Of a DNA stretch of 64,000 nucleotides, positions 1 to 64,000 are shown piece after piece; the stretch's first letter is position 1; each line of letters begins with the position of its first letter. The stretch is taken from positions 109,618,001 through 109,682,000 of the forward strand of contig CM059431.1 in the NCBI GenBank assembly GCA_030390025.1. Reading direction: 5' to 3'. This stretch comes from Squalus acanthias (taxonomy: Eukaryota). The position numbers and the translations under genes were made by a program. The notes beneath the pieces are model-generated. The model worked only from the letters and a program-made list of their open reading frames with translations. It made no database searches and was not told the origin of the DNA.

Positions 1-1012
1 TTCGGTCCTTCGAGCCTGCACCGCCATTCAATGCGTTCATGGCTGAACATGCTACCTCAGTACCCCATTCCTGCTTTCTCGCCATACCCCTTGATCCCCC
101 TAGTTGTGAGTATTATATCTAACTCCCTTTTGAATATATTTAGCGAACTGGCCTCAACAACCTTCTGTGGTAGAGAATTCCACAGATTCACCACTCTCTG
201 GGTGAAGAAGTTCCTCCTCATCTCAGTCTTAAATGGCTTCCCCTTTATCCTTAGACTGTGACCCCTGGTTTTAGTTTTCCCTAACATTGGAAACATTCTG
301 CCCGCATCTAATTTGTCTAAACCAGTCAGGATTTTAAACGTCTCTATAAGATCCCCCCTCATTCTTCTGAACTCCAGAGGATACAAGTTCAGTTGGTCCA
401 GTCTTTCTTGATATGTCAGTCTGGCCATCCCAGGAATCAATCTAATGAACCTTCGTTGCACTCCCTCAATAGCAAGAATGTCTTTCCTCAAGTTAGGAGA
501 CCAAAACTGCACACAATACTCCAGGTGTGGCCTCACCAAGGCCCTGTACAACTGCAGCATCACCTCCCTACTCCTGTACTCAAATCCCCTTGCTATGAAG
601 GCCATCATGCCATTTGCTTTCTTGACTGCCTGCTGCACTTGCCTTCCCACCTTCAGTGACTGATGTACCATGACGCCCAGGTCTCGTTGCACCTCCCCTT
701 TCCCTAATCTGCCACCATTCAGGTAATAGTCTGCCTCCCTATTTTTACCACCAAAGTGGATAACCTCACATTTATCCACATTGTACTTCATCTGCCATAC
801 ATTTGCCCATTCACCCAACCTGTCCAAGTCACTCTGTAGCCTCCTAGCATCCTCCTCATTGTTCACACTGCCTCCCAATTTAGTGTCATCCGCAAATTTG
901 GAGATATTACAATTAATCCCTTCGTCCAAATCATTAATATATAATGTAAACAGCTGGGGCCCCAGCACCGAACCCTGCGGTACCCCGCTGGTCACTGCCT
1001 GCCATTCTGAAA
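1..1012 (-). mobile_element. CR1 (HER-type) LINE, 5'-truncated, RT C-terminal half with open frame
   Basis: ORF 57..1067(-) contains VTSGVPQGSVLGP, KFADDTK, LVRPHLEYCVQFWSP and RNFFTQRVVNLWNSLP. The 3' UTR hairpin runs off the window start. The first ~18 aa of the ORF are flank read-in. Confidence 0.95.
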
Positions 1013-1987
1013 AGTATGATATAAGTTTGGGAAGTCTGAATCCAGATCCTAGTGGAAACTGTCCCACTTAAGCACTAAAATTGGCAGGCTCATCAAGAGA
1101 GGTTATAGGCTGATTGTATAGAAAATGGTAATTTAGAGAGTGTTTCTCTAAGGTTAGGACTAAGGTACAAAGTCAGTGCAGAGGGGAGAGTAGTGGTACT
1201 ATACCTGACCTGGGAGTGCTTGGAGAATGACCAGAGGAGATGGGTAGGCTCTCTCTTGTTGGAAATGGTCATTGTCTGGTACTTGTGTGGCGTGAATGTT
1301 ACTTGCCACTTACCAGCCCAAGCCTGAATGTTCTCTTAACTGCACCTTGGAAATATTGTTGCTGAAATGGTCCCCACATCTCAGAACTTCTCAATTATTG
1401 ACTCATGGTTCCAGAGCTGAGGATGAAGTCCTGAGAAAGCATTCTTGTGTTGCATAAATTATTTTGTAGGGTGGGGGGTGGGGGGGGGGGGGTAGGTGCC
1501 AGTACGATCAGCATACCACCAGTTCCAAAACTGAGGGAAAATGCTGGCTCCAAGATGTACACCTGCACAAGCATTGGTAAGGGCTCCGACTGACGCACAG
1601 GGATGTCTTCCCTCGCACAGAGGAGCTTCCATTAGATAGCTTTATCCTTCAGCGTCAGTTATCAGTAATAACATGACATCTAAATTATATGGAGTGAGTT
1701 TTTTTATGTGTAAGAGTGGCTGCCACTTGTCATAAATGTACAAATTGAATAGCATCATCAAGGATTTTAAAGTAAAATATTAATGGTCCTATAGCCTATT
1801 TAAAGTAATGTAGTGACCAAACCTCATATAACTTGATGAAAAATGTCATTTTTCCCCAGCTTAAAAAATGATCACCGATGAAATAAAAAGGTGTTCTGGA
1901 ATTAACCAGACTGTCCCATTTTTAATAAAGAATTCAAACAATGTTCAGGAAAGAATTCACTCTCCTCTCAATTCCCCAGCATATACT

Positions 1988-2457
1988 GGGGGGGGGGGGG
2001 GTGGTGGTGGTGTGTGGGAGGGGTGTGTGGGGTTGGGGTGTGGGGGTGGGGGGGGTGGTGGGGTGGTGTGTGGGGGCGGGGTGTGTGTGGGGGTGGGGGG
2101 GTGGTGTGGGGTGATGTGTGGAGGTGGTGGGGGTGGGTGTGGTGTGTGGGGGTTGGGGGTGTGTGTGGGGGGGGTGTGTGTGGGTGGGGGTGGGGGTGGG
2201 GGTGGGGGTGGGGGGGTGTGCGAGGGTGGTGTGGGGGGTTCGGGGGTGGTGTGTGGGGGTGGTGGGGGTGGGGGTGGTGTGTGGGGGTTGGGGGTGTGTG
2301 TGGGGGGGGTGTGTGTGGGTGGGGGTGGGGGTGGGGGTGGGGGTGGGGGGGTGTGCGAGGGTGGTGTGGGGGGTTGGGGGGTGGTGTGTGGGGGTGGTGG
2401 GGGTGGGGAGTTGGGTGGGTGGTGTGTGGGGGTGGGGGTGGTGTGGGGAATGGGGTG
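1988..2457. repeat. G/T-rich low-complexity repeat with an internal ~135-bp duplication
   Basis: Runs of GGGGGT/GTGT; a 45-codon block is repeated in the translation. Confidence 0.95.
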
Positions 2458-2694
2458 ATGCCATTTGGAAGCGATGTGTACAGTTTTAAATTTGCCGCAA
2501 AATGGCTGATGCTGAGCATACGGTGTCCAAAATGGAGCTTGCTTCATTCCTCAGCAGTGGTACTTCTGATGCGGAGCGCAGAAATTCACAAGAATGCTTT
2601 CTCAAGAGTCCATCCCCAGCTCTGGAACCGTGAGTCAATAATTAAGCAGTTCTGAGATGTGGGGACGTTTTCAGCAACAACATTTCCAAGATGC

Positions 2695-2912
2695 AGTTAA
2701 GACAATATCCAGGCTTGGGCTAATAAGTGGCAAGTAACATTCGCGCCACACAAGGTGCCAGGCAATGACTATCTCCAACAAGAGAGAGCCTAACCACCTC
2801 CTCTAGAAATTCTATGGTGTTACCGTCGCCGAATCCCCCACCATTAACATTCTGGGGGTTGCCATTGACCAGAAACACAACTGGACCAGCCATATAAATG
2901 CTGTAGCTACCA
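2695..2912 (+). mobile_element. Fragment of CR1-group LINE family B
   Basis: Matches 19060-19270 (DIQAWADKWQVTF...CQAMTISNKRE region). Confidence 0.8.
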
Positions 2913-2971
2913 GAGGTGCTCTGGAATTAACCAGACTGTCCCATTTTTAATAAAGAATTCCCTACATGTAT

Positions 2972-5236
2972 CAGCTGTGGCTCAATTGGTATCACACTCG
3001 CCTCTGAGTCAGAAGGTTGTGGGTTCAACTCCCACTCCAGGGACTTGAGCACATAAAGCTCGGCTGACACTCCAGTGCAGTGCTGAGGGAGTGCTGCACT
3101 GTCGGAGGTGCCGTCTTTCAGATGAGACGTTAAACCGAGGTCCCGTCTGCTCTCTCAAGTTGACGTAAAAGATCCCTTGACACTATTTTGAAGAAGAGAT
3201 GGGGAGTTCTCCCTGGTGTCCTGGCCAATATTTATCCCTCAACCAACATAACAAAAGCAGATTATCTGGTCATTATCACATTGCTGTTTGTGGGAGCTTG
3301 CTGTGCGCAAATTGCCTGCCGTTTTTCCCACATTACAACAGTGACTACTGTAGAGGGTGGTGTGGTAGGGTCAGCTTCACCTCTGACTTCAGTGAGCGGT
3401 TCGAATCGCTCCCACTCCCTTGGTTCTAGACCTTGGACATATTTGGGGGTTGTGAACAAAAGGTGCAGTAGACAATTGAGTTTAATGAGAGAACTCCAAA
3501 CTTTATTCAAGATAAAACACAATAACAAATATAAACTTCAAGTACAGTAAGGGAACACTTTGGTACAAGCGAGGGAAATGACAGTATAACAGTAATTCAC
3601 CCCGCCCAACCCCACTACACTAACTAGGTTGGGTTTCAGAGGACCAGGAATAATGCTCACCACTCCTTGATAGTTGAGGTATTTTGCGATTCCGGGGTTC
3701 ACTGGGGTTTTTGGTTGTTGGGGCCTGCCGTACCCCAGACGTGGTAGAAGACTTCAGCTGCACTCCAGGTCAGTTTGGGTCTGTCCGCTGATGCGGTAAG
3801 GTGCGTATGTGGATCTATCAGGTGAGTACTCAATTTTTCTTCGTTAGAGGTAGGGTTTAGAGTTTTTTAAGGAAAAATCTTACCCAGGGGTAAGTCAGGA
3901 ATAGTTTGTAGTGTGGAAACTTGCGTGTCTTCGGTTTTTCCTGGTGTTGGTCTTTCGGTGGTCGCGACGGCCTGGTTCGCACCTGGTTGGTCGGTGGCGT
4001 GGTGTTGGTTGGTTCGTGGGGCCTTGGTTGCTGCGAGGCATTGGGAACCCTTTTCCCAGTCGGGTCCGTCGATGACACCCCCTTACTGTGGCGTGTTGTC
4101 CTTGCGTGCCTCGGTACTGTTACTAACTTTAAACTGCCTCTCTGGACAGCCTTGAATTAACTTTTAGTATAGTGTTGTAACAAACCGCACGGCTTGAACA
4201 GACACCACCACAGTGTCTCTCGGGTTCCTCGTGTCTTCTTGCCCATGGTTTTAGGTCTGCCTGCCTTCCAAAGGTTCTTCTTGTGACTCGTTCCTTGTTG
4301 CTTGGCTCTGGTGTCGCCCTCGTGTCGTGTGTGTTGAACTAACTTTCTTGGGGGATTAGGCCCTCAATTATACCGTTCAGGTCTATTGTGTTCTTCGCGC
4401 CAAAACTGTTTTACTAATCGATTTTGCGTTAAAGTGATTTAGGTTTCAGTTGAGGCCTGCTTATCTTCACGCCAAATCTCACTTCTTTTGTCTTAGGTTT
4501 TGGCGGGCTCGTTAAGTCTGATGACTTTAACTTTGTGTTAACTTGTCCTGATGGCTACCGATGTCTTCCATTGAGACAGGGCCTCTATCTACCCGCCAAA
4601 TCTCGCTTCTTTTGTCTTAGGTTTTTGGCGGGCTTGTTAAACTGTTCCTGTCGATACTTGGCTAATCGGGTTTTGATGGGATGATGGGCTATGAAACTGT
4701 GTACCGGCAGTTTTATTGTTAGGAATTGTTTTCAGACTTCCAGCATTCTGTCTGGACCTGGGGATTTCAAAAAGGGGTCTTGGTTTATTCATTTTTGAAT
4801 TTCACATGTTTGTGATGTTTTGGATGAGGCTCTTCCTCCTTGGTTGGATTGCAGTGCAAACATCTCCCAGACAGCTTGACTTGGTCCCAATACCCAAAAG
4901 CTGTCCACTGCCTCACCACACCCCTTCCCGCAGCCTGTGTTTCTGTGACTGCAGGTTTACCCAATGGCCCTTTTTAAAAGGTAGGGTTTTTTTTCTTCCT
5001 TGATCCTTTCAGAATGTCCAAAACTGAGGTTTTGACCTCAAATTCCTTTATTTCGGTCCCACCATTCCAAATTCATGTTAAGATCCAAAAATCACCCCCT
5101 TTAGGGTTCTATTCGAGTTTCTGGGGGATTTTGCGAAGCCTACACTACACTTCAAAAGTACTTAATTGACTGTAAAGCAATTTGAGATGTCCGGTGGTTG
5201 TGAAAGGCGCTATATAAATGCAAGTCTTTCTTTCTT
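2972..5236 (+). mobile_element. Deu-domain tRNA-derived SINE (SacSINE1-like), split by a solo LTR at 3349-5144
   Basis: tRNA-like head (GGTTCAACTCCC B-box), Deu core gattatctggtcattatcacattgctgtttgtgggagcttgctg. The SINE resumes at 5149 and ends in a (TTTC)n tail. Confidence 0.9.
3349..5144 (-). mobile_element. Solo LTR, family 1 (1796 bp)
   Basis: TGTAG...CTACA termini and an exact 4-bp TSD CTAC (3345-3348 / 5145-5148) inside a SINE. AATAAA on the minus strand at ~3502-3507; TATA-like motif at ~4367-4372(-). Confidence 0.9.
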
Positions 5237-5296
5237 AGAGCAGATCAGAGGCTCGTATTGTGTGGCAAGTGGATTACCACCTCACTCCCTGAAGTG

Positions 5297-5770
5297 TCAG
5301 CCATGGCTCAGTTGCTAGCACCCTGGCCTCTGAGTCAGAAGGGTCTGGGTTCAAGACCTGCTCCAGAGACTCGAGCACAGAAATTTAGGCTGACACTCCA
5401 GTGCAGTACTGAGGGAATGCAGCACTGTCGGAGGTGCCGTCTTTCGGATGAGACGTTAAACCAAGGCCCTGTCTGCTCTCTCAGAGGGACTTAAAAGATC
5501 CTATGGCACTATTTCGAAGAAGAGCAGGGGTGTTATCCCCGGTGTCCTGGCTAATATTTATCCCTCAATCAACATCATTAAAACAGATTATCTGAGCATC
5601 ATCACATTGTTGTTAGTGGGAGCTTGCTGTGTGCAAATTGGCTGCGGCGTTTCCTACATTACAACAGTGACTACACTCCAAAAAAAAGTACTTAATTGGC
5701 TGTAAAGCACTTTGGGACATCCGGTGTTCATGAAAGGCGCTAAAAAAATGCAAGTCTTTCTTTTTCTTTT
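5297..5770 (+). mobile_element. Deu-domain SINE (SacSINE1-like), full length
   Basis: tRNA head, Deu core, T-rich tail. Confidence 0.9.
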
Positions 5771-6278
5771 ACCCCCCAAAGCCTCTCCACCACCTACAAA
5801 GCACAAGTCAGGAGTGTGATGGAATACTCTCCACTTGCCTGGATGAGTGCAGCTGCAACAACACTCAAGAAGCTCGACACCATCCAGGACAAAGCAGCCC
5901 GCTTGACCAGCAGCCCATCCACCATTTTAAACATCCACTCCCTCCACCACCGGCGTACCGTGGCTGCAGTGTGTACCATCTACAAGATGCACTGCAGCAA
6001 CTCGCCAAGGCTTCTTCGACAGCACCTCCCAAGTCTGTGACCTCCATCACCTCCAAGTTCAAGTCACACACGATCCTGACTTGGAAGTATATCGGCCGTT
6101 CCTTCATCGTCGCTGGGTCAAAATCCTGGAACTCCCTCCCTAACAGCACTGTGGGAGCACCTTCGCCACAGGGACTGCAGCGGTTCAAGAAGAAGGCCCA
6201 TCACCACCTTCTCAAGAGATGGGCAATAAATGCTGGCCTTGCCAGCGACGCCCATATCCCGAGAATGAATTAAATAAA
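5771..6278 (+). mobile_element. CR1-group LINE family B, 3' fragment
   Basis: MEYSPLAWMSAA..TLKKLDTIQDKAARL; 3' end gggcaataaatgctggccttgccagcga plus A-rich tail. Confidence 0.9.
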
Positions 6279-6946
6279 AACCTCTGTGTCTCTCTTAACT
6301 GTTTTACTCAATTATTCCAAAAAAATGTTAAGAGGAAACACCATAGAAACCAAGTATTCTCTGGTAGGGAGCAACCACTGTATGCATCTCCCCACACACC
6401 GTGAGCGATTTGTAAGTAGAGCGATCCTTTCATCAGGACATCATGATGATTTGGAATCAATTATTTCTGAGCAGTTTACCAAAGCTCTGTCTAACCTTTC
6501 ACTATGTATTTTTCCCTTTTCTCCCATAATTTGTCTATTTTGTTTTGCTATTTCCCTGCCTTTTCCTTACCAGGTATCTTCATCTTCATTGCATCTGACC
6601 ATCACCAGTTCTCACTGACACCTGCTGGGTCCAACCACTTTGCTGATTTAATCTCACGTATCATAATAAAGGTTTCTGGTACTCAGGAGAGAGACAATAA
6701 AGCACAAATCTGCTAATTGTTCAATTGTCACTACTTTAGTGTTTGCCACTAAGAATCACTTTAGGGAATGTTGGTAATCATTCCTTTGGGGTGAAACAAT
6801 AATCACCACTTCAGGATATGGCGTTAAGCATCTCTTTGGGGTCTGACAATCAAAATGTCTTGGATCTCAATCTCTGTCAAAAAAAAGGCTAAAATCTAAG
6901 CAGTTAATAATGCCTATGAGATCCTGGGCTTTATAAATAGAGACAT

Positions 6947-7790
6947 GGGCAGAATTTTCATTGACCCGTGGAGGCGGGTTTGGAGGCCTGTGGGGTGGGA
7001 AAATAGCAGATTCGGGGGTCCCGAACCCATCCCGCCCCCAACCCGCCTCCATGCCAGTTTCCCAGGAGGCGGGTACCCGACCTGTGCTGGGACCCGCCTC
7101 CCCGAGGCGGGAAGGGGATTAGTGCCAATAAACTGCCTGTTAACAGGTAGTTAACAGGCAGTTTTTTGCCTAATCCCTATTTTTAGCCCTGAAGTGTGGG
7201 TTTCCCGACAGGTCTGAACCATGCTGATTTAGCGAGGCGGACCGTCGGTCTGGAGGGCTTGGAGGGGTCGAGATGTCCGGTGTGCAGGTGAGTGATGGGT
7301 GCATGAGTGCAGAGGTAAGTGTGTTTGGTGTGTGTAAAGTGTTTTAAGAACTTGTACTTACCTTAACTTTGTCCTGCAGGCTTCCTTCCTTCAGTTCTCG
7401 GGAGTCCCTCAGCTCATCGGCACAGAAAGCAGAATGGCCGCGGAGCTGTCAAAAGCTGCAGTCCCTGCTTTCTGTGCTGGATTGATTTCTAACTCAGTCT
7501 AAGTACAGGGACTCACGTTAGAAATCATATTGTCAGTGTTTGACAGCTTCACAGAGCTGTCAAACGCTGAAATTTCATCTGTCAACAGCTCTTGACAGAT
7601 GAAATTTCAATGGCTGACGTCACCTGTATCCAAGGGACCCTTGATTGGCCTGCTAAGCCCGCTGAGCAGGCTTAACAAGGTCAATCAAGGGAAAATACAG
7701 TGGGTTGGCCACAAGTCGATGGAGGCGGGACTACAACCCAAAAAGTGGGAGTCCTGCCTCCATCACGTCCTCATTGACAAAATCCAGCCC
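6947..7790. mobile_element. Harbinger-type non-autonomous element (MITE) inserted in a CR1
   Basis: TIRs GGGCAGAATTTT / AAAATCCAGCCC, GGCGGG subterminal repeats. The flanking CR1 is continuous across it (aatagagac-at | ata-gagtacaaaagcc). Confidence 0.85.
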
Positions 7791-8400
7791 ATAGAGTACA
7801 AAAGCCAGGAAGTTATGCTAAACCTATAGAAAACACGAGTTCTGCCCCAGATGGAGTATTGTGTCCAATTCTGGGTACTGCACTTTAGGGAGGACATGAA
7901 GGCTTTGGAGAGGGTACTAAAGAGATTTACTAGAATGGTTCCATGAATGAGGGAATACAGTTACGTAGATAGACTAGAGAAGCTGGGGTTGTTTCCTTGG
8001 AGCAGTGAAGGCTAAGAGGAGATTTGATAGAGGTGTTTAAAATCATGAAGGGTTTAGATAGAGTAAATAAAGAGAAACTGTTTCCAATGGCAGAAGGGTC
8101 AATAACCAGAGGGCACAGATTGAAGATGATTGGCAAAGGAACAGGAGGCAACATGAGGGAAAACTTTTTTACGCAATGAGTGATTAGGATTTGGAATGCA
8201 CTGCCTGATCGGGTGGTGGATACAGATTCAATAGTAGCCTTCAAAAGGGAATTGGATAAATACTTGAAGGAGAAAAAATTGCAGGGATATGGGGATAGAG
8301 CGGGGGAGTGGGACTGACTGGATTGCTCTTTGAAAGAGCCGGTGCAGACTCGATGGGCCGAATGGCCTCCTTCTGTGCTGTACTATTCGATGATTCTATG
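7791..8400 (+). mobile_element. CR1 LINE 3' fragment (its start at ~6900-6946 precedes the MITE)
   Basis: Degenerate EYKSQEVMLNLY...EYCVQFW; CR1 3' hairpin and (ATTCTATG)-like tail. Confidence 0.9.
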
Positions 8401-8896
8401 ATTCAGTGCATGTTTCAAATCTGGTTTTTTTTGTTGAGTACTGCGCTATACCGTAATGATAAAGTTAAAAAAATTGTAATACCACAGCTTTAAAATTTTA
8501 AATCAAGATCAAACAAGAATACAGAGAGCAACATTTTGAAATGCAACAGATTTAAGAGTTGGAGCACGCAGGGTCACTAACAATCAGTTTCTAGATGGAT
8601 GGAAGACAAGCTAGCAAAAAGTAGAGTGTGTGAAATGTGTGAGGTCAGACGTAAAAGGAGAAATGCTTGGTGTGCGATGCAATCTTTCATATTCAATACA
8701 AAAGTGCTGAAAGAGATTTCCGTTAATAAGTTGAAGTACCGAGGCGGTCAAACTGTAAGTGCCATGAGTGAGATATTGCTATGCAATAAGGAAGGGGATA
8801 AATATTAGAGGGAATGGGCCATCCACGCACTTTCCAGCATTGGGCAACAGAAACAAAATGAGAGCTGTGCAGTGGGAATATTTGATAACAGTAAGC

Positions 8897-9155
8897 CATA
8901 GAATCATAGAATGATACAGCACAGAAGGAGGCCATTCAGCCCATCGTGCCTGTGCCGGCTCTTTGAAAGAGCTCTCCAATTAGTCCCATTCCCCATCGCC
9001 TTGCAATTTTTTCTCCTTCAATTATTTATCCAATTCCCTTTTGAAAGTTACTATTGAATCTGCTTCCACCGCCCTTTCAGGCAGCGCTTTCCAGATCGCT
9101 GCGTAAAAATATTGTCCTCATCTCCCCCCTGGTTCTTTTGCCAATTATCTTAAAT
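8897..9155 (-). mobile_element. CR1 3' end fragment
   Basis: Reverse complement of the 8100-8400 type 3' UTR and tail. Confidence 0.85.
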
Positions 9156-10137
9156 GTTGTGTCAGTGCTTAGATTCAGCCAGAATTTCATTGGGCCAAAC
9201 AAAAAAAGATGTTTCTTCTTCAAAAACAAGTACAAAGCACTCTGAAGCTGTGTCTGAAATTTGTGCAGTGTGGGGATGAATAAAGTTGACAAATTTGTTA
9301 CTGTGCTTTTCTGTTGTCAGTACAGTTCATTTCTACTTGAACTGTCAAAGCCAAGGTCACACTTAACTTACTTCAATTTTATTTGGTGCACAAACTAATG
9401 TGAATGGCACAGCAGCCTTGCACAGCTGAAAGACTGATGGTTCAGCAAGGCCATTTATACAAGTCCAGGTCTTTCATCTTCTTTCAGTTTGTGACAGAAA
9501 AAGCATTGGATCGGGCCTCGACTAAAGACTTACTGGTTTATTACAAGGAGCAGAAAGGAGTTTGTTCTCCCCAGCTGTCAAGGAGCAGATCTGGAGAAAA
9601 GTAGAAATCTTTCTATTTGGTCATTTGGGGACACACAAAAGTACTCTTCAGTCCATGAAATTTTCACATGATTTAAGTGATTGCCAAGTCTGATATTTTC
9701 CATTTACACTGCAATGCCGTCAAGAAGAGAAAAAAAAATCAATATACTCGTTCATTCAACTGTATCACAAGATGAGCTTATATAAAAAGGCATTACTATA
9801 AATAGCTGCAGATGTCTCAAAAAGATCAGATTTTTTCTTTACCACACCACTCCTCCTTTATAAGAGTCTGTGCGACGTGATTCCTTCTATAGGCAATTTC
9901 CTTCTCCGATCTTCCCTTTGCTTCTCTCCGCTTGTTGCTTTTCCCCTCTGGCATCTCACCCAAGAGAGCATTCCTCATATGTGAGCCTAGACAGCAAGTC
10001 CCAACAGGGGGGCCATTACGGCCAAATACAGTCCCGATCGAATGTTCACTTCCAGCAGGGGTCGCTGGATAGCAATCAGGAGTGCGGGCCCTGACTGAAT
10101 TTTTCCCAGCCTAGCTCAGGGTGCTTATACCAATTAT

Positions 10138-10490
10138 AAAAGAAAGACTTGCATTTATATAGCGCCTTTCACGACCACCAGACGTCTCAAAGCGCTTTAC
10201 AGCCAATGAAGTACTTTTGAAGTGTAGGCACTGTTGTAATGTGGGAAACGCGGCAGCCAATTTGCGCACAGCAAGGTCCCACAAACAGCAACATGATAAT
10301 GACCAGATAATCTGTTTTAGGGATGTTGGTTGAGGGATAAATATTGCCAGGACACTGGGAATAACTCCCCTGCTCTTCTTTGAAATAGTGCCATAGGATC
10401 TTTTACGTCCACCTGAGAGAGCAGACGGGGCCTCGGTTTAACGTCTCATCCAAAAGACGGCACCTCCGACAGTGCAGCACCTTCACTAGG
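10138..10490 (-). mobile_element. Deu-domain SINE, 5'-truncated
   Basis: Reverse complement of the Deu core and tail. Confidence 0.9.
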
Positions 10491-11396
10491 ACCCTGGCTG
10501 TGATTAGTTATCTCTGCACAGACCAAGGACTGAATCCTGAATCTTTAGCCACAATATAGCGAAATTTTATCTGACTCCTTTACTAAGACAAAGTTAAGGG
10601 TGCATGCATTACTTTATAACGTACTGTTTGTGTGGCTCGCAAAAACAACATAATAGTCAAAATATACCTACTGTATTTTCCTATGAGTAAATCAGAAAAT
10701 ATTTTCTGCAGTTTTGAAATATTCTCAACAGTTACAAATTCCATCCCACCTTGGTTTGTAGTCTGTACCCTGACAGCTGCCACAGAATGGCAGGAGATAG
10801 GGTCCCTATACTGGTGAGTGCTTGATTTGTACCATTGTGGGAAGTATGAAGCAGGCTTCCTCCCTCACAGTGGAGAAAAGAAAATCAGAGGGCTAGTCAC
10901 TCCCATGTCCTGGACCTCAGAATAGTACTGGCAGAAGCCTGCTTGCAACTGGTTGATGAGGAATGATGTTGGATGCAGAGAGAGATGAAAAGCAGTGGTG
11001 AAAATGAAGCTGGATGCTTTGGAACAATGCTCCAGGTCTTTACACTCTCTTACCCACCGTTGGAGAGATATCCCATCTGCAGATCACCGTTTCTCTATGT
11101 CTAGACCGCACGTCAATGGAGAAAGTGGTGTATCCGCAACAAGTACCATTGCGCACTTTGGGGATATAACATTCCAGGCATACATGGCCGCTGACTTTTT
11201 TCCTTTGTCGATGCGGCTGGGGAAAACGTAAGTGGCATACGACAGAAGATTAACGTGGCACAGAAAATTAAGGGTGAGGTGGAGAAAATAAGAATTGCGC
11301 AAGAAGAAAATTAAAAATGGCATGAGTTATGTGATAATACAAAATGTTGACAACCAGTGCGCTGCAGCAAAGTGGTAGGCTGCCTCTTATTGTCCA

Positions 11397-11539
11397 AATG
11401 TGAGAAGTCGCACAACACCAGGCACAGCAGCGCTCCGAAAGCTTGTGATTTTAAATAAAGCTGTTGGACTATAACCTGGTGTTGTGCGACTTCTCACATT
11501 TGTCCACCCCAGTCCAACACCGGCATCTCCACATCGTGG
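11397..11539 (+). mobile_element. Minimal Penelope-like insertion (3' terminus with short inverted arm)
   Basis: Same terminus as the PLEs at 40394 and 46652; 13-bp TSD CTCTTATTGTCCA (11384-11396 / 11540-11552); partial hammerhead (stem II-GAAAGCTT). Confidence 0.85.
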
Positions 11540-11699
11540 CTCTTATTGTCCACACACTGGGCTGGATTTTTCCAACCTCGGCGGCTCCGGGGCGGGCGAC
11601 GTCGGTGGCGTGTGGGGACCTCGCATCTGTCTCGATCCCGGCCTCCAACAAGATATTCCATTGATGGGCCTTGTTAAGCCCGCCCTGCGAGGTTCCCGA

Positions 11700-11772
11700 C
11701 CAATTAATAGGAAGCGGGTCTGGTGACGTCATTTATGACGCGTCATCAGCCGGTTTCCTTAAAGGGGCCATG
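11700..11772 (+). promoter_or_regulatory. Putative promoter of the Harbinger Myb-like gene (CRE/ATF motif plus TTAAAGG)
   Basis: TGACGTCA at 11724-11731, conserved at 40331-40338 and as TGACATCA at 35737-35744, always upstream of the Myb-like exon 1 (before the PLE insertion in the 40167 copy). Confidence 0.45.
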
Positions 11773-13113
11773 TCCACAATCATTTTGACAGATGTGCTGT
11801 CAGTGTTCTACAGCATTGAGGTGCTGCAAACACTGACAAGCACTGCACAGAGGTACAGGGCTGCACCCAGGCTCTCGCATGACTCCCTCCATATGCAAAT
11901 GGAAGGAGGCACAGCACACAGGGAGATTCTCTTCCCTTCCAATGGGCGGAATAGACCTCCCCAGGACACCAATGCAGCCTGGTTGCACATTGCACAGGAG
12001 GGCACAAGCAGGGATGTTGTCAGGAGGACCAGACTGCAGTGGCACAAACTTTTCAATGATCTCAGTAGATCACAAAATGTTACTGCAAAGCCACACTCAA
12101 CCTCATCCTGCTGTGCCACTCTGCCTTCCCTACCCTACTCCTGCACATTCTTACTCACACCAACTTACCTTGCACCTCCACCCATCCCTCTCTATCTACA
12201 TTATCACTTCCCCATCTCACTAGCCACCCCTCAGACTCACCCTCATCCTTGTCCAATCATACCAACTAACAACACACAAGGGCAGGCACTTGGGTGTTTT
12301 AGCCAATGTTGGTGTAAACTTTCTGTTAATGTGTTGTCAAGCATTGAAATCCTTATTGTCACCACTTTGCCTTCTTGGACAGATTGTGTGCACCTTTGAA
12401 AGTGTGTTAGTGAGTTCCAGTGAATGGTGAGACATAACGTTCACCGCCCGCCCCCAATGGTGATGAGTGTGAAAGGAATGCCTTGGATATTGTAGGGATG
12501 CTGTATGGTGCTGGTGTGGGGTGGTGCATCATGTGGCAGCCAGGGTGTTCAGTGTTTAGTGAAGCAAATCTGGACATGGTGAGGCCATTGCTGGTGTCCC
12601 GGGCAGCAATGTGCACAGGTGATGATGCCCTGTGTCCAGTGCAGCATCAGTTGATTGCGGAGAAGGTTGGTGTGGATATTGGTGCTGCTGGTATGCCTGG
12701 TGCTGCTGGTGTTGGGGCTGATTGCGTTGGGATTCTGAGGACCAATGTGAGATTTTTTCAAGGGCACCGATGCTGATGGAATAGATGGCAGGTGAGGTTG
12801 AGATGACAGAAGCGATCTGTCACTGTTGAGATAGGTTGTTCCAATGAGGTGACAGTGGATAGAGAGATTACTCCAAACACTTCAAAAGTGCATAAAGCTC
12901 AAAAGTGGGTTCCAAATCATTAATGCTCCCACTTCTAAGATTGGGAAGTGACCAGCTGTGAAATGGTAGGTTTTAGACCACTTTTGCAGCTTTCACCTAT
13001 TCACAGCAAGCCACAGTCATTGAGAACCCGACATAATTACCTGACGTGATAGCCGCTCTCCGGGAACCTTGTTGAAAACCTGGTAAAATGGTAAGTATAT
13101 GGGAAAATGGTTC

Positions 13114-14829
13114 TGTAAGGGGTTTTGTCACGTGCTTGTATCGCAGACGGTGCTGGTGCGAGGTTAGGCCTTCGTTGCCTAATACTATTGCTTGCTCTGG
13201 TCTCCGGCCAGCCTTGTTGCAATAAGCACCTGTGAGTGGTTCGACCCACTCGCCCTTACGGTTCTAACACTGGACTTAGGTGCGAGAGCAGTAATGCAGA
13301 GAAAAACTCAAATAGACCCGGTTGAATAGCACGAAACGGAAATCTTTATTGCATAGCGTCCAAAATCATGAAGTACATGTCATAGGCGCAAATTAATGAG
13401 AGTACAAGTATACATACATTCATAAAGCTTGGTCTATGGTAATGAAGAACGCACGGCACATCGTAAAAAGGGGAACACATTATACTTTATCCTTAATAAA
13501 ACCACCCTCCCCTATCAATACCTACACTACATCTAGATTTGTAGGATCGGGAAACATGCTCACCACTCGTGATACTTCGGAGAATTTTAAAGTGAGGCAC
13601 TCAGCTCGTTTCGCTGCAGCGCCTGACTGTCACGTGTTTGGAGGGGTCTCTGTACCCCACTTGTTTATCTTCGCTGCTGCGGCAAGCAGGCCGGGCTCCC
13701 CGTTGTCATGAAGAACTCGACGGCACTCGGGCCCGGCTGTAGAACTCAAAGAAAAGTCTTCCTGTACCGACACCAGCTGTCGGTAGAATTCAAAGAAGAG
13801 TCTTTGACCGGTTCGTGCAGTAACCTGTAGAGTTCAAGAAATGGGTCGTATATTTTCGGGCGCAGTCGGGGTTTACTGACCACGGCGGCACGTGGATTCT
13901 TCTTCTTCTCTTGTCATTTTGTCTTGTCTTGTTGGGCCTTCGGGTCCAAACACCGTTTACCGACTCTCGGGATGGTGCACCCTGTCACCGGCCTTCGTCG
14001 AGGCGACTTGTTCCAATTGAGCCCCACCCAACATTCGAATAACCGTCCAGTGCGGCTAAAGTCCAGAGTCAACAGAGTCCAGAGAAAACACAGAAGGCTG
14101 CTCGTCCAGCAGAGCGATACCCGAGGATCAGAATAGGAGAATAAAAGTTCAGCAGTCAGCAGCGAGATAAGAGAGTCAAGAGACCGATGGACATTTGTTC
14201 ACTATAGTTATAGTGCTGTGTCCCCTTATCTCCCGCTCAAATCTTAATGTTTGTCCTTTGTGAAATATCGGCGCTTAAAACTCCCAGCATGGGGCGATTC
14301 TTGTCTTTAATGGGTTTCGGTAGCACCTGAAACTGGCCAACTACCCGTTAATGTTTTCCCCATTGTTGGCCTAGCCAGGATCGTATGAATCGTCTCCCTG
14401 ACTGGTTTTGGGGGCCCCCGAATACTTGTTTAATCACCCGAGAATGGCTCTCTCATTGTAGAGCCGTGGGGGTATTTGTGTATTGATGTGTCTGGATGGG
14501 CCTTCAATTGCCCAGTACAATGGTCCTTACTTGTGCATGGAAAACGATTCCAGCACTCATATCTTTTGCTATTGTTTCGAAAGCAAACAGGTTGCATCCT
14601 GTCTATATCAGTGCTTATTGCGTATGATCCCGTCTTATATTGAAATGTATATTCGAACGCCATCTTGTCTGCCCACTGTAATTCTGGAAGCTTCTGCCAC
14701 GATGCGCGGTGGCCATTTTACAGGCTTCTGTGTCCTTTATATCATGACAGCATTTCGTTTAAATAAACTGATCAAACGAATCTGCTTCTATCTTGTTATT
14801 TCGAATCGCGATAATTGCAAAACTTTACA
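13114..14829 (-). mobile_element. Solo LTR, family 2, copy 1 (1716 bp)
   Basis: TGTAA...TTACA termini; 4-bp TSD GTTC (13110-13113 / 14830-14833); reverse-complement homologue of 54911-56383. Confidence 0.92.
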
Positions 14830-15889
14830 GTTCTCAACTACCTTTTAACAAGCTTTTAACTATCTGAATTGGCTGACCCGCTGCTTGGTGTCGGGTCTGT
14901 TCAGGGATGACAGACCTGACACTTGGGAAACTGACAAGGAGGCGGGTTTACAGTGGGATACTGACCCGCTCTCAATCTTTGTGATTTTGACAACGGACCC
15001 GCCTCCAAACCCGCACTCTGAGCGCCGGCAAAAATTCAGCCCAGTTGGTTTATTTTCTCAACTGACCTGCATTGAGGAAGCAGCAAGTGCAGCCCAAGTT
15101 TTTCCTAATCACAGGGATAGTTACCACAGAAGCCCTTTCACGCGCTTGCAAGCAGTCGGTTGTAGAGATCCAATGTAATCAATGTTCTTGGCTGTGACAT
15201 GGAGAGAGTCTATGAAGAGAAGAAGAGATAATATCAAATAAAATCAGCATTTCTTTTTCCAACTATAGTTAATACTTGCAAATTTTCTAAGCATGCTTAG
15301 ATAAGTGAAAGAGAACATTTTGCAGGGTTATATTAAAGGTTTGGATCTGCTTAGGATAATGTAGGGGATAAGGTAATGTTAATGTTGGAGAAAATTATCT
15401 TTGATAGTCAGGCTGTGTTAATATTTATATAACATTTCAGATGTTGGAACAAGCAATACAGAAATGTTTTCTGCACATTTCATTTAGCAAGGAAAGACAT
15501 ATTTATGAAAATCTCAGTTAAGCACTCTATTAATCAATTGTCTAATGTGCTGCCAGGGCTTATTATTGACGGATGTCCCCTTTTCCTATTTTCATTGCTG
15601 TGAAGGATTTCCCATTTCTGCGAGTGGAATCTGACACTGAAATTAAAGTGCCAGGTCTAGATTGATATGTACCTTAAGTACTCCACTTCAGAATTAACAG
15701 CAGCAAAGGTACAGCAATATAATATTCATTTTGTGTGTTTTTCCTTCAATTTATATACCTCCTGTCCTTTTTTAAATTTAGTTTTTCGTTCACTATCAAG
15801 AGGACTTGCCAATGACCTTCTCCCTGACCTCTGACATTGAACAGTGCACAAGAGGAATTTAGGGCATCCCTTTAGTTTACTTTGCTTCT

Positions 15890-16116
15890 TTACCCAGGGG
15901 TGAGAATGTGGAACTCGCTACCGCAGGAATGGTTGAAGCGAATAGTATAGATGCATTTAAGGGGAGGCTAGACAAGCACATGGGGGAAAAGGGAATAGAG
16001 GGTGATGCTGATAGATTTAGATGGGGAAAGACGGGAGGAGGCTCCTGTGGAGCATAAACGCCAGCATGGACTGGTCGGGCCGAATGGCCTGTTTCTGTGC
16101 CGTATATCCTATGTAA
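15890..16116 (+). mobile_element. CR1 3' end fragment
   Basis: FTQ-V-RMWNSLP motif; same 3' end as 58300-58540. Confidence 0.85.
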
Positions 16117-16119
16117 TCT

Positions 16120-16612
16120 TATGCGGCGAGTGTCTCACCTCCTGACTCCTCAAAGCTTTTCCACCATCTACAAGGCACAAGTAAGGAGTGTGCTGGAATA
16201 CTCTCCACTTGCCTGGATGAGTGCAGCTCCAACAACACTCAAGAAGCTCGACACCATCCAGGACAAAGCAGCCCGCTTGATTGGCCCCCCATCCACCACC
16301 TTAAACATTCACTCTCTCCACCACCGGCGTACCGTGGCTGCCCATGTGTACCATTTACAAGATGCACTGCAGCAACTGGCCAAGGCTTCTTCGGCAGCAC
16401 CTCCCAAACCCGCGACCTCTTCCACCTAGAAGGACAAGGGCAGCAGACACATGGGAACACCACCACCTCCAAGTTCCCCTCCAAGTCACACACCATCCTG
16501 ACTTAAAGTATATCGCCGATCCTTCATCGTTGCTGGGTCAAAATCCTGGAACTCCCCCCCTAACAGCAGTGTGGCAGTACCATCACCACACGGACTGCAG
16601 CGGTTCAAGAAC
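16120..16612 (+). mobile_element. CR1-group LINE family B, 3' fragment
   Basis: RRVSHLLTPQS-STIYKAQVRSV-EYSPLAWMSAAP. Confidence 0.9.
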
Positions 16613-16829
16613 GCACCATTTACCCCAAACTGGTTTGCCCAGAACCCAGGCGGCACCGGGCCAGGTGCGTTCAGGAAAACCAGGTCTAGATGCGGCCTAA
16701 CCTGTGGTCCTTAAAGGGACCACTGGAGGCTGCCACCAGAAAGGTAAGTATAAAAAATGTTTTTTTTTAAAAAAGAATGTACAGGAGTGTTCCTCCACAT
16801 TAAAACCGCCTGCCACTGCCACCCACACA

Positions 16830-18366
16830 CTCGACACCACCCACCTCCTGATCAACACTCGACCCCCCCGATCAACACTTGACCCACCCCGACCAACACT
16901 CGACCCCCCCGATCAACACTCGACCCCCCCGATCAACACTCGACCCACCCCGATCAACACTCGACCCCCCGATCAACAATCGACCCCCCCGATCAACAAT
17001 CGACACCCCCCGATCAACAATCGACACCCCCCGATCAACACTCGACCCCCCCGATCAACACTCGACCCCCCCGATCAACACTCGACCCCCCCGATCAACA
17101 CTCGACCCACCCCGATCAACACTCGACCCCCCCGATCAACACTCGACCCCCCCGATCAACACTCGACCCCCCCCGATCAACACTCGACCCCCCCGATCAA
17201 CACTCGACCCCCCCCGATCAACACTCGACCCCCCCCGATCAACACTCGACCCCCCCGCAATCAACACTCGACCCCCCCGATCAACACTCGACCCCCCCCG
17301 ATCAACACTCGACCCCCCCCGATCAACACTCGACCCCCCCGCAATCAACACTCGACCCCCCCGATCAACACTCGACCCCCCCCGATCAACACTCGACCCC
17401 CCCCCGATCAACACTCGACCCCCCGATCAACACTCGACCCCCCCCGATCAACACTCGACACCCCCCCGATCAACACTCGACCCCCCCGATCAACACTGGA
17501 CCCCCCCCGATCAACACTCGACCCCCCCGCCATCAACACTCGACCCCCCCGAACAACACTCGACCCCCCCCCGATCAACACTCGACCCACCCGATCAACA
17601 CTCGACCCCCCCCCGATCAACACTCGACCCCCCACCGATCAACACTCGACCCCCCCGATCAACACTCGACCCCCCCCGATCAACACTCGACCCCCCCGAT
17701 CAACAATCGACACCCCCGATCAACACTCGACCGCCCCGATCAACACTCGACCCCCCGATCAACATTCGACCCCCCCGATCAACACTCGACCCCCCCGATC
17801 AACACTCGACCCCCCCCGATCAACACTCGACCCCCCACCGATCAACACTCGACCCCCCCAATCAACACTCGACCCCCCCGATCAACACTCGACCCCCCCG
17901 ATCAACACTCGACCCCCTCCCCGATCAACACTCGACCCCCCCCGATCAACACTCGACCCCCCCGATCAACACTCGACCCCCCCCGATCAACACTCGACCC
18001 CCCCCGATGAACACTCGACCCCCCCGATCAACACTCGACCCCCCGATCAACACTCGACCCCCCCCGATCAACACTCGACCCCCCCCGATCAACACTCGAC
18101 CCCACCCCGATCAACACTCGACCCCGCTGATCAACACTCGACACCCCCCGATCAACACTCGACCCCCCCGATCAACACTCGACCCCCCCGATCAACACTC
18201 GACCCCCCCGATCAACACTCGACCCCCCCACAATAAACACTTGATTCCCCCAATCAACGCTCGATCCCCTCCCGTCAACACTCAACCCCCCCCAATCAAC
18301 ATGCGACCCACCTCCCAATCAATGCTTGAAAACCCCTCCCAATCAACACTTGACCCCCCCGCAATC
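16830..18366. repeat. Minisatellite, ~19-22-bp unit C(5-9)GATCAACACTCGA, about 70 copies
   Basis: Direct reading. Unit length varies through the C-run; the array degenerates after ~18230 and resumes at 19884. Confidence 0.97.
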
Positions 18367-19883
18367 AAGACTTGTGCTCCAAAACTAGCCGCGCCTCTAG
18401 CCAAGCTGTTTCAGTACAACTACAACATTGGCATCTATCCGACAATGTGAAAACCGCCCAGGTATGTCCTGTCCACAAAAAGCAGGACAAATCCAACCCG
18501 GCCAATTACCGCCCCATCAGTCTACTCTCAATCATCAGCAAAGTGATGGAAGGTGTCATCGACAGTGCTATTAAGCAGCACTTACTCACCAATAACCTGC
18601 TCACGGATGCCCAGTTTGGGTTCCGCCAAGACCACTCGGCTCCCGACTTCATTACAGCCTTGATCCAAACATGGACAAAGGAGCTGAACTCCAGAGGTGG
18701 GGTGAGAGTGACTGCCCTTGACATCAAGGCAGCATTTGACCGAGTCTGGCATCAAGAAGCCCTAGTAAAACTGAAGTCAATGGGAATCAGGGGGAAAACG
18801 CTCCACTGGCTGGAGTCATACCTAGCACAAAGGAAGATGGTTGTGGTGGTTGAAGGTCAATCATCACAGCCCCAGGACATCTCTGCAGGAGTTCCTCAGG
18901 GCAGTGTCCTAGGCCCAACCATCTTCAGCTGCTTCATCAATGACCTTCGCTCCAACATAAGGTCAGAAATGGAGATGTTCGCTGATGACTGCACAGTGTT
19001 CAGCGCCATTCACAACTCCACAGATAATGAAGCAGTCCGTGCCCGCATGCAACAAGACCTGGATGACATTCAGGCTTGGGCTGATAAGTGGCAGGTAACA
19101 TTCGTGCCACAGAAGTGCCAGGCAATGACTATCTCCAACAAACGAGAGTCTAACCACCTCCCCTTGACATTCAATGGCATTGCCATCGCCGAACCCCCCA
19201 CTATCAACATCCTGGGGGTCACCATTGACCAGAAACTTAACTGGACCAGCCACATAAATACTGTGGCAACAAGAGCAGGTCAGAGGCAAGGTATTCTGCA
19301 ATGAGTGTCTCACCTCCTGACTCCCCAAAGCCTTTCCACCATCTGCAAGGCACAAGTAAGGAGTGTGATAGAATACTCTCCACTTGCCTGGATGAGTGCA
19401 GCTCCAATAACACTCAAGAAGCTCGACACCATCCAGGACAAAGCAGCCCGCTTGATTGGCACCCCATCCACCACCTTAAACATTCACTTCCTCTACCACA
19501 GGCGTACCGTGGCTGCAGTGTGTACCATCTACAAGATGCACTGCAGCAACTCGCCAAGACTTCTTCGGCAGCACCTCCCAAACCCGCGACCTCTTCCACC
19601 TAGAAGGACAAGGGCAGCAGGCGCATGGGAACACCACCACCTCCAAGTTCCCCTCCAAGTCACACACCATCCTGACTTGGAAGTATATCGCCGATCCTTC
19701 ATCGTCGCTGGGTCAAAATCCTGGAACTCCCTACCTAACAGCACTGTGGGAGTACCATCACCACACGGACTGCAGCAGTTCAAGAAGGTGGCTCACCACC
19801 ACCTTCTCAAGGGCAACTAGGGATGGGCAATAAATGCTGGCCTTACCAGCGATGCCCAGATCCCGTAAACGAATAAAAAAAAA
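18367..19883 (+). mobile_element. CR1-group LINE family B, 5'-truncated, RT domain with stops/frameshift
   Basis: NYRPISLLS, LDIKAAFDRVWH, GVPQGSVLGP, FADD; A-rich tail at 19873-19883; inserted inside a minisatellite unit. Confidence 0.95.
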
Positions 19884-20178
19884 TCAACACTTGACTCCCC
19901 CAATCAACGCTCACCCTCCCGATCAACGCTCGACCCCCCCCAATCAACGCTCACCCTCCCGATCAATGCTTGACCCCGCCTCCCGATCAACACTCGACTC
20001 CCCCAATCAACGCTCACTCCACTCCCAATCAATGACCGAATGCCCTCTCCCGTGCACCATCCCCTCCCAATCGTCACCTCGATCCCCCTCCCGATCGCCA
20101 CCTCAACCCCCCCGATCATCATCTTGGCTTCCCCGATTGTCACCTCCACCCCCACTCCTGATCGTCACCACCATCCAT

Positions 20179-20470
20179 CTTCCAATCACCAACCTCCTCC
20201 CGAGCACCACATCGACCCTGCTTCCAATCACCAGCCCCCTCCCGAGCACCACATCGACCCCGCTTCCAATCACCAGCCCCCTCCCGAGCACCACATCGAC
20301 CCTGCTTCCAATCACCAACCTCCTCCCGAGCACCACATCGACCCTGCTTCCAATCACCAGCCCCCTCCCGAGCACCACATCGACCCCGCTTCCAATCACC
20401 AACCACCTCCCAAGCACCACATCGACCCCACTTCCAATCACCAGCCTCCTCCCAATTGTCACCTCGACCC
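20179..20470. repeat. 42-bp tandem repeat (~6.5 copies)
   Basis: Unit cttccaatcaccagccccctcccgagcaccacatcgaccc(t/c)g; 14-aa periodicity in the ORF track. Confidence 0.95.
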
Positions 20471-20706
20471 TCCAGAGCATCCAGTTGGCTGAAATCACTT
20501 TGATAATTTCAGTGGCACATCCATATTCTTTGCATATTTGGGACCTATTCTTCCCAAACAAAAACCTGCTTGTGTTACTCCATAACAGGGATTATCAGTG
20601 CGTGGAGAGACCTGGATTTGTAACATAAATTGTGCACTCCGTAGTTGGATTATTGTACTGTTTCATTCTTTATACCTGTTAAAGTTTGTTAGCTGATTGA
20701 GAAGCC

Positions 20707-20945
20707 AGAAAGAAAGAAAGCAAGAAAGAAAGAAAAAGACTTAAGTTTGTATAGTGCCTTTCACGATCTCAGGACGTCCCAAAGCGCTTTACAGCCAATG
20801 AAATACTTTTGAAGTGGAGACACTGTTGTAATGTAGGAAATGCAGCAGCCAATTTGCGCACAGCAAGCTCCCACAAACAGCAATGTGATAATGACGAGAT
20901 AATCTGTTTTTTTACGTGTTGGTTGAAGGATAAATATTGGCCAGG
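20707..20945 (-). mobile_element. Deu-domain SINE, 3' part
   Basis: (GAAA)n tail and Deu core on the minus strand. Confidence 0.88.
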
Positions 20946-21440
20946 GTTATTACTGCATTACTACTCCATGACCACTAACAAACATATTCCCAGGAAGCAT
21001 GTTTCAAAGTTGTGCATTCTTGCAATTTAGTTAGCAGGTGGTTAATTACAATGAAAAATGAGCACTGATCCCATTTTTCAGTACTGGAGGAACGTCGTGC
21101 CATACATGGTCTTAGCGGAGATGATACGCCTTTAAGAGTAAAGGAGACTTGCTGGGAAGCATGCCAGTCGAGATACATCTGTCCTTCTCCTGGCATGGGG
21201 TACAAAAAGTAATAGAAAATGAATGCTTACTAGTTCATTGCCTCTCCATAAGATGGATGGTAAATTGGCATGGTGAATTGTTATTGACAATGCCCGTGGA
21301 AAAAGATGTAGCAGTAATTGCCTGGCATGCAGATGACCTATCTCCTTGAGAATGTGTTGGATTACAGTGTGGACTGAAGCCAGACATATGGTGAACCGAC
21401 ATTATGTGGTTTTGCAGCCTGGTGTCAAAGCTAAGGAAAT

Positions 21441-21675
21441 CATAGATTCATAGAAATTTACAGCACAGAAGGAGGCTGTTCGGCCCATTGTGTCCGTGTC
21501 GGCCGAAAAAGAGCCACCCAGCCTAATCCCACTTTCCAGCTCTTGGTCCGTAGCACCGTAGGTTACAGCACTTCAAGTGCATATCCAAGTACTTTTTAAA
21601 TGCGATGAGGGTTTCTGCCTCTACCACCCTTTCAGGCAGCGAGTTCCAGACCCCCACCACCCTCTGGGTGAAAAG
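21441..21675 (-). mobile_element. CR1 3' end fragment
   Basis: FTQRVVGVWNSLPERVVEAETL..FKKYLD. Confidence 0.9.
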
Positions 21676-21809
21676 AAATGTGCAACCATCAGATGATAAC
21701 AACATCGTAAATGGAGCTTCTTTGAGTGAATGTAGTTTCATCTCATTCGCTCCCGTAATCTGACACCTGTGAGCTCTCTCCTCCTTAAAGTTATGTTCGT
21801 GAGGACCTA

Positions 21810-22728
21810 TGTCAAGAAGAGCTAGTTAATGTCAATGGGGGAGGTGATGTACTGGCTAACCCTGGCGAACCGGGCATTGGTGATCTGCTTAATGCAACTG
21901 GGTACTGCAGACTGGGAGAGGTCCCTGTAGCAGACTGGAAGGAGCCAGTGGCAAAGAAGTTAAGGGCAGTGGTATGCATCACAGCCACTGGCAATGCATG
22001 GCCCCCTTGGTCCAGCAGGCAGTAGGCCCTGATGCAGGAGGCTGTAGAGATCAGTAACAGCTTGACTGGTGAAGTACAGCCTCCTGACGTACTGCTCCTC
22101 TGAGATGTCCAGGAGAGTGACTCTTGGCTTATAGACCCTGAGGGCTGGGTAAGGCCTTTAACGAGCAGCCCCCCGCCCGCCCTCCCTCCCTCCTCCTCAC
22201 CTGCGGTCTTCAACAGGCCCAGTTGTTGCTCGTGGTGGTTGCTATGGCTACTGCTGCTGCTCCTCTTCCTCCAACTGTTTCTCCATCCTCATCAAAACTG
22301 GCAATAATTAGCAGAGAGCGCTTACTGAGGGGAAGGAAGGCAAAAAGTGTCATGAAAGAAGCAATATTAAAGCTGGAACCACTCCTGCCGACTCAAACAG
22401 CACCGTGGCGCACAGCACCCAATGATCCAATTACCTGCAACTGAGTGCCCCTTCACGTGCTGCTTCACTGGCTCTGAGGGGCCAACCCCGCAAGGTCTTA
22501 CTGCGTTGGGCGCTGGGCGGGACGTCTGCTGTTTTCATGTTAAAATGACGCTGGGGTCCTAATTGCACCAGAGGACCCCGATTTGGGTGGCCTGTCTGTT
22601 GCTTGCGCCTCGGCCGACTAAAAATGTTCGGCAGTTAAAATGGTGGCCGGCGGGAATGAAGCGGTAAGTACGCTGCATTGATTTTTAGCCGTCTGCCCAC
22701 TCTGGTCCTGCTGGGTTCAAATTGCCCC
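21810..22728 (-). mobile_element. Old Harbinger fragment (transposase N-terminus plus one terminus)
   Basis: GHALPVAV..TTALNFFATGSFQ matches the transposase at 48562; TIR-like caaattgcccc at ~22718-22728. Confidence 0.7.
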
Positions 22729-23221
22729 TGAAAACGTACCGTTTCCTGAACGGCCTTCAGCAGTCCCTTTAAGGACCACTGGTTAGGCCGCTCAGTACCC
22801 AGTACAACTGGGACTAGCCTGCACACTGCGTGCTCTGCCCTTTGGTACGTTAAAATTGCAAACGGGGTCCTATAACTGGCGCAGGACCCCAATTTGCATA
22901 TTTAAACCGCCTCCCGCCTGTTTTTGGACGGGAGTGCTGGGTGCCCATATCAAGGCCTACCTGAAAATTGATTCAGGCAGGCAAGTGGGAGTCCAGGGCG
23001 CCCAGGAGATTGTCCTCTGCTGCTCGCCCATTTCTCAAACGGGCAGCCGGCCGTTGAAAAACTATCTTGCTTATCATTCCTCGTGGCAAACATTCCCATT
23101 TATATTGCCTCTGTTTGGAGTTTTTGGAGCCTTCAGACAAAGGGCAGCACTAACGTGTTCCTGTAACAGCCGCCAAAAAACCCTTGAAGGGATGGCTTTG
23201 TTTCCAGCATTGGCATTAGTG

Positions 23222-23690
23222 TAGCCTCCCGACCTCACCATTGAGTTCAACAACTTCAGGCGTTAACCACCACTCCCATTTTCTTGGGCAGTAGGCGCTA
23301 GTTCTGCTATTGCCATTTACACCTCCTCTTTTGTTTCTTTACTTGTCCCATTACCACCGTCCTTTTGCCTCGCACCATCATCCCTTTTGTCATTTAATCA
23401 CTCCTGCCCTCCGCCCTATCACAGACCTTCCCTTTTTGTTAAAAAAAAAAGCAAAATACTGCGGATGCTGGAAATCTGAAATAAAAACAGGAAATGCTGG
23501 AAATACTCAGCAGGTCAGGCAGCATCTGTAGAGAGAGAAACAGAGTTAATGTTAGCGATGATGAAAGGTCTTCGACCTGAAACGTTAACTCTGTTTCTCT
23601 CTCCACTGACGCTGCCTGACCTGCTGAGTATTTCCAGCATTTTCTGTTCCTATTTCAGATTTCTAGCATTCGCAGTATTTTGCTTTTGTT
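23222..23690 (+). mobile_element. Penelope-like element family 2, 3' end with ~105-bp inverted repeat and hammerhead remnant
   Basis: Arms ~23447-23553 and 23581-23688 are reverse complements. Between them: (A)TGATGA-AGGTC/GACCT-GAAACGTT. Upstream is a degenerate ..L.IEFNNFR ORF end. Confidence 0.75.
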
Positions 23691-23944
23691 TTAGTCCATC
23701 TGTTTTTAGACCAACCATAACCCATCTTTGTCTTTGTTAACAGTATTTGACGTGTTTGCCTGCATTTCAGTAAAACCTGAGAAGCGAATGAATAATATAC
23801 ATTGCACCAACCAGAGACACCTGCAGGTTCCCTGTACCTACTGCTAATGCAGACATGTACATTTCAGGATGGAAAGTAATGTGCTGAAGCACTTCTCTCT
23901 CCAGTCTGTAAATTAGCAGATTACTCAGAACTTGCGATATGGAT

Positions 23945-26022
23945 GCACCAAGTCCCGTTCACCCATCACCCCTGTGCTCGCTGACCTATATTGTCTCCCG
24001 TTCCGGCAACGCCTCGATTTTAAAATTCCCATCCTTGTTTATAAATCCCTCCGTGGTCTTTTCCCCCTCCCTATCTCTGTAACCTCCTCCAGCCCTGCAA
24101 CCCTCGAGATCTCTGCGCTCCTCCAATTCTAACCTCTTGCGCATATGGTGTTAAGGAAGCTAAAGGGATTGAAGGCGGACAAATCCCCAGGGCCTGATAA
24201 CATGCATCCTAGGGTGCTGAAGGAGGTGGCCCTAGAGATAGCGGATGCACTAAGTATGATTTTTCAGAATTCATTAGACTCGGGAACAGTGCCCATGGAT
24301 TGGAGGGTAGCTAACGTTATCCCACTATTCAAAAAGGGGAGTAGGGAAAAAGCAGGTAATTACAGACCTGTAAGCCTTACATCAGTTGTGGGCAAAATGC
24401 TGGAGTCCATCATTAAGGATGAAATAGCGGAGCACTTAGCAAATGGGGACAGGATAGGACAGAGTCAACATGGATTTACAAAGGGTAAATCGTGCTTGAC
24501 TAATCTATTGGAATTTTTTGAGGGAGTAACTGGTAAAATAGATGGGGGAGAGCCAGTAGATGTGGTGTACCTGGACTTCCAAAAGGCCTTCGATAAGGTC
24601 CCACATAAAAGATTAGCAGGGAAAATTGAAGCTCATGGGATAAAGGGGAAAGTATTGACGTGGATAGAGAACTGGCTGTCAGATAGAAAACAGAGAGTTG
24701 GAATAAACGGCTCATTTTCTGAATGGCAGGCAGTAACAAGTGGGGTACCACAGGGATCTGTACTGGGTCCCCAGCTGTTCACAATTTACATTAATGACCT
24801 GGATCAGGGAGTCGGATGCAGCATTTCCAAATTTGCAGACGACACTAAACTAGGAGGGGGGGTGGGCTCAGAGGAGGAGACCAGGAAGCTCCAGAGCGAT
24901 TTGGACAGACTGGGTGATTGGGCGGATAAATGGCAGATGCACTATAATGTGGACAAGTGCGAAGTTATCCACCTTGGGTGCAGGAACGGGAGGGCAAATT
25001 ATTATTTAAATGGCAATAAATTGGGAGAGGGGGAAGTACAGAGAGACCTGGGTGTTCTTGTACACCAGTCACTGAAGGCGAGCATGCAGGTGCAACAGGC
25101 GATCAAGAAGGCAAACGGTATGCTGGCCTTCATAGCAAAAGGGTTGGAATACAGGAACAGGGATACCTTGCTGCAGCTGTACAGGGCACTGGTGAGACCA
25201 CACCTCGAGTACTGTGTACAGTTTTGGTCGCCTCATCTGAGGAAAGATGTTCTTGCCATGGAGGGGGTGCAGCGGCGATTCACCAGGCTGATACCAGGAA
25301 TGGCGGGATTGACCTATGAGGAGAGACTATGTAGTTTAGGGATGTACACACTGGAGTTTAGAAGATTGAGAGGGGACCTCATAGAAGTGTATAACATTCT
25401 GACAGGTCTAGACAGACTAGATGCAGAAGGAATGTATCCCTTGGCGGGTGAGAACAGAACTAGAGGACATAATTTAAGGATAAGGGCTAAACCATTTAGG
25501 ACAGAAATGAGGGGGAATTTCTTCACTCAGAGGGTGGTGAACCTGTGGAACTCATTGCCACAGAGGGCAGTGTACGCCAGCTCATTAAATATATTTAAGA
25601 GGGAATTAGATGTATTTCTACAGGCAAAAGGGGTTAAGGGTTACGGAGAGAAGGCGGGGACGGGATACTGAATTGAAGGATCAGCCATGATCTCATTAAA
25701 TGGCGGAGCAGGCTCGAAGGGCCGGATGGCCTACTCCTGCTCCTATCTTCTAAGTATCTAAGTATCTAAGTATTCCCCGATTTTAATCGCTCCACCATTG
25801 GTGGCCGTGCCTTCTGTTGCCTGGGCTCTAAGCTCTGGAATTCCCTCCCTAAACCTCTCCGCCTCTCTACCTCTCTCTCCTCCTTTAAAACCTACCTCTT
25901 TGACCAAGCTTTTGGTCACCTGTCCTAATATCTCCTTACGTGGCTCGATGTCAAATTATGTTTGATAATACCTTGGGGCGTTTTACTGCATTAAAGGTGC
26001 TATATAAATGCAAGATGTTGTT
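23945..26022 (+). mobile_element. L2-type LINE 3' fragment interrupted by a CR1 (24145-25773)
   Basis: SPITPVLADL..LP.RQRLDFKI..LVYKSL; continues at 25774 (GGRAF...GSKLWNSLP) and ends in a (TGT)n tail. Confidence 0.8.
24145..25773 (+). mobile_element. Young CR1 LINE, 5'-truncated, uninterrupted 508-aa RT region
   Basis: KSPGPD..HPRVLKE, NYRPVSLTS, YLDFQKAFDKVPH, PQGSVLGP, FADD; 3' hairpin and (AAGTATCT)n tail; no endonuclease domain. Confidence 0.97.
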
Positions 26023-27974
26023 ATTGGCAAGACATTTATTACAGGAATGATGATGTAAGCCATGCCAGTATAACATGAATTAGTGGAACAGACTTGTGAT
26101 ATTCATGGCAAAAACAAACTGTGCCTCTGTTTTGTGATGTTGAAGGAAACAAAGGCCGGCAGAATTAATTTATTGACAAGCAACGACAACTCTGCAACTT
26201 GATTTAATATTTTGGAATTTTTTCATTGCAGGCTGTGTGAATACTAATCAACAGCCGATTGTAATATCTTGGCTATTGTTACCTAACTTTGTATATCAGG
26301 AATGTGTCGGAATGGGAAAAGCGACATTTTCTGATTCCTTGGGGGTAATTTTGACATCGGACGATAGTGTAAAACGGGCGATAGCGGGCGAGCCGCCTGA
26401 TATACGTTCTCCCGATTTTGACTTCAGTAGATTATTTTGATGGGGGCTGGGGTGTCACCATTTTACATATTTCCTGAGTTTCTTTATCATCCTTTTTTAC
26501 AATCCTGTTGATTGCTGGGCTTAGTTCCAAGTGCCATGCTGGGTGCCTATTATAATTAGTGGGAGGGACGAGACCGACGATTGTTAGTGAGTCCAGCTCT
26601 CCCTGCTGCTGTTTGGAGGCCCTTCTCCCACCTTTGCTCCCTTCTATGTTCAGCCAACCCATCCTGCAATTAGAGATGTGGGTACTAAGATGCTGGAAGT
26701 ATCAAAAGCACACACAGTGAGGTGCGTGTGCATGCGTGTGTGTGCACGTGCGTGTAGTTTAGCAAAGCTATCAAAAAGAATGGGTAAAGATACAAACTTA
26801 ATATCCGACTCGTTAAAAATAAACTGAAGAGAAAATATTAAGAGTAAATGGATTGCCGATAATTTTCTTCCAAGTGCTGTACCTCACATATAAAAGGGTC
26901 TTAGGTTTATATATTATTTTTATCATTAAGCTAATTGACAATTTAATTAAATGGTACAATCATCCCCATTTAGAGACTCCTTCATTTCTTCCACTCACTA
27001 TAAGCGATTAATGATGGCAATGGCATTCAGTAATCAAAAGAGGAGTGCTTGTTTGGAATAGAATGCACGTAATTTACAGAAGATGAATCCTGGGCTCCTA
27101 ATGCGAATGCAATGCTGTTTGATCTGCTCCTGGCATTGTTATGTGATGGGAAGAATTAATTGCTGCTCCTGAACGTAATGCAGCCTGTATCTATTATTCA
27201 TTTTCCCTCACCACTGAGATGTTATACTTTCTTCTGCTTCAACTGCATGTGAAGCAGCCTTAGAAAGACCCATTTGGTTCCTACAAAGCCGTGCGATCAG
27301 CTACTTCAAAGAAATCCTGTCCACGGCAAAGAATGACAGGTCACAACAGAAATAATCCGAATATAAGCCTTTGTTGCGGTTGCAATTGTTTACTCGTTTA
27401 CAAAGACAAATTTATACAGAATTGCATATTAATCTGGTACACTGCATCTATTAAAAGTGATTAATTTACAGGCCTCGTGACTGAGTTGCTCAATTAACTG
27501 TAAATCAATTAATTGCAGGTAATTGTTATTGCCAAAAGAAATAAGGACACATTTTAAAATAGCAATTAACAATGAAGTGTAAGCATTTAGTTTCCCTTAA
27601 GTGTTAACTGTCCTTATGATTTGCTTTTTTTCCCAGCCTCAAAAGTCTCAGTTTTGAATATTTAATGTGGAACTATTTTACTATTATGACAAAATGGTAC
27701 AATTGGAGAACAGAAACGCAGCTGTATTCAAGCTAAATTGGTTACACATATATTATATCAGCATTTGTATAATTATTGAAGCTTTTATTTTAATTTGTCG
27801 CCATTTTCAATGTTGGTGAAGTTGATGATCCTTGATAATAAGTACTTGCTATAAATGTGGGATTTGTTTTTTTTTTTAAAACCAGTTTACAAGAGCTGCA
27901 ATTTTCTGATAAATTTCTCAGTTGGCATAAATTTATAACTTCCTCAAAATTCCAGCAGTCTAGCTTGCCTAAGG

Positions 27975-28415
27975 GGTCAACCTTAGCTCAGTGGGTAGCA
28001 CTCTCACCTCATGAGTCAGAAGGTTGCAGGGATTCAAGTCCCACTCGAGACACTTGAGCACAAAATCTAGGCTGATGCTCCAGTGCAATACCGAGGGAGT
28101 GCCACACTGTCAGAGCTGCCGTCTTTCGGATGAGACGCTAAATCAAGGCTCCGTCTGCCCTCAAGTGGACGTAAAAAATTCCACAGCACTATTTCGAAGA
28201 AGTGCAGGGGAGTTCTCCCCGGTGTTCTGGCCAATATTTATCCCTCAATCAACATCACAAAAATAGATGATCTGGTCATTATCGCATTGCTGTTTGTGGG
28301 AGCTTGCTGTGTGCAAATTGGCTGCCGTGTTTCCTGCATTACAACAGTGACTACACTTCAAAAGTACTTCATTGGCTGTAAAGTGTTTTTGGGATGTCCT
28401 GAGATCGTGAGAGGC
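27975..28415 (+). mobile_element. Deu-domain SINE
   Basis: tRNA head and Deu core. Confidence 0.9.
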
Positions 28416-28627
28416 TTTATTTCTTTTTATATCAAAAGGTGGTGAGCGAGCTAAATGATTTGTACAGGACATGGGTGCCATTTATGATGCTGTGTAATTT
28501 TTACATCCGTGAAAAGTTCTGGGCCCTGTCAAACTGATGCCTCCATTCCACAGAGAAAGTGCTAAACATTGCCCCTGGGAAACAAGGCCTCAGGCACGGC
28601 TTGATGCAACTGTGAGTAACCAACTGA

Positions 28628-29165
28628 CTGTGTGCAGTTCTGGTCACCACATTACAGGAAGGATGGGATTGCACTAGAGGGGGTGCAGAGGAGATTTACG
28701 AGGATCTTGCCTGAGTTGGGGAATTTTAGCTATGAGGAAAGATTGGAGAGGCTGGGGTTGTTTTCTTTGGAACAGAGGAGGCTGAGGGGAGACCTAATTG
28801 AGGTGTATAAAACAATGAGGGGCCTAGATAGAGTGGATAGGAAGGACCTATTTCCCCTAGCAGAAGGGTCAATAACCAGGGGGGATAGATTTAAAGTAAT
28901 TGGTCGGAGGTTTAGAGGGGAGTTGAGGAGAAATCTTTTCACCCAGAGGGTGGTGGGGATCTGGAACTCACTGCCTGAAAGGGTGGTAGAGGCAGAAACC
29001 CTCAACACATTTAAAAAGTACTTGGATATGCACTTGAAGTGCCATAACCTACAAGGCTATGGACCAAGTGCTGGAAAGTGGGATTAGGGTGGATAAGCTC
29101 GTTGTCAGCCGGCACGGACAAGATGGGCTGAATGGCCTCCTTCAGTGCTGTAAATTTCTATGATT
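28628..29165 (+). mobile_element. CR1 3' fragment
   Basis: ORF 28632..29087: QFWSPHYRKD..ALEGVQRRFTR...RRLRGDLIEVYK. Confidence 0.93.
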
Positions 29166-29179
29166 TTTATGATTCTATG

Positions 29180-29480
29180 ATATGAATCTGGCACATTGCT
29201 GGTGTTGACTTGGAAGGATCTGGTGGTGCAAAAATCCCTCTGGTACAAGTGGTTTGCAGCCTGCCTCCAAGAAATGGTTGACTTCTTTGTAAAGGAGAGG
29301 TGCCAAAGACAGGCCTCTTTTTGTCATGACCAGGAAGCATTGTCTGGGTTGGAAATGCCGCTCCTGGGGTAAGGATGGGTGCGTACGTAACATGAGGTAT
29401 GCTTGCACCATCCATTCTTGTTCCCTGAAACACTGCTCTTCTGCCTTCAAATCTAGGAATGCCAATGAAAGCCCCCAAAT
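29180..29480 (-). pseudogene. Highly degenerate Harbinger transposase N-terminal fragment
   Basis: RHFQPRQCFLVM... aligns by eye with [12 protein letters not shown]; frameshifted FA...SFQ motif at ~29200-29235. Confidence 0.45.
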
Positions 29481-29597
29481 GATTCCTATCCTACCCACTT
29501 GAGTTGCTGCAAATGAAGTTGCAGTAAGAATGAAGAAAGTTGCAAGAAACAGAGTTGGAAACAGAAGTCTTGCAATGCAAGAAGTCAGCACTAAAAC

Positions 29598-30650
29598 AGA
29601 ACAACAACAACTTGCATTTATATAACGCCTTTAACATAGTAAAAACCTCTCAAGGTGCTTCACAGGAGCGATTATCAGACAAATGTTGACACCGAGCCAC
29701 AGGAAGAGCTTTATTTAATTTGTTTATGGGGATGTGGGCATCGTTGGCAAGGCCGGCATTTATTGCCCATCCCTAGTTGCCCTTGAGAAGGTGGTGGTGT
29801 GCCACCTTCTTGAACTGCTGCAGTCCGTGTGGTGAAGGTGCTCCCACAGTGCTGTTAGGGAGGGAGTTCCAGGATTTTGACCCAGCGACGATGAAGGATC
29901 GGCGATATACTTCCAAGTCAGGATGATGTGTGACTTGGAGGGGAACTTGGAGGTGGTGGTGTTCCCATACGCCTGCTGCCCTTGTCCTTCTAGGTGGAAG
30001 AGGTCGCGGGTTTGGGAGGTGCTGCCGAAGAAGCCTTGGCGAGTTGCTGCAGTGCATCTTGTAGATGGTACACACTGCAGCCACGGTACGCCGGTGGTGA
30101 GGAAGTGAATATTTAAGGTGGTGGATGGGGGGCCAATCAAGTGGGCAGCTTTGGCCTGGATGGTGTCGAGCTTCTTGAGTGTTGTTGGAGCTGCACTCAT
30201 CCAGGCAAGTGGAGAGTATTCCATCACACTCCTTACTTGTGCCTTGTAGATGGTGGAATGGCTATAAAACAGATGACCGAAAGCTTGGTTAAGAGGTAGG
30301 GGTAGGTATTATGGAGCGACTTAAAGAAGAGGAGAGAGGTAGAGAGGCGGAGAGGTTTAGGGAGGCAATTTCAGAGCTTAGGGCCTAGGCAGCTGAAGGC
30401 ACAGCCGCCAATGGTGGCGTGATGAAAATCGGGTGAGCACAAGAGGCCAGAATTGGATGAATGCAGAGATCTCGGGGGGTTGTGAGGCTGGAAAAGGTTA
30501 CAGAGATAGGGCGGGGCGAGGCCATGGAGGGATTTGAACACAAGAAGGAAAATGTTTAAATCGAGGCATTGTCGGACTGGGAGCCAATGTAGGTCAGCGA
30601 GCACAGGGGTGATGGGTGAACGGGAATTGGTGCGAGTTAGGATAGGCAAT
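29598..30650 (-). mobile_element. L2-type LINE 3' fragment containing a LINE family B insertion (29715-30262, -)
   Basis: PITPVLADLHWLPV at 30371..30649(-); (CAA)n tail at ~29600; MEYSPLAWMSAAP in the nested copy. Confidence 0.85.
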
Positions 30651-30837
30651 TAGGGTAGAGTTAACAAAATTAATGCACGAATAAATAGGCAGATAAATCA
30701 AAACAAAGAAATGAACTTCCCAACCCAAAATTAAAAAGTGACACTCAGCCTTAAGTCAACTCCTATAGGCCAGATCACCCACACACTGCTGCAGCCATTT
30801 CAAATGAGCGAGGAGCATTGCTGGTGAAGGGACAACA

Positions 30838-31082
30838 GAAAGAAAGAAAGAAAGACTTGCATTTCTATAGCGCCTTTCACGACCACCGGACGTCTCAAAG
30901 CGCTTTACAGCCAATGAAGTACTTTTTGAAGTGTAGTCACTGTTGTAATGTGGGATACGCGGCAGCCAATTTGCGCACAGCAAGCTCCCACAAACAGCAA
31001 TGTGATAATGACCAGATAATCTGTTTTAGTGATGTTGATTGAGGGATAAATATTGGCCAGGACACCAGGGATAACTCCCCCT
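30838..31082 (-). mobile_element. Deu-domain SINE, 3' part
   Basis: (GAAA)n tail and Deu core. Confidence 0.9.
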
Positions 31083-31304
31083 GTAAAAAGATCCTGTAGG
31101 TACCAACTTACTTAAAATCCGCAGGTATAATGCGAATTACACTGGCTCATCAGTGCAACAGCCCAAATCTAAGCATTTATCTTTGCTTAAAAATGCAGCC
31201 CACTGTGAATTTGCAATCCACATCACCCCAGAGAAGCTCTGCACCACAAGACTCACACAATCAGGACTAAACAGCTCAGAGACATTGACTGCCCACCTTC
31301 TACA

Positions 31305-32872
31305 AAGAGAGGATGCAAAAGAGATTTACCAGAATGGTATCTGGGATGAGGGACTTCAGTTATCTGGAGAGACTAGGGAAACTGGAGTTGTTCACCTTGG
31401 AGCAGAGAAGATGAAGAGGAGATTTGACAGCGGTGTTCAAAACCAGGAATGGTTTTGATAGAGTAAATAAGGAGAAACCGTTTCCAGTGGCAGGAGGGTC
31501 AGTAACCAGAGGACACAGATTTAAGGATGATTGGCAAAAGAACCAGGGGCGACATGAGGAAACATTGACAGAGCATACGCGGCCGTAAGTGCTCCGCAGA
31601 TTGCGGGTTTCCACATGCGATGCGCATGCGTGTAAACCCGGAACTTGCGATCTGTCCAAGTTTCAGCTTGACAGATCGTACGAATCCTCAGGAAATGGAC
31701 ATTCGCTGGCGCAGGGTTGGGCTACCGCCCAGTGAATGCCCATCAAACCCTGACTCCTGGTAAAAGCAGGCGTAGGGCCTTCTTTTACCAGCTTAAGCTT
31801 TTAAATAAATATTAAGATAATTTTTTAAATGATTTAACCATACAAAAACCTTTAAAATTAGTTCAGGTTATTTTTGCCCCTTGAAAAATATTTTTCAAAA
31901 AATTAAATTTTTGTTTTAAATGTTTAACTAAATTGTACTTTAATTAATTTTGACCATGTGATGATTTATTTTTATTTCAGTGTTGTGAAAGTGTGTTTTT
32001 TTAGGGGATTCCTATTAAGCTTATGGGGATCCCGTATGTAAATGGAATCCCCATAAGAATAATGGGAATCCTCCTTTGTCCCACTCCAGGGGCTTGAGCA
32101 CATAAATCTAGGCTGACACTCCAGTGCAGTGCTGAGGGAGTGCTGCACTGTTGGAGGTGCCGTCTTTTGGATGAGACGCTAAACCAAGGCCCCGTCTGCT
32201 CTCTCAGGTGGACGTAAAAGATCCCATGGCACTATTCGAAGAAGAGCAGGGGAGTTATCCCCGGTGTCCTGGCCAATATTTATCCCTCAACCAACATAAC
32301 AAAAACAGATTATCTGATCATTATCACATTGCTGTTTGTGGGAGCTTGCTGTGCGCAAATTGGCTGCTGCGTTTCCCACATTACAACAGTGACTCCACTT
32401 CAAAAAGTGCTTCATTGGCTGTAAAGCGCTTTGAGACGTCCGGTGGTCGTGAAAGGCGCTATATAAATGTAAGTCTTTCTTTTCTTTTTATTGGTTGGGC
32501 CGGCCCACGTGATCCCAAGGACACTTGCAATCCACGGGCCTTTACGCAGGCGTTACACCTGCAGGCCCAGGAGCGCGAGTCTTCGAAGGTATGGAGGCAC
32601 CAGGTAGGTGCGGAGTTCACTTGTGGTTTGTGGCTCAATGTTTTTACACGGTGAGCTGTTGCGATCTGGAATGCACTGCCTGAAAGGGTGGTGGAAGCAG
32701 ATTCACTAGTAACATTCAAAAGAGAATTGGATAAATACTTAAAGGGAAAAAAATTACGGTGCCATGGAGAAAGAGCAGTGGAGTGGGACTAATTGGATAG
32801 CTCTACCAAAGAGCCGGCACAGGCACGATGGGCCAAATGGCCTCCTTCTGTGCTGTATCATTCTATGATTCT
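31305..32872 (+). mobile_element. CR1 3' fragment split by a non-coding CpG-rich insertion (~31565-32630) that itself contains a Deu SINE (32078-32490)
   Basis: CR1 sequence stops at gacatgaggaaa and resumes at tttttacacggtgag. The insertion has internal palindromes (ggggattcc...ggaatcccc); no clear TIRs seen. Confidence 0.7.
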
Positions 32873-34901
32873 AAGAATGTCTGCAACCCTCTTGGAAACC
32901 AGCTCCAGGACACAAAGAGTCTTCAGATGATACTGTAGGAATATCAACATGCAGAAGTTTAATGTGATTTCTTTATCTGTTGTTTTCATGGTTAAAATAA
33001 TGTCATACAAATGTGTTAAGCATTTATATGCTAATAATCCACAGGTTAATTTCTGGGCTAGTGAGTATAAAGGCATTCACCTAAGAGCTTTGAGCCTGGA
33101 AGTGGGTTGTCTGCTTGCTCAGTTGACTGGGTAATGGCGTACAAGAAGGGGTCACCTGAAGGAATGAAAAAATGTTACAAAAAGAAAACAAGAAAAATAG
33201 AGTCTAAATAAAAAATTATACATCGACAAATGTTTCAAAAACTCTTTTTATTGTACATATCATTGGATTATCTCCACCAAAAACAAATTGTCGGGTCATT
33301 CATTCATTTTTTGCTTGTGGGATCTTGCTGTGCACAAGATGGCAGCCATTGTTCCTCACCTAACAATAGTGACTGCTCTTCAGAAGCCAACCATCGATTG
33401 AAATGTGCTTTGGGACAATCCTGGGGATGTGATAAAGTACTACATAAATGCAAGTTCTTTATTTCTTTATATGTCAACAACGGTGACAATCTGTAAATGG
33501 AGATAATCTTCCGTGTGATAATAATTGTGTTGACGTATGTTGCTGCTTGACAAAGTATCTTGAAACTTTAACAAATTATCCAGAAAACAGGATCACCATC
33601 CCGAATATTCGATAAATAGTGTGACAGACTGCACTGATGTTCAGTAAAGTCATGCAAATAGTCTACTATGTAATATTATACTAAACGGTAGTAGATTCTT
33701 ATGGGATGCATTCCAAGGTCCATTTCCCAAAGTGCCCATGCTCTGCTTACTTTGTTAAGCACATCGAAATAGTCACTAAAATGCAGTTACAAGCTTTGAA
33801 TCAAATGTTGTGTCTCTCAGTGTGTCGAAATTTAGAAGCTAGTACATTATTGTACATAATTTCCCTGTTTATTATCATCAAATCCCAGGATTGTGTCAGC
33901 ATGTCTCCGACAGAAATCGGCTGTGGGGCTCTGCTTGAGCCCAAATGACTTGCAGCAGCTCCGTCTCATGACTCATAATCTAATGACAGTTTTCCCTCAG
34001 GAAATGGTGTACACGGCGGTAAAATAAAAATGACAAAAGTATTCCCCAGATCAAACATTTACCAATTCCCATGTGGAGGTTAGGGGTAGCAGAGATCAGG
34101 ACTCATTGAGTATAATTAGGCCACTCAACTCAAATTATCAGTAGTATTTGGGGACCCAAATAAACATTAAAATGTGGTTAAAAGCTTCAATCTCATCTGT
34201 GGCTCTCGATCTGAAAATTGGCACATTATTGTATACGCTTTCATGTTTTTTTTCTGAACACACATGTCACACTGACCATAATAAATTGAATAAATAGGAT
34301 TTCAGACATAATTCTCTCATGATCAATACTTGCCGACTATTTTAGAATTTTTTTTCCCAGAGGGGACAAGTAAGTGTAAAAATCCTCAGGAGCACTTTTA
34401 TGTGAGAAGAGGTATCTCAACAGAGTATTAATAATTGGTTTGGTGACACACATGACTAAGTAACTGCAGAATAAGGCAAAGACAAGTTCTTTAATTACAA
34501 GTTAATAGTGTAGAAAATCCACATGCCACTGCCTCCAATGTAATCATGTCTTGCCTACCTCAAACAGGATCCAGAACATGAAATGTGTAGGTCTGGTAAT
34601 TCTGTAAGCTTTTTAATTACATCATCATTGTCACGATCACCATCGTTGCTTGCAAGTCACCAACAGCAAAGAAATGCCAGTTTTACCTAGAACAGTCCAA
34701 GTCATTACTGTGTCACTCTACCTTAAAGAACACTTTTAGAGTGCAAGAATAGCAATAATATTGTTTCTCCACAATGACCAGGATTATCAGGGTCGATTTT
34801 TTCCCTTCTTTGACCCAGGGAACACTCAGTGCCCAGGAAAAAAAAGCAAAGGGAAAGGGGAGATGGAAGATCCATTACTCCCCTTTACATTGCTCAGGGT
34901 C

Positions 34902-35569
34902 ACATAATATAAGAATTAGGAGCAGGAGTAGGCCATACGGCCCCTCGAGCCTGCTCCGCCATTCAATAAGATCATGGCTGGTCATCGACCTCAACTCTAC
35001 TTTCCTGCCCGATCCCCATATCTCTTGATTCCCCTAGAGTCCAAAAATCTATCGATCTCAGCCTTGAATATACTCAACGATTCAGCATCCACAGCCCTTT
35101 GGGTTACAGAATTCCAAAGATTCGCAACTCTCTGAGTGAAGAAAGTCCTCCTGATTTCAGTCTTAAATGACAGACCCCTTATCCTGAGACTCTCCTACCA
35201 GGGGAAACAACCTCTCAGCGTCTACCCTGTCAACCCCCTTCAGAATCTTGTATGTTTCAATGAGATCACCTCTCATGCTTCTAAACTCCATAGAGTATAG
35301 GCCCATTCTACACAATCACTCCTCATAGGACAACCCTCTCATCTCAGGGATCAATCTAGTGAACCTCCATTGCACCGCCTCTAAGGCAAGTATGTCCTTC
35401 CTCAGATACGGAGATCAAAACTGTGCACAGTACTCCAGGTGTGGTCTCACCAAAGCCCTGTACAATTGTCGTAAGACTTCCTTACTCTTGTACTCCCAAC
35501 GCCCTTGCTATAAAGGCCAACATGTCATTTGCCTTCCTAATTGCTTGCTGTACCTGCATGCTAACTTTT
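34902..35569 (-). mobile_element. CR1 3' fragment, continued at 38865-38990 beyond the Harbinger
   Basis: CR1 3' hairpin at ~34920-34960; reverse LYRALVRPHLEYC region. Confidence 0.9.
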
Positions 35570-35852
35570 TGGCTGGGATTTCGCCTACCTGGGCGGCTTC
35601 AAGGTGGGAGAGGTCGGCGGCGGGAGGGCGACCCCACTGCTGCGTGGATCCCATTGATAAATCGAATCTTACCCTAATGGGCCTTGTTCGGCTCACCCTG
35701 CGCGCTTCCCGGCCCTATTAAAGGTTGCGGGTCTGGTGACATCACCGGATGACGCGATTATTGCCGATTTATTTAAAGGGGCCATGGCCCCAGTTACTGT
35801 CAGTTGCAAATTGATGGCATTCAGTGCTGTCAGTGTTTTGAGTCTCTGCACT

Positions 35853-37744
35853 ATGAGCTTGCAGCACCAATGAGCAGCACCTCGCTTCACAGATGAGTCC
35901 CTCCATAATCTTGTGGAGGGAGAGAGAGCACGTAGGGAGATTCTCTTCCCTCCCCAACAGACAAAGGCAGCGTGGCTGCAGATATCGCAGGAGGTTACAG
36001 GGCTGTCAGTGGTGGTTCGGACCTGGGTGCAGTGCCGCAGGAGGTTCAATGATCTAGTAAGATCAGGAAAAGTGAGTATTAAGCCACAATTACCTTGATG
36101 CTGCTGTGCGTCTCATCACATTCGCACCACTCTACATTGCCACCCCTACTCCTGCACAACGCTACACAGCCCAACATCCCAACATCCCTTGTACCTTCAT
36201 CCATCCCTGTAACTCTATCTGCATTATCAGGTCGCCATCTTACTATGCAGCCCTCACACTGAAACTCATCGTTATGTAATGACAGCAACTAACAACACAA
36301 AAGGAGGAAACTTGGTATTGCCAACCCACTCCATCAAATTGTCAGTGTAAAGCTCTATGCCATTCCATTCCTTACACTCATACCATCACTCCCACTGAAC
36401 CTTCTCTTCTTTCCCTTCTTGCAGGAAAAGATAGCCCACAATAAGAGGGAGAGGGAGAGAACGGGAGAAGGGCCTCCACAAACCATGTCATATCTGACGA
36501 GTGCAGAGGAGGCAGCACTGGAGATTGCTGGAGTGGTGGACGTTCCGCAAGTGGGGGACGGAGAGAGGGGCTCAGCAGAAGAAGCTGGTAACAGAATGAA
36601 TTTCCATACAATTGCATGCCTTTCATCATTGCCTCATATGGGGTGTGATGTCAAGACAAGATGAATGCTCATCATGTGGATTATGGGATGTGTCTGCAGT
36701 AGACATTCTGCATATCTAACTGATGTCTTCACTCTCCCACAGGTCCATCAAGGCCCCCCCCCCCCTCAATGTCCAGGAGCAACAGCAAGAAGACGCCTCA
36801 GAGCAGCCTCCTGCCTCTGAGGGCGCAGCGTCACCTCCGACAATGCAACCCAGCACCAGTGCAGAGTCGCATACCTCGGTGGGTATGTCACGAGATAGAG
36901 TAGTGTTGTCACCTGGTGTCTCACAGATCACAACTGAGCAGCAGCAGATGGTGGAGACATTGACAGCCGTGGAGACTCCTCGTCGGAGGGTGCAGGAGTC
37001 TCCTAGCTCTGCTCAGCTGCATGCAGACGCTGAGCCTGGGGCCATCCAGGAAGAGGGCAATCCTGGAGCTGCAGGAACAAGTGCAGGAGGCTCTGACTGG
37101 TTTTGCGACCGCGGTGACTGCGAGTGTGCAGAGAATGGAGGAGTCCATCTCCAGCATGAGCAACACTGTGGCGCACTCACTGGCAACTATAGCTTCCTCC
37201 ATGGATAGGATGGCCACCTGCAGAGAGGAGACACGGCGCCAGTCGCATGAGAACATGGTTTCTCTTCAAAGTAGATGCTCATCTATGGAGGAGAGATAGG
37301 CATCTATGGAGGAAAGAAACCAGAGGCTCATTGACGTCCTTTGTAGGAGGGATGTCAGTATAGAGGTGAGCCCTCATGGCCCCATTGAAGTGTAGCAAGG
37401 TGCTCTCAAGCTCCTTGCTAGCATGGAAGTGTGGGTGGCCCATGAGAGGGATGATGGTGAGTGGGGGCTCCACTCCAAGCGCTCTGACTTCCATCCCCTT
37501 GCTAACCCCTCGGTCAGAGCCCCAGATGCCTCCCCGGACAGTGATGGCCAAATCTGCCCCTGCACAGTCGCAGGAGGAGCAGACTTTGGCGGAGCTATCA
37601 GTGGCTCCAAAACCCAGAGGATGACCACCAAAGGCGTCTAAGCAGGCACAGCACGGAGACGAGGAGGCTGCCTCTACCTCTGCTGAAGCTGCAGGAGTGG
37701 CATGACGTAGAAGCACCCGGAAAAGAAAGATCCCACACAAATAG
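35853..37744 (+). pseudogene. Harbinger Myb/SANT-like DNA-binding protein (NAIF1/MSANTD-like), 3 exons: 35853-36071, 36425-36587, 36743-37744
   Basis: AAPRFTDESL..LVEG...ILFP..KAAWLQISQEV...RTWVQCRRRFNDL; exon 2 EKIAHNKRERERTGEGPP..LTSAEE; GT-AG sites (AAA|gtgagt, tgcag|GAA, CTG|gtaaca, cacag|GT). Early TGA and frameshifts. Confidence 0.85.
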
Positions 37745-37764
37745 TCACAAGGGTAGTCACTCAG

Positions 37765-38553
37765 GTGTGTCTTGGCGAAGTGCTGAGGGATGGTGGACTG
37801 GCACAGGATGTACGAGTCATGGCAGCTGCCAGGGAACTTGGCGTACACATGGATGATAATCTTCCTATGGTTGCAGACCAGCTGAACGTTGAGGGAGTGG
37901 AAGCCCTTGCGGTTAACAAATACTGCTGGGTTGTGATGGGGTGCCCTGATGGCCACATGTGTGCAGTCGATGACTCCCTGCACCCGTGGAAAGACAGCTA
38001 GAACGGCAAAGCCAAGCGCACGTTCATTGACAGTGGCTTCATCAGTGGCAAAATGAATATAATTTGCGGACTTGTTAAATAGGGCATCGGTGACCTGTGC
38101 GATGCATCTGTGTGCGGCCGACTGCGAGATGCTGCAAAGATCTGTTGCTGGTGCCTGGAAGGAGCCTGAGGCGAAGAAGTTGGGGGCAAGGGTGACTTTG
38201 ACAGCCACTCGTAAGGAGTGTCCACCCCTTCCTCTGAGCTGCAGGTCTTGCTCCAGCATTGTGCAAATGTCGGCGACGACCTGGCGCAATAACCTGAGCC
38301 TCCTTTGGCACTGCTGCTCCGTCATGTTGAGGAAGCTCATCCTCTGCCAGTATACCCTGTGTTGAGGGTATGGACTCCGGCACGGTGCAGCCCTGCGCTG
38401 ATGCCCTCTGCCCTGTGCAGCATCAGGTGGTTGAGGAGAAGGTTGGTGCTCTTGTTGTTGCTGCTGCTGCTGGTGTGGCTGGTTCTGCTGCTGCTGCAGC
38501 TGATCGTCATCAGATTCGGAGGACCAAGGTGACACAGCATAAATCGTGCCCAT
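37765..38553 (-). pseudogene. HARBI1-like Harbinger transposase, N-terminal ~260 aa
   Basis: [50 protein letters not shown]; lacks the GD.GY and distal E motifs. Confidence 0.92.
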
Positions 38554-39343
38554 TCTGATGATTCATATGGCAGGTGAAGTTACCTGGCGTGATCCCCAAG
38601 TGACGGGAACCTCGTGGAAAACATGGGAAACTACTTTGTGCCTGCTAAAATGGTTAGTAAATTGGTTTAAACACCCTCTCAACTAGCGCAACTGAATGAC
38701 CCATCGCTTAGTGCCGTGTCTGCAAAGCGCAGGCAGAACCGGCGCTAGGGAAACTCGCAAGGAGGCGGGATTAGAGCGGGATACCGCCCCGCTGTCAATC
38801 ATTTGGATTTTGACAGCGGACCCGCCTCCGAACCCACCCTCTGAGCGCCGGCAAAATTCAGCCCTTTGTGTTTCCTGTACGAGGACAACTAAATCTCACT
38901 GAGCACCAACATTTAACAGTTTCTCACCATTTAAAAAATATTCTGTTTTTCTATTCTTCCTACCAAAGTGAATAACCTCACATTTTCCAAGCGATAGAGG
39001 GAAAAGGGAGCCGAGCAGTTGCAAGAAGACACAGCCATGGACACAAGATGGGAGGGTGTGTAATCAGCCAGTTCTGGGCCCAGCATGCATAGGTTTGTCA
39101 ACTGTTTAAGATTTTCCTGGAGTTTCCAGGGATGAAAGATTAATCTCCTGGACACTGCTGCAAGCAACCCAGGAGAAAAATCAGTGGGGTATTCAAAAAA
39201 TTGTGTGTTTTTCTCATTTTCTTTGAATACTTCCAATCATTAGTTATAAAAATATTGGAGATGGGAAAAGAAAGTGTTTGACTGAGCAGGTGGTTGGGGA
39301 CGGAAAGTCAGACGCAATGAAACCTTCAGGAATTCATCCAACC

Positions 39344-39890
39344 AGAGGCTGAAAATGAGGCCGAACCAAGGAGGCCCAAGGCCCATCTGAAATTGGGCCT
39401 TGGGGCTTATCAAAATACGGTGGGGGCAGCCTGTCGTGCCTCCACAGACAACCAATTTCAGGCCGCTTGCCTCGTTAGCAGTGACCCTCAGGGCAAGTGC
39501 AGGTCGGCGGGGGCGGGGGGCAGGGGGGGTGATAGCGGGGGCGGGGGGGGTGGGTGAGTGTTGATCATAGCTGGCAGAGGCCATCAGAAGTTTTGTGGAG
39601 CTGGGAGGAGCACTACTGCGCCTCCTGGCTCCACATGAATTCTTTTAATGTTTTTACTTGCCTTCTTTGGTGGCGGCCACTCGCCAGTCCGCATCCACGG
39701 CTGGAAAACCTGACCGGAGCCCAGTTTCAGGGAGGGGTCCCAAAACAGGCATTAGGCCCCATCATTAGCATATGCAAAGCGGCCCCGAACGCCTGAAAAT
39801 TGTCCGAGGCCAATATGGCATTGGACATTTTTCAGGTGTCCTTGGGGTACAGGGCGTATCCCTGCGCAAATTGGTGATTTTTGCTCCTAT
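39344..39890. mobile_element. Degenerate Harbinger-like MITE
   Basis: GC-rich body, weak TIR-like ends (ggctgaaaat / atttttgctcc), ttagcatatgcaaa motif similar to that at ~22890. Confidence 0.4.
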
Positions 39891-40393
39891 TTTCAATCTG
39901 GTAAATGGGTGCAGTGATGACCAATTTCTACCTCGAAATATATGAGCAAGAGGAAATTTAGTAGTTTGTCTGTGCTGCATAAATTTGAAAGATGGCTTAC
40001 AACATAAGCATCGATTCACCGATGGGTCACACCCAACACTGAGCGGCTCTCTGCAGGAAGTACTGGTCAGGAAATCACGGACTTGCAGCACCTGATCTTC
40101 TTTCCCAACCAACATTCCCTGCACCGCTCCACACTGGAAATGCCTAATCAGCCCAATAGTTTCAATGGCTGCGATTTTGCTCACCTCGGCGGGTCCGTGG
40201 CGGGCGACGTTGGTGGCGGGTCGCGACCCCGCTGCTGGCTCCAGCCCGCTGTCCAAAATGAATTTCCCTTGATGGGGCTTCTAAGCCCGCCCAGTGCGTT
40301 TCCCGGCCCAATTAGAGGAAGCAGGTCGGGTGACGTCATTTGATGACGCGTCATCAGCCGATTTCTTTAAAGGGACCATGTCCAAATTTATTT

Positions 40394-41896
40394 TGATGTG
40401 GAGATGCCAGTGTTGGACTGGGGTGGACAAAAGTGAGAAGTTGCACAACACCAGGTTATAGTCCAACAGTTTTATTTGAAATCACAAGCTTTCGGAGCGC
40501 TTCTCCTTCGTCAGGTGAAGTGAAAAAATACATATGGGCACAGCATATATAGTCAGAGAACACTGCCAGACGACTACAGTTAATCTTTCTAACTGCCCTT
40601 TATCACACCTCGGCAGAGAGATAATCACGGCAATCAAAGGTGTGGATGGTGTCCAACCAGGTCAGTCAGGAAGACATTACATCAAAGATGATAGCAAAAT
40701 ACAACAAAGACAATGAGGTGGGGTCACAAGGGGTCAAATGTGGCAGATGCTGGAGTCTGTATGGAAAACAATTTTTTTTTTACTTTTTTTGCTGGAAATC
40801 ACATCTGTGTAGAGAGAACAAGCCAACGACGACTCGAGTCTGGATGACTCTACGTCAGGTGGGGTTACATGTAGCGTGACATGAACCCAAGATCCCGGTT
40901 GAGGCCGTCCTCATGGGTGCGGAACTTGGCTATCAGTTTCTGCTCGATGATTTTGCGTTGTCGTGTGTCTCGAAGGCCGCCTTGGAGAACGCTTACTCGA
41001 AGATCGGAGGCTGAATGTCCTTGACTGCTGAAGTGTTCCCCGACTGGGAGGTAATACTCCTGCCTGGCGATTGTTGCGCGGTGTCCGTTCATACGTTGTC
41101 GCAGTGTCTGCATGGTCTCGCCAATGTACCATGCTCCGGGGCATCCTTTCCTGCAACATATGAGGTAGACAACGTTGGCCGAGTCACATGAGTATGTACC
41201 ATGTACCTGGTGGGTAGTGTCCTCACGTGTGATGATGGTATCTGTGTTGATGATCTGGCATGTCTTGCAGAGGTTGCCGTGGCAGGGTTGTGTGGTGTCG
41301 TGGTCGCTGTTCTCCTGAAAGCTGGGTAATTTGCTGCGAACGATGGTACTTTTGAGGTTAGGTGGCTGTTTGAAGGCGAGTAGTGAGGCATGGGGATGGC
41401 CTTAGTGAGGTGTTCGTCGTCATCAATGACATGTTGAAGGCTGCGAAGAACATGGCGTAGTTTCTCCGCTCCGAGGAAGTACTGGACGACATAGGGTACT
41501 CCGTTGGTTGTGTCCCGTGTTCGTCTTCTGAGGAGGTCTATGCGATTTTTCGCTGTGGCCCGTCGGAACTGTCAATCGACGAGTCGAGCGTCATATCCCG
41601 TTCTTACGAGGGCGTCTTTCAGTGTCCGTAGGTGTCTATCGCGTTCCTCCTCGTCTGAGCAGATCCTGTGTATTCGCAGGGCTTGTCCATAGGGGATGGC
41701 TTCTTTAACGTGGTTAGGGTGGAAGCTGGAGAAGTGGAGCATCGTGAGGTTGTCCGTGGGCTTGCGGTAGAGTGAAGTGCTGAGGTGTCCATCTTTGATG
41801 GAGATTCATGTGTCAAAGAATGAAACCGATTCTGAGGAGTAGTCCATGGTGAGTTTGATGGTGGGATGGAACTTGTTGATGTTATCGTGTAGTCTT
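40394..41896 (-). mobile_element. Penelope-like retroelement family 1, 5'-truncated (RT thumb plus GIY-YIG endonuclease)
   Basis: Fragments translate to STSLYRKPTD, AIPYGQALRIHRICS, NVVYL-C...YIGET.QTLRQRMNGH...EQKLIAKFRTHEDGLN; stop at 40865; hammerhead-bearing terminus. Confidence 0.93.
40482..40518 (-). ncRNA. Minimal type I hammerhead ribozyme motif
   Basis: Minus strand UCAC-CUGACGA-A-GGAG(aagcg)CUCC-GAAA-GCUU-GUGA. Confidence 0.8.
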
Positions 41897-43506
41897 TTTG
41901 ACATTTGTGCTGCACAGGGCTGCACCCAGGCTATCCCATGACTCACTCCAAATGCTTATGGAGGGAGTCACAGCATGCAGGGAGGTCCTCTTTCCTTCCC
42001 ATGGACGGAAGAGACCTCCCCAGGAGATAAGCACAGCCTGGTTGCACATTGCAGAGGAGGGCACAAGCAGGGATGTGGTCAGGAGGACCTGGGTGCAGTT
42101 CCGTAAACGTTTCAATGATCTCAGTAGATCACGAAACATTAGTACAAAGCCACACTCAACCTCATCCTGCTGTGCCTCTCATCACATCCTCATCACTCTG
42201 CCTTCCCTACCTTACTCCTGCGCATCCTTACTCACACCAACTTACCTTGCACCTCTACCCATCCCTCTCTCTCTATCTATATTATCACATCCCCATCTCA
42301 CAAGCCACCCCACACACTCACCTGCATCCTAGTGCAATCATACCAACTAACAACACACAAGGGTGTTTTATGCAATGTTCATGTAAAGTTTCTATTAATG
42401 TGGTGTCAAACATTGAAATCTTTATTTTCAACACTTTGTGTTCTTGGACAGATTTGTGTGAACCTTTGGAAGTGGCTTACTGAGTTGCAGTGAATGGTGA
42501 GACATAACGGTATCCCCGCAATGGTGATGAGTGTGAAAGGAATTGCTTGGGCATTGTAGGGATGCTTTATGTTGTTGGTGTGGGGTGGTGCCAACCTGGC
42601 ACATCATGTGGCAGCCAGGATGTACAGCATCAAGTGAAGTAAATCTGGCCATGGTGAGGCCATCCCTGGCCTCCTGGCAGCAATGTGATCTGGTGCTGAT
42701 GCCCTCTGTCCTGTGCAGCATCAGGTGATTGCGGAGAAGGTTGGTGTTGTTGGTGCTGCTGGTGTGCCTGGTGCTGCTGGTGTTGGGGCTGATTGTGGTG
42801 GGGTTCTAAGAACCAAGGTGAGAGAATATAAAGGGCACCCATGTTGATGGAATAGATGGCAGGTGAAGTAGAGATGACAGAAGCGATCTATCAATGGTGA
42901 GAGAGGTAATGAGGTTAGACTGGATGGAGACTTGTGTAAAGACTTACAGCATGGTGACTCTGTTGTGGAAATGCAGTGAGGAAGAGCTTGTGGCTGAGGG
43001 AAGATATCTCTGTAAGGTGGGAGCTTTTACTTAACATTTGAAGCTGTCAACTGATCAGCTGATTCAATGGCCACTAACCTCCCACCTCAGCTTCACAGAT
43101 GTGGTCTAGCAACAGCGTGAAACCCGTAGGCGACCTGTCAAATTCAAAAGGTCAGTTTAAAACCATTGTTAAGTGGCTGTAAACAAGCCACTAATCATTT
43201 AAATTGGCTCCCCCGCCGCTGTGTGTCGGGTCTGCTTAGCGCTGACAGACCTGACATTTGGTAAAGGCACGTGGTGGCGGGTTCACAGCGGGGTCCCGAA
43301 CCGTTGGGGGGAAAAAACACTTTCCCACCCGACCCGCCACCGATCGTGCCCACTCACCCCCTGGAAAATCTCGGCCAATGAGATCTTTGTTTCCTATTAA
43401 TTCTGTACCGCAAGCTCAAATTGGCTTTAACTTAATTATTTTGTAGGTAAAAAGCTGACATTTTACTGAAGTCATTCAGTCTAAATTTATTTCTTTATGT
43501 TTGTGT

Positions 43507-43577
43507 ATAGATAGATAGATAGATAGACCGATCGATCAATCGATCGACCTCTATATCAATATTCACACACACACACA
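43507..43577. repeat. (GATA)n/(GATC)n and (CA)n microsatellites
   Basis: Direct reading. Confidence 0.85.
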
Positions 43578-44604
43578 TGCATTCACAATGTAAGGGATGA
43601 TGTTGCTGAAAAATTGGTCAGTTATTTAACCATCCAACCATTTTCAGGTTTGGGAAGATTTGATAATATATTGCCTTGACAATGCATCTCAACCACAAGC
43701 TGATCGAGCATCCTAGTGCACGAACATGACCCCAAGACATGGTCTTATCAGCACAATCTGCACTGTGAGCTCATAGAAAGGAATCACAATTTATCCCAGT
43801 TTTTAGGGTTTTGTAATGTGAACTCATGACCACAGGGATTTGTCACAATTCATTTCACTTCCAACCATCTTCACCCAGTTGAGAGAAAAGTGATTGCATT
43901 GTGTTCTGCGCTGGATTTCAACACAATTTCTAACTCTTTTGTGAAATTTCACCAGATTTATACTGGTACAAAGTCTTCAGTGTAAAAGGTTTTGTTTGAG
44001 TAGCAGGGTAACAAGAGTCTATGCTCAATGTAAACCTGCAGGCACATGTGTGCCAGTATAAATGGGCCAAAGTGAAGTGCTATCAACATGATTTAGTTCA
44101 AGACATTGTGTGGCCTACTTTCAGACCAGCTGACATTAAACTACTTTTGACAGTTTTGCAGCGGGAAGTGCCTATAACATTTATGTGGCCCTTGAAGTAA
44201 AAGTTTTATTTGTCTCATTACCATACCCAGCATCTGCTGTTGCCTCCCTTACCAGCTTTTTGTTTTGCTTTTCCCCACCCCCTTCTCTCCTAAAGATGTT
44301 GACTCCTTGCTGGGGTACAGCTCCATGGGTGCTGGCCACCCTCTGGTAGCTTGGCCAGCATTCATATGCGAGAAGGTGTCGGGTATCCGAATGACTGTCT
44401 GAAATGTTTCTTCAGTGGCCTATTCGAGTGTGGGAGGAATCACATGCCAGCCGGATGCTGTCCTCACTCATCATCCATTCCATGCTCAATTCCAGGAGGA
44501 GTCACTGGGCATTGATCAGGAACTGAAACCTGACCGATATTGCTCTGCCTAACCCTGGGCTATTTGCCCTACTGTATGTGCACCAGTTCTTTGCTGGAGA
44601 ATGC

Positions 44605-45830
44605 CAATACTAATCTCACTTCCCTGCACTCTTCTCCAAAGCCCCTGTAACTTCCTTTACTGCAAATATGTGTTCATTTTTTCCTTAAAAGCTGACAATG
44701 GTCTCTGCCTCAGTTACTTCCTGTGATAATGTATTCCATGCTTCAACAGCTCTCTACATAAAATACATTTCTCCTAACCCCCTTCTCCTCATTCTCCGAG
44801 TGACCATTTTAATTGCTGGCCCCCCTCATTACTGACTTGCCAACCAGAGGAAATAGTCTTTCCCTACTCACTATCAAAACCCTTCATAATTTATGATATC
44901 TCCCCTTCGCTTTCTCTGCTTCAATAGTTCCAGTATCCGAAGTCTCCCCTCAGAGCTATAGTTTCCACTTCCTGGCATCATCCTGGTGATTCACACTTTC
45001 CCAAGTCCCAAACCAGGATAATAGCTGAGCCATACTAGCAGAACCTTTGCTTTGTACGAGTCTGCTGATCTTGACCAGGATGATGGCTAGAATTGCCTTC
45101 AGTACCCCTGGGTTAGGCAAAACACTATCGGCCAGGGTGCCCATTCCAGATCTCAGTGGCTTTCATAACCTATCTATTTTAAGATGCCCAAAATTGCTTA
45201 CTGAACTCCAACTGTGGTCAAACTAATGTTTTCCATAAGTCTATGCCCTTCTTTATAAAATCCAAAGTTCTATTAGCCTTTGTATATCTTTATCTACCTA
45301 CACTCGTACTTTCAGGAAATTATGTATTTGAACCTGTAGGTCTCTCTGTTCATCCATACTCATCAGCATCTTTCCATTGAACAAATACTTTCATTCCCTG
45401 TGCTCGCTCAGAAGTGTATTAGCCAAAATTCTCCACATTCAATTGCATCTGCCTATTCCACTGATGTATCTGTATCCTCCCCAAGTCTTTTTATAGTCCT
45501 CCTTGGTGTTTGTCAAACTCTCTACTTTTGTGTGGTCAGAAAATGTTGATATTGCGCTCTCTATGTTCAAGTCCAACTCATCTATAGCCACCTAGAACAA
45601 AACTGGACTCAGCACTTACCGCTGGGGTACTGCACTTCCAAATCATCTTCAATCTGAACAACACACCCTAGCTCTTTGTTTCCTGTCCATCAGCCAACTT
45701 TCTAGCCATTCTCTCTGATACCACATGTCGGAACTTTTGTAACAAGCCTCCTGTAAGGCACCTTATTGAACATCTTCTGAAAATCCATAAACACAACACA
45801 AACTGCATTCTCTTTATCCAGCCATTCAAT
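44605..45830 (-). mobile_element. Old, highly degenerate CR1 LINE
   Basis: Reverse-strand remnants of DFQK.F.KVP, VPQ..VL.PV and FDKH(FADD), plus the 3' region. Confidence 0.65.
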
Positions 45831-46741
45831 CATCTCTTGCACACCTCTGTTACGCTTGTAGGAACACGACATAAACATTACATGTGGCCCATGAGGTGGA
45901 TATACACTGAAGTGGCTTGCAAAGACACAACACTTAAAACACTCCTGATATAGACCATAATTTCACAAGTTTATGCACAAATGAACTATGATTGGTGAAT
46001 AATTGCCAAGCCAACTTATTGTGTATATAAATTGCTTTTATACGATCCTTGTTCGCTCATACTTTGCGCTTAGACACTGACGAAACTGTCAGATGTGCAA
46101 AATACCAGGGCCTAGGCCATGATTTTGCCGGCGCTCAGAGGGCGGGTTTGGAGATGGGTCAGCTGTTAAATTCGATATGATTGGCAGAGGGTTGGGAACC
46201 CGCCACGATCCCGCCTCCGTGTGAATTTCCAAAGTGTCGGGTCTGCGATTTCAGAACAGACCCGACACCAAGCGGCGGGTGAGGGATTTAAGATACCTAA
46301 CTCCTTGTTAAGTGCTTGTTAGCTGCTATTTTGACAGCCTTTTCCTTTTTTCGCACATTTGCAACGGGTTTCACGACGTTCGGAGATCACGTCAGGTGAG
46401 TATGTCGGGAGGACGAACGAGCTGAATAGTTCCCAGCTGCAACTGCAGTATAAAAGCTAAACTCTCACATCTGTTCACTTTCAATTGTCAGAGGTTGCTG
46501 ATTTCAGGATTTGGAAGACACATTTGATCTATCTTGAGGCTGTAAGTGTGTGGTGTTAACTCTATATGCACTGTCACCTCCTTGGAATAACCTCTCTCCC
46601 CATTGACTGAATGCTTATAACATCTCATCCTCGACTGCCATATATAACAGCCATGATGTGGAGATGCCGGTGTTGGACTGGGGTGGACAAAAATGAGAAG
46701 TCGCACAACACCAGGTTATAGTCCAACAGATTTATTTAAAA

Positions 46742-46779
46742 TTACAAGCTTTCGGAGCTGTTGCCCCTTCGTCAGGTAA
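46742..46779 (-). ncRNA. Minimal hammerhead ribozyme motif
   Basis: UUAC-CUGACGA-A-GGGGC(aaca)GCUCC-GAAA-GCUU-GUAA on the minus strand. Confidence 0.8.
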
Positions 46780-48461
46780 AGGTACAATGAGGGAATCTAC
46801 AGTATTATACAGTATATAAACACAGAAAGCAATTTGTCTGCAGAGATACAATCTTTCAGGGAGGCATTACATCAAAGACACACCAGAGCACAGCCAAGAC
46901 AATGAGATGGGTCACAGGGGGTCCAACGTGTCAAATCCTGCCGTCTGCAGTTGAGCTTTTAACCTTTTTTTTGGTTTTTTTGGTTGTTTTTTTTGTGTGT
47001 TTTTTTAAAAAAAACTGGAAAGACAGACAACGATGTCGAGTCACGTTCTGTAGCATGACATGAACCCGATATCCCTATTGAGGCCATCCTCATGGGTGCG
47101 GAACTTGGCTATCAGTTTCTGCTCGATGATTTTGCGTTGTCGTGTGTCTCGAAGGCCGCCTTGGAGAACGCTAACCCGCAGATCCGAGGCTGAATGTCTT
47201 TGACTGCTGAAGTGTTTCCCGACTGGGAGGTAACAATCCTGCCTGGTGATTTTTGCGCGGTGTCCGTTCATACGTTGTCTCAGTGTCTGCATGGTCTCGC
47301 CCACGGACAACCTCACGATGCTCCACTTCTCCAGCTTCCACCCTAACCACATTAAAGAAGCCATCCCCTATGGACAAGCCCTGCGAATACACAGGATCTG
47401 CTCAGACGAGGAGGAACGCGATGGACACCTATGGACACTGAAAGACGCCCTCGTAAGAACGGGATATGATGCTCGACTCGTCGATCGACAGTTCCGACGG
47501 GCCACAGCGAAAAACCACATAGACCTCCTCAGAAGGCGAACACGGGACACAACCAACAGAGTACCCTACGTCGTCCAATACTTCCCCGGAGCGGAGAAAC
47601 TACACCATGTTCTTCGCAGCCTTCAACATGTCATCGATGACGACGAACACCTTGGTAAGGCCATCACCACGCCTCCACTACTCTCCTTCAAGCAGCCGCC
47701 TAACCTCAAAAGTACCATCGTTCGCATCAAATTACCCAGCTGTCAGGAGAACAGCGACCACGACACCACACAACCCTGCCACGGCAACCTCTGCAAGACA
47801 TGCCAGATCATCAACACAGATACCATCATCACACATGAGGACACTACCCACCAGGTACATGGTACATACTCATGTGACTCGGCCAACGTTGTCTACCTGA
47901 TACGTTGCAGGAAAGGATGCACCGGAGCATGGTACATCGGCGAGACCATGCAGACACTGAGACAACATATGAACGGACATCACGCAACAATCATCAGGCA
48001 GGAGTGTTACCTCCCAGTCGGGGAACACTTCAGCAGTCAAGGACATTCAGCCTCGGATCTGCGGGTTAGCGTTCTCCAAGGTGGCCTTCGAGACACACGA
48101 CAACGCAAAATCATCGAGCAGAAACTGATAGCCAAGTTCCGCACCCATGAGGACAGGTCTCAATAGGGATATCAGGTTCATGTCACACTACAGAACGTGA
48201 CTCGACATCGTTGTCTGTCTTTCCAGTTTTTTTAAAAAAAACACACAAAAAAAACACCCAAAAAAAGCAAAAAAAAGGTTAAAAGCTCAACTGCAGACGG
48301 CAGGATTTGACACGTTGGACCCCCTGTGACCCATCTCATTGTCTTGGCTGTGCTCTGGTGTGTCTTTGATGTAATGCCTCCCTGAAAGATTGTATCACTG
48401 CAGACAAATTGCTTTCTGTGTTTATATACTGTGTAATACTGTAGATTCCCTCATTGTACCT

Positions 48462-48499
48462 TTACCTGACGAAGGGGCAACAGCTCCGAAAGCTTGTAA
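48462..48499 (+). ncRNA. Minimal hammerhead ribozyme motif
   Basis: ttac-ctgacga-a-ggggc(aaca)gctcc-gaaa-gctt-gtaa. Confidence 0.8.
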
Positions 48500-48561
48500 T
48501 TTTAAATAAATCTGTTGGACTATAACCTGGTGTTGTGTGACTTCTCATATATAACAGCAGA

Positions 48562-49795
48562 ATGGGAACGGTTTGTACTCTCTCATCCTGGTCCTCAAAA
48601 TCTGAAGAGGATCAACCGCAGCACCAGCAGAACCAGGCACACCAGCAGCACCAACAACAAGAGCGCCAACCTTCTCCTCAACCACCTGATGCTGCGCAGG
48701 GCAGAGGCCATCAGCACAGGGCTGCACCGTGCCACATGAGATACCCCCAACACAGGGTTTACAGGCAGAGGATGAGCTTCCTCAACATGAGTGAGCAGCA
48801 GTGCCAAAGGAGGCTGAGACTTTCGCGAGAGGTAGTCGCAGACATTTGCACAATGCTGCACCAAGACCTGCAGCCCAGAGGAGCAGGTGAACACTCTTTA
48901 CCAGTGGCTGTCAAAGTCTCCACCGCCCTCAACTTCTTTGCGTCAGGTTCCTTCCATGGATCAGCAGCAGACATCAGCGGCATCTCGCAGTCGGCCACCC
49001 ACAGATGCATCATGCAGGTTACCGATGTCCTCTTTACCAAGTCCGCCAATTACATTTACTCTCCCACTGATGAGGCAAGTGTTACCGAGTGGGCGCTAGG
49101 CTTTGTCAATCTGGCTGGCTTCCCACGGGTGCAGGGCGTCATTGACTGCACACATGTGGCCATCAGGGCACTCCATCACAACCCAGCAGTATTTGCCAAC
49201 CGCAAGGGCTTCCACTCCCTTAACGTGCAGCTGGTGTGCAACCATAGGAAGATTATCATCCATGTGTACACCAAATTCCCTGGCAGCTGCCATGACTCGT
49301 ACATCCTGCACCAGTCCACTATCCCTCAGCTCTTTGCTCTGCCAAACAAACTTTCTGGATGACTCCTTGGAGATAAGGGCTATCCCCTGAAGACGTGCCT
49401 AATGACACCGTTTAGGAGGCCATCAAACGAGTCTGAGGAGCGTTACAATCAAAGCCATATTTCCACCAGAAGTGTCAAAGAGCAAACAATAGGGTTGCTC
49501 AAAAAGTGCTTCAGATGCCTGGACAGATCTGGTGGAGCCCTACAGTACGTACCAGCTAGGGTCTCGAGAATCATCGTTGTCTGCTGTGCCCTGCACAATA
49601 TCACACTGCAGCGAGGATCAGCGCTGGATGAGGAACAAGGCACAGAGCGCACAGCCTCTTCAGAGGAGGAGGAGCAGAATGAGGTCCCAGATGAGGAACA
49701 CCTGGAGGAGGCGGCTGACCCATTGCGACCAGCACGCGAGCACATTGCTGCCGGTGATGCCAGAGATGGCCTGATCATTGCCAGATTCACCTATA
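48562..49795 (+). pseudogene. HARBI1-like Harbinger DDE transposase, ~410 codons with one in-frame stop
   Basis: ORFs 48562..49362 and 49402..49881 are in the same frame. GVIDCTH (D), [11 protein letters not shown] (D), [18 protein letters not shown] (E), [10 protein letters not shown] at 49360-49362 sits where W is expected. Confidence 0.93.
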
Positions 49796-50080
49796 TTTAT
49801 GCAGCACAGACATGTGGCTGCCATATGCACATGAAGGTTGCCCTGACCACACTTCAACACCATAGAGCATCTCTACAATGATCTGTGCATTCTTTGCACT
49901 GTCACCACCATTGCTGGACATAAAAGGCACCCTCACCCTTCACTGTGCCACTTCAAATTGTGACCACAAATATGGCAACGAATTCAAACATTCACAGAAC
50001 ATTAATTTATTACAACAGAATAACAGAACAGAAACTTAACATTGATTTCTAGCAGGACACCCAAGTGAGTACCCTTGTGA

Positions 50081-51978
50081 CTATTTATGTGGCAGCTTTC
50101 TCTTGCACGTGCTTCTACGTGGTGCTACCCCTGTGGCTTCAGCAGATATAGAGGCAGCTTGCTCACTTCCGTACTGCGCCTGCTTAGACACCTTTGGCGG
50201 TCATCCTCTGAGTTTTGGAGCCTGTGAGGGCCCCGCCAAAGTCTGCTCCTCCTGCGGCTGCACAGGGGCAGACTCGGCCATCACTGTTCGGGGAGTCATC
50301 TGGGGCTCTGACCGAGGGCTTGGCAAGGGAATGGAAGTTTGAGCGCTTGGAGAAGAGCCCCCACATGCATGTCCCCTCTCACCTTCATCTCTCTCATGGG
50401 CTACCTGCACTTCTCTGCTAGCACGTAGCTGGAGAGCGCCTTGATGCACATCAGTGGGGCCATGAGGACCCGTCTCTGTACTGACAGTCCTCATAACGGG
50501 GATGTCCATGAACCTCTGGTTCCTCTCCGCGATAGATGCCCATCTATCCTCCATAGCTGACCATCTATTTAGAAGTGTTACCATGTTGTTCTGAATCTGG
50601 CGATTTATGTCCTCCATGGAGGTTGCCATCCTTTCCATGGCGGTACCTACATTCGCCATTGCGTGCACCACGGCATTGCTCATGTTTGACATGGACTCCT
50701 CCATTCTCTGCACACTCGTAGTCACCATGGTTGCAAACCCTGACAGAGCCTCCTGCACTTGTTCCTGAAGCTCTCTTTCTGGATGACCCCAGAGGCACAG
50801 TGTCTACATGCAGCTGAGCAGAACTAGGAGCGCCCTGCGGCCTCCGACAAGGACTCCCCACTGCTGTCCCTGTCTTCACCATCTGCTCTTGCTCACTCGT
50901 GAATTGTGACAACATTAGTCTATCTCGCAAACGATCCACCGAGGTCTGCGTCTCTGCGCTGGTGCTGGGTGCACTCATTTCTGCTGACGCTGTTCCCTCA
51001 GAGGATGCAGCATCCTCTGAGGAGTCCTCCTGCTTTTCCTCCTGGACAGTAGGGAGGGGGGCTCTTGCTGGTCCTGTGGGAGAGTAAAGACATGAGTTAG
51101 ACATGTGATATGTAGATTGCAGACACATCCCATTGTGCACATGATGAGCATTCAATTTCTGTTGACATCAGATCCCATATGAGTCACTCATGAAAGCCAA
51201 ATAAGATGGATGGAGAATCATTCTGTCACCAGGTTGTTCGACTGAGCCCCTCTCTCTGTCCCCCACTTCGAGCTCTTCAACTGTTCCCGCAATGTCGAGA
51301 GCAGCCTCCTCAGCGTGGGTCAGCTGAGAACGATGGTGGTCCTCCTCCTGTTCTCTCCCTCGCCCTCTCCCTCTTATTGTGGACTCTCTTTTCCAGCAAT
51401 GAGGGAAAGAAGTGGAGTTTCAGTGAGAGTGATGGAATGAGTGTAAAGAATGGATAGGATAGATGTTTAGAGGGAGACTATGATGGAGTGGGTTCCCATT
51501 ACCAAGTTTCCTCCTTTTGTGTTGTTAGTTGTTGTCATTGCATAACCTTGAGGGTGGGTGTGAGGGGTGCATAGTAAGATGGGGAAGGGATTCTGTACAT
51601 AGGGAGAGAAGAATGGGTGATGGTGCAGGAGATGTTGGGGTGAGTTAGGATGTGCAGGAGTAGGGTTGGCAATGCAGAGTTTAGGGGAATGTGATGACAG
51701 GCACAGCAGAATTAAGGTAAGTGTGCTTTTATACTCACTTTTCCAGAACACAGGAGATCATTGAACCTTTTCCTATATTGGACCCAGGTGCGATTGAACA
51801 GACACCTGGCACTGACCGCCTCAGCTATTTGCAGCCAGGCTGCCTTTGACTGCTGAGGAGGTTTCCTTCTTCCATTCCCTGGGAATAGTACCTCCCTGCG
51901 TCCTCTGACTCCCTCCACAAGAACATGGAGGGAGTCATGGTTGAAGCGGGGAGCAGCCTTTGGTCTCTCTGCAGACAT
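50081..51978 (-). pseudogene. Harbinger Myb/SANT-like protein gene, 3 exons: 51978-51739, 51393-51230, 51073-50081
   Basis: MSAERPKAAPRFNHDSL.VLVEGVRGRREVLFP...KAAWLQIAEAVSA...RTWVQYRKRFNDL; same intron positions as the 35853 copy. Exon-2 acceptor mutated (CTG); frameshifts and a stop in exon 3. Confidence 0.85.
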
Positions 51979-52231
51979 CGTTGAAAGTACCAGCACTCAG
52001 GAGCAGCAAGAACGACGTGAGAGCCAAATGGGACACAGCCCCCTTAAATACACCGGCTGCAAACTCCTCATCAGATTAGGCCAAAATTGTTTCAGCAGAC
52101 CGGCTGGAGTCAGGAGCGGGAGCGGGACCAGAACCCGCCAACTACCAGTCCCGCCGCCAACCCGCCTTCACTCGGAAAATCCAGCCCCTAGATTTTCCAG
52201 TCAGTTTGCAGGGAGACCAACTGCATTACCG

Positions 52232-52725
52232 TGAATGTCACTGGGCTAGTAATCCAGAGGCTTGGACTAATGATTCAGAGATGTGAGTTTAAATCCCACC
52301 ATGGCAGCTGGGGAATTTAATTTCAGTTAATTAAATAAATCTGGAATCATTACTAGTATCAGTAATGGTGACCATGAAACTACCGGATTGTTGTAAAAAC
52401 CTCTCTGGTTCACTAATGGAAGGAAGGAAATCTGCTGTCCTTACCCGGTCTGGCCTATATGTGACTCCAGACCCACAGCAATGTGGTTGACTCTTAACTG
52501 CCCTCTGAAATGGCCCAGCAAGTCACTCAGTTGTAACAACCTGCTATGAAAAACAATTTAAAAAAAAGAATGAAACTGGACGGACCATCTGGCATCAACC
52601 TCGGTGGACTGCAGCGGTTCAAGAAGGTGGCTCACCGCCACCTTCTCAAGGGCAATTAGGGATGGGTAATAAAATGTTGGCCTTGCCAGCGAGGCCCACA
52701 TCCCACAAACAAACTTAAAAAAAAA
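52232..52725 (+). mobile_element. tRNA-derived SINE (second family) with the 3' tail of LINE family B
   Basis: tRNA-like head (gagtttaaatccc); 52605-52725 matches the LINE-B 3' end at 62287-62403. Confidence 0.75.
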
Positions 52726-54049
52726 ATTACTAAGACATTAATTCAAAAGAGCAGCGTACTTAGGTTGTTCCCCTGAGACCCGGCCTGTAGTATAAAAGCA
52801 GCTATAGAGTAAATAGGGTAGTTTAAAGTTGATCCACCTGGAGCTATTTTAAGACAGGGAGCTGTGGGTTCCACTATCAGAGATACAAGGACTGTACTTC
52901 AGAACAATGTTGTAACGCAATGTGCCTCCAAGAGCCCAATTACTCCAGATTGTAATGGTTGCAAGCAACTAGTAAGAGACATTACTTTTCTGTGGCTTGA
53001 AAGGAGATATTTACTTTATAATTGACAATGATATGTGCTGTGCAGCCTGTGCCTTTAAGCCAGTGGTATTATAAAGGAAATGAATTTCAAATCTCCCAGG
53101 GATACCAGCGACACATCAATTTGGACAGGTTGCACCAGGCTTCTTTGATGTGCAGAGATAAGCCTAAGGCAATACAGAGGAGAAGTTTTAGGAGAACAAG
53201 CAAAATCACCCACTGCATCACACAAACGGAATGCCTAAGGCGGAAAAGCATAGAGTTCATTTGTTTTTTTTCTTGAATTCCCAAATTCACCAAAGTGTTT
53301 GCTGATATGCAGAACTGTGCTTAAGTATGAGAGTCGAAGATTAGATATTCCTCACTGGGGACACCTTTCACATGACATTACTTTAATTCTTCCCTCACTC
53401 GTTATAAGATCTTCTTTTCTCTACCTACCAGTAAAAAAACAAACCAATTTATTATATGATTGGCTGCTTAGTGTTGCTATTGTAAAAGGATCAATGGGTG
53501 CCTCGCGGGCAGATTCTGATTAGGAAGGTTACATAGCAAAGGAAAATGTTAAACTCATGGATCATCTTCAATCAAATTGAGCCCTTAATATTTAATAATA
53601 TGGATATAAATTTCTGCATTTGTTCAGTTTCAAATAATCCTTTTGAAGATGCAAGCACTTCAGTAGATAAGATGTTCCCACTTCTTGGAAAGAACAAGAA
53701 ACCTGCAGCCATCTATGGAACTCAATGAGAAAAACGGTTCTTTCTGACTGTCGCCAACGCTAATCAGTAGACCTCCAGCATGTTCACTCTGCAATTGTGT
53801 GATCACATTTACCAAATGCACATTGGAAGCTGCTTCTACTTCAGCGATACTCCCACTTGATTTGCCCCACCCACTGCATGGCACCACCACGAATGTTAGT
53901 GATCGGGAAAAAAATACATCTTCAGATTCCCAAATAAATGAAATTGTGTCTATTCCGAGTACGGATGGGGATTCAACGTTGTACTTTTTGCAGCACGGTT
54001 GTTTTTAGCGCTGAGCCAGTTCTGTGTGTGGAAACCAGCTCAACATGTC

Positions 54050-54665
54050 TACATAAGAACATAAGACGCAGGAGCAGGAGTAGGTCATTTGGCCCCTCGA
54101 GCCTGCTCCGCCATTCAATAAGATCATGGCTGATCTGATCATGGCCTCAACTCCACTTCCCTGCCCGCTCCCCATAACCCTTGACTCCCTTACCATTCAA
54201 AAACCTGTCTATCTCCACCTTAAATATATTCAATGACCCAGTCTCCACAGCTCTCTGGGGAAGAGAATTCCAAAGATTCACGACCCTCTGAGAGAAGAAA
54301 TTCCTCCTCATTTCCGATTTAAATGGGTGCCCCCTTTAGTGAAGTAGGAATGGAGACAGCTAAACTGGTGGAAGATTATTCGATCCAGGACAGTTTGAGT
54401 CTATGTTGCCAGTTACAACAGTTTACTGGGCTCCCCCATCAGAGGAAATACTTTCTCTCTATCTACCCTATCAAATCCTTTAATCATCTTAAACTCCTCA
54501 ATCAGATCACCCCTTAATCTTCTATACTTGAGGGAATACAAACCTAGTCTGTGCAGCTTGTCCTCATAATTTAACCCTTTCAGCCCCGGTATCATTCTGG
54601 TGTATCTGCGCTGCACCCTCTCCAAGGCCAATACATCCTTCCTCAGGTGTGATGCCCCAGAACTA
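54050..54665 (-). mobile_element. Two CR1 fragments (54050-54335, 54425-54665)
   Basis: (CATAAGAA) tail and hairpin; HLRKDVLALERVQRRYTRMIPGL. Confidence 0.85.
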
Positions 54666-54910
54666 CATGCCCAGAAAAGTGTGCTGCATTGTCTGAAGTC
54701 CTGTCTTTCAGATAAGATGTTAAACCGGAGCCATGGTGGCTTGTTCAGCTGCATGCTAAAGATTCATGTCACTATTCAAAGAACAGACAGAGAGCACTCC
54801 CAATGTCTTCCTTCATTCAACACCACCAAAAACAGATACACTGGTCATTTATCTCATTTGTTGTTTGTGGCAGCCTGCTCTGTGCAAGTTAGCACTATGT
54901 TTGCCTTATG

Positions 54911-56383
54911 TGTAAAATTCGCAATTATCGCGATTCGAAATAACGAGATAAAGCAGGTTCGTTTCATCAGTTTTATTTCAACGAAATGCTGTCATGATTA
55001 AACAGGACACAGAAGCCTGTAAAATGGCCGCCGCGCCTCGTGGCAGAAGCTTCCAGAATTTTCAGTGGGCAGACAAGATGGCGTTCGAATAAACATTTCA
55101 GTATAAGATTGGTTAATACGTAGCAAACACTGATAAAGACAGGATGCAACCTGTCTGCATTCGACACAATAGCAAGAGATATAAGTGCTGGAATCATTTT
55201 CCATGCACAAGTAAGGACCATTGTACTGGGCAATCGAAGGCCCATCCAAATACATCAATACGCAAATTCCCCACGGCTCTACAATGAGAGAGCCATTCTC
55301 GGGTGCTTACACAAGTATTCGGAGGCCCCCAAAACCAGTCAGGGAGGCTCCTAGTCGGTTCCACAATGGGAAAAACATTAACGGGTAGTTGGCCAGTCTC
55401 AGGTGCTACCGAAACCCATTACAAACAAGAATCACCCCATACTGGGAATTTTGAGCGCCAAGATTTCACAAAGGACAAACATTAAGATTTGAGCGGGAGA
55501 TAAGAAAACACAGCACTATAACTATAGACAACAAATGTCCATCGCTCTCTTATCTCAGCTGATGGGCTTATTCTCTGGATTCGACTCATATCTCTGCTGA
55601 CTCTTGACTCGGGCTGAACTCTTGACTATTTTATCTCGCTGATGACTGCTGAACTTTTATTCTCCTATTCTGATCCTCGGGTATCGCTCTGCTGGACGAG
55701 CAGCTTTCTGTTTTTCTCTGGACTCTGTTGACTATGTTGGGTGGAGCTCGAACGGAACGAGCCGCCTCGACGAAGGCCAGTGACCGGGTGCACCATCCCG
55801 AGAGTCGGTAAACGGTGTCTGGACCCGAAGGCCCGAAGAGATGAGACGAGACGAGACGAGAAGAAAAGGAGAAGAATCCACGTACCGCCACGGTCAGTAA
55901 ACCCCGACCGCGCCCGAAAATACAAGAAAGAACTGCAGCGAAACGAGCCGAGTGCCTTACTTTAAAATTCTCCGAAGTATCACGATTAGTGTAGGTATTG
56001 ATAGGGGAGGGTGGTTTATTAAGGATAAATATAATGTGTTCCCCTTTTTACGATGTGCCGTGCGTTCCTCATTACCCTAGACCAAGTTTTATGAATGTAT
56101 GTATACTTGTACTATCGTTAATTTGTGCCTATGACATGTACTTCATGATTTTGGACGTTATGCAATAAAGATTTCCATTTCGTACTATTCAACCGAGTCT
56201 ATTTGAGTTTTCTCTGCATTACTGCTCTCACACCTAAGTCCAGTGTTAGAACCGTAAGGGCGAGTGGGTCGAACCACTCACAGGTGCTTATTGCAACAAG
56301 GCTGGCAGGAGACCAGAGCAAGCAATAGTATTAGGCAACGAAGGCCTAACCCCGCACAAGCACCTACGACCGAACCCCTTACA
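54911..56383 (+). mobile_element. Solo LTR, family 2, copy 2 (1473 bp), inserted in a degenerate Deu SINE (~54680-54910 / 56388-56475)
   Basis: TGTAA...TTACA; 4-bp TSD TATG (54907-54910 / 56384-56387); AATAAA at 56164-56169. Confidence 0.92.
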
Positions 56384-56533
56384 TATGGAGCAACAGTGAA
56401 TGCACCTCAATGGTAATCCTTTGGATGTGAAGCATTTTGGGACCCAGAAGATGCCATATAAATGCAAGTTCTTTGTTTAATTGTTCCTCACTGGGTACTT
56501 CTACTTTGCATACTCAATTACAGCTTTATGAAA

Positions 56534-56728
56534 AAAGTGAGAAGTCGCACAACACCAGGTTATAGTCCAACAGTTTTATTTGAAATCACAAGCTTTCGGA
56601 GCGGCCTGACGAAGGAGCAGCCGCTCCGAAAGCGTGTGATTTCAAATAAAACTGTTGGACTATAACCTGGTATTGTGCGACTTCTCACTTTTGTCCACCC
56701 CAGTCCAACGCCGGCATCTCCGCATCAT
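56534..56728 (+). mobile_element. Palindromic minimal Penelope-like insertion with hammerhead core
   Basis: ~70-bp inverted arms around ctgacgaaggagcagccgctccgaaa; 12-bp TSD AGCTTTATGAAA (56522-56533 / 56729-56740). Confidence 0.88.
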
Positions 56729-57191
56729 AGCTTTATGAAAGAAAGACTTGCATTTATATAGCACCTTTTACAACCACCGGACGTCTCAAAGCACTTTACA
56801 GCCAATGAAGTACTTTTGGAGTGTAGTCACTGTTGTAATGTGGGAAACGCAGCAGCCAATTTGCGCACAATAATCCTGTCTTTGCTAATCTCAGTGATAA
56901 AATACGTGAGTAGGGAACAGTAGAATGTCAGAAGAAACCACCAATGGACAATTTGCCTGTGTTTATCACTGCTCTAAACGCTCAACCAATTTAAAAAAAT
57001 CTATTCCTATGATTTACCCTGGCTCTCCACTACTTTGAGTTTAACTAATAAACATTTGTATGGAAATTCATCAAATGTCTTTTGGAAGTCTACGTAGACC
57101 ACATTGTTGAGCTTCTCATAGTTGACTTTGGATGTGAATGATCAGGTAGGATCATCTGCTTTAGAATCTGCTTGACTGCTGTTTATTAAGT

Positions 57192-57645
57192 AAAAAGAAA
57201 GACTTGCATTTATATAGCGCCTTCATGACCACTAGACGCCCCAAAGCACTTTGTAGCCAATGAAGTATATTTTTAAAGTGTTGTAATGTAGGAAACGCGG
57301 CAGCCAATTTGCGCACAGCAAGCTCCCACAAACAGCAATGTGATAATGACCAAATAATCTGTTTTTGTTATGTTGATTGAGGGAAAAATATTAGATAGGA
57401 ACACCGGAGATAACTCCCCTGCTTTTCTTCAAAATAGTGCCGTGGGATCTTTTACGTCCACCTGAGAGAGCAGACGGTTTAATGTCTCATCCAAAAGACA
57501 GCACCTCCAACAGTGCAGCACTTTCTCAGTACTGCACTGGAGTGTTATTCTAGATTTTTGTGCTACAAATCTCTAGGGTGGGACTATGAACCCATAACCT
57601 TCTGACTCAGAGGCGAGGGTGCTACCCACTGAGCCACGACTGACA
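57192..57645 (-). mobile_element. Deu-domain SINE, full length (a further 3' fragment lies at 56741-56870)
   Basis: Reverse tRNA head at 57580-57645, Deu core, tail. Confidence 0.9.
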
Positions 57646-58094
57646 TTACAGTGCAAAATGGTTAAATGAATAATGATTCTGCCAAGTAATTTTATTCACT
57701 TAACCATTCTTTTCTGTCTCCATCCTCATATCTTCATGACCAAAACATATCTTGGCTTATCTCTGCCATGCCTCTGTAACTTAAATTCCCTCTGTGCCAA
57801 TTTGCATTTTGGCTGCAACATCAGAACAGAGTCCAGCATTTCTATCTCTCTCTGGGTTTTTTTTTGGCCCCTCTCTCAGGCTCTTCTCTCCTTCCTGTTA
57901 CCTGGCCATGCTGTAAGACCACAACTAGCCTCTGTGACTCTCCTGACATTCTCCAAAAGGCCCATCGAGCCACATTAACACAATTTGCACCTTCTTTATA
58001 TGCTCGGAGGCAGTTCTTACCCACCTGCAATGTGCTTACGTAGCTTCATTCCTGTGCTTGCCTGTACATTACCTCTTTTGGCATTCAAACATAT

Positions 58095-58540
58095 ATACCT
58101 ATCAGGAAAGGATGAACAGGCTGGGACTCTTTTCTCTTGAAAAGAGAAGGCTGAGGGGTGACCTAATACAAGTCTTTAAAATTATGAAAGGTTTTGATAG
58201 AGTGGATATGGAGAGAATGTTTCCACTTGTGGGGAAGAGCATAACTAGAGGACATCAATATAAGATAGTCACCAAGAAATCCAATAGGGAATTCAGAAGA
58301 AACTTCTTTACCCAAAGAGTGGTGAGAATGTGGAAATCGCTACCACAGGGAGTGGTTGAAGCGAATAGTACAGATGCATTTAAGGGGAGGCTAGACAAGC
58401 ATAGGAGGGAGAAGGCAATAGAGGGTTATGCTGATAGATTTAGATGAGGAAAGACGAGAGGAGGCTCGAGTGTAGCATAAATGCCGGCATGGACTGGTTG
58501 GGCCGAATTGCCTATTTCTGTGCCGTATATCCTATGTAAA
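58095..58540 (+). mobile_element. CR1 3' fragment
   Basis: TYQERMNRLGLFSLEKRRLRGDLI. Confidence 0.92.
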
Positions 58541-59441
58541 CATATTCGGTAACAATTGCACTCACTGCAGCTGGATTATCAAACGGTTTAACTTTTAGTG
58601 GTTTTAGTGGTTGCTGACTGCCCGTGAAGCATTAAAGGATCATTATCGCCGATGCGTTATGATGCCATGCTTTTCTTTTAGTTAACTCCAATGAACTTAC
58701 ATTCCCACAAATCCGACACTTGAAAGCTGTGCATTACTGCATTCTCATTGCTATTGCCTCACATTTTTGGTGAGAAGTATTTCGGACTCCTGGTGAGGAA
58801 CAGGTCTATTACACCATGGAAGTGAATGGAGTTCAATACTGACAGGTTCGTGTAAAGCTGAGCATTATTTGCTTTCAGCCTGAAATAAATTGCCTTTTAC
58901 AAAGTAGGAGAACTAAATGCCATTGATAAAAGAACTGCTAACATCCACCACACCTTTCTTTTCTCATGCAAAAAGAGAAAAAATGATTGAAAGCCTTTTT
59001 CTTGAAGATATGGGATATGATTAGCGTGCAAAATAGCTCCTACGACAGAGTTATTTCTTTGTTATGCATATTGTGAGAAGCAATCCATGTTGGAGAAGCA
59101 ACACTTAAAGGAATATCTCATTTACTAACTTATTGCAGGAGATAAGCTAAAAATATTCTTCCTCTCAATAGTTTTTTTTTCAGTTGCGGGGCAAGGGGGA
59201 TTGTACTGATGCTAGAAATGGCATAGTCACAAGGGAAATGCCATTACACTGTTCTCAGTGGGTAGCACTCTCATCTCTGAGTCAGAAGGTTGTGGGTTCA
59301 CGTCCCACTCCAAGGGCGTGAACACATAATCGAAGCTGACACTCCAGTGCGCTACTGAGGGAGAACTGCACTGTCGGAGGTGTCGTATTTCGGATGAGAC
59401 ATTAAACCGAGGATCCGTCTGCCCTCTTAGGTGGACATAAA

Positions 59442-60148
59442 GGGGTAAAAATTAGGTAGTGCCCCCTTTGGGGCGCTAAATTCGCTGGGGCGCTACCCGA
59501 AAAAGTTAACGCCCCCGCGGCCGATTTTCCCAGGTAGCGCCCCGAGAGGGAGGAGGGGCGTTACTGGAAGCGCCCCGCATCCCTCTTCGGGTGCTGCAAG
59601 CCAATACCGCGGCACTACTGCAGGCCTTCCTCCCCTTATTAAAGGGGAGGGGCCTGGCACAGCGCGTCCCGATGCCCAGCTGGGCCACCAGGGATCGGGA
59701 GTGCCGGCAAATGAGCCCGGCACTCAAGAGGAGTGCCGGGCTCATGGAGAGCAACCGGCACCCCACGGGGGGGGGGGGGCTTCACAGAGGCCGGGGACAG
59801 CAACGGGGGGCAGGTGCTGGCAGGTGGCCAGCAACAAAAATGGCCGCCCGCCACTTCCCCTTTAACGAGCGCTGCCCGGCCGCAGGTAGGCCCCCTGACC
59901 CCGTCGGACATAGCGTCCGGCAGTAAGTTGGGGGGTGCCACCAAATATTACAGCCGGGGTGCTGCGCACAGTGATGACTTCATTGGCGGCGGCGCTGCGC
60001 GGCGCTAATGGTTAGCGCCGCCGTTAACTTCCTGCTGAATTTCGCGGGAGGCGTTAGCGGCGCCGCACCCAGACGCTAGTTGATTTGCGCCCCGTTAGCG
60101 CCCTCTAGGGCGCTAATGGGAGGCGCAAATCAACCAAATTTAGCCCCC
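59442..60148. mobile_element. GC-rich Harbinger-type MITE inserted in a Deu SINE (59253-59441 / 60149-60398)
   Basis: TIRs GGGGTAAAAATT / AATTTAGCCCCC; TSD AAA; many (G)GCGCTA/TAGCGCC subterminal repeats; CpGs undecayed. Confidence 0.85.
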
Positions 60149-61654
60149 AAAAGATTTTGCACTATTTTTTGAAGAAAAGCAAGGGTTTCTTCCTGGCCAA
60201 TGTTTATCCCTCAACCAACATCACTAAAACGATTATCTGGTCATTATCACATTGCTGTTTGTGGGATCTTGCTGTGTGCAAGTTGGCTGCTGTGTTTCAC
60301 ACATTACAACAGTGACTACACTTCAAAAAGTACTTAATTGGCTGTAAAGCGTTTTGGGACGTCCTGAGGTGTATAATTGCAAGTCTTTCTTTTCTTTTCA
60401 CATAGAAATAATAATGTAAAAAAGTAGGTTAAATAATTTTTAAAATTGAATGAAAATAGCTGCATATTTTACTACACTACCTTAGTGTCTATTTTAGTAT
60501 TTCACATAATTTTATGCCAAAACAATCACCATGAGGTTAAACCGTGCGTAAAGTTCATTATTGGCCAATTATGCCGTGTGAAATAAATTTTAGCCAATCA
60601 TTAACTGACTGAATCACTGATACCACTCTTGTTTTACAACAGTTCACAATTGCCCAATAAATCCTCATGGGCTGACACCTATTAACCTCTCTATAAATAA
60701 TCAGACCTGGTCGGAAAACACTTCAAAATATCACTCACTGAAACCAGAATTACTAGCAACCCTCAACCAATTACTACTACTAAAAATAATGACAAAATTA
60801 TTTTATAAAATACTAACAAAATTCACAAATCTACAATAAAATACATGCCATACAGGAACTATAAACTTTCCACACACTAAGGGTGCAGTCCCAGACCATC
60901 GCCATTTATTGCTTTGTAAATTTGGCAATTCTATTGTAAATCACTTAATTGCAAAATAGTTATCAAATTGTATTCCCATATACAAATTGTATAAGCGTAT
61001 GTTTTTGCTTTTTTTCTTACAAAGGGCTATTTATCTTTATGGGAGAAGAATTGCTCTGGTTGCTATGTGTTACAACATCATAAGGCATGAATTTATAATG
61101 TCACTGCACGTAGCAATCAGAGCAATTCTTTCCCCATATTATAGAAAACAAGGAGCCCAAATGAAAATGGCAGGTGTGCGCCATTTTGCTTCTGAGGTTT
61201 TTTTTATTCAATCTAAATCCATTAGTGTTAATGAAAGGATATCAACTAATCGAGACCCATCTGTAAAAATCCTGCTTTCACACTTCTCAAGCACTTAATT
61301 TGGCACATAATTAGCATAAATGATGAATATTTTGCTCATCCAGCTGTTGAAGTGTGCAAAATCTGAGCTGAAGTGACCCGCAAAAGGTTTTTCAAATCCT
61401 GTGTTACAGACCATATTGAGGCACCGTTAGATAGCACCATTGAAATACATGGTACCATTTTGGGTTGAAGGGCTGGCCAACAAACATCCACAATGTAGCA
61501 GTAAACAGTGGTGGATTGAGGGGAGATACGGCTACAGCTCCGTTGATAAGTTCTCATCGCCAACCGGACTCCAGCTGGTAGCCCTAGCTTGGCCAAATTC
61601 CATGGGGCATCTCATGCACTCAAATGAATGAACTGGCAGAGTACAAGTCCGCTA

Positions 61655-62403
61655 CTCCAACAAGCGAGAGTCTAACCACCTCCCCTTGACATTCAACGGC
61701 ATTACCATCGCCGAATCCCCCACCATCAACATCCTGGGGGTCACCATTAACCAGAAACTTATTTGGACCAGCCACAGAAATACTGTGGCAACAAGAGCAG
61801 GTCAGAGGCAAGGTATTCTGCGATGAGTGTCTCACCTCCTGACTCCCCAAAGCCTTTCACCATCTACAAGGCACAAGTAAGGAGTGTGATGGAGTACTCT
61901 CCACTTGCCTGGATGAGTGCAGCTCCAACAACACGCAAGAAGCTCGACACCATCCAGGACAAAGCAGCACGCTTGATTGGCACCCCATCCACCACCTTAA
62001 ACATTCACTCCCTCCACCACCGGTGTACCGTGGCTGCAGTGTGTACCATCTACAAGATGCACTGCAGCAACTCGCCAAGGCTTCTTCAGCAGCACCTCCC
62101 AAACCCGCGACCTCTTCCACCTAGAAGGACAAGGGCAGCAGGCACATGGGAACACCACCTCCTCCAAGTTCCCCTCCAAGTCACACACCATCCTGACTTC
62201 GAAGTATATCGCCGTTCCTTCATCGTCGCTGGGTCAAAATCCTGGAACTCCCTCCCTAACAGCACTGTGGGAGCACCTTCACCACACGGACTGCAGCGGT
62301 TCAAGAAGGCGGCTCACCACCACCTTCTCAAGGGCAACTAGGGATGGGCAATAAATGCTGGCCTTGCCAGCGATGCCCACATCCCATAAACAAATTTTAA
62401 AAA
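61655..62403 (+). mobile_element. CR1-group LINE family B, 3' fragment
   Basis: Collinear with 19130-19883. Confidence 0.92.
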
Positions 62404-64000
62404 CATATGGGTAGGAGAGACATATATGGAGGATGAAATCAAAGACATACAATGAAAATAAATAAAATACTCATAACACTCAAATGAATGAACTTGCGGG
62501 TCGACTATATCAAGCAGTCTTTTTGTTGGCTAACTTTTGTAAACACATTTAGGTATGATCAAATCGAGGTAAAAACAGAAGAAAATGTCGCTGCTTCATT
62601 CCACCAGTCTTGCTTACTCACATCTACTTTTTTTAAATTCATCTGTACCCTTAGAGGAACATACAGCCCATAAAAATTGTGAAATGCTATAAAGCTTTAA
62701 ACCGATGGCCTACACCTATGCAAATGAGATTAGATGTATTTGTAACAGTAAAGTGTATTACTTCTTTCTATTTCAGTTTCTTTGTGAAATCTGGGGATAA
62801 GGTTTTAAAACTAAGTAAAGTATTTACTTTGTAATTCTGGGCTGATAGTTGGTCTATTACTTGTGATTTAATCATTTGCTATTACTTTATTGCCCTTAAA
62901 ATGTTTATATTAATTTTTAAAATCACTTTTGCCCTACAGAAATTCTGCTGTGAGAAAAAAGACATTGGGTGAGAAAGGTTATTTTGGTCCACCAAGCACG
63001 ATACTTCAGTAGACCGTGTACGATCTACCTTGTCATGGTTTCTTCTCCACTTGTCTCATCTCCTGATGAAAATTTCTGCAAACTTATTCTCTGCCCTGCG
63101 AAGGTAAATCAAGCAAAACTCCTGAAACTTACTGAATCGTATCCATCTTAAATGGTGAGTCATAGACCAGTCGGCTTCCTTGGCATGATGTTTCCATGGT
63201 GCAAGCAGCTCAGGAACCCACACTAACCTCTTCTACCTGTAATTAGTTACCTCTGTAAATATGATAACACTTGTGTGTGCCACTGCAAATGTCTTTTGCT
63301 TTGGTGATCAGTAGCAACAACATTTGATATATGCACTTAGACTGATGAACTCCATTATTCAGCTCTGGGTTCTGGTCAGTCAAGAGACAGAACTCACGGT
63401 GTAGTTCAGAGGTCATCAATGTCAGTGCACGAAGCATGCAGTACGGATTTCAAAACCCGCTCCAATAACGTCAAAACAACATACGCGATTTTTAAGAGAT
63501 TAGCGTCTACGTACATGTGAGGAAAGTTATTTATAAAACCACTGTCAGGCGCCACAGGCTTTATTTTGGTTTCCTATACTCTGATTGAGTTTCTTCAATA
63601 GCAAGTGTAAAATGAATATGGGATTGATCTTTGGATGGAATACCAGATTGACAAATAAATGACCATCTTCAATATTTGCTACAGGTAGGTCTGCCAGTGA
63701 TCATAGAGCAAGTTCATGGAAGTCGCCATTATACTTGACACAATCAGGCCTTGCCCTCTGATTTGAGAATTTCTGACTTTCCGATTTAGACATATTAGAG
63801 TATAACAGATAGTTGGGTGTGTGTTCAAGGCAGTAACACATTCAAAATATTTGAATGATGTCGTAAACCATCAGAGCAGTTCATGAATATCATCCAAACA
63901 GCAAGAATGCTGATTAAAGCTCAGCCCCACACTTGTTTCTTCTATTTGTCTGTTTCATATCCAGGGTTTCATTTGTTTCCTCTTCTATCTAAGTTCTCCC

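Follow-up and report, generated by a model that had tools for sequence, protein, structure and literature searches.

A conserved U5 element in two related LTR families as a candidate docking site for the T-arm of the priming tRNA

Our analysis supports the presence of a conserved cis-element in the U5 region of two families of long terminal repeats (LTRs), which are represented by three solo copies in the window, i.e. in the whole 64,000-nucleotide stretch of DNA analysed here. In 3/3 copies the LTR-sense RNA of this element includes a segment that reads UCGAACCRCU and that is complementary to the T-arm of tRNA. The likeliest role of the element, to which we assign a probability of roughly 45%, would be that of a masked anti-T-arm docking site for the priming tRNA, in other words a primer activation signal. 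From the letters of the DNA we infer this function as well as the orientation of the LTRs, and tRNA-Asn is our best single guess for the primer. Two diverged high-copy families that keep an anti-T-arm segment provide a natural comparative test of such a device.

The LTR copies and their common R-U5 region

Copy A (family 1; positions 3349-5144, minus strand) is 1796 bp long, runs from TGTAG to CTACA, is flanked by the 4-bp target duplication CTAC and sits in the tail of a SINE-like repeat. Copy B (family 2; 13114-14829, minus strand) measures 1716 bp from TGTAA to TTACA with the target duplication GTTC, and the joint of its empty site is present in 4/4 sequencing runs aligned. Copy C (family 2; 54911-56383, plus strand; 1473 bp, target duplication TATG) is without about 231 nt of U3 and without 36 nt containing the donor-like block described below. 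TG..CA ends and 4-bp target duplications are found in 3/3 copies. All three copies are solo LTRs, and neither the window nor any of the loci examined contained internal sequence with a primer-binding site, pol or a GGGTG junction. Among the loose ends listed (24 of 500), none lay at the LTR ends. Family 2 is high-copy, with 3987, 1212, 372 and 496 contigs aligned in the four runs, and it is present in 20 of the 22 listed sequencing runs (8 studies, six organisms), four of which were aligned. U3 holds no reading frame common to both families and none kept between copies B and C, and Pfam gave no match for the four LTR-overlapping ORFs. No description of these LTRs or of the motif came up in the literature searched; the families may well be catalogued in Repbase or Dfam. 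Contig depth was highest over the motif, the donor-like block and positions 14646-14706, a kind of depth that cannot rank the parts of an LTR and carries no weight. In one run, which we guess to be RNA, U3 was covered as well as R-U5, a pattern that is uninformative on expression.

The LTR sense strand is very probably minus in copies A and B and plus in copy C, because only that strand has AATAAA near its end in all three copies, with TGTA words upstream. The AATAAA is located at 3502-3507 in copy A (minus strand; 103 nt upstream of the motif core, with two TGTA in the preceding 100 nt), at 13345-13350 in copy B (minus strand; 106 nt upstream of the core, with four TGTA in the preceding 100 nt) and at 56164-56169 in copy C (plus strand; 105 nt upstream of the core, with four TGTA upstream). 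The AATAAA-bearing end is also the more conserved end, since copies B and C differ at 17/432 aligned bases in R-U5 versus 85/932 in U3; an R-U5 that is more conserved than U3 is the usual pattern as given in PMC3601003. Some uncertainty on orientation stems from a second AATAAA, located 67-68 nt from the other end in copies B and C, of which copy A has none.

The U5 motif occupies positions 3392-3438 in copy A (minus strand), 13232-13275 in copy B (minus strand) and 56238-56281 in copy C (plus strand), and the latter two are identical (44/44). The sequence-only reading that first pointed to the motif wrote the antisense strand (3392-3438 and 13232-13275 on plus, 56238-56281 on minus); its letters and coordinates are correct for all three copies, and its placement of the motif between AATAAA and the terminal CA, i.e. 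in U5, is true of all three solo LTRs. The distance from the motif core to AATAAA given above is constant, and the distance from the core to the LTR end is variable (56, 131 and 115 nt in copies A, B and C). Three sites in the window match a degenerate 20-mer core exactly; when as many as three mismatches are tolerated, there are six two-strand matches versus 0.07 expected (0/100 shuffles), the extra three of the six being the same palindromes read on the opposite strand. Among the differences listed for the aligned reads (40 of 210), one lies inside the motif and none in the stem, a count that does not by itself prove invariance; at the one position concerned, 13266, variation was seen in 3/4 runs and made up roughly half of the depth or more. 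Neither viral nor metagenome contigs contained a match to the full 47-nt pattern, and the donor-block pattern likewise had 0 matches among viral contigs. The degenerate 20-mer gave 50 + 1 external matches, which we reject as chance, the likeness ending at the 20-mer plus a few flanking letters; none of them lies inside a called tRNA, and they fall mostly in GC-rich microbial DNA.

The two LTR families are homologous over R-U5. Between the families, U5 gives a local alignment score of 51 versus 23.8±4.5 in shuffles (0/300). The roughly 200-260 nt upstream of U5 score 80 versus 29.7±4.9 (also 0/300 shuffles), a region within the rest of the LTRs that the earlier reading could not align by eye; U3 is at chance (64 versus 57.9±8.3; 13/60 shuffles). 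The top blastn block between the families is a donor-like 26-mer (E 0.003), and the motif itself reaches E 0.38. This donor-like block is located at 3640-3665 in family 1 (minus strand, GT at 3660; 22/26 identical to family 2) and at 13543-13568 in family 2 (minus strand, GT at 13563). Given these R-U5 alignments, the two related families have at least two conserved blocks in common, of which the motif is one; it is not a module common to unrelated LTRs. Of the idea of a specially conserved, covarying element the conservation stands in part, the motif being neither the only nor the best conserved block, and the covariation does not reach significance.

Complementarity of the U5 segment to the tRNA T-arm

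A B-box is the DNA copy of a tRNA T-loop. The B-box match noticed in the sequence-only reading was confirmed (10/11 letters of the consensus in both families), and in 3/3 copies it is antisense to the LTR and located in U5. Because the B-box copies the T-loop, an antisense B-box makes the RNA of the element complementary to tRNA. The match to the B-box consensus would then be an automatic consequence of complementarity to the T-arm, and so would the hairpin, since a sequence complementary to a stem-loop such as the T-arm folds into a stem-loop as well. A "B-box" that lies antisense in U5 therefore need not be a Pol III promoter.

The candidate segment is a 10-mer located at 3395-3404 in copy A (minus strand; 46 nt from the LTR end), at 13235-13244 in copy B (minus strand; 121 nt from the LTR end, inside the predicted 6-bp hairpin) and at 56269-56278 in copy C (plus strand; 105 nt from the LTR end). 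Its heptamer TCGAACC occurs three times in 128 kb (both window strands), always within the motif, and was found in 174 and 170 of 20000 U5 shuffles (<1%); the 9-letter form was found in 37 and 38 of 20000 (~0.2%). The match to the T-arm accounts for about 10-15 of the 44-47 motif nucleotides, and it is weakened by having been sought after the fact and by a 7-nt core that is common to many tRNAs.

The comparison with tRNAs was made by eye against 31 published antisense probes (PMC7428014, file 5), which represent mammalian tRNAs and not those of the host, in a table without several Ala, Gln, Pro and other isoacceptors. Among these 31 mammalian probes the family-2 9-mer is found only in Asn-GTT. 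With this probe family 2 forms nine Watson-Crick pairs and one G.U pair, and family 1 eight Watson-Crick and two G.U pairs, the A>G change between the families keeping the pair as a G.U. In both families the segment pairs with positions about 49-58 of tRNA-Asn, and the whole hairpin of family 2 corresponds to the Asn probe over 14/15 letters with one gap. Asn-GTT alone fits both families among the 31 mammalian probes. His also fits family 1 (His-GTG, eight Watson-Crick pairs, none of them in the stretch that would be bound to the primer-binding site), and Tyr and Phe each form eight pairs with family 2 (mammalian probes again). The segment would thereby predict the primer, Asn for both families or His for family 1, ahead of any reading of the primer-binding site. 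A near-motif pattern was found inside 28/62 tRNAs called in 120 viral loci, 26/28 times at 24-25 nt from the 3' end, which is the T-arm; 14 of these 28 tRNAs are Asn, a share that carries no weight as the pattern had been shaped with Asn in mind.

In the mechanism that we propose, the U5 segment would stay hidden in a predicted stem until priming, when the tRNA, bound by its 3' end to the primer-binding site, would pair with the segment through its opened T-arm. According to the folding models, masking may be achieved by a local hairpin in family 2 and by a long-range helix with the donor-like block in family 1. The predicted cost of opening the 10-mer, computed without the leader downstream of the LTR, is 5.0-6.8 kcal/mol in copy A, 9.4-10.4 kcal/mol in copy B and 7.2-8.2 kcal/mol in copy C. 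In copies B and C the AAGGG side of the motif is predicted to pair with the last LTR bases (in copy B at P 0.93-0.99 in 4/5 contexts), and this helix may bring the distant signal beside the primer-binding site and so offset the longer distance.

The hairpin had originally drawn attention for a compensatory change and for a G.U pair that was thought to form on the antisense strand only. Neither argument withstands closer inspection. There is one pair that changes on both sides, seen in two distinct sequences only, and both of its changes are CpG transitions; the compensatory change vanishes with a gap placed inside the stem, an alignment that scores higher in 4/5 schemes. In family 1 the 5' arm is present as two tandem copies. 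Nor does the G.U pair single out the antisense strand, since the sense strand folds as well: on the LTR-sense strand of family 1 the same 3' arm can form a 5-bp stem or, in another register, a stem that includes a U.G pair, and the family 2 hairpin is as stable or more so on the sense strand (-10.7 versus -9.2 kcal/mol antisense). The stem is out of the tRNA T-arm register, with 2/5 pairs in both families, and the folding z-scores of U5 are near zero (0.37, 1.04 and 0.44). A kissing-loop role was also considered and rejected, the loop palindrome being 6 nt in family 1 and 4 nt in family 2.

A T-arm primer signal would be a known kind of device, of the type described for HIV-1 and avian retroviruses. 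In HIV-1 the primer activation signal is an 8-nt motif complementary to the TΨC arm; it occupies an upstream part of the leader, and base pairing masks it (PMC1865047). A contact between U5 and the TΨC loop has been proposed for avian sarcoma virus (PMC3185550). The HIV-1 signal is disputed, a probing study having found no contact between the signal and its tRNA counterpart (PMC1865047, PMC3185550), and murine leukaemia virus is given in PMC3185550 as being without such a U5-TΨC contact. The LTRs studied here resemble the HIV-1 and avian cases in a short U5 segment, upstream of the expected place of the primer-binding site, that is complementary to the tRNA T-arm and for which masking is predicted. 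Unlike the 8-nt HIV-1 motif, the segment covers 9-10 nt over the T-loop and the 5' T-stem, which is closer to the avian case, and its distance to the LTR end is 46 nt in family 1 and 105-121 nt in family 2. Few retroviruses have been credited with extra contacts between tRNA and template, and even in HIV-1 these are contested. If the primer turned out to be mismatched, the finding would reduce to a conserved block of an ordinary kind in the U5 of two LTR families that are unannotated.

Alternative roles of the motif

A U5 structure used in priming or integration was among the roles suggested earlier. Priming fits best, by way of a complementarity to the T-arm that had not been proposed, and integration (an att-site role) is unlikely, as the motif lies 43-118 nt from the LTR end at a distance that is not conserved. 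The constant distance between motif and AATAAA, together with the variable distance to the LTR end, means that a role in 3'-end processing fits as well or better.

Ordinary inheritance is an unlikely explanation for the motif. It holds that R-U5 is simply slower-evolving, that the block persists because of something other than tRNA (packaging, dimerisation via the palindromic TCGA loop, or a DNA-binding factor) and that the likeness to the T-arm is due to chance. Between copies B and C the motif shows 0/44 differences and the flanking U5 only 5/131, so that the motif is not outstanding. The 16/20 identity of the ungapped 20-mer, taken alone, falls within the null for whole LTRs, where it was matched by 29/40 shuffles, and the near-zero z-scores of U5 folding point in the same direction. 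These observations have to be set against the exact 7-mer, which is kept in both families and arises in <1% of U5 shuffles, and against the single change in the 10-mer, which is of the kind tolerated by a G.U pair.

According to the second alternative, which we hold to be rather unlikely, the motif would act as structural partner of the donor-like block about 250-320 nt away, or as a local hairpin, and so regulate, at the two LTRs, both poly(A) use and the access of U1; this modelled role is compatible with the primer activation signal. The two best-conserved blocks are indeed complementary. In family 1 the predicted donor:motif duplex reaches -27.2 kcal/mol (0/1000 motif shuffles, 3/1000 donor shuffles), the donor-like block and the motif are mutual best partners in the LTR (1699 26-mers compared), and three helices are predicted at P 0.86-1.0 in 4/5 contexts. 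Duplexes across the families are matched by 9 and 7 of 1000 shuffles, and a joint column permutation gave 13/3000 for the sum and 56/3000 for the weaker family. The constant distance between motif and AATAAA fits as well, and in foamy viruses RNA structure controls poly(A) use and splicing (PMC3694450). In family 2, however, the duplex reaches only -19.6 kcal/mol (97 and 184 of 1000 shuffles) and is reduced to a core of 7 bp, and the local hairpin is favoured by 5.5-8.6 kcal/mol. A 7-bp helix alone arises in 1244/3000 permutations, and the donor:motif helix contains no pair changed on both sides. Furthermore, the LTRs of both families contain a better U1 match than the donor, copy C is without the donor, and the block may lie in U3.

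A combination of both readings would be a three-way switch in a high-copy, probably shark, foamy-like lineage. The 10-nt U5 segment would then have three alternative pairing partners: its own hairpin, the splice donor located about 250-320 nt upstream, and the T-arm of the primer tRNA (Asn). We regard this full scenario as decidedly improbable. If true, the control of poly(A) use and splicing and the start of reverse transcription would be coupled through one strand exchange. The foamy branch would also gain its first T-arm contact, and the device would date back to the base of vertebrate retroviruses.

An improbable reading at the level of DNA takes the motif as a B-box-only TFIIIC site of the extra-TFIIIC (ETC) type, which may act as an insulator or positioning signal on thousands of LTRs. 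The 10/11 match to the B-box in both families would suit such a site, two of the three between-family differences fall at free positions, and the copy number of the LTRs is high. An ETC site needs no A-box, and what is seen here is a B box without an A box; ETC sites exist, some of them transposon-derived (PMC5340127). Against this reading stand the 14 occurrences of the loose core GTTCRANNC in the window and a second B-box-like repeat that is not matched in family 2 and varies at 13266. It also leaves the antisense orientation, the position in U5 and the placement within a stem unexplained.

An antisense gene for RNA polymerase III, whether in the form of the miRNA-type cassettes known from foamy viruses and BLV or of a Helenus-like tRNA-derived promoter, is highly improbable, and the earlier suggestion of a Pol III small RNA founders on A-box, terminator, stem and location (U5, not U3). 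Family 1 does have one-mismatch A-box-like strings 23-29 nt upstream, and in both families a stretch of about 300 nt without a T4 run ends at a homologous place. However, A-box-like strings occur in 37% of random stretches, the A-box candidates of family 2 are 11 and 87 nt away, no TRGCY lies within 100 nt of the motif in 3/3 copies, the first T4 comes at 283, 346 and 307 nt, and the stem has 5-7 bp. Rfam gave 0 matches at gathering level in the window and three weak ones at E up to 5, none of them on the motif, and ARAGORN gave no tRNA match. Foamy cassettes, which are located in U3, require both boxes (A and B) as well as a terminator at the foot of a long stem (PMC3993851). Like the present LTRs, the Pol III cassettes for miRNAs in simian foamy virus and BLV have a B-box-like string inside retroviral sequence (PMC3993851), whereas the string described here is antisense, in U5, in a 6-bp stem, without a conserved A box and with the terminator about 300 nt away. 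The Helenus and Cassandra TRIMs also have tRNA-like B-box letters (GGTTC) in the LTR (PMC10886601). Helenus, however, carries box A (TRGCY..YGG) plus box B in an LTR of up to 323 bp, whereas the present LTRs are five times longer and without box A (PMC10886601).

Class of the elements

A foamy-like endogenous retrovirus is the class that we favour, at slightly better than even chance, with epsilon-like or Gypsy elements making up the rest. The LTRs of 1.5-1.8 kb are similar in length to those of foamy-like elements from cichlid (1,498 nt) and killifish (1,634 nt) given in PMC5512871, a trait that is not exclusive. The 4-nt target duplication of 3/3 copies is also like that of foamy-like elements (PMC5210030), and such duplications are made by gammaretroviruses (PMC5210030) and by animal Helenus (PMC10886601) as well. 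Compared with the donor in R of foamy-like elements, the donor-like block is located 153 and 213 nt upstream of AATAAA, is not the top U1 match and is absent from copy C. Long LTRs, 4-nt duplications and a donor upstream of AATAAA are none of them exclusive, and membership in the foamy-like group is putative. Further marks of that group are a GGGTG junction between polypurine tract and LTR, a primer-binding site for Lys, Asn or Thr, and a foamy-like Pol. Asn primers are on record in foamy-like elements of fish, newt and galago (PMC5210030, PMC5512871), the elephant shark holds epsilon-like and snakehead-like elements (PMC4422223), and short-word searches found no match of the motif in published foamy-like LTRs.

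The ERVL/MaLR LTRs of mammals are much shorter than the LTRs described here. As solo LTRs they are alike in having a conserved splice donor near the 3' end, and they are set apart, by description, through a donor consensus that differs from the donor-like block of the two families (PMC5538554).

Motif variation and likeness to an anti-tRNA-Leu probe

The U5 motif of copy B (13232-13275), a member of LTR family 2, carries an A to G variant at position 13266, with G making up, across four sequencing runs, 48%, 84%, 1% and 83% of the depth in contigs. Among the 40 differences listed, of 210 in all, it is the sole one within the motif. With G at this position the LTR-sense strand resembles the anti-tRNA-Leu-CAA probe, over its opening 8 letters, from a published table of antisense mammalian tRNA probes (PMC7428014 file 5), and this mammalian probe is collinear with the conserved pieces of the motif. 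The motif may descend from the 3' half of a tRNA, copied in antisense and since decayed.

A published foamy-like element (PMC5512871 supplement 1) contains, between env and acc1 at element positions ~13121-13150, a hairpin whose antisense strand shows a full B-box match in T-arm geometry. The element has the order acc3-env-acc1-acc2, which by the gene order given in PMC5512871 makes it the killifish element; the passages of that paper considered here contain no discussion of the hairpin.

Subfamilies of family 2

At 55900-55990, copy C, the other family 2 copy, lacks ~231 nt of U3, and since the same deletion recurs in run X3 as a joint 13619-13851, the copy C type is probably a subfamily. Copy C also lacks 36 nt, including the splice-donor-like GT. 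At 13227, runs X13 and X11 each contain one contig, ~90% alike, which spans the motif or adjoins it and diverges from copy B just past it, toward the LTR end; these contigs would represent a further family 2 subfamily.

U3 features and other repeats

Family 2 (14646-14770 and 54970-55085) carries two YY1-like words at LTR positions 111 and 164 and an opposite-strand AATAAA 67-68 nt from the LTR end away from U5. These could constitute a promoter or a poly(A) unit in antisense orientation. The family 1 LTR has neither such words nor such an AATAAA; its U3 contains a direct duplication of 55 bp (91%; 4462-4515 and 4586-4640), typical of enhancer repeats.

Elsewhere, two DDE_Tnp_4 transposase frames of Harbinger type lie in inverted arrangement (37282-38562, minus strand; 48541-49359, plus strand), with several nested inverted repeats from 37066 to 51958. 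Tandem arrays occupy 1979-2462 (unit approximately 10-15 nt), 16800-18200 (unit ~20 nt) and 20113-20513 (unit ~42 nt).
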